Shown here one piece after another: positions 1 to 64,000 of a DNA stretch of 64,000 bases; the first letter of the stretch is position 1, and every line of letters starts with the position of its first letter. The DNA is taken from the NCBI GenBank assembly GCA_043228905.1, contig JBHGNT010000003.1, positions 23,250,001 through 23,314,000 of the forward strand, in the 5' to 3' direction. A program made the position numbers and the translations under genes. The stretch comes from Azolla caroliniana. Lineage: Eukaryota > Plantae > Polypodiophyta. The notes beneath the pieces were generated by a model. That model made no database searches, was not told the DNA's origin, and saw only the letters and a list, made by a program, of their open reading frames with translations.

Positions 1-925
1 GCCAACGTGCAGCCGGAATGCGGATTACGGAAGACCGGTTCCTCACCGGCCGGAGTCTCTCACACTTCTCCGAACTTGGCATGTACTGGTGGACGTGAGG
101 TTTGGTGGGGCGGATGTCATGAAGATTCTGGGCCATGGTGAGAAACCGGGGAATATCAGAAGAATCGGCGGGGTGCATCATGTGCACTCACCCTTGTACA
201 AATTGTGTAAATGATAGGGGCGCCATTATGGCGCCGGACAGTAGTTAGTTCGGGCAGAGGATCCCTTGTAATCAGGGATTTATCCCACATTGTAACGCAT
301 CCCTCTCCTTGTTCTATAAAAGGAAGGGAGCGTCGTTTGTTAAGGGGTTGCCCATTTTGAGTCATAAGGGTATACCATTTTGGTCTAGGGTTATTTCCTT
401 AAGAATTTTTCTAGGGTTAGTATTTTTCTTTGGGGGTCTTCTTCTTCTCCTCCTTCTTGAGAAGTTGGGGCACCGCAACCATGGCGGCAAAGCTGTGTTA
501 GGGTTTGTGTTCTTCTTCTTCTCCTTCTTCGTCGTTGTGCGTGTTGAGACCTCGTGTCTATTGTGAGTGTAGCCTAGCTCGAGGCAGGGTTTGTATCTAT
601 CTTTGTAAATATACATATCTATACATATATATAAGGATGCGAGAGTTTGAATCTCTGCCAGTGTAGGGTGTGTTTCCCTTACTCTGTTCTCTGTACATAC
701 TCGGCGTGGTCTGAGTCAGTGTTGCGCGCTTATTCTCTCTCTCTCTCTCTCTCTCTCTTTTCTCTTGTCCTCGGCGGCTTCCTGTACGTGTCCGGAATAG
801 CCCTGGTTTGTACCACGACTGGTGCAGTTGGACCGGAGAGGGTCGGCTTCCCAACATCCATCTCTTCCTGGTCCGAGACCCCCGTGCTCCCACCCTTCTA
901 CACGCACGCGCGTAAGAGCGCGACA
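1..925 (+). mobile_element. LTR of a retrotransposon (5' part outside window), abutting an older pol fragment
   Basis: TATA-like CTATAAAAGG at ~314 and a (CT)n tract. Ends ...GCGCGACA at 925, followed directly by RT codons (TVPKKNG). Local similarity to the LTR at 1966 (TGTAACG..CTCTCCTTGT.CTATAAA.GGA). Confidence 0.6.
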
Positions 926-1965
926 ACGGTACCAAAGAAGAATGGAACCTTAAGGTTCACACAAGATCTTCAACCATGGAATAAAGTGACGATCCGCAAT
1001 GCCGGGATCGTTCCAAGTATGGATGAGTTCGGAGAAGCATTTGTGGGAAGGTCCATTTATTCTATGGGTGATCTCTACTCAGGCTATGATCAGTTTCAAC
1101 AAGCAGTTGAAAATAGAGACATTATAACAATGAGGACTCTGATTGGATTGGTACAAATGTGCACCTTACCTCAAAGCGCAACCAATTCAGTAGCACACAT
1201 GGTAAATGCCATGAACAAAGTTCTAAGAGACTGCATGCCAGATATTACGATGCCTTTCCTCGATATTATCCCTATAAAAGGGTGCCCCGAATAAAAAAAG
1301 GACGAGTCTTTAGATCAAGATGGATGTTGAAGATTTGTTTCAAACCATATTGAAGACTGCGAGAGAGTGCTACAAAGACTAGAAGGAGTCGGGCTCACAT
1401 TCTCAGGAGAAAAGTCGGCATTCGGGCAACATGAGGTCCTAATAGTGGGAGTCCGACATCTTTGCTGACCATACGGACGGAAACCCTCTCCTGTGAAGGT
1501 GAATGCTATTCAAGAGATGCGAGAAGAATGTATATCCCAAACAGGCGTGTGGCGATTCTTGGGAGCGTGTACCTTTTATCATATCTGGATTCCGTACTAC
1601 ATCATGTCGCCGAGCCATTACATGGATTGCTAAAGAAAAGAAAGAAGTTCGAATGGGGAGAGGATCAAACAAACGCGAGGTGTAGATTGAAGAAACTACT
1701 TCTTGAAGCTCCAGCGCCAAGAAAGGCCAACTATACTGATGGGAAGTTGATTTATGTGACTATGGATACAAGCCCAACCAGAATCGGGTGGGTCATCAAC
1801 CAAGAAGGAGAAGATAGTGCACGGTATGCCATCTGGTTCGAAGCAAAAGCCTCCATGAACGACAACAAGGATACGCCCAAATCAAGTGGGAACTTTGGGG
1901 TATTGTGTTTGCAGTGAAGATAGACAAGGACTACTTGATCGGGTCAGAAGTGATAATTGAGATGG
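926..1965 (+). pseudogene. Degenerate Ty3/gypsy pol fragment (RT + RNase H)
   Basis: VPKKNGTLRF.QDLQP.NKVTIRNAG, GDLYSGYDQF, LPQSATNS, PFLD(D>I)IPIKG, then RNase H DTSPTRIGWVINQ; stops and frameshifts between ORFs 647-1294 and 1462-1917. Confidence 0.85.
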
Positions 1966-2532
1966 TGTCGTGGAGAAAACCATCCCTCGGAGGAATCAGT
2001 GGATAGTGTGCATGAACTGGCCCTTACACATGAGCACATGTTTTGGTGTATTTACATAGTTAAGTAAGTACAGATCGCCGATGTAATTATCCTAGGTAGC
2101 ACGAATTCGTTATGTAGGGGATCGAAGAGGATCTCTGTCTGGAAGGACAAAGAATAAAAGTGATGTAACAATCTGTAACGGCTCTCTCTCCTTGTGCTAT
2201 AAAGGAGGGGAAAAAGGGGTGAGTGGGGATCGCACATTTAGAGGACGAAGTGTTGTCGGACTGGGAACCGAGCTCCCTCCTCCACTATCGTTGTCGCTTC
2301 TGCAAGAATTTTGGGTTGGTTGGTTGCCTCTGCTGCGTGAAAGCCCGTGTGCTTCCGATAGAGGCTCCACTGCGTATTTCAGTGCGTGTTTTCGCCTGCG
2401 TTGAGTCTGTCACCGGCTTGCCAATTGTAACTTTGCAAGCTCTGTAATCTATACTGTTATTGGAATTGATTCTTTCATTTTCTGTCTCTCTGTGTTTCTT
2501 CTCTCTCACGCTCCTCGGTTTAGGGCCCCCGC

Positions 2533-2987
2533 TATTAGAGATCTAGGTACTAAAGTAAGCTTAAGATAAGGATAAACAAATGATAGATAGAAAGGAGAAA
2601 GAGAAAGAAGGGTGCCGATCCACCCGACCACCCCCGAGCGAAGGGATCGAGACGGACTCGAGCCTCGATCATCGTCCCATACCACCGCCGTGGCGTCGAG
2701 TCGTACCTGGTGCTGGCGCGCTCGCTACAAGAGTTGACCCACCACAAGAGCAGAGTCTCGATGTAGTCAAAAGATGATCCAATGAGGGTAGCTAGGCCTC
2801 TTATTTATAGCAATACCCAAGGCCCCCAGGCAAGTTCACACTTGACCTAATGGGTTGTCTCAATCCCGAGGATTAAAAGTAATCCTCCACTTCTTTACAC
2901 TCTCGTTTAACCCTCACACTTATCCACATGTATAGAATACTACGGTAAATTCTCACCACGGGATATGAAATGGTCATGCTCGTAACA
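2533..2987 (-). repeat. 3' LTR of chromovirus (455 bp)
   Basis: Matches 7675-8263; adjacent to the PPT; reads TGTTAC...CTAATA on the minus strand. Confidence 0.9.
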
Positions 2988-5900
2988 TACTCCCCCTCTT
3001 TAAAACATTGCACTCTTGCAATGGAAAGTTAGGGAAATTAGTTCTGAGAGTATTTTCGCGTTCCCATGTGGCATGTTTTATTGATTTATCCATCCATTTT
3101 ATTTTAAACTCTCGGATTTCTTTAGTATGTAATTTTTTTGTTTTAACATCGAGAATTCTTTCTGGTACATGTGGTTTAGAAGATAATTCTTCAGAAGTAA
3201 CCAGAGTTTCAGTTGTAACTGTATTGTCACTAGAACCTAGAAGTTCTTTTAGACGACTCACATGGAAGACTGGATGAATTCCAACACCATCGGGAAGAGC
3301 AAGACGATAGGCTGATGACCCAATGCGTTTGAGGATTGTAGAAGGTCCACAAAACCGTGGGGCTAACTTAGCGCACTTACCCGTAGACAATGTCTTAGAA
3401 ATGTGAGGTACACGTAAAAATACCTTTTGTCCAGGGTTGAATACACGAGGTTGTCTATGATGATCAACATAAAAACGCGCTCTATCTTGAGCTGTTTTTA
3501 TATTATCTCGTGCAATATGCAACATATCTTGCATATCCCGAAGAAACTTTTGCGTACTTCGCAACTCATCATGATGTATATTAACATCAATCGGGGCTCG
3601 TGCCTGAAAACCATACATCAACATAAAAGGACTATATCCCGTCGATGTATGCTTGGAGCTGTTATAAGCAAACTCCAAAATTGGGAGATAACGTTCCCAT
3701 TTTGTTGGTTTTGCACCAACGTATGCTCGAAGCATGTCCTCAATAATTTGATTTACTCGTTCTGTCTGTCCATCGAATTGAGGATGATCCATGGAGCTCA
3801 TGCTCAACGTAGTTTCTAACTTCTTAAAGACTTGCGTCCAGAAGTCACTAGTAAACTTTGAATTTAGATCACTCACGATATCCATCGGTAACCCATAAAA
3901 ACGAAATAATTCGTCAACGAATTGGTAAGCCAATTCAGGAGCTGTTACCGTGGTTTTAGTAGCAATAAATCTGGCCATTTTAGTTAGTCGATCAACGACA
4001 ACTAGATGGCATCATGACCTTTTTGGGTGCGAGGAAGGCTAACAATAAAATCCATGGATATGCTTTCCCACTTATTATTGGGAATGTCCAAGGGATGTAA
4101 AAGTCCTGCGGCTTTAAGTCGCTCGGCTTTGTTAACCTGACATTGGTGACATTTAGTCACATAGCTATGTATGTCAGGACGCATCTTAGGCCAATAAAAT
4201 TGAGTGGAGATGAGAACGAGTGTACGATGTATTCCAGGGTGCCCTGCTGAGGGTGCATCATGGCATTAAAAAAGAATCCTCTTTTTGACCTCGGGTAAAT
4301 CTGGAACACAAACCTTCCCATTACGGTAGAGCAAACCGTTAGCAATTTGGAAGTATTCCTTCGAGGATGTGATGGTGTCTGTTCCAGACTCAACTCTTGC
4401 CCAATATTTTGCAAAATAACTGTCATCAGGATACTTTCCTCGAAGGTGATCATAAAGATCTGATGTTATTTCTGTGAAGCTAAGCATGTTAACTTCACGG
4501 ATGCGACTTAATGTATCAGGGACAGTGTTCATGGAACCTTTACGATATCGTATGGAAAAATCAAAGTCTTGGATGAGATTAGCCCATCATGCCTTACGAC
4601 CTTTCAGGACTCGTGGTCCGTCGTTACCACAAAGCGATTTCCATAAAGATAATGGCGCCATGTTTTGAGAGCATGTATAACTGCAAATAATTCCTTTTCT
4701 TGAACGGTATACCGACATTGAGCAGAATCAAGTTTCTTACTCTCGAATGCTATTGGTTTACCATCTTGATACAAAACAACACCTATAGCATAATCACTGG
4801 CATCGGTTTCAACCTCAAAAGGTTTTGAAGGATCAGGTAAAAGAAGTGAAGGAGCCTTGCAAACCAGGTCCTTGAGTTCCTTAAAGGCGAGGTCTAGTGT
4901 AGCATTCCACACAATAGGTTTTGTAGACTTACGCGTTTGACCTTTTAAAAGATCAATAAACGGCGTCGTCAATTGGGAGTAATTACGAAGAGACTTTCGC
5001 AAGAACCCAACAAAACCAAGGAATGATCGAACTTCTCGAATATTCCGAAGAGTGGGCCAAAGCTTGATTTCTTGATCGTCGTCAACCCGGGGCAATGGGT
5101 ATGAATTCTTGATCGTCACTTTATTGAAGCGTCGGTAATTAATACACATACGCCATGTGCCCTCTTTCTTTTTTACCAAGAGAACTGGTGCACCCCATGG
5201 AGATTTACTATAACGTATATAAACCATTCGTAAATAGTCCTTGAGTTGCTTAGATACCTCATCTTCTTCGGATCGACTTAAGCGATACGGAGGTATACTT
5301 ATTAGTGCAACACCAGGTACAATATCTATACGATGGTCTATATTACGTTTAGGAGGTAACCCATCAGGTAGTTCACTTGGAAAAACATCATGAAAATCAT
5401 TTAAGATTTCATCAAGTTGTTGTTGTTCAAAATATGTTAATTGAACCGGGACATTATCGATATTGTAAACGTCAATGTCCGGATCAAGTACACAATAAAA
5501 TAACGTAGAACAAGACAACTCGGATATTGATGGACACGCGGAAACAATCGAGAGGGATTGTTTTTTTATACATTGAATAAAATGCGTACAATCGTTCAGT
5601 ACAAAAGAAATGGATAACCCAGTATTACGTCGGTGGTACAAAGATTCATTACATGGAAGTCTACTTCCTCTATATAAGTATCAATAGAAATTCCTAATGA
5701 ATGAATCGCCCCGTTGATGTATTGTACTCTTCCATCAGCCAAGTGCACCATGTAGGTGTGATCACTTACGGTGGGTTGGATTCCCCATATCTGAACCAAA
5801 CGATCATTCACAAAATTGTGTGAGCTTCCCGAATCAAATAAAAATTGTACGGGAGATCCATTGATATACCCGTTTGCACATAGTAAATCAGTCATCTGTT

Positions 5901-6024
5901 GAGCGGTGAAACTAAGGTATTGGGTTATTTGTGCCAAATACATCTCAATGGACATTTGTCCAGGAGGATTCCCTTGAGTTCCTTCCGCTTGAGCGGATGA
6001 CATCAGGTCGTTAATTTGAGCCAT
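2974..6024 (-). pseudogene. Chromovirus polyprotein remnants: protease, partial RT, RNase H, integrase, chromodomain
   Basis: FLFDSGSSHNFV (protease); [13 protein letters not shown] and PLPRVDD (RT N-term); [11 protein letters not shown] (RNase H); CHQCQ and SISMDFI, HPQFDGQTERVNQ (integrase); PERILD...KIKW...ATWE (chromodomain). Several frameshifts and stops. Confidence 0.92.
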
Positions 6025-7164
6025 TAAAGATTATTTCTAGAAAAGAAATAGGATAAGGTTAGAGAGATAGTCATAACATCATGTCGTGATGTAAACATAT
6101 CATGGGCAAACATTAATCGATATCATGATCTCACGTCAATACCCCTCTAGACGTATGAGATGAGGTTCAAGATCAGGTTACTATGGTAACACAAAGGTGT
6201 TTAAAAAACCATCGGGGTGACAATTTAATGTCTTTCCCTGATCTCTATATCGATTTTTTTATGGCGGCTCCCCGAGGCTCAACCATGTATGTTCACGTCA
6301 TGAGTAGTTTATACACGAAAAAAATGTTAACAATAAACTATGTTTCGGTGCCCACATATGTGGTTTCGGCTCTTTAAGTCCTATTACGAGGACCCCGAGG
6401 TGCACTTAGACCTTAAGTCTAAACATGTGTTATAGTCATATGTATCACCGATTTTGTATGGTCTTGGTCATATTTGAACTCGAGACCTCGAGAACAAATG
6501 CATTAAACACTTGAGCCAACCAAGTAGGTTGCTCTTCTCGAATGCTTAATGTTTGATGCGTATAAGAGATATGCGAGGCATTTGATCATATATGTTTTTT
6601 TTTAAAGAACATATATGTCAAGGTTCCTTATTTCGCCCTCATTTACCAAATTATGTTGGTACGTTACCTAACCTCAAGTCTCGTAATTACGATGGCATAG
6701 GCCAAATTGCAACCTAATGGTCAAGCCAAATGAGCCCTCGTTTCGTAGTAGGCCCACGTGGCCCATCACATGGTCACGTCATTACGAATGCCTCTCGTAA
6801 GAACGAGCTCATGGTCGCGTCATTGGAGCGACCTCAGTTGAAGTGGGTCAAGCCCTACGTACTCAACATCATTATGGCTATAGGTGTTTCTTTACGTAAC
6901 GAAATCGAGGTCATCAACGGGGTTGTCAACAATAAAAAATTGTTGAAAAAGGGATGGTGACAACACCTTTCTCACAAAAATGTGAGAACGGCCACCAACA
7001 TCCTTTTCCCGACAAGGACAACTTTCGATATAATCACGTAATAACGAATATACACATATGTTTACTTATCACATATATACGATCAAATACGTATATAAGT
7101 GACCACATATGCCTATATTAAACATATCGTTATATTAAATAGCCACAAATGGTGTGATCGAGAT

Positions 7165-7420
7165 ACGTAATCGAGGTATATACCTCTACGCACACGAAAC
7201 ATCCACTAATAAGAGATCATCGTAATACGCAATTGAGGTATTGACCTCTTACGCATACGAGACCAAACGCATATCGTTTACAACAAATCAAGGTATTAAA
7301 CTCATATGCAAACATAACATATGTTCGTGAATGTAATACGTAATTGAGGTATTAACCTCGTACGCATACGACACTCATCACATATTATTAATATGTCAAA
7401 CGAGGTATTGACCTCGTGCA
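7165..7420. repeat. Five regularly spaced palindromic motifs (GAGGT-N4-ACCTC) in the chromovirus 5' leader
   Basis: Stems start at 7173, 7235, 7290 (degenerate), 7346 and 7402; spacing 55-62 bp; intervening sequence variable. Confidence 0.8.
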
Positions 7421-7662
7421 CATATGTAAACATTTTAGAAAATCAGTTAAAGACCACTACAACATCATTGACTTAATGAAAAAATGACATATAAACTAAA
7501 CACATGATTAGATGGGAGAAGAGAGAATAGAAAAAAAAAAAATTATGGAAAGAGTTACCGAAGTTCTTTGTTGATCGTTGTCTGCATCAAGGTCGACCGC
7601 ACATCGATCGATCACCATCAATCAAAAGACAAATGAAAAACAAAGAAACATTAGTACATAAA

Positions 7663-7672
7663 TCTGATACCA
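7663..7672 (-). promoter_or_regulatory. Primer-binding site (tRNA-iMet type)
   Basis: Minus strand reads TGGTATCAGA, 2 nt inside the 5' LTR. Confidence 0.85.
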
Positions 7673-7674
7673 AA

Positions 7675-8263
7675 TATTAGAGATCTAGATACTAAAGTAA
7701 GCTTAAGATAAGGATAAACAAACGATAGATAGAAAGGAGAAAGAGAAAGAAGGGTGCCGATCACACTCTCGTTTAACCCTCACACTTATCCACATGTATA
7801 GAATACTACGGTAAATTCTCACCACGGGATATTAAATGGTCATGCCCATAACATATGGATAGCTAGGCCTCTTATTTATAGCGATACCCAAGGCCCCCAG
7901 GCAAGTTCACACTTGACCTAATGGGTTGTCTCAATCCCGAGGATTAAAAGTAATCCTCCCCTTCTTTACACTCTCGTTTAACCCTCACACTTATCCACAT
8001 GTATAGAATACTACGGTAAATTCTCACCACGGGATATTAAATGGTCATGCCCATAACATATGGATAGCTAGGCCTCTTATTTATAGCGATACCCAAGGCC
8101 CCCAGGCAAGTTCACACTTGACCTAATGGGTTGTCTCAATCCCGAGGATTAAAAGTAATCCTCCCCTTCTTTACACTCTCGTTTAACCCTCACACTTATC
8201 CACATGTATAGAATACTACGGTAAATTCTCACCACGGGATATTAAATGGTCATGCCCGTAACA
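7675..8263 (-). repeat. Rearranged 5' LTR with a 205-bp unit repeated ~2.4 times
   Basis: ACACTCTCGTTTAACCC recurs at 7763, 7968 and 8173; the segment equivalent to ~2621-2785 of the 3' LTR is missing. Confidence 0.88.
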
Positions 8264-8310
8264 CCCGCGGTCCCGCCTTATTTCATACGTTAGAGCGTAA
8301 CAACACGACA

Positions 8311-8500
8311 CCGGATGACGCAAGCCCGGTGAGAACCTCTCACATGATGAAGGGACATATATGTAAATATGTCTCTGTTAGCCCATAGTGGCTATATTTG
8401 TAAATAGCCTGAAAGTCATATTAGTATAAATATGACCTAGGTCAAACAGAATATGTTGTTGCATTCTTGGTGGAACTACTGTACAGAGCGTAACAGAGAG
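8311..8500 (+). mobile_element. Fragment of the Copia-family LTR seen at 27474
   Basis: ATGACG(G)CAAGCCCGGT, GGCTATATTTGTAAATAGCC and AAGTCATAT..GTATAAATATGAC match 27517-27900. Confidence 0.75.
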
Positions 8501-8504
8501 AGAT

Positions 8505-11500
8505 ATTCCGCATATTCCTATCATCATCTTGTTGATTGTTCATGAAACAACGAAGATATTGCTCCAAAATCTGGTTGGTACGCTCAGTTTGGCCATTAGT
8601 CTTAGGATGATACCCCGAAGAAAGCTAATCCGAAATGTGGAGAAGTTTGAACACGTGCTTCCAAAACTTTGAGATGAATTGTGGACCATGATCACTAATA
8701 ATATCATCCGACAAACCATGATGCCTAAATACCTCCCACATAACGAGATTGACCATCTCTTGACTAGTAATAGACTTCGTACATGCCAAGAAGTGTGCCA
8801 TTTTGGTAAGTCGATTCACCACAGTGAGAATTGCATCAAAACCTTTTGAAAATGGGAGATCAGTAATGAAATCCAAGGATATAGACTTCCAAGAATTTTC
8901 CGGAATGGGAAGTGGTTGTAGTAAGCCATAGGATCAGTGTCGATGACTCTTTGATCGACAACATATATCACAGTTGCGAACATACTCCTCAACAAAATGA
9001 CGAAGGCGGGGCCACCAATAGTGTCAAGAAATTAATTCTAGAGTTTTGTGAACTTCAAAATGACCAGCCATTTGTGAGTCATGGCAATGTTGTAAAACTT
9101 GTAGTCATGGGGGACCATCAGGAACATACAATAGGTTTTTCCGAAATAGAAAACCACCATGCCAATAGAACTGACGATAGTCATTACAAGAGTTTTTCGA
9201 CTATGAGCAAGAAGCACGATCCGGGAAGATATGATCCAAAACATCCTTGGTGAATTCATCAATGGCCATATGATCTCGAATGGAATCAAGAAGAGTGGAA
9301 TCTTCAAGCGTTGTATGGCATTAACTACCATTAATCGTAGGCGATTAGGACCCAAAAGGATTTGTTTTGATGCTCGAATGCAGGTTCCCCTAGACGAAGT
9401 TCCATATAAGAGCGCCGAGAAAGAGCATCTACTTTGCCTTGCTGCATCCCAAGGCGATATATGATGACAAAGTCGAAGTGAGTCAAAAATTGTGCCCACC
9501 GGGCTTGTCGTCGACTCAAGACTCGAGCATTTTGAAAATATGTCAAGTTCTTATCATCGTTGTAAACAATGATTTGCTGAGAAGAACCTTCTAGAAAATG
9601 TCGCCATTGTTGAAAAGAATCCACAATTGCAAGGAGTTCTTTGTCATGGATCTCGTGGTTGATCTCTGCAGCTTAAAACTTTCGGGAATGAAAGCTGACA
9701 AGATGTAGCTATCCATCATCTCCAGTCTGCGATAGGACACTCCCTAGTGCAAAATCGGACGCATCAGCTTCAAGGATGAAGCGTTTTGTTGGGTCGACAT
9801 GTGCTAAGATAGGTGTCGTTGTAAACACTCGTTTTAAGCTTTCGAATGCTTCGACTGCATTTGAACTCCATATAAATGGCTGATTTTTGTGTGTGAGTTC
9901 AGTGAGCGGAAACACAACCTTGGAATAATCTTTAATAAATTTTCGATAGAAAAACATTGCACATTGTGCACTAAAAGGGGCGTTTGTGAGTTCAGTGAGC
10001 AAAAACATGACCTTGGAATAATCTTTAATAAATTTTCGATAGAAAATTGCAAACCCGAGAAAACATTGCACATCGCGCACTAAAAGGGGCGTTTGCCACT
10101 CTAAAATTGCTTGTAACTTCATGGGGTCCATAGCGATACCATCTGATGATACAACATACCCCAAAAATTCCACTTGATTCTGGCCGAAACTACACTTCTC
10201 TAATTTTGCATAGAGACCATATTCTCGGAGTCGATGCAGTACCTGATGAGCATGTTCATCATGCTCCTCTTGGGTCTTCAACTAGATTAGAATATCATCC
10301 AAATAAACTATAGTGACGATATTGAGAAAATCTCAAAAAATATCATTCGCCATATGTTGGAAAACTGTAGGTGCATTCGTGAGACCGAATGGCATCACAG
10401 TATACTCAAAATGTCCATAGCAAGTGCGAAAAGTTGCCTTTCATTCATCCCTTGGGCGAATCCGAACTAGATTATATGCACCGCGAAGGTCTAACTTTGT
10501 GAAATATTTTGCTCCACTGAGACGTTCCAAAAGACTCGGGATTAACAGTAGAGCATATCTATTCCGGATAGTCACTTTGTTTAGCCCTCGATAATCCACG
10601 ACCAATCGAAGAGTCCCATTCTTTTTCTTAACGAAGAAGATAGGTGCACCCGCAGGGGATCTAGAATGCCGAATGAATCCGTTTGCCAAATTCTCATCAA
10701 TATATTCCCGCAAAGTCTCTAGCTCTACAGGGGAGAGATTATAAATTGGGCCCCATGGAAGTTCTTTCCCTGGTTGTAAGTCAATAGGGCAGTCGTATGG
10801 CCGATGCTCAGGCAATGTATTGCCCTTCAGCTTATCAATGACATCTGAGAACTCTTTGTATTTCTCTGGTAGTTTAATGTCCACTTCATGTAAAGTGGAT
10901 GATGGAGTTGCTACTATTGTGAAGACGAACATGGCCTTGTTCCCCCCTTCCTCACGCAACTGTCGTAGAGAGATGGTTGATAACTCAGGGGATCTAGTAT
11001 CACATATCGGAGAGAGGGATGTTGGGTTTGTGCTTTTTTCCCGAGTCTCCTCAATTGTTCTTTTCATCCAATCAATCTTCAGGTTATGGAGTTCAAACCA
11101 AGGGAGACCTACCACTATTGGGTGTTCCGGACTGTGAATAATGTTGAAAGAGATTATGCTTGCCAAATCACCAAGAACTATCCGAATTGCCTCAGACTCC
11201 TCGACTATATCTCCTGATGCTATGGGACGGCCACCAATGACTCCTACGGCTACTGGGCTTGGGAGCTTATTCAAGAGGATGTTTTGTGACAAGGCATATT
11301 CACGATCCATGAAACAAGAGTTGGCTGTAGAATCTAGGAGGGCAGAGGCTAGGACTCGATGACATGTGGACGTGGTAAGCTCGACATGTGTGCAGAAAAA
11401 ACTCAACTCACTTGATTTAATGAAATGGAACCACGACTAGGAACTAACTCTACATAGCTAGGATGGTCCAACGAAATGGCTCCTATTTTGGCCGGACTTA

Positions 11501-13010
11501 CTTGTTTAACACATCCTCCAATTGGCTCTAAATATCGAATCTATTTTCATGGTATGGACTATGAGGCTTACTTATGTTATTAGAAGTAACAATGGAACTC
11601 AAAGTAGGGTTATCATGGGCACTTACTTGGTATACTTGACGTCTAGGTTTATGTGGACAATTTACAACTATATGTCCTGGACCGCCACAATACAAGCATA
11701 GGCGATGCACTCGACGACGTTGCTTCTCAGCATCTGATAAATGCCCACGACGTTGTGTTGACTCTATTTCCATCGGAGTTGGGCCATCCCTTGTAATGGG
11801 TCTGGAAACTTGTGGAGGTGTTGCAACTACAGAAGTGTAAATCTGTTCTGGTTGGTGGCGTAACATTTGTTGGCGCTCAGAACATCACTCAAATAGGCGA
11901 TTATCACATCGCACAGCTCGACTAATGGCCTTTGTAAGCAACTTCGGATCTTCAGGGAAAGTAAGAAGAAGATCTTTGACATCATTTCACAAAACTTGAC
12001 GGAATTGATCCATTAAGGCTGCCTCATCCCAAGGGATATCACATGCCAAGAGATGAAAATCAGCTGTGTAAGCCACCGCGGGACAATATTCTTGTCGGAG
12101 CCTTCGAATCTTGTTTATCGTTGTCCTAGTGTTGTCGGTGTCTTGGAAACTAGCTTGAAACTCCTTAACAAATGCGTTGAAATCCTCCAGCAACGTCGAT
12201 TTCTTCTTGAGAAGTGGTGCGAACTATGCTAACGTTGTACCGCATAGCAAAGTTCCCACTAATCCCACACGAGCAGCGTTAGTTGGATACCGATTTGGAT
12301 GTAGCTGAATAACCAAACGAACTTAATTCAAAAAACCTCGAAATAAAGACCTTGTACCATCAAACTTGGCGGGGAGGCTAATCTTTGGTTCTTTAGGGGA
12401 GTTATGAGCCCCTGACACTTGTTCTCGTAATGATAATATAGTTGCCTTGAGTTAGTGAACCTGTTGTGATAATTCTTCATACTGTTGAGCTTTTTCGGCG
12501 CTCACATGTTGTAGGTCTCCAAGTAGCCTTTGCTTTTCATGCTCAAATGCCACAAATTTATTCGTGGGCATGTCGAGCTCAGAAAGAACATGCATATACT
12601 CCTGTGTGCTCATAGACTCCATAGCTTACGAGATGAGAGGAGAAGGAAGAAGAGAACTTCTTAGGGTTTTTGAAAAAGGAAGAAATGAAAAAAATTTGAT
12701 TCAAACTATCAAGAGAGAGATAAAGGGAAATAGTGTATTGCAGAGTAAAATGGATTACAAGGAGTAGGCAATAGAGTGCTACAAAATGGCATTGAACCAA
12801 TTTAGGTTTGGGATGATTGATAGATCCCTATGTATAAGTAATAAAGAACACTTTAGAATATTCTAGGTCATCCTAGAATGTAGAGTAACCTAGAAGGTTT
12901 CTAGAGTATTCTAGAAGGTTCTAGTGTATAGAACACTCTAGAATATTCTAGGTTATTCTAGAATGTAGAGTAATATAGAATATTCCTATGATATTAGATT
13001 ATATATTCTA
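8505..13010 (-). mobile_element. Degenerate Ty3/gypsy element (Tcn1/Tf-like, PEG10-type gag), truncated in integrase
   Basis: gag PAKFDG...IRRLRQ...LMDQFRQ, zinc knuckle CLYCGGPGHIVVNC, protease ALLDSTA, RT KLDLRGAYNLVRI and VYLDDIL, RNase H EADASDFALG, integrase MDFITDLP. Many stops. LTR-like sequence at ~12560-13010. Confidence 0.88.
12845..12990. promoter_or_regulatory. Cluster of heat-shock-element-like nGAAn/nTTCn units in the putative U3
   Basis: Perfect TTC-ta-GAA-gg-TTC at 12909-12921 plus repeated AGAATATTCT/TTCTAGAA. Confidence 0.5.
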
Positions 13011-13694
13011 AAAATTTCTTTCTGATATACAGTTTTCTTTTTGTTCTTGTTTCTTAATAAAATCATTTGGGAGGCTTCTATTTTATATTCAATCTTCTTT
13101 CTGTTCTTCTTTCTTAATTAGCTCCAATTCAAGGGCCCCCGACCAGGTAACTAGTTTTGTCCCTGATCGTGGCCCATTCTTCAGCCTCTTTCTAGTCAGT
13201 TGCCCATTTACCCTTGCTTCTTTCACCCATTGCGCAAGTGTGTCCTCCTCTGACAACCTTTCCATCGCCTCAGCAGCGGCTTGCACATCAGTTGTATCTT
13301 GCACTAACTTTTCAAGTACATTGGGATCTGGTGGGAGATCATCAATTATTGGGCTTGGTGGGGTTGAATCAAGGTTTTAGGATTCAAAGAAATGTTGCAT
13401 CAATTGTTCAAAAACATTGTTGTTATGAACCTCAGATTTACATTTTGATTCCAATATTTCATGGATTTTCACAACATTGCCTAATTCAATACAATTTTCC
13501 AAAAGAATAGGGTGGAGCTTATCTGAAGGAGATGTGATAGCAGGACTCTTACTTTCATCCACATTGCCAACTATCTCCTCATCGATTGCAACGTCATCGG
13601 CACCGGACACCTCATACAACCTCCTTAATCCACGAGATTCTACAACAACATGTCAATTAATTAGCGGCTTCTCTTCTGTTTTTTTATAACCTTA

Positions 13695-14050
13695 GCTTAC
13701 AAATAAACATGGTTGCTAATTAGCTGCTAGACTATAGATTTAAAATAGTTAATTAGTTATTCTAATTAAGTATGGTAGTAGCGAATTAGCTACCACTTAG
13801 CTAATTAGCTCCTAGACTCTAGGCTGGTAGTAGCTAATTAGCTACATCTTAGCTAACTAGCTATTCTTCTTAACTATGGCAGTAGCTAATTACCTACCAC
13901 TCTTGACACTACTTAGCTAATTAGCTAACATCTTAGCTAATTAGTTGTTAGACTATAGATTGACAGTAGCTAATTAGCTACATCTTAGCTAATTAGCCAT
14001 TCTACTTAAGTATGGTAGTAGCGAATTAGCTACCACTTAGCTAATTAACT
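13695..14050. repeat. Degenerate array of the palindrome TAGCTAATTAGCTA
   Basis: Roughly a dozen exact or near-exact copies; a ~45-bp block at ~13765 is repeated at ~14005; the motif reappears at ~15235-15290. Confidence 0.8.
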
Positions 14051-14268
14051 TTATACACTGACAATCAGTCTACATCACTAATCAATTTATCTGTTAGAAC
14101 AGCAAGGTCAATGCCCTCTAGTGACAGACCATATATGTTGTTAAAGTCCTCTTTTGTCTCGCAAAACTTTGCAAAGTTCAGCACTCTAGGATATGGAGGA
14201 ACGAGCCACCTTTAATCAAAAATCAATACATGTTACCTCTGCTCTACTAGGACATGTGTATTTAGAAC

Positions 14269-14750
14269 CATAATTGGTAGGGAAGAATCAAAAATAAAAA
14301 ATCAGCCACATTCGCTCAAATCCTAAATCAAGTTTGGGGGAAGTTTGCATACACGCAACCATTGAAATCCGAACTGTGAATTGGTGCAAAATTTCCAACA
14401 CTAAATCTGAAATTTTCAACAGTAATCAAAAATCGACCGCTTAAAAAATCAGAAATCAACCACTTAAGGAAAGCAAAAACCCGAATCTGAAATATGTATG
14501 AAATCAACCCTAATCATAATTGGTAGGGAAGAATAAAAAATAAAAAATCAGCCACATTCACCCAAATCCTAAATCAAGTTTGGGGGAAGTTTGCAAACAC
14601 AGCCATTGAAATTAGAAATCTGAATTGGTGCAAAATTCCAACACTAAATCTGAAATTTTTGACAATAATTAGAAATCAACCGCTTAAAAAATCAAAAACC
14701 TTAATAACAAACCCTAATCAGAAATATGTATGAAATCAACCCTAATCAGA
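14269..14750. repeat. Tandem duplication, ~246-bp unit x2
   Basis: CATAATTGGTAGGGAAGAAT at 14269 and 14515; both units end AAATCAACCCTAATCA. Confidence 0.85.
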
Positions 14751-15743
14751 ATTTTTGTTAGTAAAAAACACACCTGCTGCTACACCCCGATCTTCGTGAC
14801 ATCCTTGTTTGGGACTCCAACGACTTTGCCCTAATCGTTTTTTATAACAGATGAACAAGCAACAAAGTTACAATTATCACAAAGGGAAAATAAAATAAAA
14901 TTTAATGTGTAACTGATACATACTTGGACGAGGATCAAACTGATGGTATATTGTAGCTCTGAAGGTGCAATGTCGATATCAGAGTTTTTGTGATACTACA
15001 GGAGCTTCGTCTGCATTCGTGCTCAGAGTACTCTATCTGTTTGGATTTCGAACTCACCCTAAACAAGAATTTGGTGACATTGAAGTTGGGTTCATATGAG
15101 GGCACTATTTCCCAACTTCCACTACGTAAAAAACCAAAGTTTAAATTTTTGAGTATTCTCTTAAATTAAATGACATGTATTTAACTAATAAAGCATAAAA
15201 TTTTGTAAATGATCCTTATGATTTGCCCACAAAAAACTAGCTAAACAAATAGCTAAGTAGGTATGGCTATTCTGGTTGCTAATTAGCTATAATAGTGTTT
15301 CCACTCGCATACTTTCACCCAACGACAAAAAGGACAACCACAGATAGACAAGAACAATATCACTTTACAAAACCTACAAGAACATCATAGAACCCTCTTT
15401 CAATATGTGAACATGTACAAAATTCAAGCACCTACAAAAAATGACATATGCATGTACAAGGCTCTCAAATGGTCAAGGGACAACAACAGACAGAATCGAA
15501 CTTGTAGCAAAACATGAAGGTAAGCCTGAAGTCGTTATGGTTGCTGAAGTCGTTGCAAAGGGGACACGTTTCAAGCACAGGTTGCAAGCAAACGAACACA
15601 CCAGGTAGGGGAACACAATGAGCACAGGTCGTTGAAAGACGTCGATGCAAAGATAACACAGTGAGTAGAGAACACCTGGAGGTAGAGGGAACACGGCCAA
15701 CAGAGGAGAGGTTGATGCAAATAGGACATAGTGAGCGGAGAAC

Positions 15744-15784
<41 letters not shown>

Positions 15785-16160
15785 CGGCCAATATAGTAGA
15801 GGCTGATACAAAGAGGACACGATGAGCAGAGAACACCTAGAGGATGAAGATGGGTCACGACGAGGAGATTTTGTAGAGAACGTCGAGTGTACTGTTGTTG
15901 CAAAGAGGACACGACGAGCAGAGAACGCTTGGATTTTGTAGAGTGAGCAGAGAATGTGGAGAAACTTGTGTAGAAGGTGGAAGAGAGAGAGAGGGAGAGG
16001 GAGGGAGATGAGGTACGAACCTAGTGAATCAACGAGAAGAAGAGGGAAGGAAAGAGTGTGTGTGAGAGAGAGAGGTACGAACCTAGGGAATCACCAAGTA
16101 GAAGGGGGAAGGAGAGAGAGAGAGAGAGTCTAACTGATAGTTCGAGATTAACCTTTGAGG

Positions 16161-16200
<40 letters not shown>

Positions 16201-17507
16201 AGAGAGACTGACTGACTATCTTCATGATTGACTAACTACTCGATATCTTGTACAGTAAAGATCCACATTACCTGGGATTGTGGACTGACAACCTCAAATG
16301 AAATTAACTACAAGAGGGACACTTGGACACAAACATAATAGCAGAAGGATGTGCAATGTTTTTTCATATTTGAAATCCATTTTCATTAAATGTGACTTTT
16401 AATTTTAACACAAGTGATCAACTTTTTAAACCCAAATGTTGGATTATTTTTACATTTATAAGGTTTTCATCCACGTCGAATTAGTACTAAAATTTTGGGC
16501 CAAAGTTGGTACACCGTAGCGTGTTTTAACACTCTTATCAGTCATGGGTTTATAAAACTTTGGGGTTAACACTGACAATTTGTTTCTGAAATTGGAACTC
16601 CAATGGAACACACACACAAAGTTCAATGAGTTTGCACTCGTCGAACAATCTCCTCAAAGTTCGATAAGTTTCACTCGGCCGACCAAACACCTACAAAGTT
16701 CAACGGGTGCCACTCGTTGAACTCTCCTCCCCACACAGTTCAACAAGTTCCTCTCATCGAGCCTATCCTCCGACGCCCGCTCACACAGTTCCCACTCTGA
16801 TCACCTGTTGTCCTGAACACACATTTTATACTCACTCCTCTATGTTTTGTTCAAATAGGTGGTGTCCATAGAGGGGTTTCCGACACGATGCAGGTCAATG
16901 AGGACTAGTTGGCACAACTCTTCACAACACTTGTACGCCTACACCAAATTGCATGTGACCTCATATGTGCCATTCTTGAGAGCAAACACACCTACATGCC
17001 GCCTTTCGGGTTCCTTTGGTTAGTCCACATGTGCCAACATGCCTGGGATGTTTGCGTCTGAACCAACATTTTTAACATCGAACCTTCCACGTTCAACTAT
17101 CCTATCGAACTTGAAGAGGAGAACACCCATGAGTTAGACAAGTACCTTGACATCTCTCGAGAGTACCAACTTATGACTTTCAACGAGGGTTGTGTCTACA
17201 CACTCCATCCACCAAACTCCACTCAACCACTGGTTGTAGTCGACCCATAGAGGGACCCTAACTCCCTTGATGACGACGACCAAACCCCGCCCTCACCAAC
17301 ACCCCCACCACCCAATAAAGACTTATTCACAATGACTGATCAAATGCAGTGCACTGTCAAGAGATTCTCTTACCTCCCCTCACCATCTAACGTCTTTGCC
17401 ACCACCTCCGCCACCGACCACACCCCGATGAACCACCCTACTCCATCCTTCTCGCCCCCGACACCTTGAGCTCACCTTCCACGGTGCACTCGGGATTGTG
17501 CAATCAT

Positions 17508-18020
17508 TAGGTTGGGGGGATTTTAAGTGCTTGGATTGCACCGTGATCGGTCATTAACAAGGGCGCATCAACAAGGATATGGTACGACTAAAGGAACTAT
17601 GAAGAAGAAACAACAAGAGGAAAGGGATCTAATGGGCGGCAAAGTGTGAAAGAGTCATACCCCAAATGTAAATGCTATATAAACCACGTTGTGGTGTCTT
17701 TGTAAGGGTTCTCCCTGCTGATTAAGAGCTCAAGCTTCCACTCTTCTCTCCTTGTAAACCTTTCCACTAAGAGAGATTAGTGATAATGTGTAGTAGAGAA
17801 AACACTAAACTCTCGTCCTTGTTGGTGCTAGACCTCTTAGCAAGAGGGTAATAACGAATATATTTACTTCCATTGTCTATGAGAGCAAGTGAGAGAGATA
17901 TTATTCTTAATCATTGTTTAATCATTAAGCAACTCTGTGTGAGGTTCGAAGGTGAGTGACGATGATCTTCGCCCAATTTGCCATTGAAAGGGTATACGCC
18001 GGTCCAAGCTCCGCATGACA
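17508..18020 (+). mobile_element. Probable PPT plus decayed 3' LTR
   Basis: GGTTGGGGGGA followed by sequence with CTATATAAA (~17675), ending ...CATGACA at 18020. No partner LTR found. Confidence 0.35.
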
Positions 18021-18429
18021 TTGAGGAGGTTTTAACCCTGTCAATACATAGATCCTACACATCTATTTTATATGCTATATTGTCATCATGGTACTTATGC
18101 CTTATGTCTATTATGAGTGACTTTGATAAGCTTCATAATTTCCTGTATGAACTTCAACTGTCAATGCGGAGAGAAATAGAGAAACTGGTGCTAACAACGG
18201 TGGAAAACACAAGTGAAGTAGTTGAGTGCGTGGGTGACTGGAGACGACCCATCACAAATGAGGGCATGTGTAAAAAAGGCAATGGGACCATATGGTCAGG
18301 CAAGGAATGGGAAATCAAGCAAAACAGGGGACCGAGTCTTGCCCTTGAGAGTCCCGAATAGAGGTAGAACACAACAGACATCCCAACAAGATTGAGGGTG
18401 CTTCAAATTGGGGGGGGGGCTCATTTCTC

Positions 18430-19350
18430 ACGAGAGTGTCCCTCTTAGAAAGGTTTTTTTCTTAAAGAAAGATTCACCTTAGTATATTACATGAAAACTG
18501 TACATGGAGAAAACAAAAGGAGTCATGCAACCTAAGGCGCATGGAAACGCAATTTCAATAGCAAACATAGAAAATCCCTTGAAAAAACATAATATGAGAT
18601 TGTGATTGATTATCTATAAATCCCTCTTGTAACTGGCGTAGTCTTGCCTTCTAATAACTTTGACAATTCAAACTCTCCATAGTGTCTTGTAACTGAACTT
18701 GAAGATCCAAAACTCTTCATCATGAGGATTATTCATGAATATAGTACATTGCATCGTGTAAGAATATGTGAAAACTTATCAATCAATTTCTTACATCTTT
18801 TAGAATTAGTCATACCATACATACAGTGAATATCACTAATGTTTTTTAATGTTGTATCCCATGTATGCCATCCCTTTGAATTAACATGTTCTGAAAACAT
18901 GCCGAAAAATTGTTGCATATAGGCATCAAATAAGCAATGAAATATTAAGGAATTAAACCTCAATGGAACTCTATCAAGCAATGTTTTGTACATATTTATG
19001 AAACCCAAAACATATGGGAAAATGATCTGATGTCACAACCTCTTGCACAATTGACATATTAAGCATCTCTAGCAAAAAGGACTCATCATGCATAACATAG
19101 ATTCCGTCCAACCTATTCCATGTTTCCTTATATCGCATAAACTAAAATGTAAACCTAAGTTTATCTTGATGCAACCATTTCAATACATCTAACTTCAAAA
19201 CCTCTAATGCCAGGTTGTCCGAAAGTGCTTGCTCAAAATAATCTATCAATGAGAATCGTGAAGTAGATTGTGATGCATCAACACATATAGTAAAATCACC
19301 CATTGACAAACCCACACGACCCACTAATAACCTTGGATACATAAAAGAAC
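18430..19350 (-). pseudogene. LINE ORF2 endonuclease, C-terminal part (continuation of 26598-26940)
   Basis: Minus-strand motifs MGDF(T/N), NRLD.IYV (~19095-19110) and TSDHFP (~19018-19035), typical of APE-type endonucleases. Confidence 0.6.
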
Positions 19351-20149
19351 ACACGTCAAAATTCGAACTCTTCACCTCTTGTATATAGTCAAATGTTATA
19401 TTCCAACCAACACATCCAAATACATGATCATGTTATTTATATCTTAATAAATTATTAGTAGATTATATATTCCAAGTTCTAGGAGTTTATAGAAGCTTCC
19501 AGAAAGCTCCAAAAGCTTATGCATGAAAATGGGTCAATGCATGGAACTACATGTAGAGGCCACAAACATGTATAAATACTTGTAACTTCCTTGATCCCTT
19601 TCAAGGGATTTAATGCCAATCATTGACACATCAATCTAGTATTCTTGTTTAGCCCCATCTTCTCTCCTTGATTTACATCTCTGTCTTTATGCTCTTGTAT
19701 TGTTCCTAGCGACCATCTCATCGCTCCCAACTTCCCGAGTTTCAAGCGTCATCACGTCGAGTTTCACTTTCGTAACCTTATCGGTCATAGCCTCATCATC
19801 TATGCTTTGTCGTAGTCTAGGGTAGGTGTGTCCGTGACAGTTTGAATTCCTTCCAACTAGAAGCATCACCCGTCTTCATCATAGTCCTTGCTTCTAGAGT
19901 TACCATCGTCACCGACCTTGCTTCCAGAGTTACTGTCATCAACATCCTTTCATTTCCTATCTTCCTCACCATCTCTATCTCCTAGTTTCTTCTCATCGTT
20001 GTCTCTGTCTTTTAGTTTCTCCTCATCATCGTCTCTATTTTTTAGTTTCTTCTCATCCTCCACTGTCATATCCATCTCTGTGTTTCTTATCATCATCATC
20101 CTTATCTTTGCGCTTCTTATCATCTTCCACATCCCTATCTCTGCGTTTT

Positions 20150-20837
20150 TTACAGGAACTAGTCGTTCCTTATGCTCAACGCTCGGCCACAACCGAGCTT
20201 AGAATCATACACAAAAAACTGGAAATAAATGCACGACGGCAGCCCACAGGCTGCAAACTATCACTATGTTGGAATGTACAAACAGTGAGTTCACGGAGGC
20301 AACGACCTCGTGCTCACGATCTTCGCCACAGGTGGCGGTTACAACAGAGGCAGCGACCTCTTTCTCTCTCTCTCTCTCTCTCTCTGTACACTGTTACGCG
20401 CTCTAATCTCGTGCAAAACAGGAATGACAACAACAACTAAAAGTTTGCCCTAAGTCATATTTATACTAATATGACTTTTCGGCTATTTACAAATATAGCC
20501 TCGATGGACTCTCAGAAACATATTTACGAATATGTCTCTTTATCCGGTTCATACCGGGTCTGCACCATCCGGCTCTCCGTAGCCAAGTACTCCTCATCCG
20601 GTTCTCACTGGGTCTGCGTCATCCGGCTCTCCGTAGCCGGGTACTCCTCATCTGGTTCTCACCGGGTCTGCACCATCCGGCTCTCCGTAGCTGGGTACTC
20701 CTCATCCAGTTCTCACCGGGTCTGCATCATCCGGCTCTCCGTAGCCGGGTGCTCCTCATCCGGTTTCGGCCTTGGCCGAGTTTGTTCATCGGCACTGTTC
20801 TTCTCTCTTCCCATCCGGAGGGACCTATCTCCCAACA
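20150..20837 (-). mobile_element. Copia-family solo LTR with four 54-bp repeats
   Basis: Minus strand starts TGTTGGGA..GGTCCCTCCGGATGGG as at 27474; probable TSD GTTTT (20145-20149 and 20838-20842); repeat units at 20567, 20621, 20675 and 20729. Confidence 0.8.
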
Positions 20838-21215
20838 GTTTTTTGTCATTCTCATTCTTCTCCCTATGTTTCCTGCCGTTTTCATCTCTATCTATGTGTT
20901 TCTTATCATCATCATCCCTACCTATGTGTTTCTTATCATCTTCATCCATGTCACTATGTTTTCTATCATCCTCTATAATCTTTGTCTTTGTGTTTCTTTT
21001 TATCCTCAATGTCTTGATCTCTGTGTTTCGTATCCTCTTCATCTATTTCTCTGTTTCCATCATTGCCATAGTCACAATCATTGCTTCCAGTGATGCTTCC
21101 TCAACATCACTGTCTTCATTGCTTCGTCTTCGACATCATCATCTTCAGCACCTCTTGGTGTTATCATCAACACTAGTTTGCCTAGCCTTCATCGACGTCA
21201 AGTGTCCCAATTCTA

Positions 21216-21620
21216 GGTGACGACCACACATGGTTGCTCACGCCCGTTTGTGTTCGTGTCTCTAGTGAGGGCCACACAAGGTCGCTCACGCCCGGTGGTG
21301 TCCTAGTTCTCGGTGAGGACCGCACATGGTCGCTCACGCCCGTTGGTGTTCGTGTCTCCGATGAGGACCGCACATGGTCTCTCACGCCCGTTAGTGTTCG
21401 TGTCTCCTATGAGAACACAACATGGTCGCTCAGGTCCATTGGTGTTCGTGTCTCCGGTGAGGACCACACAAGGTTGCTCACGCCCGTTGGTGTTCGTGTC
21501 TCCGGTGAGGACCGTACATTGTCGCTCACATCCATCGGTGCTTCAATTCCTAATGAGGACCACACATAGTCGCTCACATTCACTCGTGTTCCGTTCTTCG
21601 GTGAGGACCGCACATGGTCA
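21216..21620. repeat. 48-bp minisatellite, ~8.5 copies
   Basis: Consensus GGTGAGGACCGCACATGGTCGCTCACGCCCGTTGGTGTTCGTGTCTCC. Confidence 0.9.
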
Positions 21621-21649
21621 GACACTCCTCAACCTACTCCAGTTTTCTC

Positions 21650-22218
21650 TATTGGGAATTCGGTCCCTCCGGATGGGATCCGGATGAGAACCGGACGAGC
21701 CGGATCGGACGAGCTGAATGAAGGAACCGGATTCGGAAGGGTTCCAGATGAGACCCAGAAACCAGATCGACTGAATCCGGATGGATCTGGTGCAAACTGG
21801 ATCCAAGAACATATGTGTAAATATGTTTCATGGTAAGCCCATCGAGGCTATATTTGTAAATATCCCTAAAGTCATATAAGTATAAATATGACTTAGGGAA
21901 ATCACTTTATGTGTGAGGTGGTTATTGTTAGATGTTGTATATTGTTGTATACAGAGAGTGAGTGAGAGAGAGAGAGAGAGAGATACACAGAACTAGTTTT
22001 ATGTTTGTAACTACTATTGGCGAAGAGAGCTCGAGGTCATTGCCTCTAAGTCTCACTTTGTATTCCTCCTCTCATAGTGATAGTTGGAGTCCATGGGCTC
22101 CCGTGGTTTTTCCCGTTTAGGGTTTTCCACATAAGCATCCTGTGTCATCTCGGTTTTAGTTTGTTCTCTTCTATTCCTTGTTGAAGACTTGATTGTGGCC
22201 AAGCGTTATTTCCACACA
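21650..22218 (+). mobile_element. Copia-family solo LTR
   Basis: TSD TTCTC (21645-21649 and 22219-22223); starts T(A)TTGGGAATTCGGTCCCTCCGGATGGG and ends CA; contains CCCGTGGTTTTTCCC...GGGTTTTCCAC. Confidence 0.88.
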
Positions 22219-22718
22219 TTCTCTTTCAGCTCACCCCTACACCACACTTCCGAAAAGCCAGTCGTAAAGGAGAGGATAATGTTCCCGATGAGGACCACAC
22301 ATAATCGCTCACGTTCACTCGTGTTCTGTTCTCCGGTCAGGACCGCACATGGTCAACCACTCCTCAACCTACTCCGGTTTTCTCTTTCCACTCACCCCTA
22401 CACCACGCTTCCGAAAAGGCGGTCGTAAAGGAGAGGATAATGTTCCCGATGAGGACTACACATAGTCGCTAACGTTCACTCGTGTTTTGTTCTCCGGTGA
22501 GGACCACACATGGTCGGCCATCAACCTACTCCGGTTTTCTCTTTCAGCTCACCCCTACACCATGCTTCCAAAAAGGCATATGTCACTCACGTTCACTCGT
22601 GTTCCGTTCTCCGGTGAGGACCATACATGGTCAGCCACTCCTCAACCTACTCCGGTTTTCTCTTTTAGCTCACCCCTACACCACGCTTCCGAAAAGGCAG
22701 TCGTAAGAAGGAGGATAA
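22219..22718. repeat. ~160-bp tandem repeat carrying the element's PPT
   Basis: CTCACCCCTACACCA recurs four times; G(A)AGGATAATGT-type PPT junction recurs at ~22270, ~22430 and ~22710. Confidence 0.8.
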
Positions 22719-24844
22719 TGTCACGGACATGACAAGATTCGAACTCTTCACCTCTTGTATATATAGTCAAGTGTTATATTCTAACCAACACATCCAATTA
22801 CACGGTCAAGTTATTTATATCTTAGTAAATTATTAGTAGATTATCTATTCCAAGTTCTAGGAGTTTTTAGACGCTTCCAAAAAGCTCCATAAGCTTCTAT
22901 ATGAAAATGGGTCAATGCATGGAACTACATGCATATAAATACTTGTAACTTCCTTGATCCCTTTCAAGGTATTCAACGCCAATCATTGACACATCAATCT
23001 AGTATTCTTGTTTAGCCCCATCTTCTCTCCTTGATTTACATTTGTCTTTATGCTCTTGTATTGTTCCTAGCATCTTAAGTTCCTCATCTCGTCTCTCCCA
23101 ACTTCCCGAGTTTCTAGCCTCATCACGTCGAGTTTCACATTTGTAACCTTATTGGTGATAGCCTCATCATCTCTACTTTGTCGTAGTCTAGGGTTGGTGT
23201 GTCCGTTGTCGTGAAGATCCGTCACGATGTGCGGATCGTGAGGCAGAACCATCGGGGTTCTGGACCAGAAGGATTCGAAGTTTGCACTAGCTTTAGCGAG
23301 AAAGTATTTAAGATAGATTGAAAGATAGAGAGATTGAGATAAGATAGAACGCTCGACTTTAGATTTGCAAAACAAGATTAATACATCAATTGGATAACAA
23401 ATTTCTTACTTTTAATTTCTTGATTAATACATCGTTCCACACATAGACACAAAGATAATAGCTTTTGCTCTGCCTTGTATATGGTGAGATCCTTATTTGT
23501 CCTGTGTATGTGGGATATCTCACAGTTTTATCTTTCTCTTTTCATTTGCAAACCTCCTACCCACATAACTTGAGACTTAGATGTTCGTTTCTTATGTAGT
23601 AAAGTGCATTTAAAAGCTCTTGAAGACCTCCATCTTTTTGTACTAAGATATTAAACTTATTTAAAATAGCATTTTCACTATTATTGTTTTATATGATTCA
23701 TACTCGATTTCATATGTTTTATGCGATTTTCACACCATTGCCGAAAATCTTCACGACATCCACCCCCACCAAACCGCACGTCCTCGGATACGTGCCAAGA
23801 AGAGAGAATGTGAGATTTCGGCAATGGTGATCAGGATGACTCCTCAACGTCGAGCATGTGTGTTTCTTTGTACTCGAATCATTGTTGCCACCCAATCCAC
23901 CATATCATTTGTTTTTCTTTGCTTTATCATGACTTGTTGTCATGGCCCCTTGCTCTCTTCTTGAGGATAAACGTTTAAGTCTCATGAATGTTCCACCTTT
24001 GTCTCGATCATCTCCTTGCTCAAGGCACTTTGACTCGTTCACAGTAGTGTCTTTGATAAATGTTTTGATCACATCGTTCGGATCCTCATGGCTTGCTTGG
24101 CCATCGCCATCCCTTGTCATATTTTGGTCAAACTCTTTGTTGCACATATCAGCTTTAACCCGTGCTTCTTCCCCATCACTATCCTTCTCTTGGGTCTTAC
24201 ATCGGTTAATGCCCAAGTCTCTAGAACGAGTGTGGAGGGACCCATACATTTCCATCGTTCACCTTTTTCGTGCTGCACTTAGCCATTTCCATCTTAAAGT
24301 TGCTCGAATCAGCATTGAGCTTTGCTTCCTTGCCGCCAACTTTTGTCTCTTGGGTCTTACATCGATTAATGCCCAAGTCTCTAGAACTAGTGCAGGGAAA
24401 AGCTCTTCATGGCCATTCACCATCTTCGCCTTGACGTCATTTTCCATAGTTGTTCCTTCAAACTCATGGGCCTCGTACCCATCGATCCTTTTTATTGAGC
24501 AATCCTTTATTATGCTTCTCCCTTCGACACATGTATTAGTTTCGACCTTCGGTTCTTCACCATCACCTCCCGCCTCTTGGGTCTTACATCAGTTCTCGGA
24601 TGCAATTGCCCAAGTTTCTAGAACAAGTGTGGAGAAAATTTGGTCGTCGTCATTGGCTGTATTATCTTGGTCCTTCTCTTCCTTTTCGCCACCATCCGTC
24701 TCTTGGGTCTCACGTTGGTTCCCAGACGCAACTGCCCAAGTCTCTAGATGAAGTGTTAGGAAAGTCTCCACATGACCATCCACCATCGACTCATCCATAG
24801 CCATCTCCAACTCGATGTCGTTTTCCCTAGCTATCTCTTCAATC

Positions 24845-25981
24845 TCATGGGCCTCGTACCCATTGACCCTCTTCGATCATCCTTCTCTCTTCGTCACATG
24901 TACTCTTTTCGACCTTCGGCTCCTCGCCGACACCTTCCGTCTCTTGGGTCTCACGTTGGTTCTTTGACGCAACTGCCCAAGTCTCCGGAACATGTGTGGA
25001 GAAAATCCGGTCATGATCGTTGTCGACGCTTATTGTCTTATTCATACCCACCTCCTCGATGTTGATTTTAGTGGCGAGATCCTTCATCATGTCGATCTCA
25101 CACTCTTTATCTCCCTTGATGCAAGCTTTGATTTGGCTTGCTCCATCATCCATTGTTCCGAACACGATGCATGTTCCGAAACATTTTTCCTCCTTTGAAA
25201 TGGCCGTCATTGTCCTCGAGTTACCATCAATCTTCTTTTCATTTAGGTTGTTTTGTTTAGACAGCTCGACTTCTTTAGATGGTCTTGTTTTCTCTATGAT
25301 CGGCCTTACCAAGTCAATACCATCAAGCCATTGATGACGCCTGTTGATCTTGTTGCATGCTTGCTTCATTGCAACCCAGTCCGCCACAAGCCCATTCGCT
25401 TGGGCATCATCTTCGAGGAGAGTCCCCAATTCTTGTCTATCTTTCATATCCACAACTTTCAGGAAGTACAAAGTTTTGTCCTCCTCAAGCATCACTTGGT
25501 CCATGGCAGGGAGACGACTAAACATATGGTCGAACTCATCGTACACCCTTGAGGCGCTCATCTTCTTATTTTTCTTCTCTATCCACTTCATCAACGCATG
25601 TCGAGTCATCCTCGACAAATCTTCCATTGCGAACTCTAACCACGTTGTCTTGCCTTCTTGAAGCTCGATGTTGCATCTTTGGATGTTGTTCGCAACAACT
25701 CTCCTGAAGCTTGCGATTTGACGTGCTTCGGACACGTCCCTTTAATTCATCTCCCTTCTGTATGCATCAAGGAACTTCGTAATGTTCCTTCTGTCAAATT
25801 GACCCTCGAGCTCAACGACACGGTCGACAGCCTTCTCCACGCTCGCATCGTTGTCTCGAGATCTCATCATTTGTTTGACGATCAGCATCATCCTTTCGAA
25901 CTCTCCCGCTTGATTGCTTGAGGATACTATCTCCAAGTATCGGTTGATCCTCGATTTGATCCTTCCTGCTGCCTCTTTCAC
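24845..25981 (-). pseudogene. gag remnant
   Basis: GQFDRRNITKFLDAYRREMN*...TWLEF...DKTLYFLKVVD...LGTLLED...GLVADW, interrupted by a stop at 25742; position just after the PBS. Confidence 0.65.
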
Positions 25982-25994
25982 GTCGGATTCACCA
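25977..25994 (-). promoter_or_regulatory. Primer-binding site matching tRNA-Trp
   Basis: Plus strand TTCACGTCGGATTCACCA versus the plant cytosolic tRNA-Trp 3' end as I recall it (TTCACGTCGGGTTCACCA), 17/18 match. Confidence 0.7.
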
Positions 25995-26597
25995 CTTAAT
26001 TATGTCATGAAAATCCGACACTATCTGCAGATCGTGAGGCGAAACCGCCGAGGTTCTGGACCAGAAGGATTCGAAGTTTGGACTAGCTTTAGCGAGAAAG
26101 TATTTAAGATAGATTGAAAGAGAGAGAGATTGAGATAAGATAGAACACTTGACTTTAGATTGAGAGAGATTAAGATTGAACTCTTGACTTTAGATTTGAA
26201 GAACAAGATTGATACATCAATTGGATAACGAATTTCTTACTTTTAATTTCTTGATTAATACATCGATCCACACATAGACACAAGGAGAATAGCTTTTGTT
26301 ATGCCTTATATATGGTGAGATCCTTATTTGTCCTGTGTATGTGGGATATCTCACAGTTTTATCTTTCTCTTTTCCTTTGCAAACTTCCTACCCACATAAC
26401 TTGAGACTTAGATGTTTGTTTTTTATGTAGTAAAGTGCATTCGAAAGCTCTTGAAGACCTCCATCTTTTTGTACTAAGATATTAAACTTATTTAAAATAG
26501 CATTTTCACTATTATTATTTTAAATGATTCATACTCGATTTCGTATGTTTTATGCGATTTTCACACCATTGCCGAAAATCTTCACGACACCGTGACA

Positions 26598-26940
26598 CAC
26601 AACTCAATGCATTGATTAGCATTGCCAGTGGCATAAATTCCTACCAACTATATCAAAACCTCAAAGTACTTGACTTTCATCACCAAAAAGCTTCCATATG
26701 GATCATTGTAGACTATATGTAGACAGAACAAATCATGAATAGACCTCGATAATGATGTGATAATTGACCTACATAATATGTGTAATATCCACACAAATGT
26801 AACACAAATCCTGCCAAATCATGACACTTGTGTTCAACTAAACATAAAACATCACATTCCTTATCAAATAAAGTTTCCCATAATATATATTTCTTATGAG
26901 GAGAAAATGCCCCTCGGACATTCCATGATACCACTTTCAT
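26598..26940 (-). pseudogene. LINE (L1-like) ORF2 endonuclease N-terminus
   Basis: MKVVSWNVRG...DVLCLVEHK, the SWNVRG / LCLQE signature of APE endonucleases. Confidence 0.8.
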
Positions 26941-27535
26941 TAAACACCTTTAGTAAGATCTTGCTTTTTATAACCAAGTGTATATGTAAATGTACTAATT
27001 GCTTGTTCAAGAGTTGCATACGGATTTGTGTGTACTAAATCCCATCCACCACTCATAGAGTTTTGGTGTCAAGCCCCACGAGTACGACGTTCTTGATTAA
27101 ATTGAGGTCGCACCACCCTTCCTAAATAATTGAGTTGTAACTAATTAGATCATCTCTGATTTTGCACTTGTTTCTGCCAAGGATTTTTCTTAAAGCCTTA
27201 ATTCATTCTCAAATTATCTTTTGGTAATGCCTTAACATTAGTAACTTTTGTGTCCCTTTGCATGGCAACACCCTTCCCTTTTATCTTATGCTTCACTTGA
27301 TGCTACTCTTGATCTTCAACATTTGGTTCTACATTAGTACGTTGTTGTGAAGTTGAGGCTTCATGATATTGAAACCAAGGCAGGAATTTGACAAGTGTCA
27401 TGCCTGTCAAAGGCCATTTTGCCCGTCAAAAACACACACCCAATAAAAATGTCCGTCAAGTGACACATAAACTTGTTGGGATTTCGGTCCCTCCGGATGG
27501 GATGTCCGGAGATGAATGACGGCAAGCCCGGTTGC

Positions 27536-27790
27536 GGTTACGGAACCGGATGATGAAGAGTACCCGGCATGAAGCCGGATAAAGAGTACCCGGATACGGA
27601 GCCGGATGATGAAGACCCCGGTTACGGAGCCGGATGATGAAGACCCCGGTTACGGAGCCGGATGCTGAAGACCCCGGTTACGGAGCCGGATGATGAAGAC
27701 CCCGGTTACGGAGCCGGATGATGAAGACCCCGGTTACGGAGCCGGATGCTGAAGACCCCGGTTACGGAGCCGGATGACGAATGTACCCGG
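27536..27790. repeat. 28-bp minisatellite in Copia U3 (~9 copies)
   Basis: GCCGGATGATGAAGACCCCGGTTACGGA repeated. Confidence 0.9.
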
Positions 27791-28277
27791 AGAGAGATCC
27801 GGATGCGGGGACATATTTGTGAATATGTTTGCCAAGAGCCCTTGAGGCTATATTTGTAAATAGCCCAAAAGTCATATGTGTATAAATATGACTTAGGGCA
27901 AACAGTTTTATGTTGTTGTTGCTCATTTTCTGTTTTCCACGAAGAGGGAGCGAAGTGAGAGCAGCCGAGAGAGTGTGAGAGACGAAGAGGTCGTTGCCTC
28001 AGTGTATTACCGCCGCCTGTGGCGAAGACTGTGAGCTCAAGGTTGTTGCCTTGTAGCTTCATCATTGTACATCTCTGCATATAGTGATAGTTGGAGTTTG
28101 AGGACTCCCGTGGTTTTTCCCACTTAGGGTTTTCCACGTAAAATATCCTGTGTACTCTTCTCCCCATTATCTTCGTGTATTTTGTAATTCCTGTTTTCTG
28201 AAAGTTAATCCTATTTCTCGGTTGTGGCCGAGCACTGCGTATAACAAATTGGTATCAGAGCGACGGTAACACAGAAA

Positions 28278-29840
28278 ATGGAAGGCGGCGGTAGTGGGCC
28301 TCCTGGCATGATGGTGTTGAACTCACAGAACTACGCCGACTGGAAGATAAAGATGGAAGACCTTCTCATCGTCCGAGACCTATACGAACCGATCGACAAT
28401 GCCGAGATACCCAAGGGGGTAATAGAGTCGGAGTGGAAGCTCCTGAACCGGAAAGCCGTAGCGACGATCCGGCAATATGTCGATGTAAGTGTCCTGCAAC
28501 ATGTGGCGAACGATACGAACGCCTATGAGATGTGGAAGAAGCTGTCGGGCCTCTATGAGAGGAAGAATGCGTTGAACCGGACCTCCCTGATGAGGAAGAT
28601 AGTGAACCTCAAGTACCGGGACGGCGAGAGTATGGTGGAACACGTAAGCACGTTCATGGGATTCGTGAACCAGCTTGCGGCGATCAAGTTCCCGTTGGAG
28701 GATGCAATGCAAGCCATCATCCTGATGTGTACATTGCCGGACAGCTGGGAGAACTTGGTGGTGACTCTCAGCACCTCCTGCACCGAAGATAACTTGTCCC
28801 TACAAACGGTAAAGACAAGTATTTTGAACGAAGAAGCGCGTCGGAGAGATAAAGAACCGGTTTCTGATCAGAAGATGCTGCTTACCGAATCGGATCGGGG
28901 AAGACAATGGAACCGGAGTCCGCAAAGACGGGAGAAGTCGGGGACCCGGTCGCAGTCAAGAGGAAGGCCAACATGCTTCCACTGTGGGAAGCCGGGGCAC
29001 TTCCGGAAGAATTGTCGGCACTACCGAAAGGACAACGGAGCCGACGACACCGATTCGAAGAAGTCACCGGAGAGAAACGGTGCATACCGGGGAGCCACGG
29101 ACCGGAGAGGTCCGGATCGGCGAGGGCAGGACCGGAAAGGAACGACGGCACTTGCGGCAAGTGAAGAAGAGATAATGCTTATTACCGAAGAGAAGGAGCT
29201 GAACCTTGCCGGTGTAGAGATGACCTGGGTGGTCGATTCCGGAGCGTCGTTCCACCTGACCCCGGAGAAGAAATACTTCTCATCCTACACAGCCGGTGAG
29301 CACGGCTGTGTCCGGATGGGAAATGAAGGCACATGCCGGATTGCCGGCATAGGAGACGTGTGGCTGTTGACATCAACCGGATGCAAGATGCTGTTGAAGG
29401 ATGTGCGACACGTTCCGGAGGTCCGATTGAACCTGATCTCGGCCGGGAGGCTAGATGATGAAGGCTACACGGGTAGCATCCGGAACGGTGTCATGAAGTT
29501 CAGCAAGGGGAGCCTGATAGTGGCTCGGGCCCGGAAGGTCAACACCCTGTACCTGATGAATTCCCGGCTATGTCCGAGGAGCTGAACGTGGCAGCCGACA
29601 CTGCCGGTGAGCTGTGGCACAAGAGACTGTGCCACATGAGTGAGAAGGGATGAAGAGGCTTGCAGAAGACAACCTCATTCCAGTGAAGCATGTGCATCTG
29701 GAGAAGTGCACCGATTGCCTGGCCGGTAAGCAGAACCGAACCTCCTTCCACTCAAGGCCACCGACGAGACGTAGCGCACCATTGGAGTTGGTGCACACTG
29801 ATGTGTGTCAGGTAGAAACGAAGTCACATGGCGGAGCCAG
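28278..29840 (+). CDS. Copia gag-pol polyprotein (gag, zinc knuckle, protease, start of integrase), two 1-nt frameshifts, truncated
   Basis: LNSQNYADWKIKMEDLL, TLPDSWE, CFHCGKPGHFRKNC, WVVDSGASFH, VRHVPEVRLNLIS, LWHKRLCH, CTDCLAGKQ, PLELVHTDVC. Confidence 0.88.
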
Positions 29841-29887
29841 TGTTACACGCAGTGCTCGGCCACAACCGAGAAATAGGATTAACTTTC
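29841..29887 (-). mobile_element. Inverted 3' end of a same-family LTR joined into the integrase
   Basis: Reverse complement of 28200-28246 with one mismatch; runs into the gap. Confidence 0.85.
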
Positions 29888-29987
29888 NNNNNNNNNNNNN
29901 NNNNNNNNNNNNNNNNNNNNNNNNNNNNNNNNNNNNNNNNNNNNNNNNNNNNNNNNNNNNNNNNNNNNNNNNNNNNNNNNNNNNNNN
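29888..29987. other. Assembly gap (100 N)
   Basis: Run of N. Confidence 0.99.
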
Positions 29988-29989
29988 AC

Positions 29990-30026
<37 letters not shown>

Positions 30027-30711
30027 GTATGTCTATGTGTGAATGCAGATATGCAAAGAGGAGATGTTACTCCAAAAAGGCTGATAAAAAGAGGCATAGA
30101 CAGAAAATGCACAGAGGGAAAAACTGAGAGAAAGACAGAGAAAACAGAGTGCGTTATAGAGAAAAACTGCACATGAGTGAACAGAACTAAGGCTGGAAAA
30201 TAGAGATTCGAGAGAAGAGGTGTGTGAGAAAAACACAAGAAAGCTTCTGCAAGAAAACATAAACAAGTGTGAGAGCTCAAGAACAGGGTGATCGAGAGCG
30301 AGAACTCGTTGCAAGTGTAAAGACGGAGATCTAGCAAGGTGTTGTCTGACTACCCAAAAGAGTCACAACAACTCTTCTGTCCATTTGTAACAGGTTTATT
30401 TGTTCTGTGTTTTGGTTTTTTTTGTTGTTTATCCTATCTGGAGGGTGAATATTGTATCCAAGGTGGTCGCCTTGAAATATAACTACATATCTCTAGAGTA
30501 AGCTCTAGAGGCTGTCAACACCTTTGTATACTCGGAAAATAGTGAATTTGTTTCGAAACCTAAGGTTCCCGTGGTTTTTCCCATTTTGGGTTTTTCACGT
30601 TAAATCTCGGTGTACTCTCTCATTTTCATCTTGTGGTTTCATCTATTATTTATCAAGTGTTAATTGTGTTTGAAATTTTAATCATCCTGATTCCGCTCCA
30701 TATTCCCAACA
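29988..30711 (+). mobile_element. 3' part of another Copia-type LTR
   Basis: CCCGTGGTTTTTCCCA...GGGTTTTTCACGT motif at ~30568; ends CCCAACA. Confidence 0.6.
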
Positions 30712-31398
30712 AGTACTGAATATGGGAAACATCAAACTCATCATTGTGTGAGTATGGCTAGCTTGGAAAATAACGACGAATATCATATAGATAATGGGCA
30801 CAAAACAATTGATATCCAGAATGTGAATACTGAAGTTATTGGAAACGATGATTGGATGGGTCTTGGAATCTCGTCTAAATATAGTAATAGAAAAGATTGT
30901 TGCCAATCATGAAGAAATCCTAAGGATACATGATAAGTTGGATGAAGTACGCAATGCGCTTAAATGTACGAGGGACGATGTTGCCTCTTTGTCAGAGGCT
31001 CTAAAAGAGAGACTAGAGAGAGCCCTTCCATATGTTAATGATTTGGTTTGGATATTGACTACAGCTGCTAAGCTCGGCATTAACTCTGTGATTCCCATTG
31101 TAGATGTTTTCGATACCAAATCATTCGCTCACCCAATTGAAAATTGCCAAAAGAGCACACTATTCTGACAACATCATCAAGCATCACCTCTCATGTCCAA
31201 CCAACAATATTGCAATCTTCTGAACAATGGCAAAAATGATTGGGATCGATATTGAGGGACAAGTACGAGGGTGCCACAAACAAAATCATATACGATAAGT
31301 TCCTTCTCAGGCGTGCCACCTACAAGGAAACAGACGGTAATATTCGAGTCGCATGGCTATGTGACAAAGACTATGAGGACGCACACCATTCCCGCTAG
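30712..31398 (+). pseudogene. C-terminal fragment of a third TRN1-like Roco paralog
   Basis: EKIVANHEEILRIHDKLDE, ALPYVN...LTTAAKLGIN, then in another frame SSEQWQK*LGSIL...KFLLRRATY...VAWLCDKDY, matching the C-termini of the two intact genes. Internal deletion, frameshift and stop. Confidence 0.88.
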
Positions 31399-31654
31399 AT
31401 TGAATTTTGTCCTGCCCACAGAGATTTCAGAAAAAAAGTGTCTAATATTTGCTCAAATGTTTTAATTGCTAATTTCTATGTAATTCTTGACTAAACACAC
31501 ATGCATGCATGCTTATGTATGTATATAAACAATAATAAAGAGATCACTATTTTTGTACTTTAAATGGCGGAAGGTTTTTCTTCCTAATTTACTGATGCCT
31601 CTTGTTAAGCCTTTGTTGTCTATCATGCATTCTTTGGTGTCATGTATTGAGCAA

Positions 31655-31778
31655 TGTGTCATGCACATATTTTGTTTATTTTAGGATCTATATATGTTAT
31701 ATTCATAGAATTAGTGTGTCATGCGCATATTTTGTTTATTTTAGGATCTGTATATGTTATATTCATAGAATTTGTGTG
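31655..31778. repeat. 60-bp tandem duplication
   Basis: TGTGTCATGC.CATATTTTGTTTATTTTAGGATCT.TATATGTTATATTCATAGAATT x2. Confidence 0.9.
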
Positions 31779-32609
31779 ATGTACAATGAAGGTGGGGTTT
31801 TGCATTAGGTCATTGGTTTTTATATCATCTCCTTAATGTTTTTGTTAAGCTTGTGCTAATTCTATAGAAATTAGCATAAGTTAGAAACTTAAAATAAGCT
31901 TAGCTGAATTCTTCCATAACATCATACCAAATGCATGAGATAAAGACACACATTAACCACGTAGACCAAAGGTTTTTTAAAATATGATATCTTTATTTAG
32001 TATTCAAATCAATCAAATAATAGTATGGTGTACTTGGAAGAAAATCAAATAATAATTTTCTTCTAAGCTCACTATTGTTTTAATATATATTTTCAAGTGG
32101 TTGATCATCACATTGTTGCGATGACGCATGTGCATGTGTTACTCAAGCGGGACCCTTGGGAACCTGAACTAAGGAGGCTATGATGTTGTCGGAGAGGACT
32201 TTTAAACCCCTTCGTGGGTTGTCTCCAGTAATTTTTCCCTCTTTTGTTTTGTGTAATAGCATTGTAACGATCAAAGATTTAATTCAACTTGGGGTAAGAC
32301 TCAAACCGAAGATAGCTTAGGCTTGAGTCAAGGAAAGTTGTTTGTTATTATATTATTGTTTTCGTATGTTTATACATATTTTTTTGGTTGTCTCCTCTTT
32401 CCCTTTTTCTCAATATTCTACCTTTATACCCGCCACATCACAACAATGCTAACAAGCAGATCATCCTTGACACCAAGATATCATCATCCTATTGGTCAAG
32501 AAATTACCACACACACCTTTACATTCAGCAATAATGATTGGATTCTAGTCCAAGTAATTAGATATTAACAAGAATATATGTTTACTTGCATAAGATATTT
32601 CAAAGCACC

Positions 32610-32712
32610 ACAATATTCTCCTCACATTGTACGTTGATGATCTCGTGTTGACAAGCAACACTAACGTCTATATAGATATGATCAAGTAGAGGCTAATGTT
32701 CTTGTTCAAGAT
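32610..32712 (+). pseudogene. Tiny Copia RT remnant
   Basis: Translates as ILLTLYVDDLVLTSN...MIK*RL. Confidence 0.55.
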
Positions 32713-33735
32713 TTATATTGTCCAAGGGGTGTGTGTGTGTGTGTAGCATTAGCTTTTAAATGATAAATCCAGGATATTTGTATTCTTAGATAATTGTGTT
32801 AGAATCTATAATTCCTTTTTTCAAAATTAATATTGCCAAAGGGCACAAGTTGTACTTTTATGCCATGTAGCAAATGAATCTACTTCAATGAGGCAAATTT
32901 TACTTTATCCAGGTATATATATATATATATATATATTGGTTGTGCATGGCTATAATCTAGCAAAGCTGGATGCCAATAGCATTGATACCCTTGTTTATTT
33001 CACTTTGCCGGCACACACAAGCGCAACACGCCCAAAGTTGAGGCCTACAAATTCTATTATTCAACGAGGAAGAAGATGATACTGAACCAAGATGTGGAAT
33101 TCAATGAATGTCAAGAATCTAGATATTGAGGATGGGAGATCAGATCTGAGACATCAAAAGGAAGATACAACATGAATCTTGATGGTTCCTAGTTGTTTCC
33201 TAAAGTAAGAAATCACATGTAGCCATTCCTAATTCATATCTATTGTTAAAATCAGTGTGATACATATCCATTCTTAACAAACTCAATGACGATGTCTATT
33301 TTACTTAATTTGGAGAGAGTTTCTATACAATAAGTAAGGGTGTGATTTAAGTAACATAAATGCAAAGACGTAGTAGAAACAAACTATGCAATCTATGATC
33401 ATCCCATGTTGTTAGGTAAACAATGAATGCTTCACACAAATGCATGTATGCTAGGATGATATCTATGTGATGTGATCCAAAAATACCATGTCTAATGACC
33501 ATGACACTAAAGGATACATTGGCTTTTTGTTTGGAAAACAAAAGATGAATTCTGTAAGTTATACATGATAGAAGGATAACAAGTCTGCACTACCATTTTA
33601 GAGTAATGAATGTGTAGGAGGTTTGGAATACAACTGTAGAGCAGGCATTTGGAACCAATGCAAGAAATTTTGAGGTCTATAGGAACTCCGAATCCGAGGG
33701 AACGAAACAACGATTATTAGCGAAGAGGATGTAAT

Positions 33736-36700
33736 TTAGCCAAGTAGCGGGAAAGGGATCTGTCTTTCGTAGTGCTCGTGGCACAGCCATGTGACTCGAT
33801 TGCTACCGTCCGATGTGTACATGGCACGCCGAAGGAGGAACTTCTTGGCTATGTTGTCGTCGGTCATGCCCCCATGTTGTGCCAACACGGACACCAAGCA
33901 CTCTTGCCAGTGTCCGAAAGACCGCAACCATGGACACACACGAGACGTGGCGGACAACTCTTCTTTCCCGATGCCGGCATTGAGGCCGGGAAGCCAGCCA
34001 AGCATGGTCGAGGTCGTTGGAGGAGCTAGAATGTTGATGCCTACTGTAGCTGCTATGGTGAAAGTGCGAAGGAGACGATTCGCATACAGAATGGCTCTGT
34101 GTAGAGCCTCTGAGAAAGAGGTGAGTGTGATCCCCAATTGCTCTTCTATTAGGTGCGGCGATCCCCTGTCCTCGCAGCAGAGCTTGATTTGCACAGACAG
34201 CAAATGATGGTCTCCCATCAGTGAAGTCACTACCTTCATTGTGTCGCTCGCCCCTTTGGTCGTGAGGAAGACCAAACGAGGGAGCTGCTTGTCAGATCCA
34301 TTCTCCATAGCACAATTCAATAGCTTGTCTGCAGCTTCCATAACCTTGCTCACGACATCGCTTCGCATACAATCGATTTCTTTATGCAGTTCATCGATCC
34401 TCTTCTTCATTTCACCCACCTTATCATGTAACCTTATGATCTCTTGATGACTGGCAATAACTTTTTCTTTGATTGAATTTAGAGTGGATTCTATGTCCAT
34501 GAACACCGACCTTGACATCCCCACGCGAAACGGTACCTCCTGATCTCCCTTTTCAGATATTTGATCTTCTTGCAGACTAGTTGGGTTATTTTGAAAGCCA
34601 CTTCTTGTCCTATCTTGGTGCAGAGTTTCATGTTGCTGGAATACATGGGCCTCATCATTTTCCATTAATTCGTCAGCCACCTCTTTCAACCACGATTTAA
34701 AAGACATGAGAACCTCTAAGTAATTCTTGTAGCCGAGGAGATCAATCCAAGAAGTTGTTGTACAAACATTCATATACTTAGAAGAGTTTTTCCAATTATG
34801 ACATGGTGGGCGGCCTTCCTCAAGTTGATTTCGTAGTTGTTGCTTCAAATGAGTTATTTCCATGCATTGATCTTCTCTGTTTTGTGCCATTGAAGGGTCA
34901 TGTAAGGAGTCAGGTTGAATGACACTTTCAATCAACTTGACTCCTTGGATGCCTTTGGGTTGGTCGTAGACCTTGATAACAGTTTCAATGATATGATCTT
35001 CTACATAATCTATCATCCTTGCCATGTCTTCTTGATTGTTGGTCTCAGCTCGAACCAACACATCTATCACATTGTCTGCTTTTGCTTGAGAAAACACCAC
35101 TATGATCTCCATGGTTGGCATTGGTACACAAATGGATATGAAATCTTTGCCAAGCTTTATATCAGCATTGACCACTTGGAATGCTTCGTTCAATAACACT
35201 TGAATCCTTAGGAACAAACTTGGTGTGAGAAAGTTGAGATCTCTGTTTTCACAGGCAAGCCTTCGGCCAATAAATGAAGAAGTATTATCATGTGAACTGC
35301 CGGAGGAGGTTGTCCATTGGAGTTGTTCCATTCCTAGATCTAACTCTTTGGGATCTGACAATATGTGTGGGACAAAGAGGCAATCTCCATTCCTTGTTGC
35401 GTTGTCAAGGTTATTGGGAACCTTAAAACACAAATTCATTGCCTCCATCAAATCCACCAATATAGACCCTTTTACTTGAGATTTAGTAAGGGATTCCAGC
35501 TCTGCCTCCAAGAAACCTCGACTTGTATAAAATCTGTGGTTTGCCTTGGTCCTAGATGCTCTACGCTCTGGGAAATGAATTAGCCTTCTCATGATCTGAG
35601 TACAGAACCAATTGGGATCAAGAACAATGTGTGCTGTAATGTTGTCATATAGGATAATCCCAGACTCAATCAAAGATGAAGCGATCGCTTTCAATTTAGC
35701 TTCATCATCTGGAACGGAAAGTTGAACCCTGCAGATTTCGCTAAATTGTGACCATGTAATGATTCGTTGGTTGGATGTCTTCAAATGATTCGACAAATGG
35801 CTCCTTACTTGTGTGCAGATTTTGTACACCTCAATACCTTCAAGCATTTGCTTTGCAATGCCAAAGACATATTCTGCTAGAGTTTTGACAGACTCCTTTC
35901 TTGCAGCATCCACTGAGAAACTTGGGTCAACTATGTGAATGATCTCTTTAAACTCGGATCGAAGCGAATTAATCGTCAAGGAGAGATCACTTGAGCAGAG
36001 ATCCATTCGATCTGCACACATGAATACCACGATCACTTTCGGAGCAATGCTAAGTTGGCGGCTTTTGGAGGCAAGAAACTTGAGCCAATACCTGAATCCT
36101 ATTTCAAATTCCTCCTCCTGTTTTTTCTGCGTTCCATCTCTTCTATCTTTCCTGTGTGTAATGGAACTCCACACAAACATGAGCATAGGTGGAGCTTGAT
36201 GGGAGCTATATTGCCCTAAGTTTGGGAACATAAAATCTTGGAATGCATGGAATTCTGGTCGACCTGCCATTTCCCACACAGACAATCCAAGTCCTTCTTT
36301 CTCGATGGCTTGGAATTGGATTCCTTGTGTGCGATCCCCTGCGATTCTTCCAACTTTGGGAAGCCTAAATGTTCTCACTGTATGTTTCTTGCCTGCATAG
36401 ATGGAATGCATGGTGGATAGAAGGCTAGTCTTATTCGCTCCTGCACGAACAAACTACATATTATGCGCTTAAACACAGAGAAACGCAAAACAGTATTAGG
36501 TAAAAGTCAGTAGTTTGCCTGCATCTGGATGATCTCTGCAGATGAACAGCCGCATGGATGTGGCCGAAACTTTCTCAAGATCACCTCCCAACATGAATAG
36601 GCGTTGATTCCTCGCGATCTGAGCTTCAATGGTGGGATCCATGTTCTCTAAGCCCTTCAGCTCCAGGAATGGAATGCCTGAGCGAGAAAGTGCATCCATA

Positions 36701-37707
36701 ACCGCAGCCACAATAGCTCGATTGGAGTCAAGATCAGTGGCATTACAGAACAGGCGGCCTAACGTGAACCTGTATAATCGAGCAGGAGACTGCGCGAGTT
36801 CTTCCATGCAATCCAACAGATACTCGTTTTTCATGACACAGCCGTCTACTAAAGTAAGCTCTTTGAGCTGGGGCCAGTGGTGCAGGAAGCCACGGAAGCT
36901 CCTCCGCTTGGGGCCATGGCTCATGAGGATTCCGTGGAGATCCAGCCTCTGGAGAGAGGCTGCAAGGGATGAATGTGAGGGATGCAGGTCTGCCAATTTC
37001 TCGACGAACTCTGGCGATACAACATCACCCAGGAGGTGAAGGCTAGTGAGGGAGCAGAGCTCGCTTAGCTTGGTTATGCATTCATCTCCATGCATCCTGC
37101 AGACCTGCAGGGAGAGATCCTGCAGGCCATGGCATGACTTGAGGACAGTCAGCAGATCAGAGACATTCAAGGCATTGCACTCTCTGATGATCAAACTGCT
37201 CGGGGCAGCATCACGATCTGCAGCTTGAGACAGAGCCTCCAGCCAATCCGAGGCTTCGCGTGGAGACAGATTATTTAGGTACAGGAGATGAACCGCTCCT
37301 CCGCCGAAATTGGCGGCATCCCGGAGGTACTCCATCCTCCGGTCGGCCGCCAATTCTGGCGGCATCACGGGGTCTCCAAGATCAATCATGATGTCTTTGG
37401 TGCCCCACTCGAGCAGGCCGACACTCGACAGGTAATTGATGGTGCCGGCGACTCGGCTGCTATCGATGAGGAAAAGCTTCCTAACATCGGTTACACGAAT
37501 CAGATGAGAGAGGCCCCGATGATCGCGATCGTGTTCGGCCCCGGCCCCGCGGATGAACCCGAGCACCTCGAAACGATCGAGGGATGCCCTCGATTTCGCG
37601 AGGGCATCTCGGATAAATTCGGAATCCCAGATCCTCTTCACGTAGGCATGGGGTGGTGGGAGCTTCTCATGGTGATGGACCATGGTGGGAGCAGCCTCCT
37701 TATCCAT
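33736..37707 (-). CDS. TRN1-like: TORNADO1-like LRR-Roc-COR protein, copy 1 (degenerate GTPase motifs); exons 37707-36519 and 36440-33736, ~1297 aa
   Basis: LxxLxL repeats (LQDLSL, LTSLHL, LQRLDL, LKELTL); Roc WEMAGRPEFHAFQDFMFP and RYWLKFLAS; COR IVLDPNWFC and GRRLAC; TRN1-type tail LCCE..H and FLLRRA..WLCHEH. A 78-nt GC-AG intron joins the two ORFs in frame. Confidence 0.85.
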
Positions 37708-37889
37708 GGTATCAACAGAGATGGTGATTGTATAAGGGAAGCTATAGCACCAAGGGACACTACAATTGAAGTGAAAGACTTGCAATGTGGAAGTCTACTC
37801 CAATTGAAAGTGTATTTCTATCATTGAAAGAATGAACCATGCTAATTAAACCCTTCCCTTCCATTACATGTTCATCAAGTACTTTTTTC

Positions 37890-38650
37890 GAAAGTGTGGA
37901 TTCCACGAGGACGAGACACGTAGATGGACGAGGTCTTGTCTCACTAGACCCCATCTTTGGGTGTGTGGATGTTGGAAGTATTGTTGTGGGTTCAATAACA
38001 AGACACAATGGACCAAATCTTGTCTCGCTAGATATAATCTTCGAATGTGTGGATGGTGGAAGTTATATTGTTGTGGATTCGTAACTATCTAAGCACAAGA
38101 AAGACTTTGAACAAGTATGTGTGGTCTAGTAGAATATCTTGTGTCGATGGTGGAAATATGATTGGCCTATATCTTCGTAATGTCCATGACACGAGAAGAT
38201 AATAATCTTATAAGCCAAGTTGAGAAAGAATGACTCCATATCCTCGAATGTGGATGGTGGAAGTATCATTGACATTCGTGACACGAGAAGACAATCAACT
38301 AAAGTCTTGTCTCACTAGACCCCATCAAATGTGTGGATAGTGGAAGTATTATTGGTGTATCTTCATAACCATTGTGACACGAGAAGACAATGGTCTAAGT
38401 CTTGTCACGCACGCTCAAATGTGTGGATGGTGCAAGTATTATTGATGTATCTTTATGACCAATGCGACATGAGAAGACAATGGACTAAGTCTAGTCTACC
38501 TGGATTGTGTTGAATGTGTGGGTTGTGGACATTCTATTGAAATATCTTTATAACTATGTGAAATACAACAAGACAGTGGACTAAGTCTAGAGTATCATTG
38601 AATATGTGGATGCCTAGACTCCATGGAATGTGTAGATGGTGGAAATAATA
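37890..38650. repeat. Degenerate ~85-110-bp tandem repeat (~8 units) upstream of Roco copy 1
   Basis: Recurrent AATGTGTGGATGGTGGAAGTA and GAGAAGACAATGGACTAAGTCTTGTC. Confidence 0.75.
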
Positions 38651-39480
38651 ATACTATTCAAGCAATCTCTAGTAATATTAAATTATTGAACATACAATCT
38701 TGCCACATACTCTTCTTTCATTATCCATGCGCTTTAGATGTTTATGAATTAATCTTTGAGTTTGGGCAACTTGCATCATCTTTTCCTATCTATATTGTTA
38801 CAAAGTCATCACAATTGACGTGCCTCAAGAGATAATCGACATGACAGATCACATGACCTAACCTTAAAATTAGCTAGACAATGTCACAAAACACAATTTT
38901 TTATGGTATTAAAATACATAATAGAAATGGAACTAGCATGTTAAAGGATCTACATCATCATGCAACACAATACTTCTATATGTATTTGCACATATCTTAA
39001 TTCATATATCACCTTTTCAAAGTCACTACACTTAAAAAATTGCTGAAAACATGAGAACACATTTTTAAAAAAATGAGAATTACAATGACCAGATGACATT
39101 CTCATAGACTTGAGGTTGTTCAATTAGAAAACGGTTCCACAAATTAATGGCTCGTGATGTATCCATTTTGAAGGATGGATGAGGGGATATTGGCACAACA
39201 TTGCTTTTTCTTTTTCGTACCTCTTCTTTACAAATATATTCATGGCATGGCATTTCGGTTTTCCAAGATATAATGATGGCATGCGACTTATACTTATGGG
39301 CCATTTAATCAAATGATGATAGCCTTAGTCCTTGCACCTTCAAAAGAAGAATATCGAATAAGAATATGAATATCCATGTTCTTTGGTTTCATGTAAGCTA
39401 TTGAGTAATACCACGAGGACAATGGTTTTCTAGGTTTCCTCTAATAACAAGAAGTTATATACATACATATGTTATATATG

Positions 39481-39751
39481 TATGTATAGCTTGCAAGGTT
39501 TCTTTGGTCATAATGGTGAACTTGTGAATAACACCATTTGATTTAGGTTTTGTAAAACCATAAGAAGATATTATTCTTCTCCTTTTTGGAGAAAGTTGTG
39601 ACTCCTGACTGTATGCATAGCTTGCAAGGTTTCTTTGGTCATAATGGTGAACTTGTGAATAACACCATTTGCTTTAGGTTTTGTAAAACCATAAGAAGAT
39701 ATTATTCTTCTCCTTTTTGGAGAAAGTTGTGACTCTTGACTATATGCATAG
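39481..39751. repeat. 131-bp tandem duplication
   Basis: TATG.ATAGCTTGCAAGGTTTC at 39481 and 39612, near-identical units. Confidence 0.92.
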
Positions 39752-40922
39752 TCTCATCTTTCTTGAATGTTGTGATAAAAAAATGAGCAAGGCATTTCTA
39801 GATTAGGAAGCAAAAAACTCCATTTACTTTAAAATCAAGAAACGTCGGTCACTATTTATTATATTAGAGAATTGTTTATTGTTATGAACTCTGAGCATTT
39901 ATTACCAATGAAGGAATACTCAAAAAGCTTACAATAGCTTCATTGTTTAAAGCCATTGAGGAAGTAGTTTTAGAGAGCGAGTTGTGGACAAAACCGCATT
40001 AGTAGGGGATATACTTTAGCTTAGTGAGAAATGCAATTGTCAATATTTATAGTGTTCTTCACATAAACATGTAATTTAATCATCTTTTAGGTTAATTTTC
40101 ATAATAGTATTGATCACTTGCATCTACTAGAGGCCATTTCTAATTAAGCAATCAAAACCTACAACTAATTCTCCCAATTGGTTCATGGCCAATTAATATA
40201 TATGCTATTGTGTTATATGAGAAAAAAATTTAGGGATTGAATCATTTTAGTAACAAAATTTCATTTGGATGACTTTTACCAAGGAGATTTGGAATGGTTT
40301 AATTTACGAGAATATTTTGATTAGTTGATCCAAACACTATGATAGAGGTGGGAATAGTACCTTGAACCCTATTGTACTATGTCTAATGTTTGGTTATTTT
40401 TATTGTTTCTCCATCCCTAGAGCCATATATAGGTTATAAATGTTCCAATATCTAGGCCTTTCTTTGTGTTTGGCTTTTCTGATTGGGGGGAGTGGGGGAC
40501 CACTACATTAGTTTTGAATAAGGTATATCCTATGATTGGTCGTATTAGAGCAGAAATTTCTACATTCCCATAGTGTAATTGATTGAAGGTATAAATAATC
40601 CTAGAGTCTACATAATATGCTAATAATATAGAGGCATGAGACAACTTACAAGTCTTTAAATGTATTTCATGAATGTAAAGAGTGTTTAACTTTTAAATGA
40701 AGCTCTCTTAGATGATTATTTGTACCAACAAATTTTCTACCTACTTGCATCAACATTGAGCCAAGTAGAAAATATATGTGTCATATTTAAAAATGCATCG
40801 GGGTTGTATGTTCACTTAAGAAAACCAAAGAAATTTACAGCAAATTTCAACACAAACCTTTCAAGCTAACAAGAAATCATTGTCTTTGTAGCATATACAG
40901 TGCATATGTTAATTTTATGATC

Positions 40923-43900
40923 TTAGCCTAGGGAGTAAGGCATTTGTTCTTTGTAGTGCATGTCACATAGCCACGCAACGTAATCACTCCCATCTCCTTT
41001 TTTGCAAATGGCGCGCTGGAGTCGGAACTTCTCGAGTATGTTTTGGTCGGTCAAGCCTCCGTTGTCCGTCAATATGGACGCCAAGCACTTCTGCCACTCT
41101 CGGAAAGACTCCTCGGACATGTTAGGACACACATGAGAGATGATGCTTGGTGTACCCATGGACGCATCATTTTCTGGTCTAACAGTCTTAGATATCATGG
41201 GGTACTCCTTGACCCCTGGGATGTTGGGAAGCCAATTGGGCAGGACAGCTAAACAGTTAACGCTGAGCTTGGCAGCTAAAGACAGGATAAAGACAATGTG
41301 ATTAATGTATGGGAGGGCTTTGTGTAGAGCCTTGGACAGGGGTTTGGAGAGGGAGGTGAGAGTGATCCCGGCTTGTTTCTCCACCGGGTGTGGCGACCCC
41401 TCGTACTCGCAATAGAGCTCGAGCCGAATAGCTGAGGCATGGTCGCCGAACAGCGAGGTCACCAACTTCCTTATCGTATTCACACCTTCGGTCGTAAGGA
41501 CGACGAGACGAGGGAGTTGCTTATCGGCCTCGTTGTCCACCGCAAACTTGAGCAGCTTGTCCATGGATTTCACAACCTTCCTCATGACATCTTCCCTCAT
41601 ACATTTCACCTCTTCATGTAGATCATCCAACTTGGTGCCAATGGCATCCACTTTATCATGTAGCCTCAAGACCACTCCATGAGTCACATCCACTTTATCA
41701 TCTATCCTCAAGGCCACTCCATGACTCACATCCACCTTATCATGTAGCCTATAGACCTCCCTCAAGATCTCCCTTACCATTCCCCTGCCACATTGTAATT
41801 CCACTCCCTCTTCTTGTATTTCTTCCTTGTCCAGATCAATGTTGTCAAGCATTTTCTTCTTCGGATCTTGATTACTACTAGTCACATCTTGATGACCTCG
41901 ATTCTGAACGTATTCGTCATTTTGCAATAGTGCATCCGTCTTTTCACTCACCTCTTTCAACCATGATTTACAAGAGCTGATGACTTGTGAGTAATTAGTG
42001 GGACCGATAAGGTTAATGAAAGAAGTTGTCCTAAGCATAGCCATAGACTTAGTTTCCTTCCAAACATAACATGGTGGGTGTCCTTGCTCAAGTTGCTGCC
42101 TTAGTGTTTGCTTTAAATAGTTCATCTCCACACATTGATCTCTATTTCGTGTCATCGATGGGTCATGCAAAGAGTCGGGCCGGATCACACTCTCAACCAA
42201 CTTAACCCCTTGGATACCAGCTGGTTGTGCACAAACCGTAACCAAAGTGTAGATGATAAGCTCTTCCACGTAAGATACGGCCCGTGCCATGTCTTCTTGA
42301 CTATTGTTTGGAGCCCGGACCAACACATCTATCACATGATCTGATTTTGTTCGACAAAAAGCCACAATGATCTCCATCATTTCCACACAAATGGATATGG
42401 AATCTTTGCGGAGAATCACGTCAGCATTGACATGATCTTGCTGGAATACAATGTTGAATAACACTTGGATTCTTGGAAACAGACCTGGTGTAAGAAAGTT
42501 GAGGTCTTTATTCTCGCACTCTAACCTTCTACCCATATATACATAAGTATTATCGTCCGAATTTTGTGGGGTTGAGGTGGAGGATCTCCACTGGAGTTGT
42601 TCCACACCCACATATAATTTTCTGGGATCCGTCAGTGTAGCTGGGATAAAGAGATGATCTGCATCACTTGTTGAGACACCAAGATCATTGGGGACTTTGC
42701 AACATAGGTGCATTGCTTCCATCAAATCCACCAATAGAGACCCCTTCACTTCAGATTTGGTAAGCAGCTCCAACTTGGCTTGTAGGAAGGCACGAGTGGT
42801 GAATCCATGAATCTCGATCGTCTCGCATGCTTTAGACTCCGTGAAATGGATCAAGCTTCCCATGATTTGATTGCAAAACCAATTGGGATCAAGAACAATG
42901 TATCCAATGTTGTTTACATATATGATGATTCCGGAATCGTTCAAAGACAAGGCGATTGCTTTTAATTTAGCATCATCATTGGGAATAGGAAGATGCTTGC
43001 AGATTTCAGTGAACTCGGACCATGTAATGATTCGTCGCTTGGATGCCTTTAAATACTTTGACAGATGCTCGCTCACCTCTTTGCAGATGCCATACACTTG
43101 GACACCTAACAGCATCTCTTTTGAAGTCTTGAAGATCATTTCTGAGACAGCTTTGACAGACTCCTTCTTTCTGGCATCCACTTCAAAAGGAGGGTAGGCT
43201 ATGTCAATGATGCCTTTAAACATAGATCGAAGCGAATTAATTGAAGCTGATACAGCACTTCCAACAATATTCATTTGATCGAGCCGCGTTAATACCACGA
43301 CGACTTTGATAGCAACGTTAGATTGGGGGCTTTTGGAAGCGAGAAACTTGAGCCAGTACCTGAAGCTTGATTCGAATTCCTCGATTTCTTTCTTTTTACC
43401 CTTTCTGCTGTTCTGGCTGTGCATGGGACTCCAAACAAACATGAACATAGATGGAGCTTGATAAGAGCTTGTTCCGATGTCGGGGAACATGCAGTCATGG
43501 AATGCATGGAATTCTTGATGGCCCGCCATGTCCCACAGAGACAATCGGATTCCGTCTTTCCTGATGGCTCGGACTTCGATTCCTCGTGTGCGATCCGGCG
43601 AGGTATGTCCGCAGGCAATGAGGGTTCGCATCTTAGCTCTCTTGCCTGCGTAAATGGAATGCATGGTGGATAGAAGGGTAGTCTTTCCTGCAAGAATAGA
43701 CAAGTTACAATACAAGATTGATTTAGCTTGATAAGCAGGCATGCATCCATCCATGGATTTACTGTGTCAGAGGTAAATTAGGGAAAGGAGGTGAAAGGAA
43801 AAGCAAAATAAAGGTTTCATGGGAAGGGAGTGATTAATTTGCCTGCCTGCAAATGGATCCCCGCATATGAAAAGGCGCATGGAAGTAGCCGGCACTTTCT

Positions 43901-45017
43901 GAAGGTCTCCCAAGATGAACAGGCGTTGGTTCCTTTTGAGCTGGGCTTCAATGGCAGGATCAATGGTACCTAAGCCTCGTAGCTGCAGGAATGGGAGCCC
44001 AGACAGAGAAAGCGCATCCACGATGGCACGGGTAGTTCGTGGGGACTCCAGGCCTGTCGTATAGCGTAAGGTTCCTAAGGTGAGGCTCTCTAATGGAGCA
44101 GGAGATGAAGAAAGTGGGGTTTTGCTTGTCGTCTGCTTCTTCTTGGACTGTTGTTCTAGGTCTTCCATGCAGCAGATTAGGTCATCTTCTTTGAAGTTGT
44201 AGAAGTCTATGAGAGTAAGATCTTTGAGGTGGGGCCAATGGTGCAGGAAACCGGCGAGGCTCGTGCTGAGGGATGGAGATTCGCCATGGGGGATTATCTC
44301 CATGTGCAGGCTCTGCAGAGAGGCTGCGAGGGGAGAATGCGAGGGATGAAGATCTGACAGTTTCCTCAGGAACTGGCTGGAGACCACCACATCCTGAAGG
44401 TGGAGGCTAGTGAGGGATCTGAGGCAGCTCAAGAGCTGAATGCATTCATCGCTGACATTTCTGAAGTACTGCAGGGAGAGATGCTGCAGGCCCTTGCTTC
44501 TCTGGAGGGCACTGAGGAGGCCATGGACATGGAAGCTGCAATGAGTGATGAGCAAGCTCATGGGGGCCGCGGAGCCGCGCTCCGCCGCCACAGACAGTGC
44601 CTCCAGCCATGCCTGACTGTCGGCTTCCGAGAGATTCAGGAGATAGACTGCTCCCCCGATGAAATTCGCAGCATCCCAGAGGTGCTCCGCCCTTCTTCTT
44701 CGGCTCGATTCATCCTTTTCTTGGGCACCCAGATCGATCATGAGGTCTCGGCTCCCCCACTCGCGCCGCCCCCCGTCATTATTATTGCCCGACCAATAAC
44801 ATATGGACTCGATCCCTCTGCTGCTGTCGATGAGGAAGACATTCTTCGTATCGGTGGCTTTGATCGCATCAGAGAGCTCATGCCCGCCATGGCTAGATCC
44901 TTTCAAGGTGGTTCTGGATCTCTCGCATGCTTCCTTGACATAATTTGAGTCCCATTCCATGAGGATGTAGGGGTGAGGCGCTTGAAGCGGCTTCCGCTGC
45001 CTCGCAACCTCGTCCAT
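40923..45017 (-). CDS. TRN1-like: TORNADO1-like LRR-Roc-COR protein, copy 2 (intact GTPase motifs); exons 45017-43847 and 43687-40923, ~1311 aa
   Basis: LRR units (LQHLSL, LTSLHL, LKDLTL, LESLTL); spliced P-loop LFICGDPFAG|KTT, RTRGIEV, WDMAGHQEFHAFHDCMFP, LTRLD; COR VLDPNWFC, FIPATL, MGRRLEC, FLTPGLFPRIQV; tail LYCE..H and WLCDMH. 159-nt GC-AG intron. Confidence 0.9.
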
Positions 45018-45100
45018 ACCTCTAAAAACCAGAAGGAGATCCCAAGGATGCAATCCGAGTCACCAGCTTATCGGATCCTCATCCTCCCCCAATTCCACAC

Positions 45101-45430
45101 AATGGCTTAGTAGTAATTCAGCACTGAGCCTAATGGCTTACTAGTGATTAATCACTGAGCCTAATGGTTTACTAGTAATTAATCACTGAGCTAATGGCTT
45201 ACTAGTAATTAGTCACTGAGCTAATGGCTTGCTAGTAATTAATCGCGGAGCTAATGGCTTGCTAGTAATTAATCACGGAGCTAATGGCTTGCTAGTAATT
45301 ATTCACTGAGCTAATGGCTTGCAAGTAATTAATCACGAAGCTAATGGCTTGCTAGTAATTAATCACGGAGCTAATGGCTTATAATAATTAATCACCGAGC
45401 TAATGGCTTACTAGTAATTAATCACTGAGC
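45101..45430. repeat. 30-bp minisatellite (11 copies) starting 84 bp upstream of the Roco copy 2 ATG
   Basis: Consensus AATGGCTTRCTAGTAATTAATCACKGAGCT. Confidence 0.93.
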
Positions 45431-48400
45431 CATTCTAATTTAGCCCCGCGAGCTTGGTTCTAACGATGTCGTAATTAAGAGCAATCTAACCTTGAAGAAC
45501 TAATGATCCCCTGAGTCGGATTTAGTGAGCATCATTTAAGAGTAACGTGCACAATTACAATAATAGCTGCAATCATTGACTTCAAATGGGAGTGAGGATT
45601 AAATAAAGATTCAAGAAGATGTTTTGTTGAACACATGGGCAGCACACGAAAAAAGGGTAGTCATAGATGGTCACTCTTGAGGCATTGTGCTCTAGTGTCT
45701 CACTTTCGAAGGGCCTACTCTTTTACCACAATAAAAGCGAGGAATTCTTCGCAGACTAACTAACGTACGGTTCGCAATGCATGTAATGCCTCGTTTACAT
45801 CTCCTTCCACAAATAATTTGGATTGGGCCTCCCCGAAGTTGGATGATAATGATCACTTGCCTTACTCATCCAATGAAATTTGACATGATATGATATTATA
45901 TGACGCTCTTAATGTTGTCACCGAGCCACATTCCAAGGCCGAAGCATTTCTAAAGTGTGAAAACAAAGAAAAGAAGAAGAAGAGAGACAAGATATGGATA
46001 GTACCATCAATAGTTTTCAAAGAGACATAAATTGAATGGATCGAGTAAAGCAGCCCCCGTGAAAAAATAAATGTGAAATAGATTGCCAACCATACAGTGT
46101 CAACACATAGAATGTCAAAGAATGTCATACATACATATTGTGCATTTCAAAGGTACACCACAATATATATATATATATATGCAAAACTTTATTAGTTGGT
46201 GTAATCAAAGTTTGGGCTTACATGTTTAAGAAAAGGCTCTTGGATTACTTAGATCTCACTTTATGGGAGAAAAATCAACGAAAACAGAAAAGAATTTGGA
46301 GCAGGGGCAGAATTTTGCCTCTTCCCCCCAATGCCACGTTGATTAAATGAACAGGAAGTGGGGGGGGGGGGCTTGCACTAGATCCAAAAGTCGCGTTAAT
46401 TTAGCCAGAATTGCTTCGAACATTTTGCCATCAGTTGCGTAAACGAATAATCCAGAATCTAGATTATTATTAAATGAACAGTAAAACTTGGTCGAGACGT
46501 CTAAAGAATCAATGGTTGTTATCTCTTATGAATCATCTTTGTTTATTTTAATCATCTATAATTTGTGGAAACTTTCAGGTTTTATATTTGTATTCTGTAT
46601 TCGGGACCCCCCCAGGCCATATACCCGTCCAATATATATATATATAGTTCATGTGTACATGTGATTTGATATGAGAGCGATGTGCACATGTTAATCTGTA
46701 AACCTTCGATATCATGTATCTTCAATGTGCTATCCAAAGCAAAAGTGGTTAAATTGGAGCTTTTCAACATGCAATTTGTTTCTTGTTGAGTTCATCAATT
46801 CCCTTTAAATCCTGTATCACCTTGTCTTTAAATATGCTCTTTAAAACACTCTCCTTTAAATTAACCAGAGCAATTAAAATTACGGCACTAGTACAAAATG
46901 CTCGAGATTAATGATAACATTTTGGGCTAATGTTTCTATAATCCATTCTTGGTTTTGGAGTTGGATTTACTGTTTTAAGTCTATGATTGGGGTCTATTAA
47001 TCCATTTTCTACTTCGGTCATCAATCCTACCATTGATCTATTTGCCACTTTTGTATTAATGGGTATCTTTCAATCCTAGATTGATCTATTTACCATGTTT
47101 CGTTTGGGTACCTTTCGATCCTGGGAGTGATCTAGTTACCACTTTTCTAGTGGGTGTCTTTGAATACCACCATGGAAGATTGTAGCGAATTCCACACTCT
47201 ACTCTATTAGTTCTAAACAGCGAACGATATTCTTCTATACTTTGTCAGCTTTCGTTCTTGTTAAACAAATTCGATCACTACTCTGAATTTTATTGGATCT
47301 TGCATTCTTAACACCATTTTTCTTTGATTGGACATTCTCTTGGTTCAGAACCTCGATGTTCCATCCAAGCATGAGTGAAGAAAACTTCATGTGAACAGAA
47401 GAAAACTTCATGTGGAATGTTCAGTAGATTCTTGGCTTCTAGCTATGGACCATATATTATATTTCCAAAATATGTTTGTCCATGGAAGTTCTCATTTAAT
47501 TAATAAGAAATAAATACATACTTCTACCTTACTAGGTCTTTAACAGATGAGTTTTGTTGTCATTACAATGATTTCATTCCTAACTTCTGAGGTCAATGAG
47601 TCCTGCCCCCCAACATGGATAATTAAACTTTAAACGAGATTGGTTTTCACAAACAAAGAAAACCATAAACAAATTTGATTAATGATTATGCTCAATTAAT
47701 TGTTGTCTTGGGTCAATGCCATAGAATTGTCGTTATCAAGAAGATTAGCCTCTTTTATAAAGTAAAATGCTTCAAAGTCTAATGGCAGATAAATCCTTAC
47801 GATAGGTGTTTTCATGTTGAGCTGGATCAACTCCATTCTGGTATCCAACTTGTCAAACTATTGGATCAGCAAAATGATATATTATGAGATTGTCAAGCCT
47901 CAACTACATATACACAAACAATAAATGTCTAGATATGGTGCGTATAGATATAAATATTGGATTGATATAAAACATAATGTCCTGATGGACTAGATGGACA
48001 ATTGATCTATGTCAATGTTGTGCACAATCTGAGGTTAAAATTATGAAGCGTTCTTAACAATGAGTGCAACTTGCAAGATTTACTATGACATGATCACATC
48101 TACATTTTGAGAATTCGGAAGCTCAAACTTAAAATGCAAATTATTTAAGGAGACATCTAAAAACCTTTTACCAATGATGTACATAAGCCACAATGTTTTC
48201 ATATTGCATCTTAGTATGTTATCTCTTTTCATATTAATTTGCTCCAAAAAATTATGTTTATATAGATAAGGATAATGTGCACTCACAATGAAAATATCAT
48301 GAATAATGGCTGTGTACATATGGATCAGCACCACATTCTCGACATCTAGTCTTGGAAGAAGATACAATATTGCAGCATTTGTTCTATTTTCTTCTCTTGG

Positions 48401-48864
48401 CGTTATCTTCTATTATATTGTTTCTCTTCGTGTGGGTCAATTTCCATTCATGGGAATTGAATCCTAACGAATGAGAATAGAAGAAGATACATTACTAAGG
48501 TATTTCCACTTTTTTCTTTTCTGTTGGGATCATTTTCAGTAGTCATTTTCTTTTGTTTCTCTTAATGTGAACCAGTTTCCATTCATAGGAATGGAACTCA
48601 TAAGTAATATCTTACAAAGGCAATGGTCTGAACCATTATGGTAGCCATTCCAGCCTCACATTTTTTTGTAGATTAATACTAGTATCTAATGATTAGGTTG
48701 CTTTGCGGCGTTTTTGCTGCAGATACATGGATTTCCACTACTACTGTCTGTCCTGTCCACTCACTTAGGAGGTTGTAATACTGAGTGTAGTTTAAGAAGA
48801 CTTTACATGCTCTACCTAAGTATGTACTTCCATATCTTGGGAAATATACAAAGATCGTTAGTCT

Positions 48865-51240
48865 TCACCCTAAAAGAAGCATCCCAGTTGCTTCCACACT
48901 CCCATCTTCACTATCATACCTCTCTTCCCATGCTTTCTTTTCCACTCCCATGGCTTTGATCTTGTCAGCATCCTCTCGCCTCCCAGCGGCCGTGTATATG
49001 TTTCGCATAAGAACATAAGCAGCCGCATCATTTTCATCCAATTGTATAGAATGATCAAAGGCTAGTTTCCCGAGTTTCACATTCGTCCATTTGTGACAAG
49101 CTCCTAACACAGTTAGCCACGTTGTATGATTCTCTGAATATGGCATTTCATCAACCAGTGTCTGAACCTTCTCAAAATGACCAGCACGTCCGAAAAGGTC
49201 AATCACACATGTATGATGCTCTACCGTTGGCATTATTCCAAAACATGTACTCATACTAGCAAAATACATTTGACCCTTTTCTAGTAAGCCAGAATGGCTA
49301 CAAGTTGTAAGCAAGATTGTACATGTGATTAGATCGGGTACTATTCCTTGTCTTATCATTTCATTGAATGTGGCAAACGCCAATTCATCTTTCCCAACTT
49401 GGGCATATCCAGCAATAAGAGAATTCCATGAGACAAGTGCTCGGAAGGGTAACTCATCAAACACAACTTGAGCTTTTGCTATTGCACCACATTTTGCGTA
49501 CATGTCAATTAAAGCATTTCTGATCAAACTGTGTCTTTCTAACCATCCATCTTTAATAATATCATTATGTATACTTTCTCCCTTCTCAATGGCTCCTAAC
49601 ATGCCACATGCTTTCAAGATGCAAAGAAATGTAACAGCATCCGGGCCAAAACCATTAGATTTCATATCCTCAAGACAAGTTAGGGCTTCCTCTCCATTTC
49701 CATGTTGTGTATACCCAGCAATGAGAGCATTCCAAGACACCACATCTCGGATTTGAATCTCATTGAAGACTTCTTGTGCTTTTCTAAGTGCTCCACATTT
49801 TGCATACATATCTACCAATGCATTTCCAATCAAAATATCCTTTTTTAGCCATCCTGTCTTAACGATCTCGGCATGTAATTTTTGGCCCTTTTCAGTTGCT
49901 CCTATGCTCCCACAAGCCTTTAGAATGCATGAAAATATAAATCCATCTGCCAGAAAACCATGATCTTGCATTCTTCGATAATAGTTTAATGCTTCCTCAC
50001 CATACCCATACTCAGAATACCCAGCAATAAGTGATGTCCAAGATATTATATCCCGAGTAGGAATCTCATTAAAAACTTCCTCAGCCTTTCTTATATCTCC
50101 ACATTTCACATACATGTCAATTAAGGCATTACCAACCCAGGTTTCCTTCTTCAATAAACCCTCTTTTAAGATTTTGTCATGAATAAATTGGCCTGTCTTG
50201 AGACAACAAATGGTGCCACAAGCTTTCAAAATGCAAACAAAAGTGACAGAATCAGGAGAAAAACCTTCACATATCATCCATTCTAAATAGCTCAATGCTT
50301 TCACACCCTTCCCATATTGCGTGTATCCTGAAATGAGAGCATTCCATGAGACTATATCCCGAGCAGGAAGCTCATCAAAAAGATCTTGTGCTTCCTCAAG
50401 CAAACCACATTTTGCATACATATCCAAAAGTGCATTCCCAATAAGAAAATGCTTCTTCAAATCTTCAACTTTTATAATCACTGAATGTATTTGCTGGCCC
50501 TTCTTAGCTTCCCCTATGCTTCCACAAGCTTTCAAGATACATATTAGAGTGATTGAATTCGGATGAAGCCCTTCCTGTTGCATTCGTGTGAAACATTCAA
50601 TACCTTTTTGGCCATGTCCATATTGAGTATATCCACCAATAAGAGAAGTCCAAGAGACTACATCTCGAACCCTAAGCTCATCAAACACATCTACCGCCCT
50701 TTCCAGAGCACCACATTTTGAATACATATCAACCAATGCATTGCTGACAAAAATATCTTTTCCTGAAAAGCCACGCTCAACTATATCTGAATGTATTTCA
50801 CTTCCTTTTTTAGCCGATCTTATGCTCCCATATACTTTCAAGATGCAAACGAATGTGTACCCGTCGGGGGGTGGACCATGGCAACACATCTTCTCATATA
50901 GTTTTAGTGCTTCTTTGTTATAGCCATATTGGGCATATCCACCAATAAGTGTTGTCCAACATCTGACATCTCTAACCCTAAGAATATCGAATACTTCCTG
51001 TGCTTTCGTAAGTTCACCACATTTAGCATACATATGCATCAAAGTGCTTCCGATACATGCTTCTTTCTCTAGTAACCCTCTCTTAACAATCTCTTCATGT
51101 AATTTCTCACCATTGTATAGATCTTTCCTCTTAGCACAACCTCTCAATGAGGACATAAGTAAAGAAACGTCCTCTACATTCTTCTTGTGCTTTTCCTTTG
51201 AACCAATAAGATTTGCATTAGCCATAGCTTCACAAACCAT
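48865..51240 (-). CDS. PLS-class pentatricopeptide repeat protein with E domain, no DYW
   Basis: Six GNAL(V/I)DMYAKCG-type motifs alternating with VVSWNALIAGY and VTFVCILKACG; terminal HHTCVIDLFGRAG, WLTVLGAC, AAAYVLMRNIY. First in-frame ATG is 51240; the true start is uncertain. Confidence 0.92.
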   Translation of the reverse strand: MVCEAMANANLIGSKEKHKKNVEDVSLLMSSLRGCAKRKDLYNGEKLHEEIVKRGLLEKEACIGSTLMHMYAKCGELTKAQEVFDILRVRDVRCWTTLIGGYAQYGYNKEALKLYEKMCCHGPPPDGYTFVCILKVYGSIRSAKKGSEIHSDIVERGFSGKDIFVSNALVDMYSKCGALERAVDVFDELRVRDVVSWTSLIGGYTQYGHGQKGIECFTRMQQEGLHPNSITLICILKACGSIGEAKKGQQIHSVIIKVEDLKKHFLIGNALLDMYAKCGLLEEAQDLFDELPARDIVSWNALISGYTQYGKGVKALSYLEWMICEGFSPDSVTFVCILKACGTICCLKTGQFIHDKILKEGLLKKETWVGNALIDMYVKCGDIRKAEEVFNEIPTRDIISWTSLIAGYSEYGYGEEALNYYRRMQDHGFLADGFIFSCILKACGSIGATEKGQKLHAEIVKTGWLKKDILIGNALVDMYAKCGALRKAQEVFNEIQIRDVVSWNALIAGYTQHGNGEEALTCLEDMKSNGFGPDAVTFLCILKACGMLGAIEKGESIHNDIIKDGWLERHSLIRNALIDMYAKCGAIAKAQVVFDELPFRALVSWNSLIAGYAQVGKDELAFATFNEMIRQGIVPDLITCTILLTTCSHSGLLEKGQMYFASMSTCFGIMPTVEHHTCVIDLFGRAGHFEKVQTLVDEMPYSENHTTWLTVLGACHKWTNVKLGKLAFDHSIQLDENDAAAYVLMRNIYTAAGRREDADKIKAMGVEKKAWEERYDSEDGSVEATGMLLLG

Positions 51241-54135
51241 TGCATTTAAACCCAACAAGGGTTCGCACAAACCATATCATGTTAGTTCTTGCTCCGTAAA
51301 CCCAACAAAAACCCTGTGCATTTCTTTCTTTTTGCTTCACAATGCTTATTAAGGAATGAAAGTACGGTGAAATGCTCTGATCGTCCTTCCAATTGCAAAC
51401 AAATCCCAAAATGTTCTGAGAAGGGAGATACATACAAGAACTTGGTTCTTCGTTGATTGTGTGTGGAGGAAACACCCACATCTTCTGAGAGTGTCCTGTT
51501 CCACCAAAGGCAAATGTCATATCTGAGTGCAGAGATTTGCGACTCTCCATGTCTCATGTCTACGAACTCTTTCACTACTAGATTGTATTATACTACTAAT
51601 TCTGACTGTATTTGAATTTGAAGTACCCCCTCGGTTTATCTCTGTCTTCCTGAAGGTCCAACCCACACTAATTTTGGGCTATTTCCCGTGATGCCCCTCT
51701 CGCGGTGAAGGCTTGAAATCCAAGAGGTACGATTGCTCAATAGACAATGGCTTCATTAGGGGCATCTTTTGAAATTTGATATAGTGGAGACTTCGGGGCA
51801 TCAGGTTAGTGAAGAAAATTTGAGGGATATTGTAGAATAGTTCTTGACACTTCCCGAAAATACAAACTATGCCATTTGTACTTTAGGAAGTGTTGAGAAC
51901 CACTCTTGGTTTGGTCAACAAGTTAATCTCTTCTTGTCTAGGATGAATGATTTTATGTTTTGAAAGTAGTATTTGTGTATGGAATCACCATGACTCGGTC
52001 CCAACATTATTTCTTAGTGTGTATGATTTGCTTGCTTCTGATGTTCCCAATATGAATCAAGAAATAATAGTTGTGGAAATATGAAGCAATTGTTGTAAAT
52101 CTAATATACTCTTGTTATCGTGAGGATGTATTGGTGAGTGGTTTTTAGAATATTTTATTTGTCGTTGTCGTATGAGCACGCAATTGCTTCAAAAAATCAT
52201 TGGCTTTATTTGTCAAGCTATTTTTCGATAGAATATTCTCCCCTTGTTGGGACAGATTTGGATCATTAAAATATCATAGACCTAACCAATCTAGTTGTAA
52301 TTAATAATCTTAAGTTAACACCTTGTTCCTCTACTCTATTAGTAAAGTTAGAATTTGTCTATATTTGCGTGTGTTCAAACTTCAAATAGTGTATGATTCA
52401 TTTGCCATTTGTATGGAATAAAGTTTGAGTTAAGAATCAACCTTGAAAGTTAAAAGATACATTTTCACTCACCCTAAACAATATGCATAGGTGAGTGAGA
52501 GTTGAATGTGTGCAACTTCCATTTGAAGTACATTGCTAGATAATTCATGGTTGTTGAGGCCTAAATAGAAGAACTATGTGACATTGTGTCCACAATTAAT
52601 TTTAGCATGACCAATGAGATTAAGAGAGGATTGAAGCATGGTAGACCGGGGAAATGTTCAAAGGAAATAAGTGTAATTATATTATCAGAAGTTGAAATCA
52701 TTTCTCGCATAGATGATCATCACAAACAAATTAATGTGTCCTCATACATGAGTACATGGTCTACTCTATATAAATAATCATCCTTGGTATCCCAAATTAG
52801 GCATATGGTCCCGATTTTGACGATTATCAAACTTAATGAGCCACCCAAATTCTTGCAAGCACTTGAGAATAGGTTGTCAACAAGCCATACAAAGCATTAA
52901 TCCTTGAAGTGGCACATGAGAATAGGTTGTCATATGTTTGCCGACACGGCCAAAAAGGATGGAAAAGATAACAATTGAATATGTCCAAATTTATTACTTT
53001 ATGGGGTGTGATAAATGGCCACAAGGTAGCCCATTTCTAGTTGGTTATCAAGATTGGAAAACTATTCGTCTTTGGCATTGGGTAATGGAGCAATGCCTGC
53101 AATCATCCAACCTCTAAGGTATGAATCATATTGGCCCCTTGTGGAAACTCAACTCACCCTTTGTGAAGTGTTATATGTGTGGGTGATGAAGGAGACATTG
53201 TACCTCTATCAATTACATTACTTGAATATTCTTTCTCAACTACTTTTTTGGCTCTTTAATGAGCGCAAATCAAGTATTTTTATGTATCATATGAGATGAC
53301 CAATAGTATGAAATCCCAAAGTTGTCTCATTGTAATATTCTACTAATTTAATATATATTTTAGTTATCATCAATCTTATTACAATAAGCCTTTTATACAT
53401 AGGTTCTAGTTACAAAAGCTTGTCACACAACAAACAAAAAGAGGCCAACTTGAAAAAGGTATAGAAAGGAAGAGTTAAAGACTATTATTACTTCTTTATT
53501 GATCACTAGAGCAAAAGAGAGATTAAGTTTTTTGGAAAAAAAAAGAGAGAGATTAAGGAGTGATAATATGAATTGATAAGCTAACTACATGATTAGCAAA
53601 AAGTTGTTTCCATCTTCTATTCCTTCTTGGTCTTTGACTCAATTACCAGTAAACTAATTTACCCCTTCACGACTGATCTTGTGATGGTGGAAAAAAGCAT
53701 GTGGTCCAATTGGAGGTTATCTCTTTCAACATCAATTCATATTCTAACAATGTTTCTCCTAGTTATTCTATCTTGTTATCTATAGACTATGAGTTCTATA
53801 ATCATAAATATAACATATTGTTCCTAGGGTTAATATCCTCTTGTAATTTGTTAATTTGTTTTTGATCGACAAATTCTATAGACTCCCTTCAAAGCACATG
53901 AAATTGGGTCAACAACAAGTATCTTATTTTGAAAACTTGTGTCCATCCCTCTAGAGTTGTAATTTCATTTTCATGATGTCCTTGCGACTTCTTGATTGTT
54001 GAGACACCCACTCCTAGTTTAAAACCCATATTGTTTTGTTAAATGCACATATAGAAAGCGATGGGTTGCCTTTCCCTATCTGACACACACACACACATGT
54101 ATCCCACAAAAATGTGATGAAGTTGTGGTACAGAT

Positions 54136-54681
54136 TGTTGAGAATCGACTGGCCACAACTGGTTTCACATATGCGTTCAAGTGCACGAAAAATGAGCAAG
54201 GCAATGCATAGATAGAAAATGGGGGGAAGAAAACAAAGAAAAACATAAAGAACAGAGACACAGAGGTTTAACGTGGAAACCTGAATTGGGAAAAACCACA
54301 TGGAGTCCACAAACTCCAAAACAGATCACTAAGATAGAGGAGAAGTACAATGAGAAACTCGGAGGCAACAACCTTGAGTTCTCCTTCGTCAGACAGATGG
54401 CTATAGAGTTACACACACACACCCTCTCTCTCACACACACACACAATTACAAAGGCAATTACCTCATTCTAACTATATCACAATAATGATACATCACACT
54501 CTCATAAGGTTTGCCCTATTTGTATTTATACCAATACAACTTTCTGGGCAATTTACAGATATAGCCCACAAGGGGCACATTATAGTCTCCCGTTTTTGGT
54601 TTCGGTTTTTTATCTGGGCCGAATTCCACCCGATTCGGCTTGTACTCTTCTTCCCATCCGAAGGGACCTGTTTTCCCAACA
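54136..54681 (-). mobile_element. Diverged Copia-family solo LTR
   Basis: Minus strand begins TGTTGGGAAAACAGGTCCCTTCGGATGGG; contains GTGGTTTTTCCCAA...GGTTTCCACGT and GTTGTGGCC. TSD not convincing, so the left boundary is approximate. Confidence 0.7.
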
Positions 54682-57600
54682 CATACGATGTCCATTACGA
54701 CCAAAATGGCAATCAATTCAATTAATCTATCACTTCAGGGGTTGGGACTCCATTTATGGTTATGCCAAATATTGGTTGGTTTCGTGTATATATACGTGTA
54801 GTATCAACATGCTCTTGTTCCACAAATCTCCATGTGTTGCACCAGTATAACATCATTTGACGATCATGATATTGTTGATAAATCTACCTTGCTAGTGGTT
54901 ATTCCATTTATCTAAACATTGCACACACAAACTAATAGAGAAGAACCCATTATTATACTTGAGGGCTAGAGTAGATATACTACGCGAGGGCATTCCTAAT
55001 CTTATTGTTGCTTCCAAAAGAATAACACAACAATATAGTAGTGCCTACTCGAAATCTTCTTGCAACTCCTTTGTACATCTTGTATGGGCCAAAAAATGCA
55101 CAATAAGAATGGGAGGTACAATTGATAATGCAACATCAACGATAAACACAATTCAACATAGATTACATTGAGAATCATAGAGATAGAAAACAATGAAATT
55201 ATATCACACTTGTACAACACTCGTACAAAACTTGTCTAATAGTAAATTAAAAATCACATGTTATAATTGTGCCATTTGGGCCTTTAAATATGTTGCACAG
55301 TAGGTTGATATCACATACTTTAGCTTTTAATGTCTATTCGTTGGGCCATATGATCAACAATCCCATACTAGAAAAAGCCCTCTGGCCTAAATAAGTATGT
55401 TCACTTATTCTATTATTTTACATTGTGGCTTTCATATAATTTCATGTTAGACTACCAAGACTTTGGCACATCAGATTTCACGGAGAAACTTAGGCTTTTT
55501 ATGGAAAAATTGATTGTGATGAATAAAGAGCTAGTAGGGTTACACAATAGGGGGGGTGAGAGTTCAACCATGGACTCGATGACTTCATCTTCGACAACTT
55601 CATCCAACATGGTTGGGGTCAAGGTTTTCATCTTCAGCCAGTGGCCACTTTGGTCAGAAAAGCTCTTATAAGTAGAATGATAATCAGTAATATATTCAAT
55701 ATTATAATTATATATGTGGAATTACATCATCATACATGGGACAATTAAAATTGCAATGCTTAGAACTTTCATCTATGGTATTAGGTTCCTAATATGCAAT
55801 ACAAGAGAAAATACACAAATTGACTTACAATCAATAACAATTCTTTAGTGAAAATTACCAAGCTTTTAGTTTATATGTATAAAAAATTCAAAAGTTTGTA
55901 TTATATTTTCAAAATTATTTGTATATGTATGCTTGACCAAACCATGAACTCCTAATCACATGAAAATTAAGATTAATCACATAGGTATGTTTCATTTGAA
56001 AGCCCACACTCGTTAAACTTCTAATTCTTTCAACTTGGACATGCACACTTTCTAATTAGAGGCATACCTAGCAAAACAATTTTACAATTTTCCAAGTTCG
56101 GTTTCCACTTTCTAACAAATAAATTAGTGATACAATGTTTTGATTAGCTTGAAAATTCTCCTAGTTACGGTAAAAAGAAATCTTCATGGCCTTACAAAAT
56201 TTTAAAGGCATACTTACTAGATCTTGATCTTAATTTCCTCATGACTAGGACCCTAGCTTTGAAGTTTGACCAAATAAAAACACACACACACACACACACA
56301 CCCCACATTATATTTAACTTTGAATAATAACCAAACATAGTTTGTCCATAGTTTAGTAATTTTCCGTATGCCTACAGGAGTTATTGTACCTTGGGTTTGT
56401 GGTCCTGATTCCTATGAATCCGTGGTTAAGGGACAACGCACGTTCCACTGGCAATGACATTAAACTTGGAAACAACCTACCATTGTGGAAGCTTTTTGGT
56501 ACACTTTCAATCAAAATAAAGTGATGATACATTCAATAATAAATCACTTTTACGAATACATGGGACTCTTCATAGACGTAGAAACATAAAAAGAGAACAA
56601 ATTCATGTTGAGTAATAAAATTTCATTTCTCTTGCATCTTAGCTTTAGTATAACCATTAGGTCATGGGAAATTGATGAGAGCCTTAACAATTGGGTTTAG
56701 TGAGCAGTCACAACCTAATTGTGCATAATTAACCACCTTCCACCAAATATTAACGTTGAACAATCAATTTGTGTACTTGGATGTTTACCTTAATATTAAC
56801 ATTGTGTATGGATTCAAGTTGGCAAACACATCTGACACAAATACACCATCCAATGTGTTCATTTCCTCCTCTTGAGACCGATTGTCCCTTTAGATGCGAC
56901 ACACAACGTATTCACCAAGTTTTCTAATCAGGTCACAAGTCTCAACATTTTCTCAATGCTTTATTTTGCCCTCCATCAAGTACAACTATGTCGTGTCCTT
57001 TTTCTTTTGTTCTTATATGGACTCCATCCCAAGGACCCCATATCATCCTAGTTTTGATGATTTTTGAGACCGTTCACATCTCAAAAAATCTTATGTGGTC
57101 TCGATTGTGAGCACACATTAGGTACCTTTCACAATAAGGACTCTGAAAAAGCCGACCTTTTGTCCCGCTATACTTTCATTGCATGACTACATAATTGAAC
57201 GTGGGTATTATTTGAAACTATAGGCATTACTTTGGAAATTCATGAAAGGAATAGGAAAACAAAATAACAATTTTTGTGAGGACACCGATTTTTGAGATGC
57301 ACATTAGACAAATGAGCTGATAAATGACAAAAAAACAAAAATAATAGTGTTTTTTTATTAGGGGTTGTGAGGAGTTTTGAGATGCACATCAAATGAAACT
57401 ATTCATTGATTAGAACCTACGTAAGAGTAAAATAAACAGAGCCTCCAAACAATTATAAACTCAAATCATTTTAACGCAATGAAAAAGCTCAAATATAATG
57501 AAAGAACATTCATTTAAATGTCATAAAAATTACACTGTCGAGAGTGATGGACATGGACAACCAAACATTGAAATTGTATCATTAGTTGGGGTCTGAAATA

Positions 57601-59492
57601 CATTGTTTTGTTAACCGCAACCATAACAAAAATATATGTGTTGAAGAAGGTAAACAATCCAGGGCCTGAACTTCCGAAGTCCACGATTAGACAGTGTTTT
57701 GTGTTCGGAAAACCCTCGACATTGACCCCAACATTTCTAGTATCATGTGATAGAGATGCATTTTAAATGTTGACTCCGCAATGCGATACCGTTTTACTTG
57801 AAGACAAACCTCATGTTGATACCACCGCTTTCAATTACTTGTTGAGCTCTCAATCCTTGCCATGGGCTTGTGGGATCCCATAGATCATCTTCAAGCTTCC
57901 ATTTTTGTGGTGGTGGTGGTGGGTTACACCATAGCATCTAAAGTCATAAATTTGAGAGAACCCAAGTTCGATCCTCATCACGGGCTACTTCCCCATCTCA
58001 TAGTTCACAATCTGTCTCTCGTGGATCTTAAAAAAATAATCTATCTTTCTATATCCGTAGGCAGGATCGAAGGATTGAATGAAACCAAGCGATTGACTAG
58101 GGATTGTTGCCAGAGTTTCTTTTGCCGAAATGACGACATCTCTCTTGCAAAATGACAACATCTCTCTTTGGCTTGCTCTAAAGGTGTGGGAGGAAAGTGT
58201 GGAGAGATGGGAAGGGTAGAATGTGGGTCACTCCCCAAAGGCATATATGGCTATGGAGGGGGATAATAGACTATAGTTAGAACTTAGGAGGAATTCAGTA
58301 AACATGGATAGGGCATCATCATCATCATCATCATCACAACCATCATCATCATTATTGTTATTATTCAATCTGTTTGCTTTTGTTTTCCTTGTTTAGAAAA
58401 AGCTTTTCTTCTCCTTCTCTTTGTCCCACTTAGCTAGTTAGGCCAGTTAAACATCAGGAACAGAGAGAAACACTCTGTTTTCTTTCTTTCTTGCAGGGTT
58501 TCTGTTGTGTCTTCTTCTTATTTTTAGAGAAACAAACCAGAAATCCCACTCCTTTTTATTTATAGTTTATATCACTGATTTATACATCATTATTTCTATT
58601 TATTTAAATAATTTTTATTATTAATACAGCTCTCTTTCTTTCTTTCTTTCTCTAAGTAAGTCAATCTGAATTTCTATTTTAATAGAGAAAAGATTGAGAA
58701 CACACACACATACACACACACAGAGGCAGAAACAGAGCTCAAAAAAGGAATAAAGAAAATTTTCCTGTTTGTTTAAATCCCTTATCTAGAAAATTCTCAG
58801 GAAAAAGCCCAAGGTCAGATCTTGGGTGTGGCTTTATTTTTCTTGCTCTTATTGCTTTTTTTTTTGTTTATTTTTCCACTTGGCAGAGTTCTAAAACACT
58901 CTGTATATGGATCTTTGAAAGTTTTCTTTTTCTTTTTATTCTCTCTCTTTTTTCCGAGGAGAATAAAAAACAGAGAGCACAAACACACACACACACACAC
59001 AAGAAAAAAGAAACATTCAAATTGCCCTGTTTTATAAATAATATGCTATCAATAAATTATATGTAAAAGAAGAGGATGCAGATGATATAAGGGGGTCATG
59101 ATGAAGAAGAAGATGATAATTTATATTGAGCGAAGCTTTTAACCCCAAACCATGAAAGCCTATACATTTTGTCGCATTAATAGATTAACTGTATCTGATC
59201 TGCAGACAGAAGGAACTCACGTAGAGAAGCAAGACAGAAGAAGAAGAAGAAGGTTAAGATTAAGAAGAAGAAATATAGTGTTCAGAAGATTAAACTGCAG
59301 AAGATGAGTACGTTTCTTTTTTCTTGTTGTGCAGATGTTGGTACTGTGTGAAGATTTGAATTTCAATATAGTGGGAGAAGATTGAAAAGATGAAGGTTGA
59401 AGCAGAATATTGAAGAGGAGGTTGTTTTTCTTACCACATATATATATATATATATGTACTGTTGTGTGAAGAATTGATTCTTTTCAGTAACA

Positions 59493-61216
59493 ATGAGAGG
59501 AGATACATATAGATATGGAAATCTTTTTAGCTCTTCTCCAGCAGTTGGGTTTTGGGCGGTCATAGCTGTTTCAGGTAGTGTTGCCCTTCTCACTTTTTGG
59601 AAGAAAAGGCTATGGTCTCATCATCATCATCATCATCATGTCTCTACTACCCCTTGTATTTGTAATCATATTAGCAGTAGTAGTAATGGTAGTAGTGGTG
59701 ATGATGATGTTGGTACTAGTACTTCTTTAGCACTTGATTGTGATGAAGTGCAAGAAAAGACTCTGGAATCATCTTCTAAACAAAACACCCAACAAGTTGA
59801 TGATGATAAGAGGATATCAAAACAAGTTGTTAACCATGGTGTTGTTGATGGTGATGATGATGATGATGATGACAAGAAGATGCCCAAGCAAGCCCTCCAA
59901 AGCTCTTTGGTAACATCTTCAGGTTAGTATGTGTACATTTATGATTCCTAATGTGGATTGTTATGCTTTGTTGTGTGGATCTCTGTGATCCATTATGTGG
60001 ATCTTTAAGTTCTGTTATGTGAATCTTTGTGCGCCATTATGTAAACCTTTTTGTTTCAGTTTCTTTTGTGAACTCAAATCTTTACGATTCATTATATATG
60101 AATTCAAAAAAATCCTTCTAGTAGCATAATAATCCTTTCATTAGTTTCCCTCTTATGACTTAAAGAATAGTGATACAGTTTACATGCATGCCCAGAGTCC
60201 ATGCAAATCTTCATGATTCCCTGTAAAAGTATAATCTACTTCAGCTTCATTTTGTGGATCTTTATGCTCTGTTGTGTAAATCTTTATGAGTCATTTTGCG
60301 AAGATCTGACATGTCATTTGTTTGAACCTTGATTGTTGCTTGTAATGGGAACTATTAAAGATCTATGGAATGCTTTCCTGTGAATCTTTATCATTCATCC
60401 TGTGAATATTTATGCTTCATTTGTGTTATGCTTGATTATGTGAACCCTCATGATTTGAAATGATGTGGATTATGCACGGTAGTTTGTTTGGATGGGAATC
60501 TTTGTGCATGATTATGTTTATGGTTTCCAAGCGTTGTGCTTGACTATGTGGGCCTTCGCAATGGATTATGTGGATACTTTTGAATCTTCATGCTTGATTA
60601 TGTGCCTCTCTATAATTGATTATAGATCATTGTACTTTATTGTGTGAGTATTTGTGGGCTCATTGTGTGAATCATCGACGTAAAATCGTCTATATAACAT
60701 GCAATCTAGACCTATTTAGGAGACTCCTCATGTATGTTGATTTTACATGAATACAAATTCCATCATTATCTCCTCTTTAAATGGAACCCTTATGTGTGCA
60801 AGTAATATATAAAGAAAAAACATTCGATTTACATATGATGATTTGATCTGAGAGCATGCGCTTATTGACTTTCATTGACTTATCTAATGCAATTGTTTCT
60901 ATCCTAAGGTAAGAAAGCTCGGCCAGTTGTATTGAAGAAAGTCCGGTTTGCACCCGATGTGGTGGAGCCATCTGGCGATGGCCATGAATACCGATGCCGA
61001 AATCAAGCCATCCACAATGCCCATAGCAACAAGGTCTACCACAAGAAGCAAGAACATGAGGGTCTATATCACAGCAATGCTTTGAGTTCTCATAGATCCA
61101 AGTCATTGGGTTCGAAAGCTCGAACTACAGCTAAACCTTGTTTGCCCGAAAATAGGATGATGTTGTATGGTGGGATGCATCGGTATAAGACATTACTGGC
61201 TCTTCATTGGGGGTAG
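59493..61216 (+). CDS. Small plant protein with N-terminal transmembrane helix and KKVRFA...EPSGDG motif; exons 59493-59922 and 60909 (or 60927)-61216, ~240-245 aa
   Basis: Hydrophobic VGFWAVIAVSGSVALL; CAG|GTTAGT donor in phase 1; in-frame acceptors; KKVRFAPDVVEPSGDGHEYR and LPENRMMLYGG resemble a conserved uncharacterised plant family. Confidence 0.8.
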
Positions 61217-64000
61217 TAATAGTTTTTCACTCGATTCTTTGGACAAAAGTTTACTTACATTATAGCTGTAATTCTGCATTTTTTGGATCGAACTAAGTCT
61301 ATTGAGACCACATCCAAAGGGCGATGATATCATGTATGTACATAACACATACTTGATGTCTACTTCCTAAAATGAAATGTAGTTTTGATGTAACTCATCT
61401 CTTGACCTTGTGTTTGTTTTTAAGTATCTTTAACTATTTGATTGCTACAATCCTTAATTAACACCTGTTTTTAGAATTATTTATGTTTGCCTAAACAAAA
61501 TATAATCTTTAAAAAAGGTTTTGCTAGACTGTGCACGCGAAATGTTTTCGATGACTCAGTATATCATAGTTTTATGGCAGAACTAGTGATAGTGATATTT
61601 AATTTAAGTGAAATGTCTGTTCTCATCCTCCAGAATTTGCATGTAAAGGCCATCAGATGACAATATCAGATGTTCTCATAATTTAGCAATCTCTATGGTA
61701 GACACATGAAGAGCAAGAGGTCTCCATGATACATTTGATTCCCTCACCTTCTCAAGAATAGGGTAGTTCTCAATTGAGCATGGTGAAAAAGAAATTTGCA
61801 TGTACAGAACATCGGCAAGAAAGAAGTATGCCTTAAGAAGAACTTAGGGGTAACATGCTTTTGGTGTTGTCATGGGTCTCATATTGATGCGTGAAATTGT
61901 GTGAAGAATTCTTCGTAAGTTTTTGTGGCAACTCTTGGTGTTTGTTATTAGAAGATTGAAAGCATGAGAATGTTGCAACTAGCGGGCATCTTGATAGTGT
62001 AGCTAGCGATATAAACCAATACATTTACACTACTTAAAATATGAATTTAAAACTCCACAAATTTCAAAAAATTCGCTTGATTATTTTTCTTTAATGTTTT
62101 TATCTTTGATTTTGTCTACTAGTCACCCTTTAGCCTCGTTGTTTTATTTTTTGGTGTAAACATTGATTATTGGTAGGCTCGTCACCCGTACAAGTATGCC
62201 AAGTACTTGTTAAGAATTTAGAAAATAAGATTACTCAAAGAATTCACTGCCCCTACCTTTTTGTACTAGGTGCTTTTATTGCATAAGGGAGGATTAGTGT
62301 TGAGCTTCGTAAGGCCAATTCAACATTTAGAGATAAATATCCTCTTAGGTTCATAAGGTTGGGTCGCCTCTAATATTTAGAGCCAAGTTGCCCCTTGCAT
62401 GTAAGGTCATTTAGCGTACATTGGCCAATCAGATATGAGGTTGACTCACGTTATGTAAACATGTGTGTGTGCATTGCCCAAGTGGGATTGCGGGGCCATG
62501 AACTTAGGAGGACGTCATGTCATGAGAAAGGTACTTACAACCTTCGTGGGGTGTTATTCTCATGTGACCGACCCAAATTTGTATTCCAAGGGGTGCTCAA
62601 GCATTCCATGGGCGTGTGTGCATTCAAATGGGTGTGTGCCTTGTAGGGATGCATGAGCATCAAAAGAGTGCGTGTGCGGATTTGACTGCTTTCTGCTCTC
62701 ACTCGAAACCGTGACCTGACGTGTTCAACAAAAATTACAACCAACAAATACTAGATTTAGAACCACACATGTTTGATTACAACATGAAATCATTTTTTGC
62801 ATTGGTTGTGACGTAAAGGGATTATAAAGTAAATGAGAAAGATAAGGTATGAAGGAAGATATCGTGTTTTGGTGACCTGAGCTCACGATTGACAATACTC
62901 TTGCCTCTCACTCTCTATCGCTCATACCCTAATCGATCCACCATACATTGTGTTTCTAATTGACCTAAATTACTACATTAGCACAAAAGTTCTCTCTTTT
63001 AGTTCACAACAAGAAACACCTTAAATGCCAAAACTTGAGGCCATAGAACAAGAACTTGCCAAAGTATAGGATTCTTTTCTTTGACTCTCATATTAGTGTA
63101 GGTATGTTAGACCCCATGCACACACTCAAATGGGGCAAGAGACTTTTGGACAAACCCCAAACCAAGATTGTATGAACAAATATTGCTGGGCAAACCTCTT
63201 TGCTTTGGGGATCCATAACATATTTGTAAGGCCAATGCATACCCATGATGGGGATCTAAAACAAAATCGGAACCCCATACTAGGGATTCTTCTATACTAT
63301 AAAACACTTCACAATTTTTGTAGTAGCTAAATGGTGTAGGCATTTTTTTGATGGCTATTCAATGATGACATATTTGTGACCTTTTATAGTCGGGCTCCCA
63401 ATACTAGGCATAACTACCAAAAATTTAATTTGGAAGGAACAATGTAGCAAGGAGTTCCTCCTATGGTTCCACCTTTGAAAGTCAAAAGACCACTAGGCTA
63501 TGTTGTACAAGAAAATATCAAACAATAGAACAACATAATAGCATGAGTGCCCTCACTTAACCAATGTCGATCTCCAATAAGGCCAAAACTCAATGACCAG
63601 CCAATACCCCCACATGGTGAGTGAGCGTCCAATAAAATAAAAGTATTACAAATGCCAATCAATATCGTTATGAGTAGGCATATACTATCTTTTTATGCCA
63701 ACCAAACCACCTCAAACTAACTCACATATCCAAGACCTAATGGATTAGTTTCAGCAAGAGCCCATGTTCCAAGGTTGTGTGAGAGGCTATATAGTCTCAA
63801 AATGGCCCAAAAAGGAAACAACAATGACTAAAGCTATTATTGGCCACCACATCTAATATAAAGGTAAATGTGGTCACTCTAGAGAATCACAAAATATCTA
63901 GAATAATAGGAGTGAAAACCTTCAAGTACAACTAAATGAAAATGTCGGCAAAGAACTATCTTCTTTCAAAAGGCTCATAGAAAACATGACTAATATAACT

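Follow-up and report, generated by a model that had tools for sequence, protein, structure and literature searches.

In the literature surveyed, plant Roco proteins are handled as developmental genes of which a genome has one or two, a picture from which the ferns, mosses and liverworts considered here differ. A tandem pair of LRR-Roc-COR genes in the fern Azolla caroliniana raises the question of whether such copies are TORNADO1 (TRN1) under another guise or a lineage-specific family with a role of its own, possibly in immunity. Judging from the comparisons made across a 64,000-nucleotide stretch of the genome (hereafter the window), the locus probably consists of two transcribed genes, duplicated long ago, from a multi-copy branch of TORNADO1-type Roco genes that is specific to ferns, accompanied by the dead tail of a third copy that was truncated beside retrotransposon insertions, with a role that is most likely that of a diversified TRN1-like intracellular signalling scaffold.

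The layout of the locus largely agrees with the original prediction of two full-length LRR-Roc-COR genes arranged head to tail beside a transposon pile. Genes A and B are both complete, two-exon genes on the minus strand, separated by 3.2 kb and interrupted by a common phase-1 GC-AG intron (Table 1), and Ty3/copia debris was found at 1-12 kb and 28-30 kb of the window, including a copia-type fragment that abuts the relic of the third copy. That a third, pseudogenised paralog would be present was also correct, but it is not paralog-sized: what is left is just 0.5 kb of C-terminal coding remains on the other strand. Using tblastn, the relic matched the C-termini of A and B at 34-49% identity in two frames, and its three-frame translation showed it to be truncated at the N-terminal end, to lack ~80 codons internally, to shift frame near 31100-31170 and to contain an in-frame stop; no further pieces were found within 1-30 kb at E<0.5. 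Repeat searches identified three tandem copies of a 42-nt unit in the coiled-coil region of gene B, where gene A has a single unit (34413-34454, also family D10), and a minisatellite upstream of gene B that accounts for the upper end of the interval first delimited (45430). A search of the window against Rfam returned no match. All searches, folds and trees were run on single exons, with the exons of each gene left unjoined.

Table 1 Features of the Roco locus, with positions counted from the first letter of the window
Feature	Position	Strand	Size or evidence
Copia-type gag / Pol beta-barrel fragment between 47-nt inverted repeats (I1)	28200..29887	+	Pfam Retrotran_gag_2 1.8e-34, Pol_BBD 3.5e-24
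Dead relic of third paralog, last ~200 codons of C-terminal domain, convergent with gene A	30863..31380	+	tblastn, three-frame translation
Gene A	33736-37707	-	1297 codons
Gene A exon 2, with stop codon: degenerate Roc, COR-A, COR-B region, coiled coil, conserved C-terminal domain	33736..36440	-	open frame; Pfam COR-A; 55% identity to B exon 2
Gene A intron, 78 nt, GC-AG, phase 1, in P-loop glycine codon	36441..36518	-	sequence; contigs of runs X1, X3
Gene A exon 1, N-terminal RI-type LRR domain, ATG at 37707	36519..37707	-	ORF; 54% identity to B exon 1; contigs of runs X1, X3, X5
Gene B	40923-45017	-	1311 codons
Gene B exon 2, with stop codon: canonical Roc, COR-A, COR-B region, coiled coil, conserved C-terminal domain	40923..43687	-	ORF; Pfam; motifs; run contigs
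Three tandem 42-nt (14-codon) units, coiled-coil region of gene B	41645..41770	-	repeat search, family D10
Gene B intron, 159 nt, GC-AG, position and phase as in gene A	43688..43846	-	read from sequence
Gene B exon 1, RI-type LRR domain, ATG at 45017	43847..45017	-	ORF; AF2; Foldseek
30-nt minisatellite, ~11 units, begins 114 nt upstream of gene B start codon	45131..45469	.	repeat search, family D1

Evidence that the two genes are expressed came from contigs of X1, X3 and X5, which are public runs of a close relative (92-97% identity) and do not derive from the A. caroliniana genome sequenced here. These contigs cover exons only, at 36518-37441 over exon 1 of gene A and at 40755-42299 over the exon 2 side of gene B, with none between 37500 and 40700, and at the gene A intron the contigs of X1 and X3 leave out exactly 78 nt, their shorter flanks being 140 and 42 letters long. 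Because of this exon-only coverage and the intron-less joint we took the runs to be RNA; with that guess, A and B are transcribed in the close relative and the gene A intron is spliced there. The intron of gene B is not spanned by the run contigs and was deduced from the reading frame and the P-loop motif, together with the homology that gene B shows with A and with full-length relatives.

With a COR lying directly C-terminal of a Ras-like Roc, the arrangement by which Roco proteins are recognized, both products belong to this family. Pfam COR-A scored 40.9 bits in A and 41.8 bits in B (gathering score, 35.3), Roc gave a weak match in B just upstream of COR-A (20.1 bits, below the cut-off), and residues 503-1029 of the Ipomoea TRN1 protein P0038, spanning Roc, COR-A and COR-B, align with the corresponding region of the window genes. 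Pfam did not detect COR-B in A or B, including in rescanned C-terminal stretches of exon 2, and its assignment in both follows from the alignment to the TRN1 COR-B region only. Exon 1 encodes an LRR horseshoe of the RI type: the AF2 model of gene B exon 1 alternates strand-helix repeats (pLDDT 86, pTM 0.86) and was matched by Foldseek to the LRRs of NLRP14, NOD2, NLRC4 and SKP2 (E 2.5e-5 to 1e-3), and the exon-1 family profile matched the LRRs of ribonuclease inhibitor and of NLRP proteins (E 1e-17 to 1e-22), with no LRR found by Pfam in either exon 1 scanned alone. Neither protein contains a kinase or other catalytic Pfam family, and the exon 2 sequence of gene B gave no match to solved structures.

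The likeness to TRN1 that had been proposed was upheld by full-length homology at ~29% identity (E 2.4e-57 for Ipomoea P0038) and by a common C-terminal domain. Arabidopsis TRN1 (LOPPED1) and its orthologs from Ipomoea (P0038), Nelumbo (P0186), Magnolia (P0188) and Taxus (P0182) have the same module order as the window genes, namely RI-type LRR, Roc, COR-A, COR-B region, coiled coil and C-terminal domain without a kinase, and the P-loop context CGxxxxGKT recurs in gene B. The window genes differ from TRN1 in this low identity and in their placement in a separate fern-only clade, another fern lineage being nearer; in being multi-copy and tandem, whereas TRN1 is low-copy in seed plants; in the Pfam COR-B and LRR_6 entries, which are undetected here; and in the dead P-loop of gene A.

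This last difference separates the two genes from each other. Gene B has the G motifs of a functional GTPase: DMAG, TRLD and, spanning the splice junction, GDPFAGKTT. Its product is most likely an active switch. In gene A, the P-loop reads RDHPDAGANKTS: the first Gly has given way to another residue, insertions have added one residue ahead of the GK position and two within it, and the other motifs read EMAG (E for D in DxxG) and MCAD at G4, so that a functional set is not present. Of the full-length relatives, the 17 with an identifiable P-loop all show the pattern CGxxxxGK[TN], and gene A alone is disrupted. With its P-loop lost, the gene A product is most likely nucleotide-binding-deficient, either as a regulatory pseudo-GTPase or as a copy early in decay.

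How old the pair is, and whether selection has focused on its LRRs, bears directly on the question of function. The paralogy is recovered by tblastn at 46-51% identity, and the LRR exons do differ by many substitutions and indels, as had been reported (54% identity over 369 aligned residues, with 48 gap columns). This divergence is not, however, peculiar to the LRR, exon 2 being equally diverged at 55%. The description of the cluster as locally expanded holds in that a tandem pair is present, but it overstates recency because dS between A and B is ~0.9 (0.89-0.92 in the codon alignment); the duplication is old, not recent. Pairwise dN/dS from the same alignment was 0.42 for exon 1 and 0.36 for exon 2, and no region stood clearly above 1, a single 39-codon window at 1.32 being at noise level. 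Among five close paralogs, conservation at exposed LRR positions was 0.47 in the concave strand, 0.43 in the helix and 0.41 in the loop (p = 0.48 and 0.29), and hypervariability of the concave-face positions was not found. The dN/dS check that had been suggested for exposed LRR positions lent the prediction no support, with similar values for the LRR exon and the rest and a concave face that is no more variable. These crude, pairwise tests point to moderate relaxation of purifying selection on the pair and give no sign that diversification has centred on the LRR. For a conserved developmental scaffold a dN/dS of ~0.4 is high; such a value would fit with partial relaxation or with episodic adaptation.

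The best matches of the window genes are fern proteins from Adiantum and Ceratopteris; a closer A-type homolog was sought and none was found. Phylogenies (quick PMSF trees, and a 28-taxon LG+F+G4 tree with AU tests) placed A and B inside a fern-only clade with Adiantum and Ceratopteris genes (SH-aLRT/UFBoot 99.9/100, and 99-100 across trees), within which they sit in a six-row subclade. A second fern lineage, represented by Pteridium P0049 and P0048 and referred to here as fern II, groups with seed-plant TRN1 (84/70), and the best matches of P0048 after P0049 are seed-plant TRN1 proteins. In the best trees the window's clade (fern I) lies outside mosses, fern II and seed-plant TRN1 (SH-aLRT 92 in the quick tree; 85/67). 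In the strict sense, in which an ortholog is the gene closest to seed-plant TRN1 among the Roco genes of its lineage, the window genes would not be TRN1 orthologs.

Ferns, mosses and liverworts have TRN1-type Roco genes in multiple, often tandem copies, and genes of this type can be traced back to Chara. Ferns contain at least two deep TRN1-type lineages, and in mosses the family is strongly multi-copy, often with adjacent locus tags. Tandem clustering, pseudogenes or lineage-specific copies recur beyond the window locus: the ENA contig L007 carries a tandem pair, L001 a stray COR fragment, and Adiantum the adjacent locus tags GOP47_0005224/5. The tandem arrangement is not universal, because no further copy lies within 10 kb of the Adiantum loci L003-L006. 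L002 resembles A in a mosaic pattern; we did not count this as gene conversion because this metagenome assembly of 2x coverage may be chimeric. Birth-and-death turnover of the family is plausible, and the pattern that had been read from the window is recovered in the relic, the P-loop decay of A, the L007 pair, the L001 fragment and the Adiantum tags.

Given these results, we considered whether the fern clade containing A and B might instead comprise fern TRN1 co-orthologs, duplicated within ferns or euphyllophytes, among which developmental roles of the auxin or patterning type have been split. Such an origin would account for the TRN1-type architecture over the full length, including the C-terminal domain, and for the predominance of purifying selection. 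In AU tests, neither monophyly of fern I and fern II (p = 0.28) nor a clade of fern I, fern II and seed plants (p = 0.19) was rejected, and no fern II member was retrieved from Adiantum or Ceratopteris in a word-limited search. Two of the constraint trees came from -fast searches, and their likelihoods may be slightly low. Fern I as the exclusive sister of seed-plant TRN1 was nevertheless rejected (p = 0.014), the best trees and the nearer position of fern II point the same way, and long branches, pseudogenisation and loss of a P-loop would be odd for an essential developmental gene with a single function. We regard co-orthology as quite unlikely. The proposal of a family distinct from the true TRN1 ortholog is accordingly sustained as regards the fern-only clade and the rejected sisterhood, but less so as regards the co-orthology that the test of fern I plus fern II permits. 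A role as lineage-specific, non-NLR intracellular immune sensors, in which the LRR would recognize non-self, Roc-COR would switch and copies would turn over by birth and death, is unlikely and in our judgement speculation. It draws on the multi-copy state in ferns and above all in mosses, the tandem pairs in the window and L007, the dead fragments in the window and L001, a dN/dS above that usual for housekeeping genes, the structural nearness of the LRR to those of animal NLRs, and the L002 mosaic, which could reflect exchange between paralogs. Brown-algal LRR-ROCO families have been proposed as immune receptors (PMC11378527) and are alike in combining LRR and Roc-COR in lineage-specific expanded families with pseudogenes, a likeness known from their description. 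Their diversity arises from shuffling of single-LRR exons and alternative splicing (PMC11378527), whereas the LRR domain in the window is one exon without concave-face hypervariability. Animal NLRs (NOD2, NLRC4, NLRP3/14) have the RI-type LRR fold closest to the window LRR model and the same overall logic of an LRR with an NTPase switch; but that switch is a STAND NACHT or NB-ARC ATPase and not a Ras-like Roc GTPase with COR, the LRR of the window genes is N-terminal, and the likeness is limited to the repeat fold. Against immune sensing also stand the age of the duplication, divergence that is even across domains, the small copy number per fern genome (~2-4 representatives seen), the lack of any region clearly above a dN/dS of 1 and exposed concave-strand positions that are as conserved as those of helix and loop; diversifying selection on the ligand-binding face of the LRR was not found in the pairwise tests.

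The state of gene A leaves room for a further reading, in which B is the sole functional gene and A a transcribed gene in early decay, so that the locus would hold one working gene and two dying copies. Consistent with this, the P-loop is disrupted in A alone among the relatives inspected, the DxxG and G4 motifs have changed as well, dN/dS against L001 is 0.40 for A compared with 0.26 for B, and the A-like part of L002 retains KTTL at dS ~0.06-0.14, so the gene A lesion may be recent. Yet the reading frame of A is unbroken throughout its codons, its terminal branch (0.24-0.27) is barely longer than that of B (0.20-0.22), its intron is correctly spliced out in transcripts of a relative, and in the relative's contigs no indel is listed at the P-loop and mismatches do not exceed 1 to 3 per 140-145 nt. 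Decay of A is thus possible, if somewhat doubtful.

Taken together, these comparisons favour a diversified TRN1-like intracellular signalling scaffold as the most likely role, not a demonstrated pathogen sensor. In bacterial Roco proteins and LRRK2, Roc-COR acts as a nucleotide-dependent conformational or dimerisation switch, and by analogy the Roc-COR of the window proteins would act likewise; other Roco proteins suggest that the LRR may serve as partner-binding input and the C-terminal module as output or anchor. The gene B product would then be the active switch, and that of gene A a regulatory pseudo-GTPase or a decaying copy. Chlorobium tepidum Roco and human LRRK2 share the LRR-Roc-COR core, and LRRK2 also the G4 motif of T-[RH]-x-D type, but the window proteins have no kinase or WD40 and no sequence match to any solved chain, and dimerisation with GTP-driven monomerisation is only inferred for them. 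A bolder scheme, which we consider very unlikely, is that Chara, liverworts, mosses and ferns keep an expanded TRN1-type class of GTPase-based intracellular sensors that was reduced to a single developmental TRN1 in seed plants, with A and B forming a COR-mediated heterodimer of a regulatory or sensor subunit (A) and an active switch (B). A complex prediction for the COR regions of A and B scored 0.03, which speaks neither for nor against binding. The contribution made here is a comparative-genomic description. The locus offers an entry point to the role of the TRN1 C-terminal domain and of the Roc-COR switch in plants, as well as to a possible sensing role of the expanded copies, and the pairing of a live with a P-loop-dead GTPase gives a natural setting in which to examine pseudo-GTPase regulation among Roco proteins.

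The C-terminal domain itself, an alpha/beta module of ~240 residues that follows the coiled coil, is conserved as far as TRN1 and the mosses and liverworts and carries the motifs LPR..., CE...PH and VAWLC. In an alignment of 34 sequences including TRN1, mosses and liverworts, P66, C100, E101, G114, F228, L230, W246 and C248 are invariant, and blastp aligned the domain with residues 1119-1366 of P0038 at E 1e-6. Its AF2 model (pLDDT 82) had no Foldseek match in the PDB at E<=0.001, and the best VIA-align Z of 4.3 came from long helices only. The best neighbour in the ESM Atlas was a cyanobacterial Roco cluster (TM 0.49 over 174 residues), a likeness of the model that we treat as a lead, not a finding. 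As a side observation, the Pfam entry PF27087 is listed for relatives.

The locus consists of two old, intact and transcribed tandem paralogs, gene A (with a dead P-loop) and gene B, together with a relic, on a fern-specific, multi-copy branch of TORNADO1 (TRN1)-type Roco genes. Four long ORFs on the minus strand at 33.7–45.0 kb pair as two genes of two exons each, totalling 1297 (A) and 1311 (B) codons and lying head to tail with a spacing of 3.2 kb, as expected from the original prediction of two full-length LRR-Roc-COR genes. The two introns, of GC-AG type and in phase 1, each split the codon of the second Walker A glycine; homology searches, structure models and trees were each run on single, unjoined exons. 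A minisatellite, without counterpart upstream of A, begins 114 nt upstream of the B start codon, presumably in the promoter or 5' UTR. A tblastn search of the window with the four exon translations returned a single further piece, N-truncated and similar only over the last ~200 residues, with ~80 internal codons missing, a frame change and an in-frame stop. The predicted third, pseudogenised paralog is thus present as a dead copy, but is just a small relic on the opposite strand. Immediately next to it lie a fragment of copia gag and piled-up pieces of LTR retrotransposons, the transposon pile anticipated beside the cluster.

Coordinates of the features in the window
Feature	Position	Strand	Details	Basis
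Gene A exon 1	37707-36519	-		ORF
Gene A intron	36518-36441	-	78 nt	sequence reading
Gene A exon 2	36440-33736	-		ORF
Gene B exon 1	45017-43847	-		ORF
Gene B intron	43846-43688	-	159 nt	sequence reading; inferred
Gene B exon 2	43687-40923	-		ORF
Relic	30863-31380	+		tblastn
Minisatellite	45131-45469		30-nt unit, ~11 units
PPR-E gene	48865-51270	-	801 residues; PPR_2 at 5e-100
Copia gag/Pol beta-barrel ORF	28278-29585
Inverted repeats	28200-28246, 29841-29887		47 nt, 98% complementary
Direct repeats	28106, 30567 (span 28106-30608)		42 nt
GC-rich tandem repeat	27533-27812		28-nt unit, ~10 units

In exon 2, Pfam placed COR-A above threshold for A and B alike and matched Roc weakly in B; exon 1 of either gene, scanned alone, had no LRR match. 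A profile of exon-1 homologs matched the LRRs of ribonuclease inhibitor and NLRPs (E 1e-17 to 1e-22), and the AF2 model of B exon 1 (pLDDT 86, pTM 0.86) shows a solenoid of regularly alternating strands and helices, with the LRRs of NLRP14, NOD2, NLRC4, NLRP3 and SKP2 as best Foldseek matches. COR is followed by a linker of low conservation, by a coiled coil, whose 14-codon unit occurs three times in B and once in A (repeat search), and by a ~240-residue domain kept across TRN1, mosses and liverworts, where its P, CE, G, F.L and W.C positions are invariant. The confident AF2 model of this C-terminal domain (pLDDT 82) has no convincing relative among solved structures; its nearest ESM Atlas model belongs to a cyanobacterial Roco cluster (TM 0.49), a modelled likeness that may serve as a lead only. 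By analogy with bacterial Roco proteins and LRRK2, Roc-COR would be a switch whose conformation or dimerisation depends on the nucleotide, placed between the LRR as input and the conserved module at the C-terminus.

Among 5.8 billion proteins, the closest were encoded on metagenome contigs (50–57% identity), followed by fern proteins of Adiantum nelumboides, A. capillus-veneris and Ceratopteris. An exhaustive HMMER search of 1.84 billion representatives yielded 341 relatives, including TORNADO1 of Ipomoea and Acorus, many Ceratodon and Sphagnum genes, and genes of Marchantia, Riccia and Chara braunii. In Roc-COR trees rooted on Chara, A and B fell inside a fern-only clade, fern I (support 99–100 in quick PMSF trees, 99.9/100 in a 28-taxon LG+F+G4 tree), and more narrowly in a six-row subclade that nests among paralogs from Adiantum. 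A second lineage, fern II, comprising the Pteridium proteins P0049 and P0048, grouped with seed-plant TRN1 (84/70), and the best matches of P0048 were P0049 and then seed-plant TRN1 proteins; mosses, fern II and seed-plant TRN1 grouped without fern I (SH-aLRT 92 in the quick tree, 85/67 in the 28-taxon tree). AU tests rejected fern I and seed-plant TRN1 as an exclusive group (p = 0.014), but neither fern I plus fern II monophyly (p = 0.28) nor a group of both with seed plants (p = 0.19). Of the proposal that the genes are distinct from the true TRN1 ortholog, the sequence comparisons thus support distinctness of the A/B clade from the nearest TRN1-type lineage, while the clade may be older or younger than the fern/seed-plant split.

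Family expansion is greater in mosses than in ferns; the Sphagnum and Ceratodon genomes each encode numerous TRN1-like Roco proteins, and the locus tags of several of them are neighbours (as in KC19_12G144500 to 12G149400 and in CY35_03G015000 to 015600). Since the literature searched describes plant genomes as having one or two ROCO genes each, and its fern immune-receptor surveys are silent on ROCOs, how broadly the family is represented in non-seed plants seems undescribed there; A and B are additions to a known TRN1-type family. At ~11067–11071 of one Adiantum nelumboides locus (L005), the LRR and Roc parts of the P0008 gene appear contiguous at the P-loop with no intron evident, whereas the window genes and three other loci (L001, L004 and L006) have a gap there, so the P-loop intron may be variably present across the fern clade.

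Expression was gauged from small sequencing runs of a close relative, their RNA type only guessed, of which four were compared with 36300–42299 at a 90% threshold. Contigs 92–97% identical to the window covered A exon 1 and the start of exon 2 (36300–37441) and the 3' UTR and exon 2 of B (40755–42299); none from the four runs matched the A/B spacer at ≥90% identity, and a joint omitting exactly the predicted A intron occurred in two runs. This is an RNA pattern: orthologs or very close paralogs of A and B are transcribed in the relative, and the modelled splicing of A is borne out. Loose contig ends at the A junction resemble other paralogs with canonical P-loops, indicating that several family members are expressed.

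Wherever a P-loop was recognised in a full-length relative, it reads C-G-x4-G-K-[TN], and B reads GDPFAGKTT over its splice junction. In A (RDHPDAGANKTS), the first glycine is gone, with one residue added before the GK position and two within; EMAG replaces DxxG, and G4 reads MCAD. As no indel was listed at this site in the relative's transcripts, the lesion appears to be common to both. Given its intact frame and a terminal branch hardly longer than that of B, A would be a pseudo-GTPase that is being maintained or else a copy whose decay has barely begun. One related contig (ENA ERZ1034393 NODE_526) is a sharp mosaic at 50–2470, with a B-like, canonical intron end and P-loop half. It is A-like over the first ~120 codons of exon 2 (dS 0.06–0.14), still reading KTTL, and equally far from A and B beyond (dS ~0.85). 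This could reflect paralog exchange or gene conversion, or a chimeric 2× coverage assembly, and our conclusions are not built on it.

The immune-sensor reading of the locus in the original prediction may hold, but its support is circumstantial only, from copy number, clustering and pseudogenes. In one further contig (L007), two different paralogs follow each other head to tail at a distance of only ~94 nt and are ~80% identical at their exon-1 ends; in L001, a stray piece of COR lies downstream of the contig's own gene; adjacent locus tags are seen for two Adiantum genes from the sister subclade, and neighbouring ones frequently for moss matches. No second copy was found within 10 kb at four Adiantum loci, so clustering is frequent, not universal. 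The selection pattern, however, lends this reading no support. The LRR exons do differ by many substitutions and indels, as had been noted (54% amino-acid identity, 48 gap columns), but codon alignments gave similar values for exon 1 and exon 2 (55% identity), with dS of 0.92 and 0.89 and dN/dS of 0.42 and 0.36, respectively, so that the duplication is old and the LRR is not singled out. Sliding-window dN/dS spanned 0.1 to 0.7, and a single 39-codon window >1 was noise-level. A check along the suggested lines, on solvent-exposed LRR positions, went against the idea: among five close paralogs, exposed concave-strand positions of the LRR model (mean pairwise identity 0.47) were not more variable than exposed helix (0.43) or loop (0.41) positions (p = 0.48 and 0.29), the opposite of the expectation under LRR-focused diversifying selection, although such pairwise tests are crude.

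At 343–4311 of L007 (ENA ERZ27227283 k141_178830), one predicted 1328-residue ORF runs without a stop across the ~94-nt gap, joining one paralog's Roc-COR-C-terminal exon to the next paralog's LRR exon; either the tandem pair is fused or read through, or the ORF is an artefact of annotation. The window itself is plant DNA, with a PPR-E gene and Ty3/chromodomain retrotransposon and copia debris. The intact PPR protein with E motif, likely an organellar RNA-editing factor, is encoded by the next gene past the upstream end of B. The copia ORF lies within inverted repeats flanked outside by direct repeats, a layout unusual for an LTR element fragment, and the GC-rich tandem repeat sits directly upstream.

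Follow-up and report, generated by a model that had tools for sequence, protein, structure and literature searches.

A spliced and selectively maintained TORNADO1-like LRR-Roc-COR gene with a probable pseudo-GTPase Roc domain in the fern Azolla caroliniana

Two TORNADO1-like LRR-Roc-COR genes, here called copy 1 and copy 2, lie head-to-tail on the minus strand of the window (the whole 64,000-nucleotide stretch of Azolla caroliniana DNA that was analysed), with a 3.1 kb spacer between them and approximately 50% identity to each other. Copy 1 runs from an LRR-like N-terminus through Roc, COR-A and COR-B to a C-terminal domain. An earlier note had read copy 1 as a pseudo-GTPase paired with copy 2 as an intact GTPase. 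The features of the locus are as follows.

33739..37707, minus strand: coding region of copy 1, from open reading frames, 1,297 codons
36519-37707, minus strand: copy 1 exon 1, with the ATG at 37705-37707
33739-36440, minus strand: copy 1 exon 2, with the stop codon at 33736-33738
36441..36518, minus strand: copy 1 intron, 78 nt, GC-AG, phase 1, within the Gly codon before the P-loop Lys
36424..36543, minus strand: copy 1 G1/P-loop, split by the intron into ICRDHPDA+G (36519-36543) and (G)ANKTS (36424-36440)
36262..36276, minus strand: copy 1 G3/switch II, WEMAG followed by R where the family has WDMAG followed by Q
36010..36024, minus strand: copy 1 G4, FMCAD (family, T[RHC]xD)
40926..45017, minus strand: coding region of copy 2, exon 1 at 43847-45017 and exon 2 at 40926-43687
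43847-43868 and 43677-43687, minus strand: copy 2 G1, ICGDPFAG and KTT (KTT codons 43677-43685), canonical
43521-43535, minus strand: copy 2 G3, WDMAG then H
43278-43292, minus strand: copy 2 G4, LTRLD
43688..43846, minus strand: predicted copy 2 intron of 159 nt, GC-AG, matching the copy 1 intron in position and phase
30863..31380, plus strand: relic of a third Roco gene that keeps just its C-terminal part (approximately residues 650-913), found by tblastn, tail-to-tail with copy 1

We conclude that copies 1 and 2 arose by an old tandem duplication and belong to a cluster shaped by birth and death, of which the decayed third copy is also a member. The sequence at 31016-32614, which flanks this relic, is similar to what lies behind a truncated Roco gene on contig L001.

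Assignment to the Roco family is supported by a COR domain that immediately follows a Ras-like Roc in copy 1, and by Pfam COR-A matches in both copies (E=2.4e-10 for copy 1 and 1.3e-10 for copy 2). An AF2 model of residues 1-600 of copy 1 exon 2, which covers only part of Roc and has a pLDDT of 65, poor in Roc, returned Roco proteins as all of its best 32 Foldseek matches (E down to 1.5e-11). These include the Roc-COR fold of LRRK1, LRRK2, the C. tepidum Roco (CtRoco) and M. barkeri Roco2 (MbRoco2), and the TM score to the CtRoco COR domain alone (3dpt) was 0.54-0.56. The Pfam Roc family PF08477 scored 20.1 bits on copy 2 exon 2 (cut-off, 27) and gave no match on copy 1 exon 2, in both cases with a query lacking strand beta-1 and half of the P-loop; it is present in the full-length relatives P0003 and P0015. 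Pfam LRR gave no match on exon 1 of either copy; exon 1 shows homology to the N-terminal portions of P0003 and P0015, and leucine-rich periodic segments can be recognized in it by eye.

The nearest Atlas cluster to copy 1 is annotated as 'LRR-GTPase of the ROCO family', Streptophyta, and identity to P0014, a canonical plant-type member, is 26-29%. Word searches for close copy 1 orthologues with exon 2, exon 1 and the first 180 residues of exon 2 found no protein above 59% identity; thus, the transcripts of the related organisms are absent from the protein collection searched. An apparently LRR-like N-terminus, Roc, COR-A/COR-B and long C-terminal region are shared with TRN1 and other plant ROCO LRR-GTPases. 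However, descriptions of TRN1 present it as one developmental gene in flowering plants, whereas we find a divergent, multi-copy fern clade. A 2014 review listed ferns as being without ROCO genes (PMC4104024). Set against LRRK2 and the other Rocos with solved Roc-COR structures, no kinase domain is present here.

The motifs quoted in the earlier note are all present in the sequences of the respective copies, and alignment of P0003 to the LRRK2 Roc-COR, with MbRoco2 also aligned, places the family stretches at G1, G3 and G4 (GNTGSGKT, DFAGR and THLD in LRRK2). Measured against 14 family members with ICGD[PA][FY][AS]G-KT[TS], copy 1 departs from the canonical GxxxxGK[ST] in G1, reading RDHPDAGANKTS. 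It carries a Gly-to-Arg substitution and two in-frame insertions, CAT in exon 1 (one residue) and GCGAAT between the Gly and Lys codons (two residues), and the loop is thus three residues longer. A shifted 3' splice site was considered as the source of the inserted 'AN' and rejected, as the alignment is better explained by a conserved acceptor followed by 6 nt inserted in frame; the acceptor-proximal bases of the two copies match at 9 of 10 positions. P0014 and all other members seen here have a canonical P-loop, which copy 1 lacks, and copy 1 likewise differs from the solved Rocos in its three extra residues, the missing first Gly and the change of DxxG to ExxG.

In G3 (WEMAG) the Asp is replaced by Glu and the Gly is kept, and WEMAGR is also found in P0002. 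Of the three motifs said to be altered in copy 1, G1 and G3 are changed as described, whereas in G4 (MCAD) the sole change is Thr-to-Met and the guanine-specifying Asp is retained. The family G4 is T[RHC]xD, like the THLD of LRRK2, and P0001 has TCAD; the G4 change of copy 1 appears minor. Copy 2 does have the family motifs expected of an intact GTPase, with GDPFAGKTT in G1, but this reading would hold only if the first of its two tandem GC donors is used (43846, in frame) and not the second (43842, frameshifting), and it has His after DxxG where the family has Gln.

It is unlikely, in our judgement, that copy 1 is a working nucleotide-binding switch that merely has an unusual, longer P-loop. 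Copy 1 does retain the loop Lys-Thr-Ser, the switch I Thr (DRTQG), the G3 Gly, the G4 Asp and a G5-like Asp-Ala, and given these residues it may bind nucleotide in some non-canonical way; the Arg that follows DxxG is also the LRRK2 state. However, the GxxxxGK[ST] spacing of Walker A is all but fixed across P-loop NTPases, and copy 1 has two residues inserted between Gly and Lys, one more upstream, no first Gly, and Glu in place of the Mg-site Asp.

The copy 1 splice junction at 36519|36440 is backed by spliced contigs from two related organisms and two studies (runs X2 and X9), in which a joint skips 78 nt and for which this junction is the sole semi-canonical (GC..AG) placement (+1). These contigs have 0 gaps across both P-loop insertion sites, and thus carry the same long loop. 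X2 shows at most one difference from copy 1 in the last 173 nt of exon 1, and the DNA contig L002 shares both the intron and its GC donor with copy 1. Across three organisms, the long-loop form is common to relatives at approximately 5-7% nucleotide divergence. Transcription in the species itself is weakly indicated by 100%-identical, 3'-biased contigs of run X1, whose status as RNA is a guess.

The possibility that P0002/L001 and P0020/L002 are deep orthologues of copy 1 was rejected, as they are mosaics that are copy-1-like over 125 codons or approximately 215 nt only; they come from metagenome contigs at 1-2x coverage, in which gene conversion and chimeric assembly are indistinguishable. 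In P0002, a copy-1-type Roc half (dS 0.1) is joined to an intact GKTT, and given this combination the P-loop lesions of copy 1 may be fairly young. The Roc half that P0002 has in common with copy 1 differs by 11 nonsynonymous and 7 synonymous changes (omega ~0.39), which is not free drift and would suit a working switch. Against that reading, all 3 differences between copy 1 and L002 in the otherwise identical 215-nt stretch of P-loop and intron are nonsynonymous, and two of them fall in the loop.

Copy 1 has 1,297 open codons (37707-36519 plus 36440-33739), in line with the approximately 1,300 codons without stop or frameshift claimed previously. Compared with X2 over the C-terminal 236 codons, it shows 16 synonymous and 18 nonsynonymous differences, counted from a partial list of differences (omega ~0.33, p=0.0017). 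Differences from the transcripts of relatives are distributed 5/9/23 over the three codon positions, an excess at the third (p=0.0007), and internal indels between copy 1 and the X6 contigs are all multiples of 3. Between copies 1 and 2, omega is 0.35-0.43 at a dS of approximately 0.9. Copy 1 is under purifying selection, and these comparisons indicate that it is not a young pseudogene, the outcome that a dN/dS near 1 would have suggested.

The relaxation of copy 1 is concentrated in one domain. It departs from family-conserved columns at 20% of positions, compared with 10.6% for copy 2, and the contrast is greatest in Roc, where copy 1 reaches its highest value (25% versus 10%). The two copies fall in different clades of the family tree, with branch lengths of 0.60 for copy 1 and 0.34 for copy 2. 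A three-taxon split, whose branch estimates are affected by dS saturation and possible gene conversion, gives a Roc dN of 0.22 for copy 1 versus 0.10-0.12 for copy 2, and about equal dN for the two copies in COR-A/COR-B (omega 0.2-0.4); on the copy 1 branch the C-terminal omega is 0.7-1.0, and noisy. Thus, relaxation in copy 1 is strongest in Roc, and COR-A/COR-B is constrained as in copy 2. The doubling of Roc dN relative to copy 2 also speaks against a working switch.

The same data make it highly improbable that copy 1 was recently inactivated and is on its way to decay, its open frame a leftover and its transcripts noise. Birth-and-death occurs in this family, with a relic inside the window, and copy 1 has the weaker GC donor (CAG|GCAAAC). 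One X2 contig aligned to copy 1 carries an in-frame TAG at 34508, which may derive from a paralogue, and the noisy C-terminal omega would also fit decay. However, the persistence of the long loop in three organisms at this divergence, the length of the undisturbed frame, the omega of approximately 0.3 against relatives with indels only in multiples of three, the low COR omega on the copy 1 branch and the correct splicing in two organisms all run counter to it.

We therefore favour, as the probable reading, that copy 1 is a spliced, selectively maintained fern TORNADO1-like LRR-Roc-COR gene with a pseudo-GTPase Roc, which by analogy would act as a scaffold or regulator. This agrees with the earlier note in so far as it saw a maintained pseudo-GTPase rather than a decaying gene, a view to which splicing in relatives, the low omega and the focus of substitutions on Roc all point. 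PseudoGTPases such as the pG1/pG2 domains of p190RhoGAP and the N-terminal domain of AAGAB include a class I that does not bind nucleotide. They resemble copy 1 in that selection has retained the GTPase fold despite damaged G motifs, as one part of a larger scaffold protein (PMC5593906, PMC12490416). Copy 1 combines a retained GTPase fold, disrupted G motifs and purifying selection, and from these we infer, with good support, that the term pseudo-GTPase applies; p190RhoGAP and AAGAB are proven biochemically, whereas copy 1 is judged from its sequence. Our literature searches found nothing joining 'pseudoGTPase' and 'Roco', and nothing on pseudo-GTPase Rocos or fern Roco expansions.

The proposed mechanism begins with the loss of the canonical phosphate-binding loop in Roc, where Arg replaces the first Gly and three extra residues stand between strand beta-1 and the Lys, and with the substitution of Glu for the Mg-site Asp of DxxG. 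With such changes copy 1 would most likely be unable to bind or cycle GTP normally, although it retains an LRR-like N-terminus together with COR-A, COR-B and a C-terminal domain. In bacteria, CtRoco without nucleotide forms a closed homodimer, which opens and becomes monomeric once GTP is bound (PMC11052575). By analogy with CtRoco, a Roc that could not load GTP should be held closed and dimer-competent, so that copy 1 would be a constitutive scaffold or regulator and not a switch.

Whether copy 2 is a partner of copy 1 is a separate matter. We regard as distinctly unlikely the proposal that the two copies form a dedicated pair, be it an inactive/active heterodimer through COR-B, a sensor-helper pair like those of NLRs, or a dominant-negative regulator with its target. 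The genes adjoin on the same strand, COR-B is equally conserved in both, and Rocos dimerise via COR-B/Roc (PMC11052575). Additionally, at the related locus L005 (also L003 and L007) a canonical copy is immediately preceded by a Roc-degenerate copy whose switch I is duplicated and which reads WEIPG; at L005 the degenerate copy's open reading frame continues in frame into the first exon of the canonical copy, a Rosetta-stone-like argument for pairing. Linked canonical and degenerate copies do occur elsewhere, but the L005 arrangement is no more than suggestive: members of this family usually stand in tandem, and adjacency is to be expected by chance.

The claim of a functional pair at this locus fares less well. 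Copies 1 and 2 are old paralogues from different clades of the family tree, and the cluster includes the decayed relic. They are arranged head-to-tail across the spacer, both on the minus strand, and not head-to-head with a shared promoter region as is typical of paired NLRs. Neither Pfam nor alignment revealed an additional integrated domain in copy 1. A complex prediction of COR-B from copy 2 (~366-595) with COR-B from copy 1 (375-600) scored 0.00 with the partner fold uncertain, and is evidence neither way.

There is a likeness to paired plant NLRs with P-loop-independent sensors, in that a member whose nucleotide loop looks dispensable adjoins a canonical one, and the tandem family turns over rapidly. 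However, Roco is not NB-ARC, the genes are head-to-tail and no integrated decoy domain is seen. It is very doubtful, in our view, that expanded fern TORNADO1-like Rocos repeatedly yield dead-Roc members that cooperate with canonical neighbours by an independently evolved, NLR-pair-like logic of sensor and helper or of regulator and executor. The dead-Roc examples under that reading are copy 1 with its long P-loop and, independently, gene A of L005, the Roc-degenerate copy whose frame continues into its neighbour. In brown algae, expanded ROCO repertoires have been proposed as immune receptors (PMC11378527). The fern genes resemble these in their lineage-specific tandem LRR-Roc-COR expansion with many pseudogenes (PMC11378527), but differ from the algal case, which involves LRR exon shuffling, in belonging to a fern lineage and in including an intact gene with a degenerate Roc.

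Our data add to the evidence that ferns hold a large, fast-turning-over TRN1-like family, undescribed in the literature searched. Roco GTPases such as LRRK2, DAPK1 and TRN1 are usually discussed as GTP-driven switches. If our reading is true, a selected Roco without the canonical P-loop would be a natural mutant of the nucleotide-free state, and copy 1 would show which functions of the LRR-Roc-COR scaffold need no GTP cycling. Should degenerate and canonical copies cooperate, which is unproven, paired-receptor logic would have arisen in plants a second time, independently.

Copy 1, a TORNADO1 (TRN1)-like LRR-Roc-COR (Roco) gene with an altered P-loop, and its canonical neighbour, copy 2, lie head-to-tail on the minus strand with 3.1 kb between them, each formed by two long ORFs and a short intron. 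The open frame of copy 1 runs for 1,297 codons, in agreement with the roughly 1,300 reported by the earlier note. The window is plant DNA that also contains copia/gypsy remnants and an E-motif PPR gene.

Features of the window
36519-37707, minus strand: copy 1 exon 1, long ORF
33739-36440, minus strand: copy 1 exon 2, long ORF
43847-45017, minus strand: copy 2 exon 1, long ORF
40926-43687, minus strand: copy 2 exon 2, long ORF
30863-31380, plus strand: decayed relic of a third Roco gene, C-terminal part, tail-to-tail with copy 1
48865-51270, minus strand: intronless PPR gene, 801 codons, E motif (PLS class, plant organelle RNA-editing type), 4 kb upstream of copy 2
28278-29585, plus strand: retrotransposon remnant
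2974-5641, minus strand: retrotransposon remnant
10441-11406, minus strand: retrotransposon remnant

The three remnant sites carry copia-type gag/Pol beta-barrel, Ty3-type RNase H/chromodomain and reverse-transcriptase fragment sequences. DNA over and behind the relic of the third gene (31016-32614, overlapping it) is 68-77% like that behind the truncated Roco ORF of L001, a contig with a related gene; thus, the truncation may be an old event common to both.

The two copies share 47-51% protein identity, and Pfam finds COR-A in both (E about 1e-10), with a sub-threshold Roc match in copy 2. For an AlphaFold2 model of residues 1-600 of copy 1 exon 2 (pLDDT 65), the 32 best PDB matches were all Roco proteins, including LRRK1, LRRK2, C. 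tepidum Roco and M. barkeri Roco2, and in the ESM-Atlas the closest cluster, from streptophytes, is labelled 'LRR-GTPase of the ROCO family'. Searches and folding took the exons one at a time. When P0003, a full-length, cDNA-type family protein, was compared with the PDB by phmmer, ICGDPYAGKTT, WDMAGQ and LTRMD aligned to GNTGSGKT, DFAGR and THLD of LRRK2. Thus, the motifs quoted in the earlier note for the two copies, all of which we found, are the nucleotide-binding motifs G1, G3 and G4.

G1 reads ICGD[PA][FY][AS]G then KT[TS] in 14 of 14 other family members, for which the G1 region or only its exon 1 half was seen; copy 1 has ICRDHPDAG followed by ANKTS. Nucleotide alignment bears out the reported change of the first Gly to Arg (GGG to AGA) and the insertions breaking GK: a CAT codon is inserted, TTT has become GAT, and six bases (GCGAAT) separate the Gly and Lys codons directly behind the conserved acceptor. 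Both indels are in frame and together lengthen the loop by three residues. G3 is WEMAG then R (family, WDMAG then Q), and G4 is MCAD (family, T[RHC]xD). Alteration of all three motifs had been proposed; G1 and the Asp to Glu change in G3 stand, and the G4 change is small, Thr to Met with the Asp kept and TCAD in the family protein P0001. Copy 1 also keeps the Thr of switch I and an Asp-Ala resembling G5.

In both copies the intron interrupts, in phase 1, the codon of the Gly that precedes the P-loop Lys; its first bases are GC, where relatives have GT. Logan contigs of four runs were aligned to copy 1. Those of organism B (run X2) and organism C (run X9), which belong to separate studies, lack 78 nt between 36439 and 36518, and six letters at the joint are ambiguous. 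The sole placement among seven with GC..AG ends is 36441-36518. These contigs align gap-free on both sides of the junction and thus contain both P-loop insertions, and over the final 173 nt of exon 1 X2 shows a single difference. The cDNA junction that the earlier note wanted confirmed is therefore seen in two related organisms, in which the long-loop message is made and spliced. Fragments from the window's own organism (run X1) are 100% identical and confined to the 3' 1.3 kb of copy 1, which is consistent with 3'-biased RNA and proves little. One X2 contig (34476-34508; depth 30; also joining 33852 to 34865) changes TCG to TAG at 34508; its source in organism B is probably either a paralogous gene or a broken allele.

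If the 3.9 kb of copy 1 had evolved without constraint, many stop codons would be expected at its 50% divergence from copy 2. The substitution pattern also shows that the copy 1 gene is under constraint. The earlier note expected dN/dS near 1 of a young pseudogene; omega is 0.35-0.43 against copy 2 (dS about 0.9) and about 0.33 against X2 (p=0.0017 against neutrality). The latter comes from a partial list of differences covering the C-terminal 236 codons (16 synonymous, 18 nonsynonymous), with Roc outside, and thus shows constraint on the gene rather than on its Roc. Differences there fall 5/9/23 on codon positions 1/2/3 (p=0.0007), a 2,473-nt X9 contig has 135 substitutions and 0 gaps, and all internal indels in contigs of a further run (X6) are multiples of three.

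Of the columns in which at least 80% of family members agree, copy 1 departs from 20% (copy 2, 10.6%), with the largest excess in Roc (25% versus 10%) and COR-A (19% versus 7.5%), and its maximum-likelihood tree path is 0.60 substitutions per site (copy 2, 0.34). An approximate three-taxon split, made against each of two outgroups, put Roc dN at 0.22 for copy 1 and 0.10-0.12 for copy 2; in COR-A and in COR-B the two copies had about equal dN (branch omega 0.2-0.4), and the C-terminal domain showed some excess in copy 1. These figures are indicative only, as dS approaches saturation and the family shows evident gene conversion, but they point to a G domain with relaxed constraint attached to a COR scaffold that has stayed conserved, the pattern expected of a pseudo-GTPase.

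L002 has ICRDHQDAG followed by AYKTS and an intron identical to that of copy 1, with a first exon 65% (nucleotide) and 39% (protein) like that of copy 1. In L001/P0002, an intron and GKTT of the copy 2 type are followed by a Roc half close to that of copy 1 (dS 0.1), after which the sequence diverges. Such paralogue mosaics (L001 107-2470, L002 1082-1445 and P0031), on low-coverage metagenome contigs (1-2x for L001 and L002), may reflect either frequent gene conversion or chimeric assembly.

The proposal that copies 1 and 2 work as a dedicated pair found no support: nothing links copy 1 to copy 2 in particular. They are old paralogues on different tree branches, their orientation is head-to-tail across the 3.1-kb spacer, and the same cluster includes the decayed relic on the other strand. 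A COR-B complex prediction for the two returned no answer. Copy 2 itself carries a 4-nt GCAG duplication at its exon 1/intron border (43842-43850), creating tandem GC donors, of which 43846 is in frame and 43842, homologous to the copy 1 donor (CAG, then GCAAA), is frameshifting; its intactness would require use of donor 43846. Additionally, His follows its DxxG (WDMAGH; 43518-43520), where the family and P0031, near-identical over that stretch, have Gln, and this may alter hydrolysis. Cooperation between neighbouring copies is favoured by a relative's contig, L005 (1535-9580; also L003 and L007), in which two tandem Roco genes have fused frames (ORF of 1,343 aa), gene A exon 2 running without a stop into exon 1 of the canonical gene B. 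In gene A the P-loop is intact, the switch I segment is degenerate and present as a tandem duplicate, WEIPG replaces WDMAG, and both introns start with a canonical GT; by its sequence, gene A is an independent second degenerate Roc adjoining a canonical copy. As tandem arrays are the rule in this family, the arrangement is only a hint of cooperation.

Pseudo-enzymes are common in expanded families, and the loss of GTPase function in copy 1 is a prediction. A 2014 review confined ROCO genes among plants to flowering plants (PMC4104024). Our literature search turned up no account of TRN1-like expansions in ferns, and no paper combining 'pseudoGTPase' with 'Roco'.

The spacing of the Walker A motif is known to be all but constant across P-loop NTPases. 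With two residues added between Gly and Lys, one upstream, the first Gly lost and Glu at the Mg-site Asp, the copy 1 loop would be unlikely to hold phosphates normally. Lys-Thr-Ser, the switch I Thr and the G4 Asp leave room for nucleotide binding of an unusual kind, which we consider improbable. In CtRoco, the homodimer is closed without nucleotide, and GTP binding, through the P-loop and switch II, triggers opening and monomerization (PMC11052575). By analogy, a copy 1 pseudo-GTPase would stay closed and dimer-competent.
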